A stretch of DNA of 64,000 bases, taken from assembly GCF_011745625.1 (NCBI RefSeq), contig NW_027191479.1, forward strand, positions 248,001 through 312,000. The letters run 5' to 3'. The DNA comes from Cladosporium halotolerans. Its lineage: Eukaryota. Of the stretch, positions 1-64,000 are shown in pieces. Numbering within the stretch: position 1 is the stretch's first letter; each line of letters opens with the position of its first letter. The position numbers and the translations under genes were made by a program. Under the pieces are notes generated by a model that saw only the letters and a list, made by a program, of their open reading frames with translations, searched no databases and was not told the origin of the DNA.

Positions 1-108
1 TTCCGCAAACTAATCTTCCTGGTCTCATTGTCCCTGTCCATCGGCACGGATCCCAAAGTCTACCGGTCACCTCTATCCGATTTGAAAGCTTCGACACCCG
101 TCTGAAAT

Positions 109-3100
109 ATGTCTGCCGAAGCATCCAACGCTGCCAGCGCCAGCGCTGACGTCCCGACGTCCGCGGCTGAGCGCCTTATGCAGCAGCACGCCGCCGACGA
201 GGCACACAAGGCTACGGTACGCATCCGTCCCGAGCAAATGGATGGAGGGATCTGCGGGGACGGGAAATCGTTCGGACTTTACTGACTTGCAACACTCAGG
301 TCGAGGAGATTCCCGACGAGGACGCTCCTCACCCAATGCCTTCTGCCGCGCCCTCGCTGCCCATTTCTACCGACCCGTCTCGTGTCCAGACCCCTGCTCC
401 CGATGCCAGCGTCTCTTCCAAGGCTGCTGGCAAGCAGCCCGCTCGCGAGAACAAGCTCGACACCCAGTCTGAGGAGCTCTTCCCAGCCCTTGGTGGTCCC
501 AAGGCCGCTGCTCCCGCCGCCCAGTCTCTGTGGTCTCGCAAGCCTGCTGCCGTCGGCAAGGCTCCTAACGGTACCTCCAATGGCATGAACGTTCCTCTCG
601 CCAGCAACGCCTCTTCTCGCGCTTCGACCCCGCTTCCTGGTATCCAGACTCCCGGCTCGACTGCGCCGGCTCGTGGACAGCCCCAGATGAACCTTCCGGG
701 TCGCCAGTCTGAGCAGATCGTCTTGGACCCCAGCATGCTGAAGAAGAGGGACCAGCTGAAGAAGCCTGTTTCTGAGGTTCTGAGGGATATCAACAAGAGG
801 AGCAAGGCCAAGGTTGAAATGAAGAGCGGTCCTGGCGGTGTCCTCATCTTTGAGGGTACTGGCCCTACGGACGCTGTCAGGATTGCCCTCAAGGATGCTG
901 CCAGCCAGATCTGCGCTGGCCAGAACATTTCTCTGCCGATTCCTGCCTCCATCCGCGGTCGCGTTGTGGGCAAGCAGGGTGCTACCATTCAGGCCATCTC
1001 TAAGCGCACCGGCGCCCGTATCAACATTTCTCGCCAGGAGGCTGCCGAGATTCTCGAGGACGACGATCTGGACCAGACTGTTGATGTCACGATCGAGGGT
1101 GACCCCTTCGCGGTTCAGATGGCCAAGCAGGACATTGAGAAGATCGTCAACGAGCACACTTCTTCTGCCAGCACTCGCCTGAAGCACATTCCCGCAGAGT
1201 ACTACCCCTTCTTGGGCAACAACGAGCGTCTGGCTGCTCTCCAGCAAGGCCGCGACCTGCGCATGCAGATTCCCGAGTACAAGACCTTCGGCCAGCAGGC
1301 ACCTCAGATTCCCGCCAACCGTGGTCCCGCCTCTTTCGCGCCCCAGGCCGGCTACCCTATCCAGCTCTCTGGTGACCGCCAGGCTGTTGCGGAGATGAAG
1401 GCCGAGCTAGACCGCCAGGTCGCTGAGCTTCAGCGCCAGCTCACCATGGAGCAGGTCGAGATTGAGCGCAACAGGCACCAGTTCGTTGTTGGCGATATGG
1501 GTTCTTCGATCAACGATTTCCTCGCTGAGACTGGCTGCTCCGTCATCATGCCGCCTGACGGACACGACGCTGACGAGCTGATTGTTGTTGGTCCTGCGGA
1601 CCGCATCGATCAGGCCGTTGACAAGATCCAGGATCTGGCTATGCGCATGTCTTCCTCCACTGCCGACATCGTCAAGCCTCACGCCAACGCTCCTCGCGGT
1701 GGACAGAGCCACGCCCGTGATGTCACTAGATACCTGCAACGCCGCCAGGCCATTCAGCAGATTGAGCGCCAGCACAACGTTCGCATTGTCCCTGAGGAGT
1801 CTGGTTCGTGGCAGATCTTCGCTGCCGATGGCAAGAACGCACTGAAGGCCCGTTCCGATATCATGAACCTCATCAGCGGCCACCCGCCGACTCGCTTCTC
1901 GCCTCTCCAGGTCGACCCCTTCTTCCACGAGCACATCCGCTCGCAGGCTGCCCGCCAAGTTCGCGATCAATACGGTGTACACTTGCTTGTTCCGGATGAG
2001 TTTGATGACTCTCCTGCACTGCTTGTGTTTGAGGACCGCGTGCCGTCGCCTGATTACGAGCTTCCTCGCAAGGCACCATCCGCTCAGGACGCCCAGGCGT
2101 ACCAGCGTGCCCTCCAGGAGGCGCAGCAGCACATCCTCAACCTGATCGGTGGCCAACAGCAGATCATCTCGCGTGATGTCGACGCACCTGTCAAATTCCA
2201 CGACAAGATTAGGAGGCACGTTGACCGCCACCACCAGTCCCTCCCGCAGGGTCAGATCCCCCCACAGGTCGCCTACGGTGGTCCCAGACAAGCTCCTTCT
2301 GCTCCCAGAAAGGCCCCGCAGCCCACGCTTAATCTTCGTGGACCTCAAGACAACGTCGATGCCCTTGTTCAAAACCTGCTTGCCTTCATCGAGCAGGAGA
2401 AGCAGGATGAGCTTGAGCGTGGCTTCACTCTCACCTTCGACTTCCCTCAGAAATTCGCCAGCCACCTCATCGGTCGTGGTGGTGAGAACATCAACCGTCT
2501 CCGCGATGAGTTCGATGTTGACATCCAGCTCAACGAGGGCAAGTGCGAGATCAAGGGTCCCGAGGCCAAGGCGAACGCCGCGAAGAAGCACATTCTCGAC
2601 GTTGGCAAGAAGCTGGAGGATGAGGCGACTCACCACCTGAACATTCCTGCCCAGTTCCACCGTGACTTGATCGGTCCTCAGGGTGGTCAGGTCAACCGTC
2701 TGCAGGACCGCTACAACGTCCGCGTCAACTTCCCTCGCTCTAAGCAGGCTGGTAATGAGGACGAAGCTGTTGATGCTGCTGCCTCTCGTCGCCCCAACCA
2801 GGGCCCGAACGAGGTCATCATCAAGGGTCCCAGCAGGGGTGCTGACGCCTGCCGCGACGAGCTCCTCAGCTTGTTGCAGTACGTCAAGGACAACTCTTAC
2901 ACCGCTACCGTGTCCGTCGCTCAGAGCCAGCTCCCGTCTTTGATCGGTACTGGCGGTCGTGAGATGGAGGCTCTTCGCCTTGATACCGGCGCCATCGTGG
3001 ACGTTCCTTCTGCCAAGGAGGCTGCCAGCGCGGACGGCCGTGCCGAAGTCAAGATCAAGGGATCCAAGCAGGCTGTCGAGGCTGCCAAGAAGGTCATCGA

Positions 3101-4212
3101 GGAGCGTGCCAAGGTCTTCGATGACACTGTCACGAAGAACATTGATGTTGAGCGCAAGCACCACCGTTTCATCATCGGTGCTGGAGGTAAGTTTACATAT
3201 GTATCGTTAACCAATCAGGGTCACAGACTAAGTTGCTACAGGCTCCAACCTCGCTTCTCTTGTCGAGCAAGCTGGCGGTCCCTCTGACGCTAGGGCTCGT
3301 GCTCGTCTTGCTCGCTTCCCGAAGACCGAGGCCGAGGGTAACACCATCCGTCTCGAAGGTCAGAGCAGCGTTGTCGAGAAGCTCGCCGCTGCCATCCTTG
3401 CCCTCGTTGCCGACCAGGAGTCCCAGACCACTGAGATTCTTGAGGTCAAGCCGGACAAGCACCGCCTGCTTATCGGCCGTGGTGGTGAGAGCCGCCGTCA
3501 GCTCGAGCAACAATTCGGTGTCACCATCAACGTTCCCCGCCAGAGCGAGACTGGTCCTGCGCGCTCGCAGGTCAAGGTCGCCGGTCAGCCTGAGAACGTC
3601 GAGAAGGCCAAGGCTCACATCCTCGAGCTCACAAAGGAGGTCGAGGGCGAGACCGTCCAGGTCCCGCTTAAGTACCACCACGCCATCGCCGACAACGGCC
3701 AGTTCTTCCGCCGTCTGCGCTCAGACCACAAGGTCAGCGTCGACCACGCCGGCCAGCGCCCTCCGCCCCGCCAGTCCGTCCCCAAGCCCAGCCGCGGTGC
3801 AGGCAGCGCCGACATGCCGCTGATCACCGACGACTCCTCCGCCAACGCCAACAACCACTCCTTCGAGGCCCACTCCCTGCACACCTCGACCGAGGAAGGC
3901 GAGATCCCCTGGGTGCTCGTCGGCCCGTCGCCCGAGGCCATCTCCGCCGCCCGTGCCAAGGTCGACCGCGCCCTCGAGGAGGCTCAGAAGCAGGACACCG
4001 TCGGCTTCCTTATCCTCCCCGATCCCCGCGCATACCGCCACGTTGTCGGACCCGGCGGCGCTGAGATCAACCGCATCCGCAAGCAAACTGGTACCAAGAT
4101 CCAGGTGCCGCGCGCGCAGAGCGAGGGCGAGGCAATTGAGATCGTGGGTACTAAGGCAGGCGTTGAGGAGGCGAGGGATATTATCCTGGAGATTGTGCAG
4201 AACAACTCTTAG
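109..4212 (+). CDS. SCP160: Multi-KH-domain RNA-binding protein (Scp160/vigilin family); exons 109-216, 300-3186, 3242-4212
   Basis: Repeated KH GxxG loops (VVGKQGATI, LIGRGGENI, LIGPQGGQV, LIGTGGREM, IIGAGG, VVGPGGAEI). GT..AG introns at 217-299 and 3187-3241 keep phase; stop TAG at 4210-4212. Confidence 0.92.
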
Positions 4213-4803
4213 TTCTGTCATCACTTTACGGCCGTGGATATGAGGACGAAGGGGAGAGCGGATTCTGTGTAATCTTTTAGTTTGTGTTTCTTATTGCTTC
4301 TTGTTCAAAAGCGCATTGGGGAGCGAGAAAAGTTGATGATGGTGTCTTTATGGCATCTGTTTTTCGGCTTGCTGTTGTTGCTACTGTTGTAACATAAGAT
4401 TGAGACGATCTTTTTCTTGCTAGATACCGAGAGATGAAAGGCTGCTTTCTATACTGTACGCTCGAGGCTATCGTCACCATGGCACGACTATTGTCTACCG
4501 AAGGTAACAGCGGTAGGATATCAGAAGTTACGATCATCGAAGTCGTGAAGGATGCAAGCGTGATGCCTCAGGCCCAGAGTCGAAAGTGCTCAAGCGCTTA
4601 GCTATTGTACGCAGATAGGTACTAGTGATGGCGCGACTCAAACCTTTCCGCTGCAGCCACCCGATCCGATGCAGTGTCGTCAGTCACATGGGAAAATCTT
4701 ACATGATTTGACAAAGCTAAGAACGAATCACCTTTCCATGGATAGGCAACGCTCATCTGCGGAAATACTAATAAATGTGGCTGCGCGTTCCCCCTAAGGC
4801 AAG

Positions 4804-5187
4804 ATGGCTTTTCTCTTCGACAGTCGCATCTTTCGTCTCCTTCATTCAGCTGCACCCTTGTATACTTTACACTGCTTTCAGTACATCGAACACCCTGCCA
4901 TGCATATGCGGGTCCTTATTCACACAGCCATTGCTCGACATGCTAGCGCAGATCATACACAGCAATCTATCTCGTCTGACGGATCTTTATCCGCCATCAC
5001 AATTCCAATCGTCTTCGGTACGATTGGCGCCGTGTTTGCTTTGATCGCGATCATCGTTGGGGTCTTGCAATATCGGAGAACAGCATCTCGAAACATCGCA
5101 GGTGACCTGGAAGCACAACCGGGGAGAACGGAGGATCGGGACGGGCTTCACTCCGCCGTTGCCCCACCACGGTCAGGCTCCTTATAG
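4804..5187 (+). CDS. Possible small single-pass membrane protein (hypothetical)
   Basis: 127-aa ORF with one strong hydrophobic segment followed by basic residues (ITIPIVFGTIGAVFALIAIIVGVLQYRR); no recognisable family. Confidence 0.3.
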   Translation: MAFLFDSRIFRLLHSAAPLYTLHCFQYIEHPAMHMRVLIHTAIARHASADHTQQSISSDGSLSAITIPIVFGTIGAVFALIAIIVGVLQYRRTASRNIAGDLEAQPGRTEDRDGLHSAVAPPRSGSL

Positions 5188-5775
5188 GCTTCTTTACTGG
5201 AATTAGATCTGACGGAATGTCGCAGGCCAGTGCAAATACGCAGAGGTCCCATGCACAGAGTGACATTCTGACTACGCTGTGAAAACGCTCCTTACCAGAG
5301 GAGACGCATCACGTTGCTTTTCTTCCGCGATTTACTTGTACACCTCACATGCATGCTTGCTTCGCTTGAAAATGGGAGTGAGCGATCTAACGACTGTTAC
5401 GATATGCAACGACAATAACGATACGGGATGACGCTCATGGATATTAATGGCAATCGTTTCTTGACTCGTATTCATTCACGATCCACGCATGCGCTCCTGC
5501 GTGAAGTCGTACATCGTTGCCAACGTTCAACGTTCCCTCGGAGCTTGTGTAGGCAGCTTGTCTTCACATTTCTGCGTGCCTCCCGGCTGCAAACCTTGAA
5601 GTTTTTCATGTTCCACCAATCCATGTAACGGAAAAGAGCGCACGATTCTCGTCATCAAAATCCTTCATTTCCCATGACACTATGCAACACACCTCCTCAT
5701 CACTCCCGAGACTAAAAAGCGTATATACGAAAAATTAACCCCCGCCCTCCCTCATAACCCAACATCTATTCACCC

Positions 5776-8700
5776 CTACCTCCTAAACCCCGCCCTCACA
5801 TCCTCCCGCGAGAAATCAACCTCCACATTCTTCTCCCCCTCCGCGGCAGGATAGACCGTCTTCGCCAGCCTCTCCGCCCTCTCGAGCGTGGACTCGTAGA
5901 AGCGCTCGGCCTCTTTGCACACGAAGCCGACGAGGTTGCGCGAGACGTTCGCGCTCTCGCCCTCGGCGTCGCCGAAGTGCTTCTCGATGCGGCGCCGGAG
6001 CGTGTCGATGCCTTTGCGGACTTCTTTGCTGTTGAAGTCGGCGAGCAGGTGGCGGGCTGTTTTGCGTGAGTAAGAGGCGCGCGAGGCGATGGAGGTTGGG
6101 TTGATGTTGGGGCTGGAGGCGAGCTGGGAGTCGAGGGAGTCAAGGAAGTCCTGTTGATTTCAGTCAGCATGGTCATCGATGGGGATAGAGTCATTGAAGT
6201 TCTACGCACCAGAAGCTTGCCAAGCGGTCGCCGCACAACCCGCCCGACGTACGCTTCCAAAGCCTCCTGTCTCTCGAGCATCGCGCGACTCCGCCAATCG
6301 GCCAGCACGCCTTCGCGTCCTCCATCGTCGACTTCCTCAATGTAGTGGTTCATGTTCTCGATCAGCAGAACGTGGTAGTTGAGCATCTCCTTATCTTCAG
6401 GGTCATCCGCACCAGCCTGCCTAGCGGCGGCAGTATGTGCGCCAACAGGAGCGCCGGCGGTGGGAGACTCTTTGGCGATGACCTTCAGGCTGTCGAACAT
6501 GGTACGGTTGATGCGCGTGTAGGCGTCGTCCACCAGTCGCCTGACTTCAGCTACGCTTTCGCTGGGACCATCGTAGTCCGCACGTGCGACTGAGGCGAAC
6601 ACGTTCTCGACGGCCGCGCTGAAGTGCGGGAAGATTCGCATGAAAGCGATGACGCCCTTGCGCTTGTGGATCTTGACCTTGGTCTCTTCGATCGCGCGAA
6701 TCTGCTCGTCGACGAACTTCGCGAAGAGCGTCTGCAAACGTGTGTTGAGTTGGTCGATGAGCTGCAGGAGGTATTCTTGAGCGGTGTCTGCGAGGAAGAA
6801 AGAGTGCTTGCTGAGAGCGGCGAGGATGCCAACACCCTGAATAGGATCTGACGACACTGCCCATTCGAGCAAGATCGAAGTTTCTTGTGTGAAGAAAGAG
6901 AAGATCTCGTCCATGACGCCAGTGACGCGGCGAGCCATCTCACGGTCGGGGTCCATGGGTTTCGGAACGAGCAGGTTGGTGCCACGGCGTCTCTCGGGAG
7001 GAACAGAGTTGACGACATCGACGAAGTCCGCGGTTTCCAAACTGGTAGCATGGAAGTAGTCGACGATGAAGTTCTGCTCTTGGCTGATCAACGGTGCCAT
7101 CTCGTCCATGGCGCCAGAGAAAACTTCGCAAGCCATGAGGGAGTTGCCCTGGTTCAGACTTTCACTGGCGCTCTTCTTGTCACCGGAAGCGCTACGCAAG
7201 CTCTTCGCAAGGGTCTGCGAGCGCTTGATTGTGATCTTGCGGGCGGAGCTCGCGATGCCACCGCTGCTAGCATCAGCCGCCTCCTTCTCGAGATGCGTGA
7301 ACAACAACTCGGCCTCTTCGCCAGTCGGCTTGCGGACAGCGCCTTTCCAGCCATTGATGTTTCGCTTGAAAGCGTCGGCATACAGAGGCTGTGCGCGAGA
7401 ATAGTAGAGTCTGAGGATGGTCTGCCAAGCGGGCATATTCAGCTCCTTTGAGAACAAGATCAATGGACTGTAAATCCACAGGCCTGTCCTCGCGTTGGTG
7501 AACGCATCTTTGTTTAGTCTGGACATCTTCCCATCGCCAACCGGTTTCATCGTTTGGCTCTTGACGTTGTTCAGCGCAGAAGTGAAGGTGTAGTCGAGCT
7601 GCTGCATCAGCCGCTGGCAGAAAGTGTTGCTTTCACGCGAGTACATTTCCTTCTTCTCACGGAGGGCAGCCATGCGAGACAGCTCCGTGCCGTCGTCTCC
7701 CAAACGACTCTTAGGGCGAGTTGTCGTTGAGCGGGAGGATGGATCCATCGTGATCATAGCCTGGTACAGCTTGACAAGGCTGTGCTCCACTTCCTCCAGG
7801 CCGATAGGGTCTCCAATGTCGCTGTAACGCAAAGGCTCCAAGACTGACCTGTCGAGTGAGATTGTCCCAATCAGATTGGTCAGTTCCGTGTGCAGGAGCT
7901 GCTGGTTGGCACTCTGCACTTGCAGACCCTGACTCTGGGCTTCGATGAACTGAATGTCTTCGTTCAAGGAGCCAAGCTCAACGCTGTACAGTGTCAGAAG
8001 ACCTTCGAGCTCATCGCATTCTGCAATGGCCTTGTCGAGCAGTCCTTCAACGTGTGCCACCTTGTCTTCCCTGGCATTGTCGCTCTGTGACAGCCAGGAG
8101 CCAGCTTCTACTCGCCCCAGCTGCCGTTTGACATCGTTCTCAAAGTCTGTGATTTGCCTTGGCTGCCGAGCGCCGTTGCCCCATCCGAAGTCTATCAGGA
8201 GAGATTCGAACTCGATACCCTTGCCTTCCAACAACGACTTGTCGATGCCGAGTTCAGTGAGGTACTTCTCCTGCTGCAGACTTCGGCGCTTGACCTTGAC
8301 TTGGGGTGCCCGCAGGTGGTCCTGTTCCAAGGGCTCTTCTTCTTCGGGCTCTGGCAGGTGCTCGGGAACCGGAGGTGCGAGGGTCTCTGATTCGGGTGGC
8401 CGCACGGGACCCCCGTCCGCTAACTGTACGCTTGTTTCGCCTCGCATGGTAGCTGATGGCATCCGCAAGGGCGAGACCGGCTTTGTGACTTCGAGCATCG
8501 GGGCATCCTGCGAGACAGGTGGTGCTTTGGGACTGGTTGGCGGTGGCGGCGCTGCTGGCTCCTCTTTCTGTGGTGCGGGCGCTCTGAAAACTCCGGTAAT
8601 ACCGTCGGCTTCATCAGTGATCCCGGCTTCCTTGTCCGCCTTCGCTTTCAGAATGCGCTCTGCGGCACCGCCTGGTCGTGGCTTGAAGGCATTCGCTGCG

Positions 8701-10805
8701 AAAGCTGCTTTGCGGAAGCGATCGGCGGCCGCCCCGCGCTTCTTGACCATCGGTCCAAGACCTGGTCGGAACGCCTCGTCCGATGGGGTTTCTGCATCCT
8801 CTTGCGCCTCGGAGGCCTCTGGAGACGGCTGTACCTCTGCCTGCTCCTTTTCGGTCGTTGGCGTTTCGGCTGGAGTCGGCTGGGGTGATGGTCCAGGTGG
8901 CGTATCAGCGAATGCCCCGGGCATGCTGATTTTGGTTTCAGAAGGCTTTTGAACAGCAAGAGGTTTGACATCGGGCGGCTCTTCATGGGCCGGTGTTACT
9001 ACAGCCGACTGTGCGTTGGGGGTTGCATAATTGCTGCCGCCGTCCGTCGAACGAGCACCTTGCTTCAGTGGAGGAGGCCGTAAGTCAACGCTGTTCTCTG
9101 AAGCTCTGGTATCGAACTGCGGCCGCCTCCGTGATCTTTCCGGTGTCAAAGGAGAGGACGGCTGCTGGGTGGCAGGTGGTTCGGCAGGTGTTGTAGGCTC
9201 CGGGCCCCAGTATGAGTTCATACCACTGATCGCGGCAGCATCGCTTGGCTCAACACCGGCTGAGGAAGCTCCACTCTGCGCAGCATCTGGTTGTGGTTCT
9301 TCTGGGCGGGAATGTTGTGAGCGACTTCGGTTCGATTGAGTCGTCTCCAGAGGTGGAAGGTGTGTTGCAGATGGCTGCTTTCTGTGTAACGGAGGCGGAG
9401 GACCTGCACGTTGAGGTTCCGGCTGTTGACGAATGGGTAGTTGTTGTTCAGGTTGCGCTTGTTGCTGTTGTTGCTGCCATCGTTGCCTCGTATTCGCCAG
9501 AAGTGCCGCACCGGCTGCTGCGCCAGCGACCGCTCCATTCGTCTCTGGTTGAGTGGGATCTTGCGGTCTCTCACGAGTTGTATGCACAGGAGGTCTCTCG
9601 AATTCCTTCTGTTTAGGTGGGCTTTGGGATCGGGGTTGTCGCGCTTGTGCGGCCTCTCTGCTGCTCGTTGAGAAAGCAGAGACAGCGGGACTCTCAGACC
9701 GCAGATTGGGCTGTGAACGCTGTGTGTTCGGGCCACTAGAATAGCCTGACGATGAAGGCGGTCCTCTGTTTTGCGTAGGTCCAGGCGAGGGTCCAGCCCG
9801 CATGCCGGGTCTGCCGGGCTCACGGCTCTTTGAGCGCATCCGCTCTGAGCTAGGATGAGACCGCGGTACGGGCGATGGTTCGCCCGGTCTTCCAGCACGC
9901 ATGCCTGGTGGCTGTTGAGGCCTCGCAGGCGACTCAGAAGGCCGCTGGCCTGCCTGAGTCGGGGGTGGACCAGGTGATCCTCGCATTCGAGGATTGTCTC
10001 GACTCTGTGGCCGTGATCCCTGCGCAAATGGGGGCTGAGGTGGAGAAGGTGCTGCCATATCTCCGCTGAGTAGTTTAGGACTTGGAGCTGGTGGCCCTTG
10101 GGGCTGCTGTCCGAGCATCGCCGCTTGATTCTGCTCGTCAAACCCGCGGAGCTCCGGAACAAGGCCTTTGGTGTACTTCCGATAGATCTTGACAGCGCTT
10201 GCAATGAAGAAGTCCTTCTCTTTGGCAGTGCCCGCTTGCCAGTAGTAGGGCTTGGTGATGGTGACAATGAAGCCAAGGCCCCCGGCCCATGACCTGTACT
10301 GCGCTTCTCGGTCATCCTGTGGCGGCAGAGCACTGTTCGAAAAACTCTCGATTGCACTCAGCTCCTCCAAGTTCCAAGTCTTTCCAATACTGAAGCTACC
10401 ATTATTGTTCTCTCGCGCCTTGTGCATGCGCACCCGTCCCGTGCTCCTGACAGCGATTATGATGAGTCGAGGCTTCCTATTTTCGGCCGGGCTGTCGGGC
10501 GGCGGTGGTGAAGAAGGATGCGCGGCATCTTCTTGGATCCGGATATGCGTAATATAGCTCTCGCTAAGCTGTCCATTGGCGTCGACTTTACTAAAGCAAG
10601 ACTCGATGATGCGCCTTTTCTCATCTTCGAAGCGTTCCGCGCGCGACATGCCGGACGAAGACGGTCTCTGTTGGCTTTGCGACATGTTCGGCGTGCCCAA
10701 GCGAGACTGCGAGTTCAGAGCGCTGTTGGAGCTCGACATGTTCAAAGCCGGGTTGGAGCCATTGCTGCTCATGTTGCGGTAGCCGTTGGGCGGAGGGCGC
10801 GACAT
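5776..10805 (-). CDS. SEC3: Exocyst subunit Sec3; exons 10805-6210 and 6151-5776
   Basis: N-terminal PIP2-binding PH-like region (YITHIRIQED...VRMHKAREN...FSIGKTWNLEEL), long Pro/Gln-rich linker, coiled coil (IEAQSQGLQVQSANQ) and Sec3_C (KRKGVIAFMRIFP, LIENMNHY). An intron at ~6209-6152 restores the C-terminus ...VRAGFRR*. Confidence 0.92.
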
Positions 10806-11688
10806 GGTGGGCGCAACCGTTGGTGAGATTCCGTGGAGGCGCGCTAGATCATTGAGCCACTGGTGACGGTCGCAACGTCGTCGTCGTCGGCGGGCCTCGA
10901 AGCAGGGTGGAGGTGCAGAGCGCTGGTGATGATGGCGGACGATGCGGGAGGCGCTCCTCGTGGTCGAGCGACAATTATCCTACACTCCCTCCATGCGAGC
11001 CAACGTCCGCCTCTTGATGCAGGTGTGGGGTGGTATCATTAATTCCTGAGGGATACGGTATAGCTCGAGGGCGCAGCGACGTCTCACCACGCGAGGCGGG
11101 AAGGGCAGGCCGGCAGGGTGGAAGGTGTTCCGTCCGCCGCGTCCCAGAACGGCAGGCCGCAGCTCAGGCAGGCCGCAGCCCGCAGCGCAGCCCGACAGCG
11201 TGGGCGTGGGGAACCAAGGTGAACGTCACGGCCGCGACTCGAATTCAAGCATGGCTTCGTCCGTCGGCAGAAACTCCAGTAGACTTCACCCACCGAAACC
11301 GCGATACATGGTGAACATCACACCCCTGAAACAACAGTCGCGCCATTGTCAACACTCGCGCCACTGCCACGACCCATGACTCTGGCACGCGGTATTCCAC
11401 CATCCGTTCATCCTGACCCACACGTGGCTGGACCGTCTCGATGGGTTAGCTTCATCTTCTTGAGTTCAAACTATGATCAAGCCCGAGTACAATGCCGATC
11501 TCTCGGAATCCATTGACGCCCAATGCCCTACCATTTTTGACACCCAACTGGTTATCAATTACTCGTGGTGGTGTAGTGGCGGGCAGTGAACCGATGCTGT
11601 TGATGTGGCCGTCTCCTCTCCTTGTCCATGTTCGCATCACCCTCCTTTCACATCGTAGACGGCATACGACTGCGCCAGCTGGTCGACA

Positions 11689-13256
11689 ATGTACAGTCCC
11701 TCAATACTGCTGGTATTCGCTGTCGCACCGTTTGCAAACTCTCGCACCGTCCACAGCGTCCTGGTCTTCAGCCGCCATGGCGATCGTAAGTTTACAACTT
11801 ACAGCCAGGTGATAACGCATTCCAGTATTAACGATGTTAGGTACGGCCAAGCTCTACGAAAGTTACAATATGACCAACCTCGGAGCCAACCAGGTCTACA
11901 ATTCTGGTGATTTTTACAGGCGGCGGTATCTGGTCGATGGCGTCGCCGATCAGATTGCCGGTATCTCGCCAGAAATTGTAAACGCTTCACAACTGTACGC
12001 CAGCGCACCAGATCAAGACGTACGTTCGCGCAGAAATTATTCATACTTGGTCGCGGAAATGCTTATCACACGCACAGATACTCTTGCAGACTGCCAGTCT
12101 CTTTCTTCAAGGCTTGTATCCGCCCCTCAGTGACACATTGGATACTGAGAGCCTGGTAAATGGCACCGACGTTTCGGCCCCCTTAGACGGACAGCAGTAC
12201 ATTCTCGTCCACGGTGAAGACACGAATAGTCCGGACACCATTTGGATCAAAGGAGACAACGCTTGTCCGGCTTATTCGAACGCATCTGAGACTTACGAGC
12301 TAAGTGCGGACTACGCAGCAACCCTCGCTGCGTCTGCAACACTCTACACGAGCGTCGAGCCACTGCTAACTGACATCCTCGGCCCTGGGAATGTCTCTTA
12401 CGCCAACGCTTACGACGTATTCGACCTTCTCAACGTGGCTTCTATCCACAACGCGACAGTGGCGCCAGACATTGCCTCTTCTGACCTCGATCAGCTCCGT
12501 TACTACGCGGACGAATGGGAGTGGAATCACAACTTCAACGCCAGCCAGCCCGATCGGTCTATCGGTGGGATGGCTTTCGCGGGAGGCATCTTGAGACAGC
12601 TCGACTCCGTCGTCGCGGGATCAGCCGATGTCAAGTTCTCCCTTCTGGCAGGCTCCTACGACACCTTCATATCCTTCTTCGGCTTGACAAATCTCTCTAC
12701 CACTTCCCTCAACTTTACCGGTCTGCCGGTCTACGCTTCGACGATGGCTTTCGAACTCTTCACTGCCGCCGACGGCGATACGTTCCCTGCGACTCCGGAT
12801 ACAGACTTGCGCGTCCGCTTTTTGTTCCGCAACGGTACAGATCCCAGTGAGGATCTCATCGCGTACCCGCTCTGGGGCGAGACGGCAGAAGATTATGCGT
12901 ATGGTGATTTCAAGAGCCGTCTAGGTGCCAGAGCCATCAACGACGTCGCGACCTGGTGCACCACGTGCGATTCCCCAGCCTACTTTTGCGTCGCGGAGGC
13001 CGCTGACAACAAGACCGCAAACGCCGTGGCTGCTGCCAAAGAGGACGATACGGGACTCTCGAGCGCTGCTGCTAGCGGCATTGGCGTTGCTGTTGCCGTG
13101 GTTGTCATGTTGATGATTGGTGGACTGGTTGCGTTCCTGATGCGTCGCAAGTCGAACCGGGCCCGCGCCGCTACAAGTCGCCCTACTTTTCCCTCGTCCA
13201 ACGTGGAGATGGTCGAGGGCACCCAAAGCAGTAGGGCGCAGATCAGTCCAGCATAG
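11689..13256 (+). CDS. Histidine acid phosphatase family protein with signal peptide and C-terminal TM anchor; 2 introns (~11787-11840, ~12020-12078)
   Basis: Signal peptide, then the catalytic RHGDRT motif split by intron 1. Many N-glycosylation sequons; C-terminal TM (GIGVAVAVVVMLMIGGLVAFLM). Confidence 0.85.
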
Positions 13257-13535
13257 CGCATCATCCGTCTTTGCCGTTACCGATTTGTACAAAGCTGGTG
13301 CGATCATAAACGTTCATTAATAATTGAGCATGATCGATATACTTTCGCCTCAGCAGCTTCAACACGGCTCTCCCACTCCCGGGGAAGAGCCGTATGGAAT
13401 TGCAGTGAACTTGCGAGGAGCAACAGCCTCACGGCCCTTCCCTGCCAATGTCCTGAGTGGCACAATTGCTGTCATAGCTTCATCTGCCTTCCACGAACGA
13501 ATTTCCGCATGCTGAAATGAGTTCAAGCAATGCCA

Positions 13536-16500
13536 TTAAATGACAATAGCTGATCTCGACTGCCATCTCGAAAGGCGCAGTCTAGTATCGCGAGGCTCAA
13601 CGCCCATGTCGACTGCTCGTAAATAGCAAAGACAGAACGGATTTGTTAGCGGCACCTGTGTAGAGCCATGCACCTCACGTTGCTCATGTGTGTGGACACT
13701 AGTCTCGTGCACCATCTCATTCCCATTACAGCTCTCATCTTCGCTGCCATGAGCTATCATGCTTGCGTTCGAGTCTGACTCCATCACATCGGCCTCCGGA
13801 TATTGAATTTCCAACTGTGCTAGACGTTGAACAATTGACCGATGGCTCGCAATAGTGCAGTCCACGCCTCGGTCCACAAACAGTCTGACGAGACCAAATC
13901 TCCCGCGAAGAGATGCCATGTACAAAGGAGACCTGAAATGACAATCCATGGCGTTAACATCAGCACCGGCATCCAGTAAATCTCTTGCTATCTTGATCCG
14001 TGTCTTTCCCAGCCCTCGCCGTAGACGGTGGTCTTTCCGCGAAGCAAGTTGGTGAAGTGCAGTTTCCAAGACAGTATTGCGAGCGTTGACGTCTGCACCA
14101 GAATCCAGAAGAAGTCGAGTCATTGATATCCTGTTACACGCGACCGCAGAAAAGAGAGGCCTGCACGTTGCTTTACCATCGACATTTGCGCCAAAAGTCA
14201 GAAGTATAGAGGCAAGCTCCACATTGGATGTACCTGCCACGTCTGCCAGCAATGTCACGTCGTCGGCCTCGAGCGACTCGCTATTTGGGTCTGCTCCGTT
14301 TTCTAGGAGCACTCTCACGATAGCGTTGGCGTCTACTCGAGATGCTAGAGCGATGGGACTTTTGCCATGGATCGGTGCAGAAGCATTCGCGCCGTGCTTC
14401 AGCAGCATCCTCACACAATCGCAAGCCGTGCTTTCTATTGCGATATACAGAGGCGGCCCTCCGTTCCCTACCTCGAGATCGGGCTTTGCTTTGCACTCCA
14501 GCATTAGCTCCACAATCTCACTCAAGCGGGCTGCGACTGCTGCCAGTAAGACCGTAGGATTGTTTGTAACAGACGTTACAACGGCGTTGATGTCGCTGTC
14601 GTGAAGGTCACCTGGAAGCTCATCAACGAGGTTTGTTGAGCGAGCTTTGCACCCTTCAGCGGGTGATAAACGTGCTAGTCGATCTCGCAGCATCGCTTTC
14701 GTAAGCTCTTTGCAATGGTATACTACCAGAGCGTACAGCATGACGGGAGTACGATGCGAGACAGATCCGCCGCCTGGGGCGTGCAGAAGTAAGGCCCAGG
14801 CCTTCCAAGGCACGCCTGCTAGCGACGCCAATTGAAAAGCTTTGCCCACGAAAGCAGTTTCCATATGGAGAAGCACATTGTTCAGCGCATAGGACAAGAA
14901 AGGGGTAGAGAATTCCCACTCGTAGGAGTGCATATGATACGAGTGTTGCGAATCGTAGATGTCCGTGCTGGATCCCTGAAGCTGCGCGGTCTTGTCAATG
15001 TACAAAGTCGCTATGTCGGTAATATCTACCGAGTCCTGACAAAGAATCCGTTCGAGATATATCTGGCACCAGGCTCCTAGTAGAGCGTGGCTTTTTGCCT
15101 GCAGGTTGCATCCCAATGTATCGTCGACAGCTTTCATGCCACCTTGAAGAAGGTATTCCCGAACTGATTCATGGATGAACTGAGCCACGGTGACTACCTT
15201 GTTGGGGACGAAATGATCCCACCTCTCTGAGAACTCAATTAGACCCTTAGAGGATGCAATCAGGAAAGCGTACATTTGGCGCTCTGTTGTCTTGGAGGTG
15301 GCCCAATCATCCAGTTGACCGGCGCTTGCCATGACGCCCAAATAAAGCTCCACAAGTGATAGTGGACGATTTGAGAAAAGGACCCACTGCATCGTCGGCA
15401 GGAAGAATGGCGTGCGGTCGATCACAATTGTTCTCAAAAGATCGTTGATGCCGACGGGCACCCTTTCCAGCTCTTGAAATACTTGCGAGCGTGTCTCGCC
15501 ATGGTCAATTTTCTTTTTGACGATCGGGAGGGCGAGCACAGTCCATAAGAAAACTCCAGATGATCGGTGCGAAATTTCGTCTTCGAGCTCACTCATGAAA
15601 GGAAGATTGAACCCAAGAAGCTGCTCATGCACATAAATGGATATGTCCTCATAGTGCTCCTCTCGCGCATCGATATTGATGCTTTCGTGATGCGAGATAC
15701 TGATCCGGGGGTAATGTCGACTTGCGAAGCAAACGGAAAATGAGATATCACGAGAAGTAGTCGTCCCGCCAAGGCTTTCGAAAAATTGGACGGCATCTCT
15801 GATGGAGTCTTCCTGGCATTCATCGAGCGCGTCAATGAATAGAACCAATCGGTGGTCGTTTCGCAATCCCAAGACCGCATCCCGCAGCATGTTTTGCAAC
15901 ATCAGAACCGACCAGTTCCGTTTTCTCTCAACCAACCAACTTTCAACGGTCGATTGTGGTAGCAGAGTAGGCAGCTGCGTGAATAGCTGATGTAATAAAG
16001 ATCTGTACATTCCCTGAGTGGTTTTCTCCAGCCTATGTCCACGGGCGTTGAAAAAGAATGACAACACCGTGACATCGTGACGGCAGGAACTGCCCAAGTG
16101 CTTCATTGCGCATTTCATCAGTGTCGACTTTCCGGCACCAGGCTTACCTTTGATCCAGAGAAAGCCGTAGTGCAAAGTGCGGTAGTGCGGACTCAGCCAT
16201 CTAAGGTACGGCAAGGTGTCGAAGATCCACAAACAGGTTCCTGAATGCGGTGCAGTGATGTTGGCCAGACGAGACCCCATTTGAGCATACCCAAGATCGC
16301 GGATGAAGTCATCGCGGTCGGTTTGCGCAGTCCTTCGGGCTCGACCTTGTCCCTGGTCCAACTCCCCCGGAAACGTGCCAGAATACACTGTCTGTCGTTT
16401 GATGTATGTGTCACCAAGCTGCGATCGGGCGTTGCCTTTAACAGTGATATGATGGTAATCGCTTCCACGGTCTGGGGGTTTTGAACGCTCTTTTCGAGCT

Positions 16501-16766
16501 GTTGTATCTTCATCGCTAGATTGCGATGATATTGAGTCTCCAGAAGACCTTCCCTGTGACGATGCGCGGTCTTTCGTGGGGGCTTCCCGACCGTCGTGTG
16601 AGCTCGCCTCTTTCGCTTGAGGGCGAGTTTTCAGTGTCGTTAAGTGAGACTGAGATGAGTCCGGTCTCACCGGTGAGACTTTGAGGGCACCTCGGTGTCG
16701 TAAGGGTACCCGCGGCGGAGCAGCCGGAAGGTGATTCTGCGCCCCTGCCGCCGGCAATGCCTGCAT
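13536..16766 (-). CDS. NLR-like protein: HRAM-like motif - NACHT NTPase - ankyrin repeats
   Basis: Walker A (WIKGKPGAGKSTLMK), Walker B (LFIDALDEC), SSGVFLW and FIHESVREYL motifs; C-terminal ankyrin repeats (LLKHGANA, LLENGADPN, LLDSGADVNA, LLDAGADVNA). First ATG at 16766. Confidence 0.88.
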   Translation of the reverse strand: MQALPAAGAQNHLPAAPPRVPLRHRGALKVSPVRPDSSQSHLTTLKTRPQAKEASSHDGREAPTKDRASSQGRSSGDSISSQSSDEDTTARKERSKPPDRGSDYHHITVKGNARSQLGDTYIKRQTVYSGTFPGELDQGQGRARRTAQTDRDDFIRDLGYAQMGSRLANITAPHSGTCLWIFDTLPYLRWLSPHYRTLHYGFLWIKGKPGAGKSTLMKCAMKHLGSSCRHDVTVLSFFFNARGHRLEKTTQGMYRSLLHQLFTQLPTLLPQSTVESWLVERKRNWSVLMLQNMLRDAVLGLRNDHRLVLFIDALDECQEDSIRDAVQFFESLGGTTTSRDISFSVCFASRHYPRISISHHESINIDAREEHYEDISIYVHEQLLGFNLPFMSELEDEISHRSSGVFLWTVLALPIVKKKIDHGETRSQVFQELERVPVGINDLLRTIVIDRTPFFLPTMQWVLFSNRPLSLVELYLGVMASAGQLDDWATSKTTERQMYAFLIASSKGLIEFSERWDHFVPNKVVTVAQFIHESVREYLLQGGMKAVDDTLGCNLQAKSHALLGAWCQIYLERILCQDSVDITDIATLYIDKTAQLQGSSTDIYDSQHSYHMHSYEWEFSTPFLSYALNNVLLHMETAFVGKAFQLASLAGVPWKAWALLLHAPGGGSVSHRTPVMLYALVVYHCKELTKAMLRDRLARLSPAEGCKARSTNLVDELPGDLHDSDINAVVTSVTNNPTVLLAAVAARLSEIVELMLECKAKPDLEVGNGGPPLYIAIESTACDCVRMLLKHGANASAPIHGKSPIALASRVDANAIVRVLLENGADPNSESLEADDVTLLADVAGTSNVELASILLTFGANVDGKATCRPLFSAVACNRISMTRLLLDSGADVNARNTVLETALHQLASRKDHRLRRGLGKTRIKIARDLLDAGADVNAMDCHFRSPLYMASLRGRFGLVRLFVDRGVDCTIASHRSIVQRLAQLEIQYPEADVMESDSNASMIAHGSEDESCNGNEMVHETSVHTHEQREVHGSTQVPLTNPFCLCYLRAVDMGVEPRDTRLRLSRWQSRSAIVI

Positions 16767-17056
16767 GTCTCTGGTCACAAGACATTTGCGAGTCCGCGAA
16801 GAAAGAGGACAAGATCCCTCGGAGTATTTCTTGCCTGCTGGAAAGAAGAAGAGGTCCAGACATCCGGCTGAGAAATCAGGTGACACAGCTGAGCTCAAAC
16901 CTTATGCACAAGCCGGAATCACAATTGGACGGGAGACATTGTGGCTTGCATGCGCATATTCCCAAGGGCTGCATTAAGCCATCATGCCCAAGACGTGCTG
17001 CAGGAAGTACGCGAGAACTGCTCGTAGTGAAAGGAATGGAATGCAGAGAACTTGCT

Positions 17057-18632
17057 CTAAGTAGTGCTGCCAACCTTATGTAAAATTGCAAACCACGTAC
17101 CAAGCATCAGCACAGAGAATACCAACGTGACCTGTATCAAATACTCGATACCGAGTGTTGTGGCTAGAACCCCAATCGCAAGTGGAGCGACGGCGGCTCC
17201 AATTTGACCCATAGCTATCAAGAACGCAACGATGATACCACGCTGCTGCGAGCTGAAGTTCGGGGCCAAAAGAACAATGCCCGAGGGGAACAAAGGGGCA
17301 AGAAAGAAGCCACACGCTCCGACGAGAGCTAGGGTCGGTCCAAGCTGCCTGGCAAGAGTGAGACATAGCTGGAAAATGATTGTAGCGACGCAGTACATGA
17401 CCACAGCGATGCGCACGCCAAGTCGATCTGTGAGCAAGCCGAGGGAATACCGACCGAGGGCCATCCCAGTCCAGAAGATAGACGAAGCGAACGCGGATTT
17501 TGCGGGTCCAGCAGACGAGCGACGGGATAGGAAGACGACGATCCAGTCAGTGTAAGAAGCTTGGTTGGAGTCAGCATGGCCGTCAGAATTGATAGATCAT
17601 GACGCCCTACCTTCAACACACTGGTAGAAGAAGTAAAAGATACTCATGACCCACACACTGCGCTGAGTGAGCAGGTTCCGGAGTTCCACTGCCTCATCAG
17701 CGTCCACCTCAGATTGAGCTTGCGCGCGGGTATCGTTGCGGAATGCCCAACACTGCGCGAGAAGCTCTAAGAATGCTAACATAGACTTCAAAGCGTCAAT
17801 GATACGATCAGATGTCAGGCACACGCCAGGAAGAATCGAGACTTACGAGGATCTCATAGAACGTGGCCCATGCATAGCTTTCCAAGACTGCTGCCGAAAC
17901 TAGTGGCCCGAAGATACATCCACCGGCAAATGATCCATGAAGAATGCCTTGCACGACGTTGGCATGACGCATGCCGCCGGCCCAAGTATTCCAGCGGTAT
18001 CAGTGACGCCAGTCCCATATCCGAAGAATGCATAGCTTGCAAGGACTATCGAAAACGGAGGTTTCAAGCTGAGCGTCATGGCTGCAAGCAATCGTAGAAT
18101 AGCAGCGACAACAGCGATTGCCCGGCGCCCTCCATGGACCTCGATGACTCTGACTGTCATCGTGGCAATTAGATAGCCAAGCACCCCGGCTGGGAAGATG
18201 AAAGCAACCCGAGCGTCAGAGATCTGGAAGTGGCGCTCAATCTACAGTCGTGTGTCGTTGGGTCAGTAGCTGAGTACGGATGAGCTATGATTGATACGAA
18301 CGAACGTCAGGAAGTAGGGCCTTTCAAGGTCAGCGCAAGACGCACGCGAGGTAGACGCTCGCCAGGCTACAAAGGGAAAGTCTTACACCGATGGCAGACA
18401 TAGCAAAACCGCTGGCGAAGAAGTTGATGGTCGTGGCGGTCAACTTAGCATAGAACTCATCGGGATGCGACGGGTTGAGCTCGTGCTGACATGGATTCAC
18501 TGGCTCATCGGCGGCATCGGTAGCGTTGGCCACGCCATATTGGCATGAGGAGTCTGGTGTCAGAAGAGGTTGGCGTTCGTCTGACTGCACAATGGAATCC
18601 TCAGTCACTACATGGCCAGCTTGAAGCGTCAT
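17057..18632 (-). CDS. MFS transporter (Bsc6/fucose-permease-like), 5 exons including a 15-nt microexon (18320-18306); apparent -1 frameshift at ~17994
   Basis: Spliced SAIG|ALLPD|IERHF, GMRHANVVQGILHGSFAGGCIFGPLV, FWTGMALGRYSLG, GFFLAPLFP; multiple TM helices. The conserved frame changes at DTA/WNTW without room for an intron. Confidence 0.75.
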
Positions 18633-19320
18633 GTGAGCGGGCGTGCCGGTGGAGCTCAATCTCAAAGCTGGCGGCGCCTGTTTCAGACGGTCAAACCGGA
18701 AAACATTCGATACTAGAAATCAGAACAGACAGTGTCCTTCATGCGCAACGAAAGAAACAATTGCGAGCAGATCAGATGTGTGGTACGGTGTCAACGTTGC
18801 GTCTGGACGAAGCCTCGATCGGCGACGCGCCCAAGGGTCTCGCTCGGCAATGCAATCGCAAGCGGGGAAGGCGGCATTTCCGCATTGAGCCGCGTTCCAC
18901 CAGGTATCAATTATCTCGTGTGCCGTGGCATCAAGAGATGTCACCGGGAGTACCTCATTGATATGTCCCGAACTCCTGCAATGAAGGTGCGATTTTGCGC
19001 GCAAAGTTCCATATCCGCGGAGGTTGATGATCGGCCATCCGCCAAGTCCTCGGAGTTCGTGATGTCGTGGGCAGAGACAAGATAAACCGTTCCCTCGGAG
19101 TCGCAATCGCTCCGCGGAATCCTGCTCGGCGCTTGATATTTGACAGAAGATATGAAACAACTCCTTGTCAGTCGTGGCGATGAAGACATGGCAATCTTTT
19201 GTGGCTTCCTTGCATTTCGTATCAACCCTCGGTGGTATAATCTTATCCTCGGACGGCCGTGAATGATCGAATTTCGCTTTGAACTTTTGCCGTTAATCAC
19301 TGCAAAGGACTGACGACACC

Positions 19321-20184
19321 ATGGCTTGCACCCTGACCACCGGACACGCCGCTCGTATAGCGGCCCGGAAGAACAAGTGGGCTCAATCGACGTCGGGACT
19401 CGCCGATACATATCTGCAAGCCAACCTACTCGTCCTTCCATCCCGCTACGCCGAAGCCTTCCGACAACTCTGCGCCCGCAATCCAGTACCTTGCCCCTTG
19501 ATCGCCGAATCGACAAATCCGGGCGATTTCGCAATGCTCAAATCCCATCTGCCGCAAGTACGCGACGAAGACCTAGCAGCCGATCTCGACCTCCGCACCG
19601 ATTGCCCTCGATACAACGTCTACGCTGACGGCAAGCTGGTTCACACTGCAGTCAACGACATCCTTTCCCAGTGGACTAGCGATCATGTGGCGTTTGTCAT
19701 CGGCTGCAGCCAGAGCTTCGAGTCTGCTCTGATCCGCGCAGGAGTGGAGATCCGACATCTCAACCAGCAGCGTACGGTCCCGATGTACCGTACCAAGTTA
19801 CCGCTCAACCCATCCGGCATTTTCACCAGCTCAACGTACGTCGTTTCAATGCGTCCGTTCAGGAAGCAGGATATTGAGCTGGTGCGGCGAATTACGAGAC
19901 GTTACTTGCCTACCCATGGAGAGCCAATCGCATGGGGATGGGATGCTTTGGAGCGACTTGGTATCATTGATATTGACGATGTGCAATGGGGCCACCCACC
20001 CCTGACTCAAGATGGTCGGCCTTTGCATGAGGTTTTCGGGGACAGTGAAAATGTGCCGGTCTTCTGGGGTTGCGGTGTCACTCCGCAGGAAGCCGTCATG
20101 AAGGCTGCGCTCGAAGGTACTATCATGGCACATCACCCAGGAGAAATGCTGGTGATGGATTGTCGAGAAGACGACGTTCTGTGA
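19321..20184 (+). CDS. DUF1445 / D-glutamate cyclase-like putative lyase (YcsI/DGLUCY family), intronless
   Basis: Family motifs TSGLA..YLQANL, CARNPVPCPL, DLRTDCPRYNVY, IGCSQSFE, VPMYRT, VVSMRP, HGEP, VPVFWGCGVTPQ. Confidence 0.88.
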   Translation: MACTLTTGHAARIAARKNKWAQSTSGLADTYLQANLLVLPSRYAEAFRQLCARNPVPCPLIAESTNPGDFAMLKSHLPQVRDEDLAADLDLRTDCPRYNVYADGKLVHTAVNDILSQWTSDHVAFVIGCSQSFESALIRAGVEIRHLNQQRTVPMYRTKLPLNPSGIFTSSTYVVSMRPFRKQDIELVRRITRRYLPTHGEPIAWGWDALERLGIIDIDDVQWGHPPLTQDGRPLHEVFGDSENVPVFWGCGVTPQEAVMKAALEGTIMAHHPGEMLVMDCREDDVL

Positions 20185-20258
20185 GGAGCCGTGGAGGTGA
20201 CAACCTTTACAATGCCCTAGCTGGCGCCACAGCAATGATGGATCGGGTCTCAACTAGA

Positions 20259-22590
20259 TCATTCCATCAGGCTGCTCCAGCCGGCGAGGTCGTTTAAAGA
20301 TTCTTCAGTAACAAGAAATCCAAGATCGGAGTCTGGCTGTCCCATGTTGTTCTGCCAAGGAGTCGACAAGGAATTACCGCCATTGTCAAGAAAGCTAAGG
20401 TAGTCCTGTTCAACGTTCGGAGATTGTCCATGGGACTGAGGACTGCTTTGTGTCACGCTTTCGATTCCAGTCTTGATCTCCACAACACACGGCCAAACCG
20501 TGCTGACAGAATCCATGACATCGAGGATTTGGTCGAGAGGCTTTCTCACAGAGATGGCCGACCATGAAGATTCTTCAAGTCGTTTCTTCAAGAGAATGAT
20601 TCGGGCAGCAGCAGCTAACGTGTGAACACTCTCTAGAGGTAGGGTCCTTAGAGAATAGTGCCGCTGGTAGCTACTCAGCAGACGAAGAATCGCAGCAAGC
20701 GATTGATAGCAAATATCGACTTCCTCGCTTCGTGATGACAAATCTTCGTCCGAACATCGATCTGGGGGTCGATGTAATATGATCATACCAGTATGAAACG
20801 CCATATGTAGGTGCAAGATGTAGTGTGGTACTTTCTCGATCTTCCAAGGGTTCCATTGCAGCTTCTGCGGGAGTTGTGAGAGCCATCGCTCGAGGAGTGT
20901 GTGAACGTGGTTGGCGGCTTGCACGATTCCACACGTCTGACTGGCTTGCCGCTCACGATTCTCGAACACCGTAACGATCATTGTGTGGAAGATCTTTGCA
21001 AGCTCTACTCTGTGGACAAAGCTGCCGACAACCGCGATCCCGTCTTCGAATGCATTGACAGATGTCCCTCCGGCGATGTATGTGTCGAGCAAATGCTCCC
21101 ATTCTGGAGGATACGGAATACGGATTGTGTTTCGCACATCCGCTTCCTGCGGGTAAAGAGCCGGAGGTCGACCGAAGTAGAGGCTCATTTGCTTGTCTGC
21201 GACGAACACTGCCCAGTACACTCTTCGAAGGATTTCTCGATCAACTGAAGAGGTCGCTTGACCGAGCTCCCAGTTGCTGGGATCGAGATGTAAGCCCATC
21301 TCATGTGCGAGTCGGAAGGCCATTCCACAGAACAGCCATCCTTTCGAACCTCGTCCTTGGCCGACTTCCAGCGGGCCGAGTATCATCAGAGTTTGCAATG
21401 TTGTCAAATCTGGAGAGACAAGGGACGCGAAGGCCTGGCTCTCGGCGTACCTGGAGAAGCTTAGGTAAGTTGAGTGCAGGTTATCATCTTCCGAAACCAG
21501 AGCTCCAAGAGCGCAAATCGCCGACAACAGCATGTCAGAGTAATAAGGACCGCTGCACTTTGCATAGTCTCGTAGGAAGAACTCTCTGTAGATGAAGTGA
21601 TTGCTCTGGTAGCAGTTGGCGAAGAACAAGGATACCAGTTGACGGCAGACAACATCATGAGGCGCAAATGGAGACGGCTGCGCATTTCCAGATGCTGGCA
21701 AAGTGCCTGGAGCCACGTGGGCCGTTCCTTGGAGTGGCGAAAAGGAAGTCGCTCCGGACTTCGCGGCAACGCTGGCTGCGGGAGTTGGAGCGGGCACGTT
21801 CATCTGAAACAAACTGGTACCTCCAAAAAATTGAGTGGCCTGCCGCGAGACCATCTTCCTCATGCGTCCGTCGCGAGACCTTTCATTGGTGAGAGATTCT
21901 GCTGCCGGGGAAATGACTGGTAAGGTCTCCCTGTTCTCAGTGCTCGGCGCTACAGGATTATGGCTTCTTGCGGGACTCGTCTGCGGTGCAACATCTTGCT
22001 GAACTGCTATTGTCAAGTCGTCATCGTCGGGAGCCTCCAGCACTGTGTCTGCGCTTTGTTCATTGGCTGGTAGAGCGCCCGATTCACTGCCCGCCACGTC
22101 CGTGAGGTCCTGAATGAAAGAACTCATGGAGTTGACGCGGGTCTCTAGATTGTTCACATACTTACGTGATACTGGTCTGGCCGTTGGTCAACAAGCGCAC
22201 CTTTCCACGTGCCAGGGTTGGGACAGGACACAATTGCAGGCAATATCCAGGGATGCTCCTACCTGCGGCGACTTTCTACTGTTGAGTAGTTGCACTCTAC
22301 ATTGTTCTCTGTGCACCGAGAGCAAGGCTTCTGGCGGTTGCATTTGACCTACATTCTATCATCAGCACCAAGACATGCCTTGCCCCATGCTAATGCCAGA
22401 ATGCGAATCCTGGAGCAGTCCAGGCACTGACTTTGCGCTTGCGACATCTCTCGCAACTGAAGATACCCTAAGGTGTCAGCATGCTATTACAGAAGTGTTG
22501 TGACTGTTGCGTGTCGTACGATACGCGGTGTGGCCCCGCCGAAGGAGTGCCGCGCGCGGCGGTCGCCCTTTGCGCAGGGCCCTCGGACAT
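20259..22590 (-). CDS. Zn(II)2Cys6 transcription factor with Fungal_trans middle homology domain; 3 introns in the 5' part
   Basis: Spliced binuclear cluster CERCRKRK|VKCNRQKPCSRCTENNVEC; GMAFRLAHEMGLHLD and RRVYWAVFVADKQMSLYFGRP. Confidence 0.88.
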
Positions 22591-23111
22591 TGTCCGAAAA
22601 GGGTCTGTAAGGGACAATTGATGTCGTTGGGGACGAGGAGAGTGTCTTCCTCCGGGCACAGACGCCGTGGCGAAAGAGATGCGAGGAGCGCGAGGACCAA
22701 GTTGAGTGGAAGCAGAGGAGCGCGAGAGGACAGCAAACTCCGCGGGGGTTCGGCCTCCGAGGAGCGCGCGAATGCCTTGCAGCCTAGGCGCTTATCGTAA
22801 CCTCCGATCACTTGATACGGCCAATCTATTCTTCCCCCACGTACCACGAGAGAGAGGCGGTCGCGTTAGATTCCATGCGGACAGAATGGGGAAATCGATC
22901 CGTTTATCTGATAGATGTTGGCTGTCGTTTCTCCCGCGGCAGTTTGCCCTTCTGCATATCTTCCGAGGATGAAGTCCTGGGCCTTCCTTTGCAGACATAC
23001 AAACATGGAATGCTTTCTCGACATGTTCTCAACTGACCACAAGTTGGCAAATATTTCAATGCGCTGATTTGATCAACACAAACGACAATCGACGATCGCA
23101 TATCCAAGAAA

Positions 23112-24655
23112 ATGTCACAGCCGACCCAGCCAGGCCCGCTCACTGGTGAGACTGCAAAGATAAACAGCAGCCTGGATATGAACAGTTGCGAGAAGCGTCC
23201 ATCACAGAATGCTGACATCGAAATCTACGTCGACCCTGTCATCGAGAAAAGGATTCTGCGGAAACTCGACTCACACTTGGCTCCGATCTTCATGTCGCTT
23301 TACTTTCTTTCATATCTAAACAGGAGCAACATTGGCAATGCCGCCGTGGCCGGCATGAACGATCAGCTCAATCTGAGTGCTGGTCAGTACAGCACTGTTG
23401 TCAGTGTTTTCTACGCGACTTACGTTGGCCTCATTTTCCCTCTGGTCCTGGCTCTTCGGAAGATGAAGCCTCATCGCGCCATGACCGTCATGGCTACAGG
23501 CTGGTCTCTTGTCACCATCGGTACTGCCTTTTGCAAATCTTATGGCGCGCTTGTCGCATGTCGGCTACTCCTTGGAGTATGCGAAGCCGGATTCTTCCCT
23601 TGCATCTCGTGAGTTGGCTCCTTCATGGTACAAAGTGTCATCCGCTGACTGTGAGGTGGTCTTCAAGTCTCTACATGACCATGATATACAACAGGCAGGA
23701 GCAAGGCTTACGCTTTGCGTACCTGTTCAGTTCGATGGCCTTGTCTGGCATGTTCGGCGGTCTGGTGGCGACTGGCATTACATACATCGGAACTGCCGGA
23801 GGTCTCCGCGCATGGTCGTGGTTATACATCATCGAAGGCGTCGTTTCCCTCACCATTGTGCCATTCGTTTGGTTCGGTCTGCCAGAGAATCCCGCCCAAG
23901 CCAAGTTCTTCACAGCAGAAGAGTTGGAAGTCCTGGCAGCTCGCGAATTGAAACGGAGGGAGTACATGGGCGATTCCAAGTTTTCTTGGGCTCAGGTCCG
24001 CTCGGTCCTTGGGCACTGGAGAATCTACGCCGCGGCATCGGTCCAGTTCCTCCAAGACATCGTCCTCTACGGCTTCTCCACCTTCTTGCCATCGATCTTG
24101 CGGAATGATCTGGGCTACACTGGTCTTCAGGCTCAGTATCTCAGCGTTCCAGTGTATGCGCTGGGCGGCATCAGCTTCTTCGTCGCGGCTATGCTAGGCG
24201 ATAGATACGGCCTGCGCGGCTCTTTCCTGGCATTCTTGGATGTTTTCGCAGTCGTGGCATACTTGCTGATCTTACTCGTCCCCATCAGCGGCGTCAAGTA
24301 CTTCGCTTGCTACCTCGTCGCGTTGCCGCTCTACTGCGGAGCCGGACTCAACGAGATGTGGATCGCAAACAATACCGCACCCCACTATCGCCGTGCCACC
24401 GCAATAGGTTTCTCGCAAGCCATCGGCAACCTTGCTGGTATTGTCTCCGGCCAAGTGTACCGCGGAGCTCCGTACCGGCTCGGAAACTGGTTCTCGTTCG
24501 CCTGCACCGTTCTAGCGATGATGCTCATTGCCGTGCAGATTATGTACTTCAGGCGGCTCAACGCCCACAAAAGCAGGATCCAGAGAGGGGAAATCGCAGA
24601 TGATCGGGTTGGCGAGGAAGGAGAAGACAACCTCGAGTTTCGATACATTTATTAG
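23112..24655 (+). CDS. MFS anion:cation symporter (Dal5/Tna1 allantoate/nicotinate permease family); one intron ~23609-23667
   Basis: LSYLNRSNIGNAAVAGM, RLLLGVCEAGFFP, WSWLYIIEG, NNTAPHYRRATAIG, C-terminal EFRYIY. Confidence 0.9.
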
Positions 24656-26273
24656 ATTGCCATTGCATAGGATCTAGACAGAGATTGAAAGATCGAGCTT
24701 AAGATTTGCAACTTCCGATCGAGCCACAGGTGGTTGACTCAAGTGAGCAGGTCTGCAGGGTATACTTTGGCTGTCTGCTATGAGGGTCCTAAAAAAGAGC
24801 TCCGAAGTGACTGAGAGACGACGAAGGAATCCATGTGAGGTTTTACCATGGAGATCTTGTGAACTATGGTGGCTGCAGAAATGGTGTGAACGCACGCTCC
24901 AGCGACCGTCCCATTCCCATCTGAGCGTCTAGGTCCTACACTTCGATCGAGCTACCAGGAGCTCGTCGTCGCTAGGCATCCCTTGCGACATTGTTACAGA
25001 TGACGTAGTAATAGAAACATAATTGGTTCGTCCGACCTCGTCCGACAGGTGATGGAGGTGGCGCTGGAAATACCACGTCCGTCCAAGCGCCGGCAACCGG
25101 GCTGAAGGTACAGTGTTACTCATCAGCGCCTTGCGCGACGTATTGGCTCGAAGTGAGGGGTGCAACGACGCCCTGGGCTAGAAAAGGAATGCCGGACGGA
25201 AGGGCTGGGGTGTAGGTACTGTAGCATCCGGGCCGCTCGCTGGCTGACCGGAGTACATGACACTTGGTAGCTGAAATCCTGAACGTAATTCTGTGATGTG
25301 AGTGTAATCGTAGTCATCGCATAGCTGCGGCACAGTGAGCACGGGCGTGAATGGAGTGGATATTTCCCCAGTTCTTGGGTGGAGTAGTGGTCCTGGCGCG
25401 CAAGGCTGGTGAAGAGAGCACGCGACTCGGGCGATGTGGAGGAGAGAAGAAGGCTCGCTTGCTCCGTCCGGCGCGTGTGGATGTACCCTTGTACTTTGTT
25501 TAGGCATGTACAGCGCATGTCGGCAAGGCGAGTCGCAGCGGGGAAAGCAGGGCTAGTCAGACAAGCTTCTGCATGGGCAAGATCCGGCGCAAGGCGTGCA
25601 GGCTGCGAAGAGGGCGTGTGCCTCCTCGCCGGCGGAGGAAGCGCTTGGCCGCATATACCATCCAGTTCGGGAGTAGGAGGCCTTCTAGCCGGCTTCTAGC
25701 GCCTCGTCGGGCAGAAATAGCCGGAGTCCTGAGGAATTTACAGCGAGTAGCGCGTTGCTGTGCGTCCGGGGCAACGGCGTCCGGCAGTCGCGGCCCCGCT
25801 TATTGCCGCCAACCCGGCCAGAGCGCGCCCTGCCACGCCTGGAAGGCTCGAAGGCTCTCGTCAGCGCCGCCCGCAGCCCGCGCGCAAACCTGAGGTGTGC
25901 GACGCCTGCTCGCCTTTTATCCGTCGCACTTCCCCTCCCTCGCCCGCGCAAACACATCCACAACACTCACACATATCAGCGCCAGTCCGGCCCACGCTCA
26001 CTCACCTCCTCTTCACACACCGACATCCTCACCGTCGACACCCACACCCCGTCACGTGCGTCTCTGGCCCTCCGCCCTTGCCTTCTCCACCATCTCCGCA
26101 CTGCCGCCCACACGCACGCGACCGCACACCACACGACCACCCACACCGACTTATGCGCCTGGCGAATTAGCACCCGCCGCCACCGTCTCGCTCTCATAAC
26201 CTCTTCGCGACACGACATCAATCAAAAAATACCACTACAACCTCTCCAAAACACACTCCACCCCACCGTCGCA

Positions 26274-26760
26274 ATGTTCCCCGTCGAATCTCTCCACCCG
26301 CAGTACGTCGAAGAGCAGGGCGCCGTCTACGCCGCCAGACACCAGCGCGCCCTTGAGCAGGCCGCCGCTCAGGCTGCCGCTCAGTCCGCCGCCACCTCCT
26401 GCACATCTTCTCCCGCCCTCACGCCTTCGGCCAGCGCGCCCCAGCCTACCAACAAGGCGCCGCAGGGCCCATGCCCCAAGACTCTCACCACCGCCCTCCT
26501 CAACCGCCAGCAGACCACTCGTCCCTCTGGTGGCTTCTTCGGTAACATCATTCAGGGCTTCTCCAGAGCCAACTCCGGCACTGTCACCCCGTCTTTGACC
26601 CGCATGCCCACGCCTGCTAGGGAGAAGTCTCAGGCTGAGATCGATGCTTTGATTGCTGAGCAGAAGAGGGATGCCGATATTGTAAGTTGCACCTGCAATG
26701 TGACATTCGTAGAAGGTGCGCATACTGACCGTTATCTAGTGCGCCATGCCTTCCTGGTAA
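26274..26760 (+). CDS. Small hypothetical protein (142 aa); exons 26274-26681 and 26740-26760
   Basis: ATG after an A/C-rich leader, biased codon usage, canonical GTAAGT...CTGAC...TAG intron in phase 0 giving the C-terminus CAMPSW*. Confidence 0.6.
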
Positions 26761-27433
26761 ACAGCATACCCAACACCAAACACCTTGGCAGCCGAATTTT
26801 CTTTGCTTTTGACGACGACTCTATGATTTCCCACAATGGCACTCCACAAGCGCGGCGTCGTTTTGAGTCTCCTGCATCAACATGGCTTTTAGCGAGCACG
26901 GAGTCTGGAGGCTTTACTTATACCCATGGTGTGTGATACTCGGTATGGTTTTGCTTTTTGCTTTGCTTTGCTTTGCTCTGGGCGGTATGCGAGCAGCGGA
27001 TTATTTGCTTTTCACGGCGTTCAAGTTTCTTTGGTTTCGGGATCCAGGCACGATGGGCACTACTAGCGGAAGCGCGCGCATGAATCGATCGACAGTACCC
27101 AGATCAAGAGCTACACAGCCTCTTACCACTCTAATTAGGTAGTGCGATTATGAATAAATGTTCATCAGTATCTTTTCGTCCTTACTCGAACCCATATGAC
27201 GAAGTCACAGCCCTCGACGTGTCTGAAGCAAGGAGGAACCAACGAGCATTCCGTCCCCTCGCCATGACGCAACTGCACTACCGTGGCACCGCCCTGAAGA
27301 AACACCAGACTGCACCTCTGCCTCTCAGTCTCGCACACGCGTGCATTCACTCCAGCCTATCAAGCAATACCATCGCTCCACAACCACCGGCGTCACCACC
27401 CTCAACCACCAAAGGTCACATCACAAACAATAT

Positions 27434-27444
27434 AACAACAACAG

Positions 27445-27473
<29 letters not shown>
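27434..27473 (+). repeat. (AAC)n microsatellite directly upstream of an ATG
   Basis: About 13 AAC units with one AGC interruption. Confidence 0.9.
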
Positions 27474-27476
<3 letters not shown>

Positions 27477-27845
27477 TCCACCAACCCCACCCCAACAACA
27501 AAATCACCAACGACAACCCGCTCCCCTCGAAGCCCAAAGTCCCCACAAACGAAATCCCTTTTCGCGCCGAGGACCCCTTCGAGCAAAGACGACAATTGGT
27601 TTCCGGGCTCGAATCCCCCGCCGCGGCCGCCGCATAGGGTTGGCACTCCGGACGGCGGGAGGGTGGATGGGGGTTTGGGTGGAGCTGGGAGTGGCAAGGG
27701 AAAGGTGCTGGAAGGGACGGCTATGGGGTCGGAGAGGGAAGGAGCAGATGGGAGAGGAAGAGGAGAGGGGTTCTTGGGGAGGGTTTTGATGGTGTGGAGG
27801 AGGGGTTGGGGGCGGGTTTGGGGAAGTGGGAAGAGAGGGGCGTGA
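27474..27845 (+). CDS. Possible small low-complexity hypothetical protein (123 aa)
   Basis: ACAATG start context. P/T/S-rich N-half and Gly-rich C-half, with the same C-rich to G-rich switch seen in real genes of this window. Confidence 0.4.
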
Positions 27846-28614
27846 GATAATTTCGAGAAGCTGGGACTGAGAGGACAGAGGGAACTTTCGTCGGCGCTCG
27901 GCTGGGTGGGTAGGAGGGGGCGGTCTGTCCTGGTGCGACTGTGGCGGCGTGGGTGAATGGAGGGTACAAGACGCTGGGGAAGTGTACTTGGGTGGTGCAT
28001 TGCTGGATTTGGTGATTGCGGTAGACATCGCTGGAAGCTTCCCTTAGTGTGGGTGATAAGGATCCCGTTCCATGATCGAATGGAAACCAAGATCAGATGA
28101 GGCGCAGATAATATGTGTGAGCTGCTACTAGGGTTGACTTCAGTCTGGTAAGGCTATTCCTCTCAGGTCTATGCATATTCTATCTGGCGCGGTGGTGATG
28201 AAGCCAAATTTGCAGGTGAGTGACAGTCGAATGGTGATAAATATGGTTGCTTAGCGTGAAGTCAAAGACCATGGCTTTCTTCGTTGCGAATCGACGTTTC
28301 AAAATACCGGTCAATTCCAGTATTAACTACAGAAATGGGCAGCACGTTCTTGCCTTTTCCTCGAATCTGAACATGCAACGAGAAGGAGAGCAACCAGGCA
28401 TCCATGCAGGCGCCCACCTGCTCTTATTATTAGAGTGTCTTTCTGACGAAGTGCATCTGGTCACGTCACTGCTTGACCAGCTCCCTGCGACGAGAAACAA
28501 CATTCGGCATCAGCATCATGCTGACACTCACAGCTCTGGACTCCCCACTCGGCTCGAGATCGTGTCCCTTAGTCAATCTCGAGCGGTTATTTCCGGCTTC
28601 CTTAGACCGTCGAA

Positions 28615-31600
28615 ATGGCGAACGCATCTGGATCCAGCAGGCTGTACCAGCAAATCCGCATGAGCGGTAACTCGAGGGCACACTTAGGCGACACTTACCA
28701 CTATGGCCCATCGGAGGATCAACACATACTTGAGTCAATACTCGAGACCCTCTATTACCCAGAGATGAAGATTAGAAGTCGCAATGTATCCGATGCGAGC
28801 ACGGACACTTTTGAGTGGATATATGAGGAAGGCACTCTCCGACGACACGATGAGAAGGGCAATCAAAAATACTCAGGGCGATGGGAGAGCGCATATGAAG
28901 AGGATCAAGTGGCTCGGAGTGGTTTCGCAACAAACTTCCGCAATTGGCTGGAGGCCGCAGATGACAGAGTGTTCTGGATCACTGGCAAACCTGGCTCGGG
29001 TAAATCGACGCTGATGAAGTTCTTAAGAGACCACGAATCAACAGACGCTAGCCTCCGCAAGTGGACTGATGGACATAGACTCCTCGTCGCTGACCATTTT
29101 TTCTGGTTGCCTGGTGATACCTTGCAGAATTCCGTGGAAGGTCTTTTGAGGGCACTTTTGCACGATGTATTGAAGTGTCTCTCCACGGATCTGTCGTCCG
29201 CTAGAACCATATGCGGCCCTAAGCGCTGGAGTCTGGAGGGAAGCCGACGTTCCTGGTCGCTCCGTGAGCTCAAGGCAATGATCATGAGGATCCGCTCAGC
29301 GACTGACTTACGCGTGTTCTTTTTCATCGACGTTCTTGATGAGTGTTCCCCAAAACATTCGCACGGCCAGCTCATTGATCTTCTGCTAGACTGTTCAAAG
29401 CTGCCAAACTCGAAGCTTTGCATCTCAAGTCGGTCTTGGGAAGACCTCAAGGTTAGACTGAACGATTGCTTGTCGATCGAGCTAGACACGCTCACGCGTC
29501 TCGATATGCTAATTCATGCGGACGATCGGTTGGTGAGGGCCACATTTGGGCAAACAATGGATCCCAGCGCACAATTCGAGATTGAAGAACTCGTCAAAGC
29601 TCTGACAGACCGTGCTTACGGCGTCTTCCTGTGGGTCGAGCTCATGCTTCGTGAAATGGAGGTAGAGATCAGGAAGCGAAGAGGTCTGCAAAACTTGCGA
29701 AACATCTTGGAAGATTTCCCTTTGGGACTCGACGAATACTTTGCCAAATTTGTCTACGAGCGTATCTCGAAAGCGAGCGGCAACATCTCAGACACTGCCA
29801 GCGTTCTTAAGCTTGCTTCGTTGCTACATGAAGCGAAAGGTAGCATGCGGACAGCATCTTTCATTCCTTTCTGGCTTCTTAGCAATGGCGCCTACTGCTC
29901 GTCGACAAACTACCCGACTTCTGAGACCGCGAAACTGAGTGAAGGTGATGTCGAAACAATGCTCAGTCAAACTCGAGCATTCCTTCACGAAAGCTGCAAC
30001 GACTTGCTGGTACTATCGAATAACAGAAACTTTTCTCGTCCAGGTACGGCTACGTACATGGCCCTTCGTTGTGATGTCGATTTCTTACACCGAACAGTTT
30101 ATGACTACATTATGGCCCTACCGGAGAAGATCTTGCTCGACGAAAAATGTCCCACTCGATTCAAAAACACAAATACTTTGTTCCCAGATCGTCAGCAACG
30201 TCTTATATGTATGAACTTCTTGGCCAGGACAACGGCTGTTTCAGTGGGACCAATGCTTTTTTCTGGGCCATCGCGATGCGAGATTACGTCGAGATTGAAC
30301 ATCGCTTCCAATACCAAGAAGCATGCGAAAGTTTCGCATTGAAGCACCTGTCGTGTCCAAGATCATGCTTGGGCTTACACACCGCGTTTCAACCCATGTT
30401 TCATATGATGTGGGATTTTTCACGATCTTCCCGGTTCATGCGAGTAACAGTCCAAGAATGGCCTCATACCGGTATCTGTGATTTACAGCCGATCCCAGAT
30501 CACAACTTCAAGGGTTTCATGCCAATCAATTGTCTGAAGCGCGGTAACCTTTGTGGAGACTGTGCGCAGTACTTCCAGGGCTGTCTCTGCTTTGGACTTG
30601 CGCCATTGCAGTGGTTGGAGTCAGCTTCGGAGCAACATTTAGAGCCTACTGTCATCGATGTCTCCATATGGACCCAGGGGAGCCCAGACGCGATGACTCG
30701 CGAGTCGATACCTTTTGACACTCATGTTAGATGGTCCCACGTTCCTCAGAGACTTCGGGTGTCCCGTGATTGCAAAGAGTTAGAGGGCCGACTTTTGAAT
30801 TGCGAGATCTGCGATACTAAGATGGTCAGTTCAAGGTATTGCGACCTGAAAAATATATTCTTGACGACGGAATACACTTCATACAACGCCCACAAGCTCA
30901 ACCACATGCGAAACTGCGAGGCACTGCATATTTCGCTGGACAAAGACCCCAATACACGAAACATCTTGCTTGCATCAATGTCATTCGATCTACCGACATC
31001 AAAGGATATTATAGTAAAGAGCGTGGGAGTCTCGTCCACGATTCCGTCTTTCTCGGCATTCGTTTGGCGGAGACAGAAATTGAAGGCTGTCAAGTCCTTG
31101 CTCACGTCGTTGAAGAAGCAGTTTCACGCACTGTCGTCTTAGGATTTGAATATGGCGTGCAGTATGATCGTATGAAAAGTTTGATCAATGAATGGGTGTG
31201 GTTTCTGTGTTCGTTTGCTCCAAATCTTGACGACTTCCAGCAGTGCCGGTGCGACGGACGCTGCAAACGATGCGACTTTCTACCAGAAAAGGAAGGTAAA
31301 CTTATCATCTGCCTGGCATGCGACGAGTTCTCCCAGATCTGCGAGGGGTGCTTTGGCCATTCGGTGTCTGCGCACGGATGCGACGATGGACATCCGAGAA
31401 TCAGCATCCGTTACAGACCCGACCGAACAGACGAGGAATGCAAGTTACTAGATAGTCTCAACGTGATGCCTGCCATGATGGCTTTGATTGACTGGTATGT
31501 GGAGACTGCACCGCAGTATGGACTTGACTACACGATCCCTTCGCATGTAGAGGCAACACGGGGAGAATTGGGGCGCCTCTCAGAAGAGTTCATCGCAAGG

Positions 31601-31615
31601 TTCGCTTCAATGTAG
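28615..31615 (+). pseudogene. NLR-like NACHT gene (HRAM-like N-terminus - NACHT - C-terminal ZZ-like Zn finger) split over three frames
   Basis: Walker A (FWITGKPGSGKSTLMKFL), Walker B (FFIDVLDEC), AYGVFLWV, VDFLHRTVYDY. Coding-like sequence continues in ORFs 30147-31142 and 30839-31615; I found no convincing introns to join them. Confidence 0.7.
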
Positions 31616-32245
31616 CAAATTTGGTTGAGATCGAGATCCACTGCAGATAATGTAATTTACGAAGGCATTTCTGTAGTTGTCTGTCAGAGGCTTCTGCATT
31701 CACGACGAGAGTCCCTTCGTGATCATCCGTAGGTGCAGATATTGATAGACTACGCAGAGAACCACGCTGAAGTTTTCGCTTCTGTTTTCATTTCACGCGA
31801 ATCGATAGAGAAACCAGCAGCGGGTATAGCGGCCGTCAAGCGTGCTTTACATCACTGCTCGCGTTTAGCAGCCTAAGGCTCTCTATTTTAACATTGTTCA
31901 CCCGTGTGCAGTGTGATGTGAGCTGGCCGGCTGTTCTCGCGGCGAATTCTCGGCAAAACGATCCAACCTCCGAGGGTCGAGCTTCATTGCTCGCGACAGC
32001 CATTCACATGCCGCCGACCGCGCGACACAGACAACACCTTTCGATTCACATCCGCAGTACTTGCTGCTTTGCGCGCGACTTGGAACAGACCGTATCCCCG
32101 CGCTCAAACCCTGGTTCCTTCACTGGACCCAAACGAAGCCTTCACTCGCGCAGCGGCGTCTACTGCAACCACGCGACTTCCTCGAACCTACTAGGGTACA
32201 CGACAATCACACACCAGCGGCCGCGTGCCGCTCGCAATAGCGACC

Positions 32246-33607
32246 ATGTCTGTGTGGAACCAAGAAAACATCGTTGACGTTGCGGAGTCTGTCGGGATCG
32301 TCAGCCTTAACAAGGACGTTCAAGAACATCTAGCGCGCGACGTAGAATACCGCCTGAGCCAAGTGCTGGAAGAGTCGTTGAAGTTCATGCGCCATGGAAA
32401 GCGGACAACCCTCACGACTCAAGACATCTCACAAGCGCTGCGACTGCTGGACGTAGAGCCTCTGTACGGCTATGAGAGCACCCGACCGCTCAAGTTCGGC
32501 GAGGCTAGCATAGGCCCTGGCCAGCCGCTGTTCTACGTCGAGGATGAAGAGGTGGATTTTGAGAAGCTCATCAATGCGCCTCTACCTAAGATTCCGCGCG
32601 AGATGAGCTTCACCGCGCATTGGCTGGCAGTTGAGGGTGTGCAGCCCAGCATCCCTCAGAACCCTACACAAGCCGACCAGCGCAACCAGGAGCTACTTCC
32701 CAAGGGCCCTGGCGGCGGCGGCAACCAGACTCTCGCTGCAGCCAGCGGCGCCGACAACGTCGCGGTCAAACCACTCGTGAAGCACGTCCTCTCGCGCGAA
32801 CTGCAGATCTACTTCGACCGCATCTGCGCCGCCATCATGTCCGACAGCAACGACGAATACCGTTCGACCGCCTTCCAGTCCCTACGGACGGACCCAGGCA
32901 TCCACCAACTGGTCCCCTACTTCGTTCAATTCGTCGCCGACAAAGTCACCCACGGCCTCAAATCCCTCCCGACCCTAACCCAATCCCTCTCCCTTATCGC
33001 CGCCCTTATCGACAACCCCTCCCTCTACCTAGCACCCTACATCCCCGCCCTCGTCCCTTCAGTCCTCACCTGCCTCATTGGCAAACACCTCGGCACGCCC
33101 TCCGCTGACGGCGGCCCAACGACGCACTTCGCCCTCCGCGACTACGCCGCCTCCCTCCTCTCTTCCATCGCCCGCAAACACGGCGCGACCTCCTCGACCC
33201 TTAAGCCCCGCATCGCCCGCTCCTGCCTCAAGCACTTCCTCGACGCCCACAAGCCTTTCGGCACGCATTACGGCGCCGTCCTCGGGCTCACGCTCATCGC
33301 GGACGCGGACGGCGTGCGCGCGCTGATCCTGCCGAATCTGAAGGCGTACGATGCCGTGCTGGCTGAGGGCTTGCGGGACGACAACCGTCGCGAGCAGGCG
33401 GAGTTCGTGGTCAAGGCACTGATGAGGGCGCTGGAGGTGCTGGCGAGGGAGCCGAGGGCGGGTGGGAGGCAGAATGGGTTTCCTGAGGGAGAGGCGTTGA
33501 AGGAGAGGTTGGGAGAGGTTGTGGGTGAGGCGCTCGCGGAGAAGATTGTGGGTGAGGAGAGGGAGGGCGTTGTTGCTGCTGTGTTAGATGGGGAGACGGG
33601 GGTATGA
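32246..33607 (+). CDS. TAF6: TFIID/SAGA subunit Taf6
   Basis: Histone-fold (DVEYRLSQVLEESLKFMRHGKR), HWLAVEGVQPSIPQNP, VKHVLSRELQIYF, LRTDPGIHQLVPYF. Confidence 0.95.
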   Translation: MSVWNQENIVDVAESVGIVSLNKDVQEHLARDVEYRLSQVLEESLKFMRHGKRTTLTTQDISQALRLLDVEPLYGYESTRPLKFGEASIGPGQPLFYVEDEEVDFEKLINAPLPKIPREMSFTAHWLAVEGVQPSIPQNPTQADQRNQELLPKGPGGGGNQTLAAASGADNVAVKPLVKHVLSRELQIYFDRICAAIMSDSNDEYRSTAFQSLRTDPGIHQLVPYFVQFVADKVTHGLKSLPTLTQSLSLIAALIDNPSLYLAPYIPALVPSVLTCLIGKHLGTPSADGGPTTHFALRDYAASLLSSIARKHGATSSTLKPRIARSCLKHFLDAHKPFGTHYGAVLGLTLIADADGVRALILPNLKAYDAVLAEGLRDDNRREQAEFVVKALMRALEVLAREPRAGGRQNGFPEGEALKERLGEVVGEALAEKIVGEEREGVVAAVLDGETGV

Positions 33608-34552
33608 GAGAGAAGGGAAGGTGTGTTTAATGTCCGCTCGCCGGCACGAGGGCAAGCGGGTGAAAAGGATTTGATACCATTAGCGAGGCGTTCCGGTGAG
33701 GGACTGGGAGACTTGGGGTTATGTTGTTAGACTGGAGACAAAGTCGGGTCTAGGATTCACTGTACTTCATCACTATTGTAAAAGTGCGATATTTTGTCAA
33801 GAACCAACTCTATGAGGATGAGTCTCTCCAGAAAAGAGGCAAGATTTCCACGGCCCAATTCGCATCTCCAGCCGCCCATCGATGGTTAGAATAGGTTTTT
33901 TTGGGTTGGGATCATTATTTCCAAACTGCGAAGAGATTTCACATACGACCATAGGTCAATGAGAATTGGGCATCCCGTCCGCTCTGCCATACACAAGCAC
34001 TGAACCGGGCGACTAGTACTAGAGTGGGTGACCATCTGGGAATCCCGCCTGTTGTATGTTTTTGCCGTTTTTGCTGACATTTTGCTTGGGTTGCTGAGGT
34101 ATTTCGTCTTGAGTCGCTGATTTTCAGACAGCTCACTCGACACGGTGGGTGCCCAATGTTCATGATGAACGTTACAGAACGACGAGCTAACAGAGACGAG
34201 ACTACACATGAGATTCTTACATCAATTCAAGAAGGACAACAATGACTATAGAGAGCTGCGATGTGCAGTGTTTAGCATGTGACATGTTATCCGCGCTGGC
34301 AGCGCTGGCAGCCGTGTTCTAAGCTCGTTGCCACTGGCGTGCGCAAACAAACTCCGCAAACACACATGGACAATAAGCGCGGAAGAGTGAGGCACATTGT
34401 TGTAGATCATAATATTCATACGTCCTGCTTCAGACGACAAGATTATGTATCCACGATTCCCGTTTCAATCGTAGACGACCAGGCCACACTAGGCGAGCCC
34501 AGAGCATCGTTATATTTTCATGTCTTTATAGACGGACAGTAAGCTGTTGCAT

Positions 34553-35206
34553 CTATTTCTCGTAGACCCAGTCGTGCTGGGACTGCTTCCAGCTCTGGAG
34601 CTCCTCAGGCTTGAACCAGAGGGCGATCTCCTTCTGGGCGGACTCGACGGCGTCAGAGCCGTGGCAGACGTTGCGGCCGACATCCTGTGGGAAGATTTTG
34701 GTCAGCTGTTGTAGCTTGGAAGGGTGGGTAAGAACAATCTTACAATGGCGAAGTCACCACGGATGGTACCGGGCTGGGAAGCGAGGGGGTTGGTGGCACC
34801 GAGGAGGGTGCGGCCGGTCTTGACGGCGTCACGGCCCTCCCAGACCATGGCGCAGATAGGGCCGGAGGCCATGTAGGCAACGAGACCAGGGAAGAAGGGC
34901 TTGCCGGCGAGGTCGGCGTAGTGGGTCTCGAGGTGCTCCTTGGAGGCGGTGACGAGCTTGATGGCGGCAAGCTTGAAGCCACGCTGCTCGAAGCGCTGGA
35001 TGATGGGGCCGATCAGGCCGCGCTGGAGGAGACCGTGTCAGAGGGTATGTTTCAGTGCGGTGGTGTTTGTTGAGGTTGGCGGTGAGGGGGATTTACCTGG
35101 ACACCGTCCGGCTTGATGGCGATGAAGCTGGAGGGATTGTTAGCCAATGGTCGCGAATCCGGTGTGAGGTGGCTGTATAGACTTACGTCTGCTCGTTGGA
35201 AGACAT
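34553..35206 (-). CDS. NDK1: Nucleoside diphosphate kinase; exons 35206-35187, 35127-35097, 35022-34744, 34684-34553
   Basis: Spliced [29 protein letters not shown]...[20 protein letters not shown] (catalytic His)...WVYEK*. Confidence 0.96.
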
Positions 35207-35555
35207 TGTGACTGTTGTTGATCTGGTGGTGGATGGAGGAGGAAACAGGCGGTGGTATGAGTTGGCTGGCGAGAGATAAAAAGTGTCGGGAGGGGCAGAC
35301 GCGGGCTGTGGGGAACGGCGTGTGGGCTGCCATTGGCCGCGGCAGCTCAGGGACCGGGGGCCAGATGCAAGCTGGAGCTCGCCCTGAGGCTGAAGCTCGT
35401 GTGGCCTGAGGCAGGTAGAAACGATCAGATTAGAACTCTCGGCGTTTGAGCCTCCCCGATCGGGCCACCTGGTTACGTCGTGTTTGGATGTAGGAGCGAC
35501 GACCGCATTGGTACATCTGGCTGGCACTCACACCAGCCAACAACCTTGTTCGAAC

Positions 35556-38500
35556 ATGAGGAGTCTCAATGTCTCCCCTACCCGATGGGTGGGCTTGTTT
35601 GCTCTGTTGTGTGCCTTGCTTGCATTGATCACGCCGGCCGGTAAGCAAGATGTCCACTGGATCCGCCTAATTTGGCGGTCAAGTGAAATGTTCTCGACGA
35701 AAGTGACATTGCTGACGTGTAACTACCATCTTAGTGAGCGTCAAAAAAGAAAACTTCAAGACATGCGACCAATCTGGTTTCTGCAAGCGCAATCGAGCAT
35801 ACGCCGACACTGCGTCTACCACCTCCAACTTCCAATCGCCCTACAAGCTAGATTCGACCTCGGTCAAATTAGAGAAGGGCGTTCTGACAGCAACCGTCCT
35901 CAAGTCTCTTTCTCCGTCCGAGAATGTCCGCCTTCCCCTTACTGTGTCTTTCCTGGAGTCTGGTGTGGCTAGGGTGACAATGGATGAGGAGAAGCGTCAG
36001 AAGGGGGAAATCGAACTTAGGCATGGCAGCAAAGCTAGGAAAGAGCGGTACAACGAGGCTGAGAAGTGGGCTATTGTTGGTGGCACCAAGGTTAGCACTG
36101 GTGCGGCCGTTCATGAGGCAGACGACAGCGCAACCAGAGTCGCCTACGGCCCTGAAAGCAAGTTCGAGGCTGTCGTCACTCACTCGCCTTTCGGGCTCGA
36201 GTTCAAGAGGGACGGCGAAACTCAGATCAAGTTCAACGACCGCGGCTTCCTGAACATGGAGCACTGGCGACCAAAGGTCGACAAGCCCAAGCCAGCTGAG
36301 GGCGAGGAGAACAAGGAGCCTGCCGGCGAAGACGAGAGTACCTGGTGGGAAGAGTCCTTTGGTGGAAACACCGACTCCAAGCCCCGTGGTCCCGAGTCTG
36401 TGGCTTTGGATATCAGCTTCCCCGGCTACAGCCACGTCTTCGGTGCGGCCGAGCACACCGGCCCTCTTAGCTTGAAGGAGACTCGTGGCGGTGACGGCAA
36501 ATATGACGACCCGTACAGGCTGCACAACAGCGACGTTTTCGAATATGAAATGGATAGCCCAATGACACTGTATGGCTCCATTCCGTTCATGCAGGCGCAG
36601 AAGAAGGACTCCACTGTCGGTGTCTTCTGGCTCAGCGCAGCCGAGACTTGGATCGACATCACGAAGTCTTCGTCGTCTGCGAACCCACTCAGCCTGGGAG
36701 TTGGCTCGCAGACGACCACCACATCGCACTGGATTAGCGAGAGCGGACTTCTGGATGTGTTTGTCTTCCTAGGCCCGAAGCCGCAAGATGTCATCGGCGC
36801 CTACGGTGAGCTCACCGGTTACTCTCAGCTCCCGCAGCAGTTCGCCATCGCCTATCACCAGTGCCGCTGGAACTACGTTACCGACGAAGACGTCAAGGAC
36901 GTCGACCGCAAGTTTGACAAGCATAACATTCCTTACGACGTCATCTGGCTGGACATCGAATACACCGACGAGAAGAAGTACTTCACGTGGGACCCGCTGA
37001 CCTTCCCCAACCCCTTGGACATGCAGAAACAGCTCGACGACCATGAGAGGAAGCTCGTCTACATCATCGATCCCCACATCAAGAACACCGGCAACTACCC
37101 CATCATCGACGAGATGAAGTCCAAGGACCTCGCTGTCCACAACAAGGACGACAGCATCTACGAGGGCTGGTGCTGGCCGGGCAGCAGCCACTGGGTCGAC
37201 GCATTCAACCCCAAAGCTAAAGAGTGGTGGAAGACACTCTTCAAGTACGCCAGCTTCAAGGGAACCGCCAAAAACTCGTGGCTTTGGAATGACATGAATG
37301 AACCGTCGGTTTTCAATGGCCCTGAGACCACGATGCCGAAAGACAATCTGCACTACGGGGGCTGGGAGCACCGTGACATTCACAACGTCAACGGCCTGAC
37401 ATTCGTCAACGCCACTTACGATGCTCTACTTGCTCGTGATAAGGAAGAGGAGAGGCACAATGTTCGGCCGTTTATTCTGACCCGCTCGTTCTACTCCGGC
37501 TCGCAGCGTATGGGTGCTATGTGGACTGGCGACAACCAAGCCGTGTGGTCCCATCTTGAGGCTTCTATCCCCATGGTCTTGTCTATGAACATCGCTGGCT
37601 TCCCCTTCGCCGGTGCAGACGTTGGCGGCTTCTTCGGCAACCCGTCCTCGGAGCTGCTCACCCGCTGGTACCAGGTCGGCACATTCTACCCTTTCTTCCG
37701 CGGCCACGCGCACATCGACACCCGCCGCCGCGAGCCCTATCTGCTCGACGATCCTTACAAGAAAATCATCACCCAGGCCCTTCGCCTGCGCTACTCCCTC
37801 CTGCCCGCATGGTACACCGCGTTCCACGAGGCCTCCACAACGGGCGCCCCCATTCTCCGTCCCAACTACTACGTTCACCCCGGAGACGAGAAGGGCTTTG
37901 CCATCGACGACCAGTTCTACCTCGGCTCCACTGGCCTGCTTGCCAAGCCCGTTACCGCCGAGGGCGCTACCAGCACGGAGGTATACTTCGCCGACGATGA
38001 GAAATATTACGACTACTTCGACTTCTGGACCTACCAAGGCCCCGGCAAGCACGCTGTCTCCGCGCCCCTCGACACCATCCCGCTGTTCATGCAGGGCGGC
38101 AACATCATCCCCCGCCGTGACCGCCCGCGCCGCTCCTCGGGCCTCATGAGGTACGACCCTTTCACGCTTGTCGTTGCTGTGGGCAAGGATGGCGATGCGC
38201 AGGGTACGCTGTACCTCGATGATGGCGAGAGCTTCGATTTCCAGCAGGGCGCTTTCATCCACCGCCGCTTTAGCTTTGATGGCAGGGCTGGCTCGCTGGC
38301 CTCTGTGGATCTGGCGGATGCCGGTGCGGCGTCGTCGAAGGCTGCCAAGGAGTACTTGAAGAGCATGGAGAATGTCAGGGTTGAGAGAGTCGTCGTTGTG
38401 GGTGCGCCGGCTTCTTGGGAAGGTAAGACGGAGGTGGATGTCAGTGAAGAGGTTGGTGGTAAGGCGAAGAGCGAGGGTGTTAGGAAGGCTGCACTCGAGT

Positions 38501-38589
38501 GGCATGCTGCCGAGGGCGGCAAGGCTGCTTGGGCTGTGGTCAGGAACCCGGCTGTTAGGATTGGTGCTGGGTGGAAGCTGCAATTCTAG
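35556..38589 (+). CDS. GLS2: Glucosidase II alpha subunit (GH31); intron 35641-35734
   Basis: Signal peptide, FKTCDQSGFCKRNR, catalytic WNDMNEPSVF, WTGDN, GADVGGFFGNP, FFRGHAH. Confidence 0.95.
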
Positions 38590-38703
38590 GAGCGCGGGCG
38601 TGAGTATAGAGTGTGAATAAGACACGATCGATGTCGCTAGAAAATGGTAAAGCCAATTGACAAAATTTCGACCATTCCTTGCTACAATGACAACCCGAAA
38701 TGT

Positions 38704-39339
38704 CTACGAACCCAGCTTCCTGGCGGCCCTCACAAGCATGTACTCCTCATACTTCAGCTCTCCAGGCATGACCTTGACATCCCGCAGCTCAAACCCGACT
38801 CGCGGATAGATCCCCTGTGCACTCGCGTTCGCCATCACAAAGATCGGCAGCCCCTCCACATCTGCTATCTCACAAGCCTTCTCAAGCAACAACTTCCCCA
38901 ACCCTAACCCTTTCGCTCCGTGATCCACTCCGAACAGCTCGATGACCAAATGCGCTTTGCCGCTCATGTAGCTCTCCCGCGCAGCTGCGAGATTCATCGC
39001 CACGGCTTCGTAGTCTCCCGCGTCGTGGTCGGACGTTGGGAAGAAGGTGCTGTAGAATCCGGCTCCTTGCTCGGTTGGGGCGAAGAGTTGCATTGAGAGC
39101 ACGCCGAGAGATGTGTCGGGATCGGATGGTGAGGTTACTGTTAGGAGGTGCGAGCTTTTAGGCGAGGCGATTTTGCTGCTGAATATCTGAGTCCACCAAG
39201 AGCGGACATTTGGCGTGTCAGGGAAGAGTTTGGTGATGTAGGGATTTGTCGGATGGAAGGCGCGGGGGACGATTGTTTCGAGGGAAGGGAGGTTGGCTGA
39301 TGTTGCGGGCTGGACGGTGTAGGGTGGAGGCCGTGTCAT
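38704..39339 (-). CDS. GNAT family N-acetyltransferase
   Basis: Acetyl-CoA-binding motif (FGVDHGAKGLGLGKLLL), then A...YPRVGF; 211 aa. Confidence 0.85.
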   Translation of the reverse strand: MTRPPPYTVQPATSANLPSLETIVPRAFHPTNPYITKLFPDTPNVRSWWTQIFSSKIASPKSSHLLTVTSPSDPDTSLGVLSMQLFAPTEQGAGFYSTFFPTSDHDAGDYEAVAMNLAAARESYMSGKAHLVIELFGVDHGAKGLGLGKLLLEKACEIADVEGLPIFVMANASAQGIYPRVGFELRDVKVMPGELKYEEYMLVRAARKLGS

Positions 39340-40078
39340 TCTTTTTGCAATGTTCGATTATGCCAGCTTTTTTTGTGTGATCTTTTCTTTTGATTTGCGA
39401 TGTAATTGTATGTCAACTGAGCATTTGATCGTTTTGTCCCTCGTTATCAGCCATTGAGAATGAGTCGTTCGAAACTTTGTTGAAGGGCGCATTCAACGCC
39501 GGTTGCTCCACAACATCCACAACATCGGCCTTTGACTCACGGCGAGCGTTGATTTACATGTCCTTGTGTTACACAGAAATATAGATAGTCGTCGAATAAT
39601 CCATGCAATACCTGGTGTTATTTCGGGACAGAGGCTGGAAGATACTGCTAATTGACATTGCGTTGAGCAGCTTAGCTCGCGTCTATAAGCTACCTAGGTA
39701 GACCTTTTGGGCTCATCAATCCAAAGGCTGCATGGCACGAATATCGGCTGAGAGACTTATTTAGTGCTATACTAGATCTTCTGGAAGCTGCTGCCCTCGG
39801 TGAACGCTCTCACCATCCTGGGTGTTCCAAAAGTCCTTCTGTGTCTCGGACGTATGACTGCAGTTGATGATGCCCGCCATAAAAGATTTGTTCATAGATA
39901 ATCGCAACGACGTCTTCGAAAAGTTTGGTGGTTGTCAGAATTATATGTTGCTTTCTGCAACGAATGCCAATCCGAGTATTAAGGGAAGCATTCTTTTATC
40001 AACAAAAAGAGCCTTCTATCAAGCAGGCAAGAAATGGTCAAAAAGTCATACCCGAGCTTTGCTCGGGAAGATTTTGGT

Positions 40079-40156
40079 TGCATCGGCCGGGAATCGAACC
40101 CGGGGCTGGCCGAAACTGAATGGCAACGGCCAATTTTACCACTAAACCACCAATGC
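40079..40156 (-). tRNA. tRNA-Gly(GCC) with a 7-nt intron (40120-40114)
   Basis: Minus strand reads GCATTGG TGGTTTAGTGGTAAAAT TGGCCG TT GCC A [TTCAGTT] T CGGCCA GCCCCGGGTTCGATTCCCGG CCGATGC A. Acceptor, D, anticodon and T stems pair; mature length 71 nt. Confidence 0.93.
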
Positions 40157-41472
40157 GATGCCCAATCGAAGATTACACAGCTCATGAACGTTGTGTAATA
40201 CCCGCAGAACCGATACTGAACTGGCAGCGACCAAACACTTTCGTCAGTCAAGGTAAGGTACCTTGTAGTCTGCTAGTCATGGTGGGCACTCTTGAAAGGC
40301 TTCCGCCAATGCTTCGCGGCTGGAATAGTAGGGCACTATCACGGACACTGTTGCCGAGTCGAAACAGCCACTGGGTCATTCGAACCCTCTTCCAAAGTCA
40401 AGGATATTTCAATAACGCCTCCATGTGCGTTTCCGACAGAAATTCGCGTCGACTTGCCATCGGCGAAGGATGACAATTACATTGTTCAGCCTCGATCGGC
40501 CACGTGCGTCACACGCGTCTGGTTTCGGTTGCGATAAGGTCGTCGATGAAGCAGCAGATGGCGCCCGGCCAAGAGGAGTATATTCCAAATCAAGCCACAA
40601 CGGAACCGCCCCGACGCCTCTTTGCATACCGCGCGCGGTCAAACCCACGGCTTCTTCGTATCCCTTGCACCGTAAACGAACATAGATAAGCACCATGATG
40701 GCTTGAATTGATCTGGACGAGTGCATGGCATCTATTATTTGCCGTGAGAGTCGCCCGACCTGCTTCACCGCACGTGGATTTGGAATGTTAGCGCCTCTTT
40801 CTCCACTCCTATACAGCGCACACGCGCCAGGCGCGGAGCAGATGTCAGATATACCACACTCGGGTGAGAAGGATCCGAAGGAATAATGCATCCAGGTACA
40901 AAAATTCCTCATACTACGGGTATACCGAAGGAGTGGATGGCCAATACAAAGTGTGCACGCGGGGTGATTTGTCACCGACCCTCGCAACCGAATCATGAAA
41001 CATTCGCAACGCTTTTGGCTCCAACGGCTGAGATTGGGTGATTTTCGCCCACTACGTACTTGCTCACCGCGGCAGGATCGACGAGCTCATGCAGTCAGAA
41101 AACAGAATTCGACTTGTCACGCTTACGACACACTTCTCGAGCATGCACGCATCGGGTAAAAATTCTAAGTTGAGAAACCTGGCTGCTATCGCCGTGGATA
41201 CCTTCTCACACCCTATTATCGCTTGAAGCGTGGAATGGTCTCCGAGTCCCAGCAGAGCGGTTCGATACTCAAATCACTCACTCCTTCATGTGAGACGTCC
41301 ACCAGACCGCCTCCTAGCGTCAGAAATGCCCTAAGCACGACAAATCTTTCCTCATACGTGTCTATGCCCAACCATGAAGTATATACACCCTCTGCACTGC
41401 CTCACTCGCAATCCTTTGACCATCCTTGCACAGCTCCATTGATCAGTCAGCCCAACATTGCGGACAATCATC

Positions 41473-41715
41473 ATGGCCGAGGCAATTCGTGAGCCGAATC
41501 CCACATCCTCCACACTTTCGTCGTCCCGATCCAGCACCTGCAGTATGCACCGGTTCGTCAATGAACGCGAGGTCGAATCTATCTTGCGGTGGAGTGACCA
41601 GGTCCCAGTGAAGGCCTTCAACAGCAACCCTCCAACAACGTCGGACCCTGCAATTCAAGCTTATATCGAGGCTAAAATGGCTTTGCTGCGGAGCCACGCG
41701 CCCACGAAGGGTTGA
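41473..41715 (+). CDS. Possible small hypothetical protein (80 aa)
   Basis: ATCATGG start context; protein-like helical segments (EREVESILRWSDQV, IQAYIEAKMALL); no recognised family. Confidence 0.35.
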   Translation: MAEAIREPNPTSSTLSSSRSSTCSMHRFVNEREVESILRWSDQVPVKAFNSNPPTTSDPAIQAYIEAKMALLRSHAPTKG

Positions 41716-42427
41716 GTCTCTGTTCGCCATGCGGTACTAGCCTGCGAGGCCACTTTCATCATATTCTAGTCTGGGACGCGGAACATCTTGATGATTACCT
41801 ATACATCATCCAACATCACTGGGCTGGCGCGCCCACATCCACTCGGCTTTCCCGCTTTGGTCCTTATCGCAACGGGAATATGTCACGGAACGATCGCTCC
41901 CGGAGGATTGCCTTTTCTCGTCTGCAACATCGCAGAACTGGCCGGATTCTCTATTGATCTTGCGACACCAAGGGGTGTGGGTCACGACTTGATGTGGGGA
42001 CCATTAACGTAGGACACGCGCGACAGCCTCCCGCCACTTAGCAATCATGCGCCTACGACAAAGACGACAAGAACACATTCGGAAGACTTCCCACAACCCC
42101 CGCCATGCTCGAAAACCTCCGACCGCGGTCCGCCGCAAAGTCATTCTTGCGCTGGGCCGCTCAGATTGCAGGCAATGGACATCAAACTCGCACCAGACGT
42201 CCCTCAAACAGCGTCTTGTGCTCACCGACCTTGCAATGGTCATCCTCGATGTCACTTGTCATGCCAGTTGGAGGGCTGCTCATTGATTGCTCGCTCGCTC
42301 AGCCACACGTCTGGACATCGCGAGCCGCCGTCGTGGAATCTACAAAGACTGTCCGCTCGAGATTCATCATGCACTTGTGGCGTTTCGCTCTTCTTGCGTC
42401 TCAGCGACACTGCCACAGCTTCGCGCA

Positions 42428-43717
42428 ATGTCTTCTGAGCATGCTCCTTCTCCAAATGTACCAGGCCAAGTGAGTGACTGGGCTCCGACGCCCATCAGCG
42501 AGGGTTTCGGCGCCAAAGAGATTGGGTGGCAGGCACTCGGTCCTGCCATAGCATGTACAGCTCTTGCCACTGCTGTCGTTGCGTTACGATGGTATACGAG
42601 ATGCCGAATCGCTCGGTGTTTAGGCTTGGACGATATCATCATTCTCTTTTCCATCGTACGTGCCGCCCAATCGGAAGAGTCATTCACTGCTCAATGGCTA
42701 ACAGAACCATTAGATGCTCAGCTGGTGCATGACTGCAATCATCGGCGCCGAGCTCAACGAAGGTCTGGGCGTCTACGAAGGCGGCCGGCCCGTCGACACA
42801 CAGCATCTAGCCAAGCTAGTCATCATCAACAACAACCTCTGGGCCCTCGCCGTGAACATCACCAAGGCATCCATCCTAGCGCAGTACCTCCGCATCTTCA
42901 GCAATCGTCTCACTCGCATCTTCTGCTACATACTTCTCACTTTACTCGTCCCGGCCGCCTGCTGGAGCATATTCGCCGGTACATTCCTTTGCGCCCCGGT
43001 CGCTAAGCTATGGGAACCGCGCCTACAGGGACATTGCATGGATCCACGCGTGTACTGGCTGTCGGCCGCAGCAGTCAACATCAGCATGGATTTCACCGTC
43101 CTCCTACTCCCGTTACCAGCTATCGCGCAGCTGCGGCTTCCGCAAAAGCAAAAACTATGCCTTGTCGTCATGTTCGTGCTCGGCTTCTTCGTGTGCGCTG
43201 TCAGCGTCGTGCGGCTTGCACTCGTGTTCTTCTTAGAGCGGAGCGGTCGGCTGATCGGTATGTGTCCAATGGATCACAATAATGAGCGGTTACCTGAGAG
43301 CGATGGCTGATCTTTACACTAGAGTCCGGCATTCAAGCCATCACTTGGTCCGCGGTCGAAGTCAACATCGGCATCGTCTGCGCCTCGCTCATCGCTCTGA
43401 AGCCCTTGCTCGCGCATTTCTGGCCCGGTCTCCTCGCCGAGACAGAATTGCCTAGGCACTGTATGCGCATTTCGATGGTACAGACTTCAGTCGACGACAG
43501 CAGAGGAGTTGTCGCTAGAGTCACAAGCACTAGCTCGCCAATTCCCCCTGTATTACCGGCTTTGATCAAGGAGAAGAGGAGCGGGAGCTTTTTGCACCGA
43601 GCGAGTCTTGCTACGACGCTCTTCGGGGCGCCACAGGCGGAGGGCGTGAGTTTTGTTGGTATGATTAACGCTGGGATGAGTCTATACTCAAGGAAGGATA
43701 CATTGACGGAGCGTTGA
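42428..43717 (+). CDS. PTH11-like integral membrane protein (fungal rhodopsin/GPCR-like domain, no CFEM); 2 introns (~42656-42713, ~43258-43322)
   Basis: LRWYTRCR...LGLDD, TKASILAQYLRIF, CAPVAKLW, NISMDFTVLLLPLP, QKLCLVVMFVLGFFVCAVSVVRL, WSAVEVNIGIVCASL. Confidence 0.88.
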
Positions 43718-43762
43718 TCATATATGGATAGACATTCTTGCATTCACCTCTCTATCTAGCTT

Positions 43763-44581
43763 TCATGACCTGCCATTACGCCTTCCGGTTCCATTTTTCC
43801 TTGTCTTGGGGACTTGCAAAGACGGCAGGTCACACCTCCCAGCCCATTCAAGGCTCCGTTGCTCTGAATTGGCCTCCTGGTTTCCCGCGCTGTCTCCAGA
43901 CGTACTCCAGCCTCGCACGTCGCCAAATTCGCTCACGGTCCTTGCCGTGGGTAATCCTGGCGCAGCAGCGTTGTCACACGATAAATCCATGTTCAAGGTG
44001 GCATCACCAGCAAGTGTGCGAAATCTCGAGGACGCTGCACTCGGACATATTAGAGTGCGCCTGACCGTTCCAGAGCTCCCAATGCGTCCAATGCCCTCCG
44101 CCTGCCCGGCTTCCACTTGCGCACAGTCGTATGTGTCGCCAGTCACACTCCTGCTGTACACACTCGATCCAGACTCACTACTGACCATTCGCCCCATAGC
44201 TGGCCTCTCCAAGTCCTTCGTCGCTGAATTTCCCGTCCGCCGACTTCTCTCCCTAATCAGTGGTTTATTTCTCCCGGCCGGCTGCAGCGCCCTCCGCAAC
44301 GCTGCCGAAGACTTCGCATACTTCTCCGGATTATACACCGGCAATGGCGGCAGTGGTGAAGCCGCCATCGGCAGCCCGAGTAGCCTCGTCTGGCTTCTAA
44401 TCCTCTTCAGTGACGGCCTGGGCGCCAGGAAGCTAGCGACGGAGGGCGCTTGCGGAGCGTAGATTCCCAGACCGTAGGCTTTTTCTGGGCGGGTCGGGTA
44501 CAGATCGTAGAGGGAGTCTTCGCTCGGGTGCACGAGCGTGTGGCTGGAGAGAGACGAGGCGGAGCGGCATTTGAAAGACAT
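43763..44581 (-). CDS. Hypothetical Ser/Pro-rich protein
   Basis: Open frame from ATG 44581 (MSFKCRSASS...), low-complexity motifs typical of disordered fungal proteins (SPLPPLP, SSVYSRS). Confidence 0.5.
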   Translation of the reverse strand: MSFKCRSASSLSSHTLVHPSEDSLYDLYPTRPEKAYGLGIYAPQAPSVASFLAPRPSLKRIRSQTRLLGLPMAASPLPPLPVYNPEKYAKSSAALRRALQPAGRNKPLIRERSRRTGNSATKDLERPAMGRMVSSESGSSVYSRSVTGDTYDCAQVEAGQAEGIGRIGSSGTVRRTLICPSAASSRFRTLAGDATLNMDLSCDNAAAPGLPTARTVSEFGDVRGWSTSGDSAGNQEANSEQRSLEWAGRCDLPSLQVPKTRKNGTGRRNGRS

Positions 44582-45532
44582 TTCGGAGAACAGGGGTGCG
44601 GATTCCGGTTTGTAGGGGAGTGTGAAGGGCAGGAGGGAGGGCGGTTTGTTGACGCCGAGAAGGTGGGAGAGGTACGGATCTTGCGTTTTGACTGTGAGCG
44701 TGAAGAGGGCAATGGAGGTGATACTGTGGACGATACTATGTAAGTCATGCTCGTTCGCCTGACATAGTGGTCTACTTACACTGCGAGGACAGACCCCGCC
44801 ACGCATGCCCGCTGCACCATGCAATGAGTGCCTACATCGATTGCTGGCGAATAGCGAGAAGCGCGCGCAGACTTGAGACAGAAAGGCTGCTTCGCGGCCG
44901 TGAAGGCAATCGCTAGCCCAGAAGCAAGCATCCAAGCAGTCACGACGAAGCGCAGCAAACTCTTGGCTGCTGCTTGAGTCCATGTGGGAGAGTACGAGTA
45001 CCCTGGACCAGATCGTCTTGCCAGCTGCCAAGCGGCCGTGTTGCTCAGCCCGATCGAAATCATCGTGGCGGAACCCTACATCTATTAGCTCTGGGGCCAT
45101 ATCAGCTCCGCGGACGTCTTACGGCAAACAAAAGAAGTGATGCAGAAGGCAGTAGGTCTCTGGTGATGACTCCTGTGTGGATCAGGCATGCCGTGCTAGA
45201 TATGACATAGATTGAGCTATAAAATAGAATATGCTGGCAGAACACTATGGCTCTGTGGCGTAATCCGGATCGCTCTCGCGGGGGACTTTCGTTTGGTGGT
45301 CTTCGAGTTAGCTTGCGGCCCATGGTCGTGTTCTTCGTTTGGAGTGTACGTAAACTTGCGAGAAACCATCAACAGCATAGCCGGTATCCGATCATCATGT
45401 ACCTGTTGCAAGAATTCATGTCAACTCGAGGCTGGCAAGCGTTGGAATTCCTGGCGACGAGTGGCGGGAATCCGGAGGAGGATACATTCCAGGGCAGCAA
45501 GGCGGCGCCAGCCACAGCATGGTCTCGTGGCA

Positions 45533-47244
45533 CTACAACTTTGCCTTGACGGGTGCTTTGCTAAAGTCTTTCGCATCTCTAGCCGCCCATTCGCGAATAA
45601 TCTTGCGCTGGATTTTGCCGCTGGGTGATTTTGGGACTTCGTCAATGAACTAGACGCTGATCAGCAAGAGCACACGCATTCAGCGGGTATGGAACGCACC
45701 TTTACTCCACCGTCTAGTCGCTTGTGCTTAGCCACCTGCTTGGCCGTCCACTCTTGAATGTCTTTCTCACTCGCTTTGCCTTTCGAGGCTTCCTTCAGAG
45801 CAACGTATGCCCTTGGCAGCTCCTCATGATCGCCCTGAAGTGCCACGACCGCCGCATCGGCCACGTGCTCGTTCTCCAGCAATACCGCCTCCAGCTCCGC
45901 GGGAGCAACCTGGAAGCCTTTCACCTTGATCAACTCCTTTTTTCGATCCACGATCCAATACCACCCTTTCTCATCTCTAATAGCAACATCGCCCGACCTC
46001 AAGAAGCCCTCCTCGTCGAACGTCTCGCTAGTAGCCCTTTCATTCCGCCAATACCCCAGGCAAACATTCGGTCCTCGCACGCAAATCTCTCCGCGCTCGC
46101 CTACGGCAGCTTCTTTGCCTTCGTCGTCGATTAACTTCATCTCAGAGTTGGGATCGATAAACCCCACCGACCCTGACCGGTCATCCATCCCGCCCGGCAC
46201 ATGCAGACATGAGCATGTCACCTCTGTCATGCCCCAAGTTTGGACAACTTTGAGCGCAAAGCGCTCCGATACTTCATTCTGCAGCTCCTTTGACAGCGGC
46301 GCCGCGCCGCAGAGGATGTTGACGAGCGAGCTCAGATCGTAGTTGGACGTTTCGGGCCTCTTCGCGAGCATGACGAGGATGGGCGGCGCGGTCTGGATAT
46401 GTGTTATACGGTGGTTTTGGATGTGCGAGAGCCACTGCGTATAGTTGAACGAGCGCATGAAATAGCAGGGCGTTTGGTTGATGGCGGCGGCGGTTATAGA
46501 CCACAGTTGTCCGTAGGCGTGGTAGAGGGGCAGGAAGCCGAGCCAGCGTTCGGGGGGAGCTTTGCCGGGTGGCTGCTCGAGGCGGCGCATATAGAGCGAT
46601 TGCTCGACGTTGGCGATTACGTTCTCATGCGAGATCATGACACCTTTGGGCAGGCCAGTCGTGCCGCTGGAGAAGTTGAGGACCGCAACTCGAGTCCTCG
46701 ATTCTTCTGGGCTCATGCGATGCCATTGCCAGTTCTGGCTTGCGGCTTCGGATCCGAGCATGCTCAGCCAGCTCTTTACTCCCTGTTCTGGTTGGGGTGA
46801 CTTGTCGCTGAAGAGGTAGATGCGCTCAAGAGGGAATTTGGCTTTGGACGCCGCCTTCAGCACAACATCCAGGAACTGCGGTTCGACGAGGATCATCTTT
46901 GCTTCTGTGTTCTCCAGCTGGAATGTCGTCTCGTCGACTCCGTAAGCCGGGTTGCAACCGGTGAATATCCTTCCCGAGCCAGCGATTGCCAGGTATGCCA
47001 CTGGCACAAATATGTGATTACTGCTGTACATCATAACCGCCTCGTTCTGTTCGATCCCGAGCTGATCGAGACCGACACCCAATCTCTTGACCCATGATAG
47101 CAACTGCTTCGGCGAGAGGGAGTTCGAAGTGTCGTCGGCATCTATCCAGATGGGTTCCTTGGAAGGCTTTCCGTTCTCGGGAAAGACGTAGGAGAGAACA
47201 TCTGTTTGCGGGATGTCGATCTGGAAGGGTGATTTCTGAGGCAT
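45533..47244 (-). CDS. 4-coumarate:CoA ligase-like acyl-CoA synthetase with peroxisomal PTS1 (-AKL); intron ~45699-45651
   Basis: AMP-binding FSSGTTGLPKGV, QTWGMTE, RSGD, DRKKELIKVKGFQVAPAELE; last exon FIDEVPKSPSGKIQR...KAKL*. Confidence 0.92.
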
Positions 47245-49617
47245 AGTCGGCTATGGTTGAAGGGAAGGGAATTCATGTGTGCTAGTACGGTCAGCAATCC
47301 CCATGTTGGCAATACAAACTAATCCCATCAGATTGTGAACGTGAAGTCATAAGGCACCATTGGCCGAGGTAACGGAGGATGTGGCGGCGATCCTGTTCCC
47401 CACAAATGACATCGCGCCACGGACGTGGGGAACTTGGGGGAAATTGCGGGAGGGAAAGCTTGACGGCACATCTAGAGGTATACCGCTATTGAAATCACAT
47501 AGGTAGATTTAAGCAGGCATTCTATAGAATAAGCTATGTAGAAATCTCGGACAACATCCTAATCCTAGCTTCTCAAAGTGTAAGCGGCCAACCACATGCC
47601 CTCTTTCCGACTAGCCTTGACGATATGTTTTTGCTTGGACGTGTGCGTCGCAAGGAAAATCTGTCAGGATGGCCAATCAACGGATGAATATGTATCCGAA
47701 ACGCAGGCCAAAAGAGCGGCGAGAAAAAATGCTGGCGCCTGTTCAAGCCAAGAAACAGCGAATCTGATAGCTGACAGCGAACTACTCATACCGTTTCTCA
47801 CTCGATCGCTCCTCGAGCAAATGCAGGTTGGCATGCGTGCCAGACCGCATCAGAAGGCGCACGAGGGCGTCTAAGTTACCAGTCATTCGTCGAGAAACCT
47901 ATGATATGTGGTTAGGCTTCTCTACCCCACTGCCAGCCGCGGACCCGGCCAATTTCTTGAGGACCCACAGCGATTGCCGCAAAAGCCTGGAGTCAGTGAG
48001 TGACGTGAAAAATCATTGCGCGCGACGCGTGGTGCGAGTGGCGTTTGCTCAGTCCGAAACCTCATGCTCAAGTGAAGGACGAGGTCCCAATCCGTTTCGC
48101 GGGAGGTTGTGCTCAACCTTTGAGATAGTGAAAGCTGAAACCATGTATTTCAGTGGTTAGGCATGACACGTTGATTAAGCGCGGATGGCATGAGCTTGGC
48201 CGCCTTACTGACTCTGATTGGTGAGGTTCGACAACTGAGCAATTGATCGATGGATCGAGCGAGCGGGCATAGGCTAAGACGTGTTGCCACAGGTCAAATG
48301 AGCAAAATGCTGCTTTGAAGGCGCGGCGCGCGTTCGAACCACGGCGTCGGCACTGCATGCCGCTGACTTGCAGTGTGTTAGTGAAGTTGCCGCCAAAGTC
48401 CAATCCCGCCATACGCCAAATGTGTCGCATCTAAGCATCGCGGCCGGCTTCTGCGGTGGTTTCAAAAACGATAGCTCTCAAGTCAAGAGGAAAACTGTAT
48501 AATGCTCAATGTGATTAGTTGCTCGCTGGCCACTGATTATTGAAGCCCATCCACAGGTGTCCGGTGAAGGCAGTCTGAGTCTGCATGGGGTACGCTTCGA
48601 ATAGTCATATTATCCGCGTAAACGCAGAAGGTCAAGGGGCACACAGAGACTGCTATACTAGCCCACAAATTTACTTCGTTTCAGATCCGTATTTCCTTAT
48701 ATAGAGCGATCTTTCTTTAGTCTGGATCGAGAACTCGAACTTCTGGAGGCGTAACGTCTTGGAAATCAACAAGTGATATTGTAAGTCCTGAGGTCGATTC
48801 GCAATCAGGTAGCATATCGAGGGGGAAAGTATATCCACAAAATACCGCGAGTCAACCTATAGGTAGATGAACGAACACGCCCTAGTGAATTGTATCTCTA
48901 TTTGAGGAATGCATAAAAGAATAAATCTACTACAAAAGCTGCAAAAACCTAGGTCCGGTCTTACCCTAATGCCGTAAGACCTAGGGGAAAGAAGGCTTTT
49001 ACATCTTTCATTAAGAGCTAATTGTCGGACAAACTCCCTGGCAATCTTTCGTCATCCCCTCAGGCAATTTGTCGAGCTCAAACCCCAAGCCATCTACCGC
49101 TTCATGGTGTTTCGTCTACCGCGGCGCAGTAAGGGCGAGGCCTGTTACCACTAGACTAAGCGACCAATAGCGGGATGGAGATGGATGACGACAATGCGCG
49201 TAGCGGGGTTATATTGGTTCACTTGCCGGGTGCGCGACCCACTTTCACGTGACTGCTCGCCAGGCGGCCTCTTCCGTCTGCATGTGACGCGCTTCTGCGG
49301 AAGGCAGGTCATCGAGGCTTCCGTTGGTGCCTCATGGGCGCTGGGGGGCTTACGGTGCCGCTCGATGAAGGCTCCGGAATGACCTTTGACGCTCCTGCCT
49401 GGATATTAGGGCCGAGCTTGATTGGTTTCAGCGAACAACTCAGCAGGTATTCGACAGTACAGGGCGCTTCCATAGACTGGCTTGTGAACCATGAGAATCC
49501 ACGTGCAAGTAAGCCTGACGTTTCGCTAGACCGGGATCGCAGCCATATTGGAGCATTCAGCCCTGCGCGGACAAAGCGGAAGTCTCTCCCAAGGGCTTCA
49601 GACACGGCAAGCCGGCT

Positions 49618-50720
49618 TCAAGCTCCTCCCCAGCACCACTGAAGCCACAGCAACCAGGGCGCCGGTATGGCTCTTGAAAGGCCCTCGAGCGCACGCGCGC
49701 CGAAGTCCCGGACGCACCACATGTCGCTCAAAGCCGACCATAGAATCATCCACTGCGCCTTGATGACCACCGCCACAGGGTGGTGCGAGCGCAGGGCGGT
49801 GACGACCTCCGGTGGGACTTGGACAGCGAAGCAAAATAGATAACGAGCCACGAGTAGCTGGGAGTTGAAGGCGCGCAACGCAATCTGGCGTACACGTCGG
49901 CTAGGGTGGGTCGAGCGCCTGAGCAGCCAACGAGCAGTGCGGGCTCGCCATCGCAGGAGCCAGGCAGAAAACGGTTGCTTAGCTGCTCGAATCGGCGTGC
50001 TACGTTCTTGAATAGACGTACGCTGTCGTCGGGTCCGTGGCGGGACAGGAGCGCCGCTAGGGGGCCTTGCTGGATCCAACTGTGGCCTTGAAAGTTGACG
50101 TCCCGCATTCCTCGAGCCAGGATCAAGACTGGGATGAGGTCTTCGACGTCGTGACATTGAGATGGGTTGCGGGAGCTACCGTCTTTCACGATAGCCAAGC
50201 GAGTGAGGGCGCTCGTGGAAGTGAGGATTGCCAGCGTGAACGTGGCGGTGGCGTTGCCGGGTCAATTGTGTAGGATTTCGTCGCGGAAGCGCGCCAACGC
50301 CTTGCCCTAATGACTGTCGTAAGCCATCAAGTACTCGGGTGCGCGGATTTGCTTGCGCTATGCGAATTGCAGGATTGAGAAGCCCAGCATGCCATGCATG
50401 ACGAAGCGGTGCTCCATGGCGATGGCTGGAAAGACTTTGGGCCACAGCTTGTCGACGCCGGCTACGTCGACCGGTCCAAAAGCGACTCCAGCGCGGGTGC
50501 AATGATGCATCAATGCGAGATCCTGGAGCCAAGACGGGTCGCTGGGGTCGGCGTGGGGAGAAGGACCTGATGAGCAGATTTGGTGGGGGCTGTAGTGATG
50601 TGCGGACGATGATGGCAGGAGATTGCATTGCTCCTTGCGTCGCACGCATCTTGTGAAGGGTGTCTTCTCGTCATTTTTGACGCGGATGAGTATACTGAGA
50701 TCAGTACGGGTCCTCGCAAA
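49618..50720 (-). pseudogene. Degenerate Upc2-like Zn2Cys6 transcription factor
   Basis: Eroded cluster VKNDEKTPFTRCVRRKEQC, LQDLALMHH, FPAIAMEHRFVMHGMLGFS, H*GKALARFR and a C-terminal HPVAVVI..QW...W..W region; in-frame stops (e.g. 50358-50360) and frame changes. Confidence 0.65.
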
Positions 50721-51849
50721 GGCTGCTACTCAGCGCACTGTGGTAACTACCGGGTCTTGCACTGAAAGCAACTTTCGCGCGAGTTAGTGCCGCTGGCGAT
50801 GATTCCACGGCCCACCATCGGCGCAAAAGCTGCCGATATGTGATGCCGATTTCCAAAAGCAGGACTCGAGAGTTCAGCCTCTGGTACAAGTATGCAGGCA
50901 CTGCAGGGCTGAACTGAGCGTGCAGCAGTTCAGCGAGGTGGCGACCAAGTTGCAGTTGCCAAGGATTCTAAGCATTGGGAACCCTAAACTGCATCCTAAT
51001 CTAGTCCTAATAAAGACGAAGTAGGAAGGTTATCCCCAGGCTTTTCGCAGCGCCTTTAGTCAGCTTCGATGCCTCGAGCGGAATGCCTACACAAGGGAGA
51101 AGGCATATCGGTGAAGCCTCGCGCAAGCCGAGAGTTGCGTATGGAAAGAGCGGGCAGAAACAAGCTGACACTGCTCGAGCGCCAAAACACACTGCGGAAA
51201 GGCCGGCGTGCGACTAATCATGCGACGGGGTACGGACGGTTGAGCATGCCATCAACGACGCACGGCAACCGGAAGTTGTCCGTCGCCCTGCTAACCTTAA
51301 CCTTAAAGCACTGCTAAGCAGCTCCTTCAAAAGTCAGCCTGCGAATGTTGCGACGCTCACCGTGCGTGAATACATGTGTGTGCCGAATCCTCTGAAGCGG
51401 GTTGATGTCATTCGGAACAGGCCTATCGAAACTATGTCCATCCTTCTTGCTTCTTGCGTCTACCTGGACTATCCTAACTTTCTCTCCGCTCCCAGCAAGC
51501 CGGACAAGGTTCGTGGTGCAGCAATCGATTGGTCAGCCTCGGATGGCGAGGTGGCCACTGTCGCCGAGAGCGAATGCTCGTTGAGATCGCGCCGTACAAT
51601 ACGCACAGATGGATTGATCGTCTGATTAAGCAGACGTGTTTTCGCGTGCCGAGTGTGTGCCTGTTTGACTGTGTCGCTGACGGAAGCTGAGGTTTAACTT
51701 CGTCTGAATGAAGGAGAGGACGAGCTGTGCGCCGGTATGTATACATTGATGTGCGACAGCAAGTTGCAGGGGACATCAACGTCCCAATTCGTACCTGCAT
51801 GACAGCCCTCAGCTCACATATCATTCATCCAAAATCCCACCAGCACACC

Positions 51850-52984
51850 ATGTCTACTACCAAACCCCTCAAAATCGTCCTAGGCACCGTCAGCATCGGC
51901 GACAAAGTAACCGGCCCTGAAGTCCCCGCCTTCCTCGGAGAGTTCCAGCAGCACGGTCATGTCGAAATCGACACCGCCGCAGCTTACCCTCCCGGCAAGC
52001 CCGGTGTCACCGAGCGCGTCCTTGGAGAGCAATCTGGCTTATCCAACTGGGCGCAAATTAGCGCCAAACTCATGGGCTTTGGCGAGGCACCCAACTCGAC
52101 TGAGAAAGTCCGTGAAGGCATCGAGGCCAGCCGGGAGAGGCTGAACGGGGCGGACTTCGATCTCTACTACTTCCATCTGCCGGATAAAGACACGCCAATG
52201 GAAGAGCAGGCCGCCGCCATGGACGAAGCTTGCAAGGCTGGCAATTTCAAGAGGTTTGGCATCAGCAATTTCTCGCCCGTTCAGGTCAAGGAGCTCCTGG
52301 AAGTCGCGGAGAGGAAAGGTCGGTCGACTCTAGGTGGTCCAATGGTCCAAGGTGATACGCTGACGGGCATAGGCTATGTGAAGCCGAGCGTGCTGCAAGT
52401 GCAATACAACTTGTTCAGCAGAAGAGGCGATGAAGACCTACTCCCTCTGTTGCGCAAGCATGGCATGTCTCTGTATGCCTACTCGTAAGTCGGTTCAAAG
52501 ATTTCGCACTGCAAACTATGCTGACTCAGGAACTAAAGCCCAGCGGCGGCTGGAATGCTGAGTGGAAAGGTCAACCGCGACGTCGCGGACGACACCGAGA
52601 GTCGCTGGTCCAAAGAAAGCTTCGGAGGCCAGCTATATGTGGCGCGTAGGTTGTCACTGTTGCTATGATTGCTCCAAAAACGATGCTGACAAGCTCGACG
52701 AAGACTACCACAACGATCCAATCTTCGATGCCTCAAGGGCTATTCGCGAAGTAGCCGCGAAGCATGACATCAAGGGCCATGCGGCCGGTATTAGATGGGT
52801 GGTCTATCATTCGCCATTGTCCAATGAGCACGGCGACGCTGCCATTCTTGGCGCCAGCAGCGTCGAGCAGCTGAAGGAGAACTTGGAGGCTGTTGATGCG
52901 GGACGCTTGCCCGATGAAGTCGTCAAGACGATTGAGGATGTTTGGCCGACGGTGAAAGAAGTTGCCCCGTGGAGTTGGTTGTAG
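51850..52984 (+). CDS. Aldo-keto reductase (aflatoxin aldehyde reductase/AKR7-like); 3 introns
   Basis: IVLGT, EIDTAAAYP, DLYYFHLPD, FKRFGISNF, QYNL, YAYS|PAAAGML, RWVVYHSPL...GDAAILGASSVEQL; intron phases are consistent. Confidence 0.9.
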
Positions 52985-53029
52985 ATCAAGTAGCCAATCA
53001 GGAATGTTACAAGCGGTTCTGCACAAGAA

Positions 53030-53726
53030 CTAAGAAGAAGGAAGCAATCTCGAACGCTCGGTGATCTCCTCCTGTTCACTGCGACTCGCCAAGCTTTTGC
53101 GATGGAACAGTTTGCGAAACGTCGCAGTCCAGGAAGGCCGTGCCCACGGCTTCCCCTTCCTGCTGCCATCATCGGAGATCTCTACGTCCCAGCCTTGCGC
53201 GGAGCCAGTACCATACGTCCGGTTTAGGGCTCGAATGCACAGTATGATCGCGTAGAAGAGAAATAGGGCAAAAATCGTTCCGACAACCGTCACAATTACG
53301 CTGAGTAAGGTCGCGGTCGAGCATCCGCAGCCAAGGGCCCTAGTGCGCAATTCGAAACGCTCCTGTCCAAGCGGGCAAGCACCGGGCTTGAACACCGGGT
53401 CCAGGAGACTGGAGGCGGGCACGCAAGTGGCGCTCTGTCCAGCGCGGTCAGCCGAGATAAGCATTGGGAGTGAACAGGGCTGGACGCTGGTGTTGGATGT
53501 CCATGAGGGATATGAGGTCGTCGGGGGCGTGGCGGAGATGCGCAGATGGAGGGTGCGTCGTATGTGAAGACCGGCAGAAGCGCACACAAAAAGGTATCGA
53601 TGAACCTACCTGGCTACACCAACCGCAGCCGTGATGGCTCCTCACGCAGGAACTGCAGTTCTGCTCCCTCCAGCATGCCTCCAAGCGAGACTGCTGCACG
53701 TGGCTGGCGGGCCGCGCGGTGGCCAT
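53030..53726 (-). CDS. Small membrane protein with PSI/plexin-repeat-like Cys cluster; one intron ~53609-53435
   Basis: CWREQNCSSCV..HHGCGWC|SATCVP...CP..QERFELRTRALGCGCST followed by a TM helix. Confidence 0.7.
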
Positions 53727-54415
53727 GACGGTGAGACTCGACGGTGGAGAGGTGGTAGCAGCAGAGTATAGCGCAGTTAAGCGGCGGCCCATGCGAACAG
53801 AGGCACGAGAGGGTGCCAGATGCGGATGGAGCAGCGGCGTCAACGGGCAGTCAACGGCGTGGAGGTGGTCAGCACGGTCAGGAAGAGGGAGCACCTGGCA
53901 GCCTGAGGCGCAGGAGATGCCTGGACGTCGCCTCGCGCGACCGGGGTGCGGCGTGGCTGAGACAGGGCGGGGTTCCCTTGGTCGTTGCGGCCGTCGCCCG
54001 GGCGTCGCAGCTTCGCTCGCTTGGAAGCTTGGCACGCCGCCTGGCCGCGTTCCCCAAATACCACCGAGCCCGACCTCATCTATCTGAGTATTGCTGCGCT
54101 CGGCACCACCACGCAGCCTGCCGCATCCATGCCGTCCCTCCCCGTAGCACGTCGCAGGTATGCGTCGACCGCGCACCCTACCTATCGCGGTGGGTCAGCG
54201 AAAACTCAAGCCCGCCCGTTGCTTCACGGACGGCACGGTGCAACCGCTGAGACATGAGACTTATATACGCCCGCCGGCTCGTTGCTCTGCACAGTGAGAC
54301 TACAACGCTTTCCATTCTTTCCTTTTGGTATATCAGCTCTTTGACAGAGCGTCCATTCGCTCCTTCGGTTCTTCGTCTATCATTCTCTGCATAGAAATCC
54401 TCCCGGCGAGGCATC

Positions 54416-57311
54416 ATGCAGTTCATTACTCTTCTCCCAGCTCTTTCCCTCCTTTCTGGAGCCTTGGCTCAATCCGCCTACACCGACGACAATGACATCG
54501 AATACACCAACGCCTACACCGACGACAATGACATCGAATACACCAACATGAAGCTCTCCACCGATGTGGGCAGCGGAGCCGGCGAGTTTGGCATTGCGCT
54601 GCCGCCCGCGGATGCCGACGACTTCAGCGATGAATACATCGGACGCATGGTCGTTCCCATCCCGAAGCCCGGCACCTGGTTTGGTCTCACACACCTGGCT
54701 GGAATGACCGGCAGCGTCATCCTCCTGGCATGGCCCAACGGGGAGGATGTCATGACCAGCTTCCGCTACGCAACCGGCTACTCGTCTCCCGCTCCCTACA
54801 CCGGAAATGCCACCCTCGGCCAGATCTCCAGCTCCGTTAACGACACTCACTTCGAGCTTACCTACCGCTGCGAGCACTGTTTTGTTTGGAGCCAGGATGG
54901 AACTGACGGAAGCCAGATCCCTAGCACAAAGGCCAACGCCAGGCAGGTCTTTGGTTGGGCGCAGGGAGCAGAGGCGCCTTCCGATCCTACCGATCCGGAC
55001 AGCGCTATTGCTCAGCACGCGACCGCCAACATGCTCGCGCTGGGCATCGAGTCGGCCCGTAACGCTGCCTACTCTGACTGGACGGCCCTTGCCACAGCCA
55101 CTGAGGACCCTGCCCCCACCGGCACCTCCGGCGGAAACGGCACCACCAGCGCCGCTCCCACCGCGGTTGCCTGCCCGGACACCAACAAGAACGCCAACCA
55201 AACTTACGACTACATCATCGTTGGCTCCGGAGCTGGCGGTATCCCCGCCGCCGCTAAGCTCGCCGAGTCTGGTAAGAAAGTCCTCCTGATCGAGCGTGGC
55301 CCTGCTTCTTCTGGCCGTTGGGGCGGCACCATGAAGCCCGACTGGCTCGTTGACACTAACCTCACCCGCTTTGACGTCCCCGGTCTTGACAATGAGATTC
55401 ATGTCAACTCCGAGGGAATTGCTTGCACTGACTACTCCGTCATGGCTGGATGCGTTCTTGGTGGTGGCACTGCCATCAACGCCGGCCTCTGGTGGAACCC
55501 CACTCCCCTTGACTTTGACGAGAACTTCCCCGCAGGATGGAAATACGAAGACATGGAGCCCGCGATCGGCCGCGTGTTCGACAAGATCCCGTTCAACGAT
55601 CGCCCGTCGATGGATGGCAAACTGTACAAGCCCCAGGGTTACAACATTGTTGGTACGTATCAGTACTGAGCATTCGTGACACATCACAGACTAATCCAAA
55701 CTTACAGCTGGCGCACTCGAGGCTGCTGGTTGGAAGAACGTCTCCGCCGGCCTTCAACCCGCTGAGAAGAACCTGTCTTACTCCCACCCGAACCACATGT
55801 TCTCTCACGGCGAGCGTGGTGGTCCAATGGCTACTTACCTCGTGGATGCCAAGGACCTCCCCAACTTCACACTCATGGTCAACACTACTGTCAACCGTGT
55901 CATCCGTGATGGCAGTGCTGCTACCGGTGTCGAAGTCGAGGCTTTCCTCCCTGGTGGCCAGTGCGGCAACATCAACCTGGCCACTGGTGGCAAGGTCATC
56001 CTTTCTGCTGGCGCCTTCGGATCTCCCAAGATTCTCTTCCGCTCTGGCATCGGTCCCCAGGATCAGCTCGAGATCGTGAAGGAGGCCGAGGGCGATGCCA
56101 TGGTCGACGAGGCACAATGGCTCGACCTTCCAGTTGGCAAGAACCTTGACGACCACGCAAACACCGAGATCGTCATCACCCACCCCAACGTCGAGTTCTA
56201 CGACTTCTACGCCGCCTACGATGACCCCATTCCTTCGGACGAGCAGAAGTACGTCGACCAGCGCTCTGGTATCCTCGCACAGTCTGCTCCCAACCTTGCC
56301 GCAGTCTTCTGGCACGACCAGGTTGGCCCGGATGGCATCACTCGTACCAGCCAATGGACCGCTCGCGTTGAGAGCAGCCACGGCATCAAGAGCAACAAGT
56401 CTATCAGCTTGTCCCACTACCTTGGTCGCGGTAAGACCTCTCGTGGCCGCACCACCATCACTAGCGGCCTCAACATGGTCGTTTCCGACACTCCTTACGT
56501 CAACAACGAGAACGATCTTGCCGCCACCAAGGACGCCTTCCGCACCGTCATTGCCGCCCTGTCCGCCGACAAGCAGATCGATGTCGTCGTTCCCAGCAAG
56601 AACACAACCCTTGATGACTACCTGGCCGACTACTCCCAGACCACCGGTGGCCGCACCGCTAACCACTGGATGGGCTCTTGCAAGATGGGTACCGACTCTG
56701 GTCTCAAGAACGGTACCGCCGTCGTCGACACCGACACCAAGGTCTACGGCATGGACAACCTCTTCGTTGTTGATGCTTCCATCTTCCCCGGAATGATCAC
56801 CACCAACCCCAGTGCCCTCATCGTTTCCGTCGCCGAGCATGCCGTCGAGAAGATCATGGCTGTCAGTGGCGGGAATGGTACCGGAGCTGCCATCGAGGAA
56901 TCGGCCGCTGGCGCAAACGCCACGTCCACTGCTAGCCCCAAGGCCCCCCTCAACACCGCTCCCGCCGCCACGAGCACTCTCACAGCCGAATCCACCGCTC
57001 CGGCGGGCAACGCAACTTCCGCAGCCGCCACCGGCAGCAACGCCAGCAGCACCGCCAGCAGCACCGCAGTAGTCTCCAGCCCCGCTGACAACTCGTCTGC
57101 CCCTGCCAACTCTTCCGCCGCTCCCGCTACCACATCCCTTGCCGCCGACGCCGCTGCTCCCACCGCTTCTAGCGCGAGCGGCAGCGGTCAGGCCGCCAAG
57201 ATGTGGCAGCAGTGCGGTGGAAACCAGTACGATGGCCCCGCCACGTGCGAGCAGGGCGCGACTTGCAAGAAGTGGAGCGACTACTACTCGCAGTGCGTGA
57301 AGGCGGAGTAA
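54416..57311 (+). CDS. cdh: Cellobiose dehydrogenase (AA8 cytochrome + AA3_1 flavodehydrogenase + C-terminal CBM1); intron ~55653-55708
   Basis: Signal peptide; heme ligands Met (LAGMTGS) and His (IAQH); FAD motif YDYIIVGSGAGG; catalytic ANHWMG and TTNP; CBM1 WQQCGGNQYDGPATC...YYSQC. Confidence 0.95.
54475..54547 (+). repeat. Perfect 36-nt tandem duplication inside cdh (AYTDDNDIEYTN x2)
   Basis: cgcctacaccgacgacaatgacatcgaatacaccaa at 54475-54510 and 54511-54546. Confidence 0.97.
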
Positions 57312-57765
57312 TCCGCTTTCGCTGCTGTTGTTGATGAGCTTGCGTTGTTATTTACTTTCTTGGTTGGTTGGCTTTCTCGCGCCAACCGATACCGACTCTT
57401 CATTTTGGATTCTACCCTGTGACAGTACTTTTAGCGGAGCGCTTTATACCTTTTGTTGTTGGTTGACTTTTGAGGAGGTGAGACGTGGCTGGGCGGGCTT
57501 CTGATAGAGCCGCTGCCAGATTTGGGAGGAAACGGGATTGATACATACTCATCGCTTTATGTATGTTTTCGAAATATGACATCCTCGACCCCATCTTTAC
57601 TTCACTTGTTTCAATATTATCATTTCTCCTGATCGTAACGTTCTTCTCATCAAATCCGTATTTTCCAAGATTATCGTACGTACATGGCTTCGTGCAGTAA
57701 ATACATAACACACCGCTTCACCTTTCGCTCCTCACATCATCTTCACTTCAAAATATCAAACCGCC

Positions 57766-59080
57766 CTACTCCTTCCCCAATCCCCTCAAAACCTCAACAG
57801 CATCCTCCAGCTCCTCCTCATAGACGATAACATGCCCGGCCCTCGCGGTGCTCAAATAGCTCATCTCGAAACCAGGCGCTCCGCCCATCCCGATTTTTCC
57901 TTTCATCCCTCCTACCAACCCCGCTGCGACGCCGCACACGATGCCGGTACTTTGCAGAGGGAGCTGGGATAAGTCAAGCGTGATGGGAACTTGCACGGGC
58001 CCTTCCTTTCCCAGGAGCACGGTGTCGGGGAAGATTGGGAGGAGACTGCTTTCCAGCGTCAGGGATGGGGAGTCGGTTGCTGTGAGAGTCAAGGAGAGGA
58101 CAGTCGGGGGAGCAGAGGGAGAGGTGAGAGTTGTTAGGAGGGCGTGCTGGAGGATTGACTGCGTGGGCTCCGAAGAGGGCGTGCTGTCTTTTATGCCCGC
58201 GCAAGTCACTAGCTGGATGTCAGGGTCGACGTGTGGTGTAATGGAATGGGTTTTGAGGAGGGCAAAAGTGCGGAGTTGCAGTTCTGAGACGGTTGCTGGA
58301 GGCGGGGTGCTTGGTGGTTGGGGCGGGAAGTCGAAAGAGGACATAGAAGAGCCATTTCGGTGGTTTGGGTGCAGCAGCGGCGATGCTGGGTTCGTCATGG
58401 TGCTGGCACCAAAGCCGTTGGGGTCTTCGGAGTCGGATTCAAAGAGGAAGCCGCGGTCTTCAAGGGCGTGGATGACAGTTGCGCGAGCTTTGAGGGGGAC
58501 CAAGATGAAGTCAGACCAGTAGCTCGTGATGAAGAATATGGGTCTGTACGGGATGTCAGCAGAGGTGATACCCTGGACACGTTGGGCACACTCACATTTT
58601 CGCAAGAGCCAGAGGGCTGCTGAGGTCGAGCACTCTTTGCCCAGCGTCGAGGCCCTCTCCGCCGATGACGATCGCGGAGTAGTCGTCCCTGCTTACCGTG
58701 ACGCTCTTTTGGAGGTCCGGTCTCAGGCCTGCTATTACAGGCATGAAGAGATCGTCTGCTTGATCTCGCGGGCACGCGATTGAGCACTCGTCGTGTGCGA
58801 TGGAGATGTTTACGAGAGGATGCCAATACTCCCAAGGCTTTTTGGGCTCTATAGGGTCGCCTTCGGCGTCGAGGTTCGTGTTGTGAAGGAGGAGTTGTGC
58901 GATTGGTTGGAGGAAGTGGGAATATGCAGACATCGGGATGTGGATCAAAGCAATGTGAGTGTCCTATTGTATGGTCAATGACGGAGATCAGTATGCTGGA
59001 GGGACGACGGTGCGCACGAGAAAGCTGATCTGGGCGTTGAGTAGAGTCTGCGACTCGGCCATCATCATTGGGGAGTCCAT
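57766..59080 (-). CDS. CASTOR/GATS-like ACT-domain protein; 2 introns (~59017-58964, ~58597-58545)
   Basis: Spliced NAQISFL|DTHIALIHIP, NISIAHDECSIACP, GQRVLDLSSPLALAKI|PIFFITSYWSDFILVP, STGIVCGVA, MSYLSTARAGHVIV. Confidence 0.75.
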
Positions 59081-60731
59081 GGTGAACCGATGCTGCTGAT
59101 GATCGACTTGAGAAGGATCGGTATGTCCGACGTGAACGTTGACTGTTGACTGACAATGGACCGTCCAACGACCAGCTTTGTCGAGAAATGGCTGTCGCAG
59201 ATGGCAAAGCAGACAACCAGGGCTATTCAGCGGTTGACTTGCTCGACAGGCAAAGGATAATCGGCGTACGTCACGGACTGAAAGTTCATGTCGCTGTAAT
59301 ATTATCGTCTCACTGCTTGGGAGTGCAAAAAGAAACGGTATCCAAGAGCGGGTCGCAATCAGCGGGGTTGCGGCAGGAGGGATTCCAGCGGGCTGAAGAC
59401 GTCGACCTTGATGTATGTTGGAATCAGGAAACCGTAGCTAGGGCAGCTCAGCTGAGGGCAAAGACGTCAGACACGGTACGGGTGTCGTGAGTATAGTCAG
59501 TGCGCGTGGGAGTGCAGTCCGCAATGGGTGGGAGTGCAGTTGGTGGCAGCGCCCGAGTCCGGGGAATATGCTCGTCGACGTGGGGCCTCGCAGGTGGCGG
59601 CGAGTCGCGACCAGTGGGAGCTCGTCTGCCCCTCGCGCAGAGCTGCAGGCGTGATCCGGCCGGGTCGGGGAGAAGTGACTTGCAGAGTGGGATGATGCGC
59701 GCGCCGAGAGGGAGCGGGTGATGCTTGGCTGTGAGGGCTGGGGGGAAGGATGAGATTGTGGTGATATATACGGAAGGGCTACTATAGGGAAACCGGCGTG
59801 ACGATTGCGATAATGAGCGTGCATGCGCCTCGCGTGTACTGTCTGCTTTCTGGTATGGCCCGGGTAGGGATGGGCCGATAGGGCGGCGGTATTGTGGGCC
59901 GGTTACCTCAAGCTTGATAGTAACGAATTCGAAGCGCCTACCTCCTCGGCGCACATGGCCTGGAGAGCGCATTGTCTGGTGATGGGCGGTGGTGAGACGG
60001 CGTGTGCGAAGGCGGTGGCGGACGGCATGGGATGGTCGACGTCAGCAGCTGAACAGGCAGAACGCGCGCCAGTGCGGACACGAGGGCGGGTGTGAGGCGA
60101 TCACGAGGTGAAGTCGAGGAGGGGCTGGTGCGAGTGCTGGTGCTTCGCTTCGCGTGGAGGCGGCCGTGGGAGGCTTCAGCGCGGGCTGGCAGAAGTTGCA
60201 GAGCAGGCTGGCCCGAGTTTGGTAGGAGGAATTGCGCCGCTTTCCGGACGGCGCGCCGAGTCTACACGGCTTCGCCGACAGTAGCCTATCTACACCAGAC
60301 ACTCGCCCTATAGGAGGTCGAGTCCTCGACTCAACGTAAATCGCAAACTAGCGGGATCACTCTGTCGCATGAGTTGCTGCATCGGCGTAGCCTTAAGGCG
60401 GCCATGCGCCTGGATGGATCGAGCAGCGAGAGTCTGCGCTTCATGCGTGCCCAAGGCCTGCATGAGTGCAGATGCAAGGATGCGAGGGCGAGGCGAGCTG
60501 ATCCGAATGCTTTTTCGCCGCCTGCCTTTGTGCGTCGCAGTGATGTAGCGTGGTGCCGTGGACTTCTTGCTTGCCACGTACGCGCTGTGCTTGAAGGACG
60601 GTCCACGCAGTGTGGACGTCCATCTGCAGGCAAGTCTGCGGGCTCACTTCAAAGGCATCATGGCTCGTCCGGAGATCCACATGACCGCTCATCACAGCCG
60701 CTTGGCCCTCGATTCGTGCCGGCTGTGGCAG

Positions 60732-61329
60732 TCATCCCATCTCACTCCTCCCAAAAGCCCGGTCCATCGCATGGCCCAGCTCATCCGCAGTGCGCACCTG
60801 CTCCTGCTTCTTTTTCGCATCTTCCTCCGCCTCGGGCTGGTCCATCAAGTCTACCTGCCCGCCTCCGACCGCCTGAGACTCCTGCTTCTTCTGCGGTTGT
60901 AGCAACTTGGCCTCACTGTCCAGCCACCCGGGCGCTTTCCGCCTCTTGTCCTGCAACTCCCGCTCCTTGATGCCTTCTTCCCATTCACGCACTTTCTTCT
61001 CGCCGCCTTGTCGTTGCGATGACAGTTGCGAGAGCAAGGCCCTATTCTGGGCCACGATGGCTGACGGGTGTGCTGCGAAGCCGCTGGATGATGTAACGTA
61101 TGCCGGCAGCTCGGGATTGGAGGGTGCAGGCGCCGCATGGATTGATGAAGGAGGCAGCGTGGATGGCAAGGACGCGTAGTTGTGGGGGAGGGTTGGCGGC
61201 TTGGGCAGGTCGATGAAAGGGTTGACGCTCAAAGGCGTTTGCTGGAGGAACGGGTGCGCTGGGGACGGTTAGCGAGGTGAAATGACCATTCGAGGATGCG
61301 GACTAAGGTGACTCACCATCGTCGTGCAT
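60732..61329 (-). CDS. Conserved-looking hypothetical fungal protein; intron 61316-61259
   Basis: MHDD|AHPFLQQTPLSVNPF with canonical GTGAGT...CTAAC...CAG intron; coiled-coil region and KRRKAPGWLDS motif. Confidence 0.7.
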
Positions 61330-61508
61330 ACTTGCAGGATTTCTTATGGGCTGTGCAATTGTGCGGGCTAGTGTTGTTGCCGGATGTTGTTTGGTGACGA
61401 ATGTCCTGTTCGCTGCAAGCCGCAGCCTGGCTTCGCCCGCCGAAGTCGATGCGCGCTTCGGCTATTGAGCTGTGGCTTGGCCGTGCTGTGATGTGCCAGG
61501 AGCCTTCC

Positions 61509-62268
61509 TCACAATGTAATAGCCAGAGCCAGCAGCAAGATCAACACGAAGATCAAGACTCCAATGCAACAGCTAGACCATTTATCTGATCGTCAACGTC
61601 AGCATCACCACCCAAATCACGACTCACAGCCGCGGAGACTCACCCTCGTTCTTCCGAATCACGAAGTTGATCTTCTTCATTCCCGTCGCCAACTTCCCCT
61701 GAACCCTCTCCGTAATCCCATCCACGTCGTCCAGCATGTCAGCCTGCTCCTCTAGCTCCCTGCCCATAGTATCTGCTTGCAAGCGCAAGTTCCCCACCGT
61801 CTGAAACACCCCGTCTAGCGCCTGGTCCTGCTCGTGCATCATCTCCATCTGCCGCTGTTCCTCGAACTGCCCGTACTCGTCTTCTTCGTCTCCGTCCCCG
61901 CCAAAGGAGTCCGGGTGCGCCAGTGCGCTCTTGTGCGCGACAGTCTCGTTCAGCTGCTTATGCATGTCCTCGATCTCCGCCCCGATGTCTTCGACCAACT
62001 TGCGCCGCCGCGACACCTCGTCGATGTCCAGCCCATATTTGTAAGGGTCGCTCTCGACTGCTTTCACGCTGTCGATCAGGTCTTGCAGGTCGGTCGAGAG
62101 ATCTGTAAGGTTGGATTCGAGCTCTTGTCGCGCTTCCACGAGTTGAGGGTTGCTGGGCGAGGACGCTGAGGACCGGATGCGCAGATAGGAGGTGAAGAGA
62201 GGCCGAGTCGAGTCTAGTAGGGAGAGTACGTCGGATTGGACTTGGAGAAAGGGATCTTCGGAGGACAT
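61509..62268 (-). CDS. TLG1: Qc-SNARE Tlg1/syntaxin-6 family; intron ~61643-61585
   Basis: Syntaxin-6 N-terminus (EDPFLQVQSDV...DPYKYGL..DEVSRRR), SNARE motif (EQDQALDGV...MGRELEEQ), C-terminal TM (WSSCCIGVLIFVLILLLALAITL*). Confidence 0.9.
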
Positions 62269-63024
62269 AATGGGCGGATGGGAGCAATTGGCGCGCAGAG
62301 AAAGGTCGGTGGAAGGGTCAGCGCATTCGTTGGCCTGTGGTGTATTCTATCTAAACTGGAGTGAGCGAAGAAGCCCGGCGAAGAAGGGCAGAGCGAGTGT
62401 ACGAGTGGATGGAAATGCAGCTGTCTGATGAGTTGCAGAGGAGGCCAGGCCAGACGCAGCCTGGACGCAACAGCCGCGTCCACGGAGGCCGAAGCTGTGG
62501 CTGGACGCGTGGCTGTGCTCAGTGCTGCTCTCTTCCCGCATCCCTCCGTCCACCATTCCGGCGCCAGTTACCTCCAGGCTCACCTACCTTACTGCATCAA
62601 AGTTCTGGTATACCTGACTTACGACCTGGGATGCAAACGCCGTGGTAGTGGGCAAACTAGTGATGTCGAGGCCTCCTGCGTCCAAGCCTGTGCGAAACCC
62701 GCCATTGGAGCATCAAAAGCCAGGTATCATCCCACCACGCGGGCCATGCCCACCACCCAGAGTCACTCAGCGTGGGATTCGAACTGGCCGTATTAACACG
62801 CCCGCTGCGCTCTTTAGGTACGTCCCCGGGCTTAGGGTTGATACGCCCTGCCTCTCGACAGACGCTTGCGGATTGCGTGACGGCGGACTCCACCTAACCA
62901 GTCCCCGACTGCTGAGAGCGAGAGACCGCACGATCTTCCTCTTTTTCTTTCGTCACGATCCGTCACCGTCTGTCTTTCGCTGCCTTGCCATCAAGCTGCC
63001 CCGTAGATCTTACTTGGTAGCTAT

Positions 63025-63990
63025 ATGAGAGTGTGCCGAAGCCTGCTATAATCTCCTCTTCTGGCTTGTGTGGCAAGTACCGTCCATGCAGAACAGAAGA
63101 AGCTCAGCTCCCTATTTTTCTTGACCGATGATCAAGACCTCAATATGCAGTGCTTGGACTACATACCGCTACTGAAAGAGCACATCATCTCGCAGGGCAC
63201 CCCTTTCGAGAAGCACTATTGTACAATCTCCATTTGCTTCCCATCCCGCGTCATTATCTGGACTAGCCTCGCAGCTCACAAAAATAATGTTACCGATCTC
63301 AAGGCGCCCTATGGAGGCTATCCCCAAGTTTGTTCGAGCATGGCTCAACGTGGACTCGCTCCATGTCTGGTTACAGCAGCTGGGCTACAATACCTACTAT
63401 ACCGGCAAGCTTTCCAAGTAGCTGGCAGCGATGGCCTTGAACTCGACGGCGCCCCCATTTCTCTTACCAGTGAAGGCCTCGCGACTTCCTCACCCATCGA
63501 ACACCTTAACGCCGAATTTTGGGGCTCCGCTCTGGGCGAAGGCAAATACGGCTCGCCATTTCCCGATCATGCCGCTACCGCAAACAACGCCTACAGAGCC
63601 ATCCACATTATCGGCGAATACTAAGACCTCTTGTACACCGTTTGGTACACCTGCGAGCGACGAATTCTACGACGTCGCAAGGGACCCGTCCCAGATGCGT
63701 AACTACTTCGATCCCACTTATACTGGCACGCAAGCGCACTATGCACTTCTTGGTCGATCTTTTGCGCACGTTGTCGACCGCTTGTATGGTCTTTCGATGA
63801 ACACGAAGGCTTGTAAAGGCCGCACATGCGCTCTGCCCTGGCGAACTTTGCATCCTAGTTTGGAAGTGGCCTCGTTGGCAGATATGCTTGGTGAGGAGTT
63901 TCACGGGTTCTATCAGAGGCAGCCGAAGGTAGCGTTTAGCTCCTGTGTCAAGGGCCATGATGTCGCTGAGTAAGGGCCGCAGCATGTGCC
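63025..63990 (+). pseudogene. Arylsulfatase (Ars-1-like) pseudogene with premature stops, frameshifts and a large internal deletion
   Basis: FFLTDDQD, HYCTISICFPSR (CxPxR), NVTD..APYGGYP, then +1 frame KF...WLQQLGYNTYYTGKL, then directly C-terminal motifs (DGAPI, EFWG, EFYDVARDPSQMRN, KACKGRTCALPWRTLHP). Stops at 63049-63051 and 63622-63624. Confidence 0.85.
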
Positions 63991-64000
63991 GTGAAAAAAA

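Follow-up and report, generated by a model that had tools for sequence, protein, structure and literature searches.

Two NLR genes, here called NLR1 and NLR2, lie 12 kb apart in the window (the whole 64-kb stretch of DNA that was analysed), and both encode a short, similar peptide ahead of a NACHT domain. What kind of signal does this peptide carry, and to which partner? The earlier note saw in it the best candidate for an undescribed system, a dispersed amyloid network in which the two receptors converge on one distant effector or seed each other. Our analysis leads to a simpler answer, which we consider very probable: both peptides are r0 copies of the HRAM motif ahead of NACHT, serving a mechanism like that of NWD2/HET-S, with a partner that is unlinked or absent, and NLR1 is intact while NLR2 is decaying.

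Two divergent NLRs and their motifs

Translation of the open frame that starts with the ATG at 28615 confirms the peptide reported for NLR2, RLYQQIRMSGNSRAHLGDTY, at aa 9-28 (28639-28698, forward strand). The NLR1 motif, SDYHHITVKGNARSQLGDTY (16404-16463, reverse strand), shares 10 of 20 residues with it, at the same positions as had been listed. The two proteins are otherwise as divergent as claimed: both are NACHT/NPHP3_N NTPases, with 23.4% identity over 518 aligned columns, and their C-termini differ, NLR1 ending in ankyrin repeats and NLR2 in DUF7791 with no recognised repeats (Pfam scan). The NTPase domains of both exceed the Pfam cut-offs (24.8 bits for PF24883, 26.7 bits for PF05729), and the Walker A motif of NLR2 is GKPGSGKST (aa 124-132). 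The coordinates are collected in Table 1.

Table 1. Features of NLR1 and NLR2 in the window.
Feature	Position	Strand	Details
NLR1 gene	13536..16766	-	intact; 1076 aa if started at the same ATG as orthologue P0142
NLR1 ankyrin repeats	13851..14543	-	Ank_2 99 bits, and further Ank families
NLR1 NPHP3_N/NACHT	15717..16241	-	PF24883 103 bits; PF05729 32.3 bits
NLR1 motif	16404..16463	-	aa 102-121 of 1076 aa; preceded by a Ser/Arg/Pro-rich extension
NLR2 open frame, this strain	28615..30342	+	575 aa, or 557 aa when spliced as in X3
NLR2 motif, HRAM-type r0	28639..28698	+	HRAM position 1 = aa 7; G19 = aa 25
NLR2 NPHP3_N/NACHT NTPase	28933..29451	+	aa 107-279; PF24883 81.2 bits; PF05729 30 bits
NLR2 DUF7791 match	29914..30165	+	aa 434-517; PF25053 28.8 bits, profile positions 54-138 of 162; stops at frameshift
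54-nt GT..AG segment of NLR2	30044..30097	+	spliced out in RNA-like contig X3, same organism
First NLR2 frameshift	30165..30168	+	orthologue frame changes, 1 to 3
Ancestral NLR2 coding sequence, now frame 3	30165..31139	+	90.8% identity to P0003 aa 419-743; no stop
Ancestral NLR2 C-terminal coding sequence, now frame 2	31142..31612	+	89.8% identity to P0003 aa 745-901; Cys-rich

The placement of the motifs had been described in part correctly. Both lie ahead of NACHT, but in NLR2 not directly so: NPHP3_N begins at aa 107, which leaves a linker of 79 aa. An N-terminal position holds for NLR2, whose motif begins at aa 7-9, within the range of residues 5-9 that is usual for HRAMs on NLRs (Wojciechowski 2022, PMC9815663), and does not hold for NLR1. 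The long extension ahead of the NLR1 motif is found alike in orthologue P0142 and in relatives P0183 and P0193. The AlphaFold2 model of NLR2 shows aa 1-29 with pLDDT <50 and no secondary structure, followed by a confident helix from aa 34; it was built on 12 sequences, and with so few the low pLDDT supports disorder only weakly.

The pattern G[ND].R..LG[DN].Y matches the six-frame translation of the window at the NLR1 and NLR2 motifs only. From residue composition 0.0003 chance matches per window are expected, and none of 40 shuffled windows contained one. A motif profile run over every window ORF of at least 20 aa likewise scored the two NLR sites, with the next best at 6.3 bits.

NLR1 is 95.9% identical to P0142 over 1076 aa without gaps; 18 of the 20 motif residues are kept, and the other two are replaced conservatively by the standards of the motif family. 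The RNA-like run X3 has no cover over NLR1 (13634-16803), a gap that, with contigs, does not tell whether the gene is expressed or silent. Metagenome runs from air, dust and urban sites contain small shares of the window stretch and play no part in the conclusions.

Relation of the motifs to HET-s

The HRAM rule describes a 21-residue unit with hydrophobic residues at positions 5, 8, 10, 16 and 18, a preference for Arg or Lys at 15 and Gly at 19 (Daskalov 2015, PMC4518210). With the Gly of LGD taken as position 19, NLR2 reads Y5, I8, M10, R15, A16, L18, G19, with all five core positions hydrophobic, and NLR1 reads Y5, I8, V10, R15, S16, L18, G19, with four of the five hydrophobic and a small polar Ser at core position 16. 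Covariation of I8 with G12 and a composition rich in Ser and His and poor in charge are reported for r0 motifs in the same paper; both window motifs pair I8 with G12 and have this composition. Position 3 marks the subclasses (N for HRAM1, Q for HRAM2, H for HRAM3), and Q at 18 or 16 marks HRAM4 or HRAM5 (Daskalov 2015, PMC4518210). The residue at position 3 is Arg in NLR2 and Ser in NLR1, neither N, Q nor H. HRAM4 and HRAM5 are ruled out because there is no Q at 16 or 18. We place these r0 motifs in the neighbourhood of HRAM1 and HRAM3, in two distantly related fungal NLRs. The sequence comparison thus supports assignment of both to one class, the HET-s-related amyloid signalling motif of fungal NLRs.

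Profile searches reach the family unevenly. Residues 1-30 of NLR2 match PF17108 (HET-S), a family occurring beside NACHT, with E=1e-4 and 22.5 bits, under the curated cut-off of 24.3, and for the NLR1 motif piece no Pfam family reaches E<=1. PF17108 is matched by five of 13 family pieces at E<=10. Pfam models under-detect HRAMs, given that the HET-s model matched 38 of 155 two-repeat HRAM effectors (Daskalov 2015, PMC4518210). Our own motif profile found no match at E<=10 among the sequences of solved structures (PDB), those of HET-s included.

Outside the window, the motif is present at the N-terminus of 16 of 120 NLR2 homologues listed. The profile, made from 13 pieces, was searched against 1.84 billion proteins and retrieved 87 at E<=0.001, for the most part with the match in the N-terminus of a NACHT protein; after removal of five simple-repeat proteins, 70 of 82 have the motif inside their first 60 aa. 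The family consensus is P-G-H-x-Y-x-[NH]-[IV]-x-[IV]-S-[GD]-N-A-R-[AV]-H-L-G-D-x-Y. Position 3 is most often His, the mark of HRAM3 (40 of 90 instances), then Asn (16 of 90) and Arg (11 of 90). The motif precedes NACHT proteins whose C-termini are ankyrin repeats, DUF7791 or others, the linker measuring 33 to 100 aa, and small non-NLR proteins contain it two or three times; judged by its distribution among sequences, the motif is a portable module. PF11558, the prion domain of HET-s, is matched weakly (E 0.008-0.14) by seven of the eight multi-copy proteins scanned, and the multi-copy proteins align weakly to both of its repeats. One of them, the Cys-rich P0189, passes the PF17108 cut-off with 30.3 bits; its two copies lie near the C-terminus and come with an 8-aa loop and a tail of sequence FPFGG. 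It has no HeLo, HeLo-like, SesA or PNP_UDP domain and no usable match in the ESM Atlas. A separate word-indexed protein search with a 40-aa alignment, over longer lengths, matched only P0142 and P0206, the latter a fragment from the N-terminus of an NLR. With NLR2 aa 1-40 at near lengths no candidate had three words in common; for technical reasons neither outcome bears on whether effectors are absent. Cladosporium fusiforme has motif-bearing NLRs (KAM0719655.1, KAM0714008.1) whose accessions are later than Wojciechowski 2022.

Frameshifts and transcript of NLR2

Relative to its orthologues (tblastn of P0003 and P0004), NLR2 in this strain has two frameshifts. At the first, the window has two extra nucleotides at 30167, which are absent from the related organisms X5 and X6. 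X1 and X3 have this insertion as well, and RNA-like contigs of the same organism keep it. The second frame change, at about 31139-31142, is read from protein alignments and the assembly alone. Residues beyond about aa 518 are thus outside the ancestral frame, and the 480-odd codons of the ancestral C-terminus are now spread over two other frames. The tail past the frameshift has low confidence in the AlphaFold2 model. The 54-nt splice is in frame and takes out aa 477-494 with the conserved FLHRT, in which R493 is invariant.

NLR2 is transcribed, and its product is truncated, at about 557-575 aa. The product ends soon past the NACHT/winged-helix part, without about 430 ancestral C-terminal residues; NLR2 of this strain is therefore probably decaying or unable to sense. 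An in-frame C-terminal sensor region is present in NLR1 (the ankyrin repeats); NLR2 is without one in this strain.

The partner and comparison with known systems

A Pfam scan of 45 long ORFs, chosen from the 168 window ORFs of at least 110 aa, found no HeLo, HeLo-like, SesA or PNP_UDP domain. With the profile finding the two NLR sites only, this agrees with the earlier note that the window holds no HeLo/HELL gene with a two-repeat prion domain. Simple patterns for the PP, PUASM and sigma-like motifs had no match in the window either. The partner is not in these 64 kb and is therefore unlinked or absent. In 80 metagenome loci of NLR2 relatives, the motif was seen at the NLR N-terminus only (L001, L005, L034), and the 9-10 kb upstream in these three loci contain neither a second motif copy nor an effector domain. 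Partners unlinked to the NLR are typical of NLR2's clade. A pattern scan of the 80 loci also gave a two-copy match in an Arg-rich ORF of L020, which we judged spurious. HeLo, HeLo-like and PNP_UDP domains are absent from all 87 profile matches; a known executioner is thus linked to the motif by published work and not by these searches.

The published accounts describe such arrangements. An adjacent NLR is reported for 98 of 155 HRAM effectors (Daskalov 2015, PMC4518210), and signalling between non-adjacent genes has been described (Wojciechowski 2022, PMC9815663). The latter puts the ratio of NLR-side to effector-side motifs at about 5.7 for the HRAM3-like class NLR12, and gives four neighbour pairs against 110 NLRs, effectors rarely being adjacent. 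Many NACHT NLRs of this class with varied C-termini occur in one genome (at least 14 in Trichoderma harzianum among the 30 rows listed), and in some genomes NLR-side motifs far exceed effector-side ones (Wojciechowski 2022, PMC9815663). The same paper reports a single-copy PNP_UDP partner for the HRAM3-like class and speculates that many NLRs control one effector. The reading of the two window NLRs as an undescribed system is not supported; the idea of a dispersed network had been published (Daskalov 2015; Wojciechowski 2022).

By analogy with NWD2/HET-S, the motif would be disordered in the resting NLR monomer. On oligomerisation of the NLR, adjacent motifs would stack into a β-solenoid-like amyloid rung, which would serve as a template for an executioner's C-terminal motif to adopt that fold; the executioner would then kill the cell. 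The executioner would be a HeLo, HeLo-like or SesA protein with two motif copies, or a PNP_UDP protein with one. It is distinctly unlikely that the His-rich r0 subfamily (P-G-H-x-Y...A-R-A-H-L-G-D-x-Y) signals instead to an undescribed executioner class exemplified by P0189, on which many unlinked NLRs would converge. This idea is based on the presence of multi-copy proteins but no known executioner among the 87 profile matches, and the profile is biased against effector-side copies because it was built from receptor-side copies only.

Other explanations have to be weighed against r0 motifs with an unlinked or absent partner. The motifs could be genuine HRAM-type tags left over from NLR birth and death, with no matching effector in the genome and no signalling. 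The frameshift in NLR2 and the lack of a partner in 64 kb are consistent with this, as is the excess of NLR-side motifs in some genomes (Wojciechowski 2022, PMC9815663), and a truncated NLR would be more easily tolerated without an executioner. Yet NLR1 is intact and close to its orthologue in protein and motif, the NLR2 motif is still transcribed, and unlinked effectors are documented for this motif class (Wojciechowski 2022, PMC9815663); we regard mere relics as unlikely. A specific pairing of NLR1 and NLR2, by cross-seeding or by sharing one effector between them, is suggested by their proximity, by the common motif class and by motifs matching at 10/20 in proteins with 23% identity over the rest. 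However, this level of identity is ordinary: family motif pairs have a mean identity of 8.3/20, 29% of pairs reach at least 10/20, and 39% of family members from other organisms match the NLR2 motif at least as closely as the NLR1 motif does. The match is therefore no pointer to a common partner. NLR2 is moreover truncated, and homotypic or receptor-to-receptor seeding would have no known output in the absence of an executioner, which makes such a pairing exceedingly improbable.

It is also very unlikely that the peptide is a non-amyloid short linear motif (a binding site, a degron or a lid regulating NACHT) that resembles an HRAM in pattern only. The sub-threshold Pfam scores of both motif pieces, the absence of a PDB match and the lack of a motif-bearing executioner among the 87 profile matches would fit such a motif. 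Against it stand the five-position hydrophobic register with R15 and G19, which fits the published rule (Daskalov 2015, PMC4518210), the weak alignment of multi-copy versions to both HET-s prion domain repeats, the variable linkers and the occurrence outside NLRs, and the stretch is predicted to be unstructured by AlphaFold2.

If the tags are indeed r0 HRAMs with an unlinked or absent partner, the fungal amyloid-signalling repertoire gains two receptors, one intact and one decaying. They would provide a clean example of the unlinked many-receptor arrangement, so far described only statistically in the studies cited. NLR2 illustrates NLR birth and death in action: its allele was frameshifted recently, yet it continues to be transcribed with the putative amyloid tag retained. 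The locus represents no new kind of system, but an ordinary further case of the known HET-s-family tag.

Among the known systems, the window NLRs resemble NWD2/HET-S of Podospora anserina (HRAM1) in having a single 21-residue motif ahead of NACHT, with hydrophobic positions 5, 8, 10, 16 and 18, R15 and G19, and, for NLR2, a weak PF17108 match. They differ from it in the lack of an adjacent HeLo gene and in position 3, which is not N. NWD2 has a C-terminus of WD40 type, whereas those of the window NLRs are ankyrin repeats or unrecognised. The motif profile fails to reach the HET-s structures. The family resembles HRAM3/NLR12 in the frequent His at position 3; the window NLRs differ from that class at this position, and there is no PNP_UDP partner among the profile matches. 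With the PP, sigma and PUASM motifs and the RHIM of mammalian RIP kinases, whose sequence patterns differ, the window motifs share the principle of a short amyloid tag common to receptor and executioner.

The motif at the two receptor genes

NLR1 and NLR2, from a filamentous ascomycete, are both NACHT/NPHP3_N STAND NTPases by Pfam, and are 23.4% identical over 518 columns. NLR1 carries ankyrin repeats. Pfam recognised no repeats in NLR2, whose best named relatives, from Cladosporium and other Dothideomycetes, are 28-35% identical to it. The orthologue P0142 matches NLR1 without gaps over 1076 aa, at 95.9% identity, and starts at the Met at codon 45 of the window's long NLR1 reading frame; NLR1 is therefore an intact protein of this length. 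Just past its 3' end, at 13386-13528, the public sequencing runs X5 and X6 carry 1290 other letters replacing 141 nt, a structural difference adjoining the gene.

Features of the two receptor genes (nucleotide positions in the window; aa, residues of the protein)
Feature	Position	Strand	Basis or remark
NLR1 gene	13536-16766	-	1076 aa, start as in orthologue P0142
NLR1 motif, SDYHHITVKGNARSQLGDTY	16404-16463	-	translation of ORF
NLR2 motif, RLYQQIRMSGNSRAHLGDTY	28639-28698	+	translation of ORF
NLR2 NPHP3_N	aa 107-279	+	Pfam
NLR2 DUF7791	aa 434-517	+	Pfam
First NLR2 frame change	30165-30168	+	protein alignment; 2 nt absent from X5, X6
Second NLR2 frame change	~31139-31142	+	protein alignments; window sequence itself

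Translated from the ATG at 28615, NLR2 begins MANASGSS-RLYQQIRMSGNSRAHLGDTY, so that the motif occupies aa 9-28. The NLR1 motif follows a Ser/Arg/Pro-rich extension and occupies aa 102-121, a layout shared by its relatives P0183 and P0193. The position at the extreme N-terminus that the earlier note gave for the NLR2 motif thus does not extend to NLR1. The note's count of 10 identical residues out of 20 was correct, and the pattern G[ND].R..LG[DN].Y occurs in the six-frame translation of the window at the two NLR sites only. Residue composition predicts 0.0003 chance matches per window, and none of 40 shuffled windows contained one; the motif at both sites is real.

NLR2 aa 1-30 matched the Pfam family PF17108 (HET-S), which we take to be built from NWD2-like r0 (receptor-side) motifs, with E=1e-4 and 22.5 bits, below the cut-off of 24.3. 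Five of 13 family pieces matched PF17108 at E<=10, and the NLR1 motif piece matched no Pfam family at E<=1. PF17108 is described as a family neighbouring NACHT (PMC11467057). In the register of Daskalov et al. 2015 (PMC4518210), counted so that the glycine of LGD is residue 19, NLR2 has hydrophobic Y5, I8, M10, A16 and L18, and NLR1 has Y5, I8, V10, S16 and L18; both have R15 and G19. Hydrophobic residues at 5, 8, 10, 16 and 18 together with R15 and G19 are stated there as the rule for all groups of HET-s-related amyloid motifs (HRAMs). Both motifs also share I8 and G12 and are charge-poor and S/H-rich, as the same source reports for r0 motifs.

Distribution and structural context of the motif family

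An N-terminal motif is present in 16 of the 120 listed NLR2 homologues, several of the others being N-terminally incomplete models. Profile A1, built from 13 pieces of 30 residues and scored against 1.84 billion representatives, returned 87 proteins at E<=0.001, of which five simple-repeat proteins (P0123, P0133, P0140, P0195, P0198) were left out. In the other 82, an anchor pattern located 90 instances; it requires R/K15 and G19, and these two columns are not independent. An instance falls inside the first 60 aa in 70 of the 82 proteins, and the consensus is P-G-H-x-Y-x-[NH]-[IV]-x-[IV]-S-[GD]-N-A-R-[AV]-H-L-G-D-x-Y. Position 3 is H in 40 instances, N in 16 and R in 11; H at this position marks HRAM3, although the border between HRAM1 and HRAM3 is described as blurred (PMC4518210).

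In Pfam-scanned profile matches the motif precedes NPHP3_N by linkers of 33-100 aa, and these proteins end in ankyrin, DUF7791 or a GPIID winged helix. The AlphaFold2 model of NLR2 (12 aligned sequences, mean pLDDT 73.5, pTM 0.71) has pLDDT <50 and no secondary structure over aa 1-29, with a confident helix from aa 34; pLDDT is also <50 in the out-of-frame tail, aa 536-575. The variable linkers and C-termini, the model and the multi-copy proteins described next point to a portable, probably unstructured module outside the NACHT fold, and not to a folded part of the NACHT N-terminal domain, which the earlier note had named as a refuting outcome.

Proteins other than NLRs carry the motif too, repeated twice or three times. 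Two copies each are found in P0126, P0155 and P0176 and in P0189 (close to the C-terminus); three are found in P0125 (between a zinc finger and ankyrin) and in P0145 and P0188 (after a signal-peptide-like start). P0151, which resembles an NLR, has two copies before its apparent NLR start. These eight proteins are small and contain no known executioner domain. Seven of them gave weak matches to PF11558, the HET-s prion domain (E 0.0076-0.14), several spanning both repeats. P0189 exceeds the PF17108 cut-off with 30.3 bits and has an 8-residue loop and an FPFGG tail, in line with what is stated for effector-side HRAM domains (PMC4518210).

Frameshifts and transcription of NLR2

Alignments of the orthologues P0003 (901 aa, 92% identical to NLR2) and P0004 (45%) run through three frames of the window: frame 1 to 30168-30180, frame 3 to ~31139-31163 and frame 2 to 31585-31612. 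The P0003 alignment skips no DNA at either junction; these are frame changes and not introns. Contigs of four public runs were placed on window positions 13000-32000. Two of the runs, X5 and X6, come from related organisms with ~96.5% identity to the window; both are without a 2-nt insertion that the window has at 30167, precisely where the first junction falls. The other two, X1 and X3, derive from the window's own organism and have the insertion; X1 includes every sampled word and could itself come from the source sample, and so is not independent. X3 behaves as RNA: its contigs are short, it has no intergenic cover, and seven joints end in GT..AG or CT..AC in agreement with the gene strands. 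It covers NLR2 from ~28216 to 31385 at depth 4-15, motif included. The product stops at TGA 30340-30342 and has 575 aa without splicing and 557 aa if the splice seen in X3 is used. As the out-of-frame parts are stop-free and about 90-91% identical to P0003, the damage looks recent.

This splice, seen in one RNA-like contig, removes 54 nt (30044-30097, GT..AG, in frame) and with them aa 477-494, including FLHRT, a stretch that homologues keep with little or no variation. As the gene is probably decaying, the splice could be cryptic or an alternative one. The ancestral C-terminus, 31142-31612 in frame 2, is Cys-rich (CRCDGRCKRC...CLACDEFSQICEGC), is kept in the homologues P0004 to P0009 and matched no Pfam family; possibly it served as a zinc-binding sensor module. 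Upstream of NLR2, X1 contigs break at a trinucleotide repeat (27426-27506) that encodes poly-T, poly-N or poly-Q by frame. The P0003 gene model begins only at the equivalent of NLR2 aa 99, and thus has no motif: either the N-terminus has been lost from that genome or the gene was called too short.

Partner search and comparison with known systems

Pfam found no HeLo, HeLo-like, SesA or PNP_UDP domain in 45 long window ORFs, chosen from 168 of >=110 aa, a set in which short exons could be missed. Run unfiltered over all window ORFs of >=20 aa, profiles A1 and A3 found only the two NLR sites, which are part of both models by construction; the next best match had 6.3 bits. The earlier note's statement that the window holds no two-repeat HeLo/HELL prion gene is borne out by both searches. 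Simple PP, PUASM and sigma-like patterns had no match in the window either. Across 895 kb of metagenome sequence, made up of 80 loci of NLR2 relatives, the motif was found solely at the NLR N-terminus (L001, 45 bits; L005, 42; L034, 25), with weaker profile matches in L070 and L047; the profile scan gave no second copy in any of the 80. Among the flanking ORFs in L001, L005 and L034, where downstream flanks are short (0.2-2.3 kb), the 24 largest are housekeeping genes. No known executioner is among the 87 profile matches, which is weak evidence because the profile derives from receptor-side copies, and these differ in make-up from effector-side copies (PMC4518210).

We consider it probable that the motifs are r0-type HRAM tags which, upon NLR oligomerisation, would nucleate a β-solenoid amyloid able to template an unlinked executioner. 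NLR1 would be the candidate working receptor, and NLR2 an allele that lost its function recently and is still being transcribed. That both tags are orphan relics without a partner is unlikely, and that the motif is a non-amyloid linear motif is distinctly more so. Specific cross-seeding between NLR1 and NLR2 is the least probable reading. A 10/20 match is ordinary within the family: over the same 20 positions, 89 distinct instances have a mean pairwise identity of 8.3, with 29% of pairs reaching >=10, and in 39% of the family members that belong to other organisms the motif resembles that of NLR2 at least as closely as the NLR1 motif does. Judged by these sequence comparisons, the match reflects common family membership and not a private relationship.

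Daskalov et al. 2015 report an adjacent NLR for 98 of 155 HRAM effectors and call clustering 'common but not systematic' (PMC4518210). An HRAM3-like motif named NLR12 is described on 110 NLRs by Wojciechowski et al. 2022 (PMC9815663); only four neighbouring partners are reported, PNP_UDP effectors with a single copy, and the NLR-to-effector ratio is 5.7 to 1. The paper covers signalling between non-adjacent genes and speculates that many NLRs per effector relieve the need for co-localisation. The dispersed amyloid network that the earlier note proposed as undescribed is therefore not a new idea. The motif-bearing NLRs of Cladosporium fusiforme, at least three in number (P0018, P0143, P0182), fit the same many-NLR picture.
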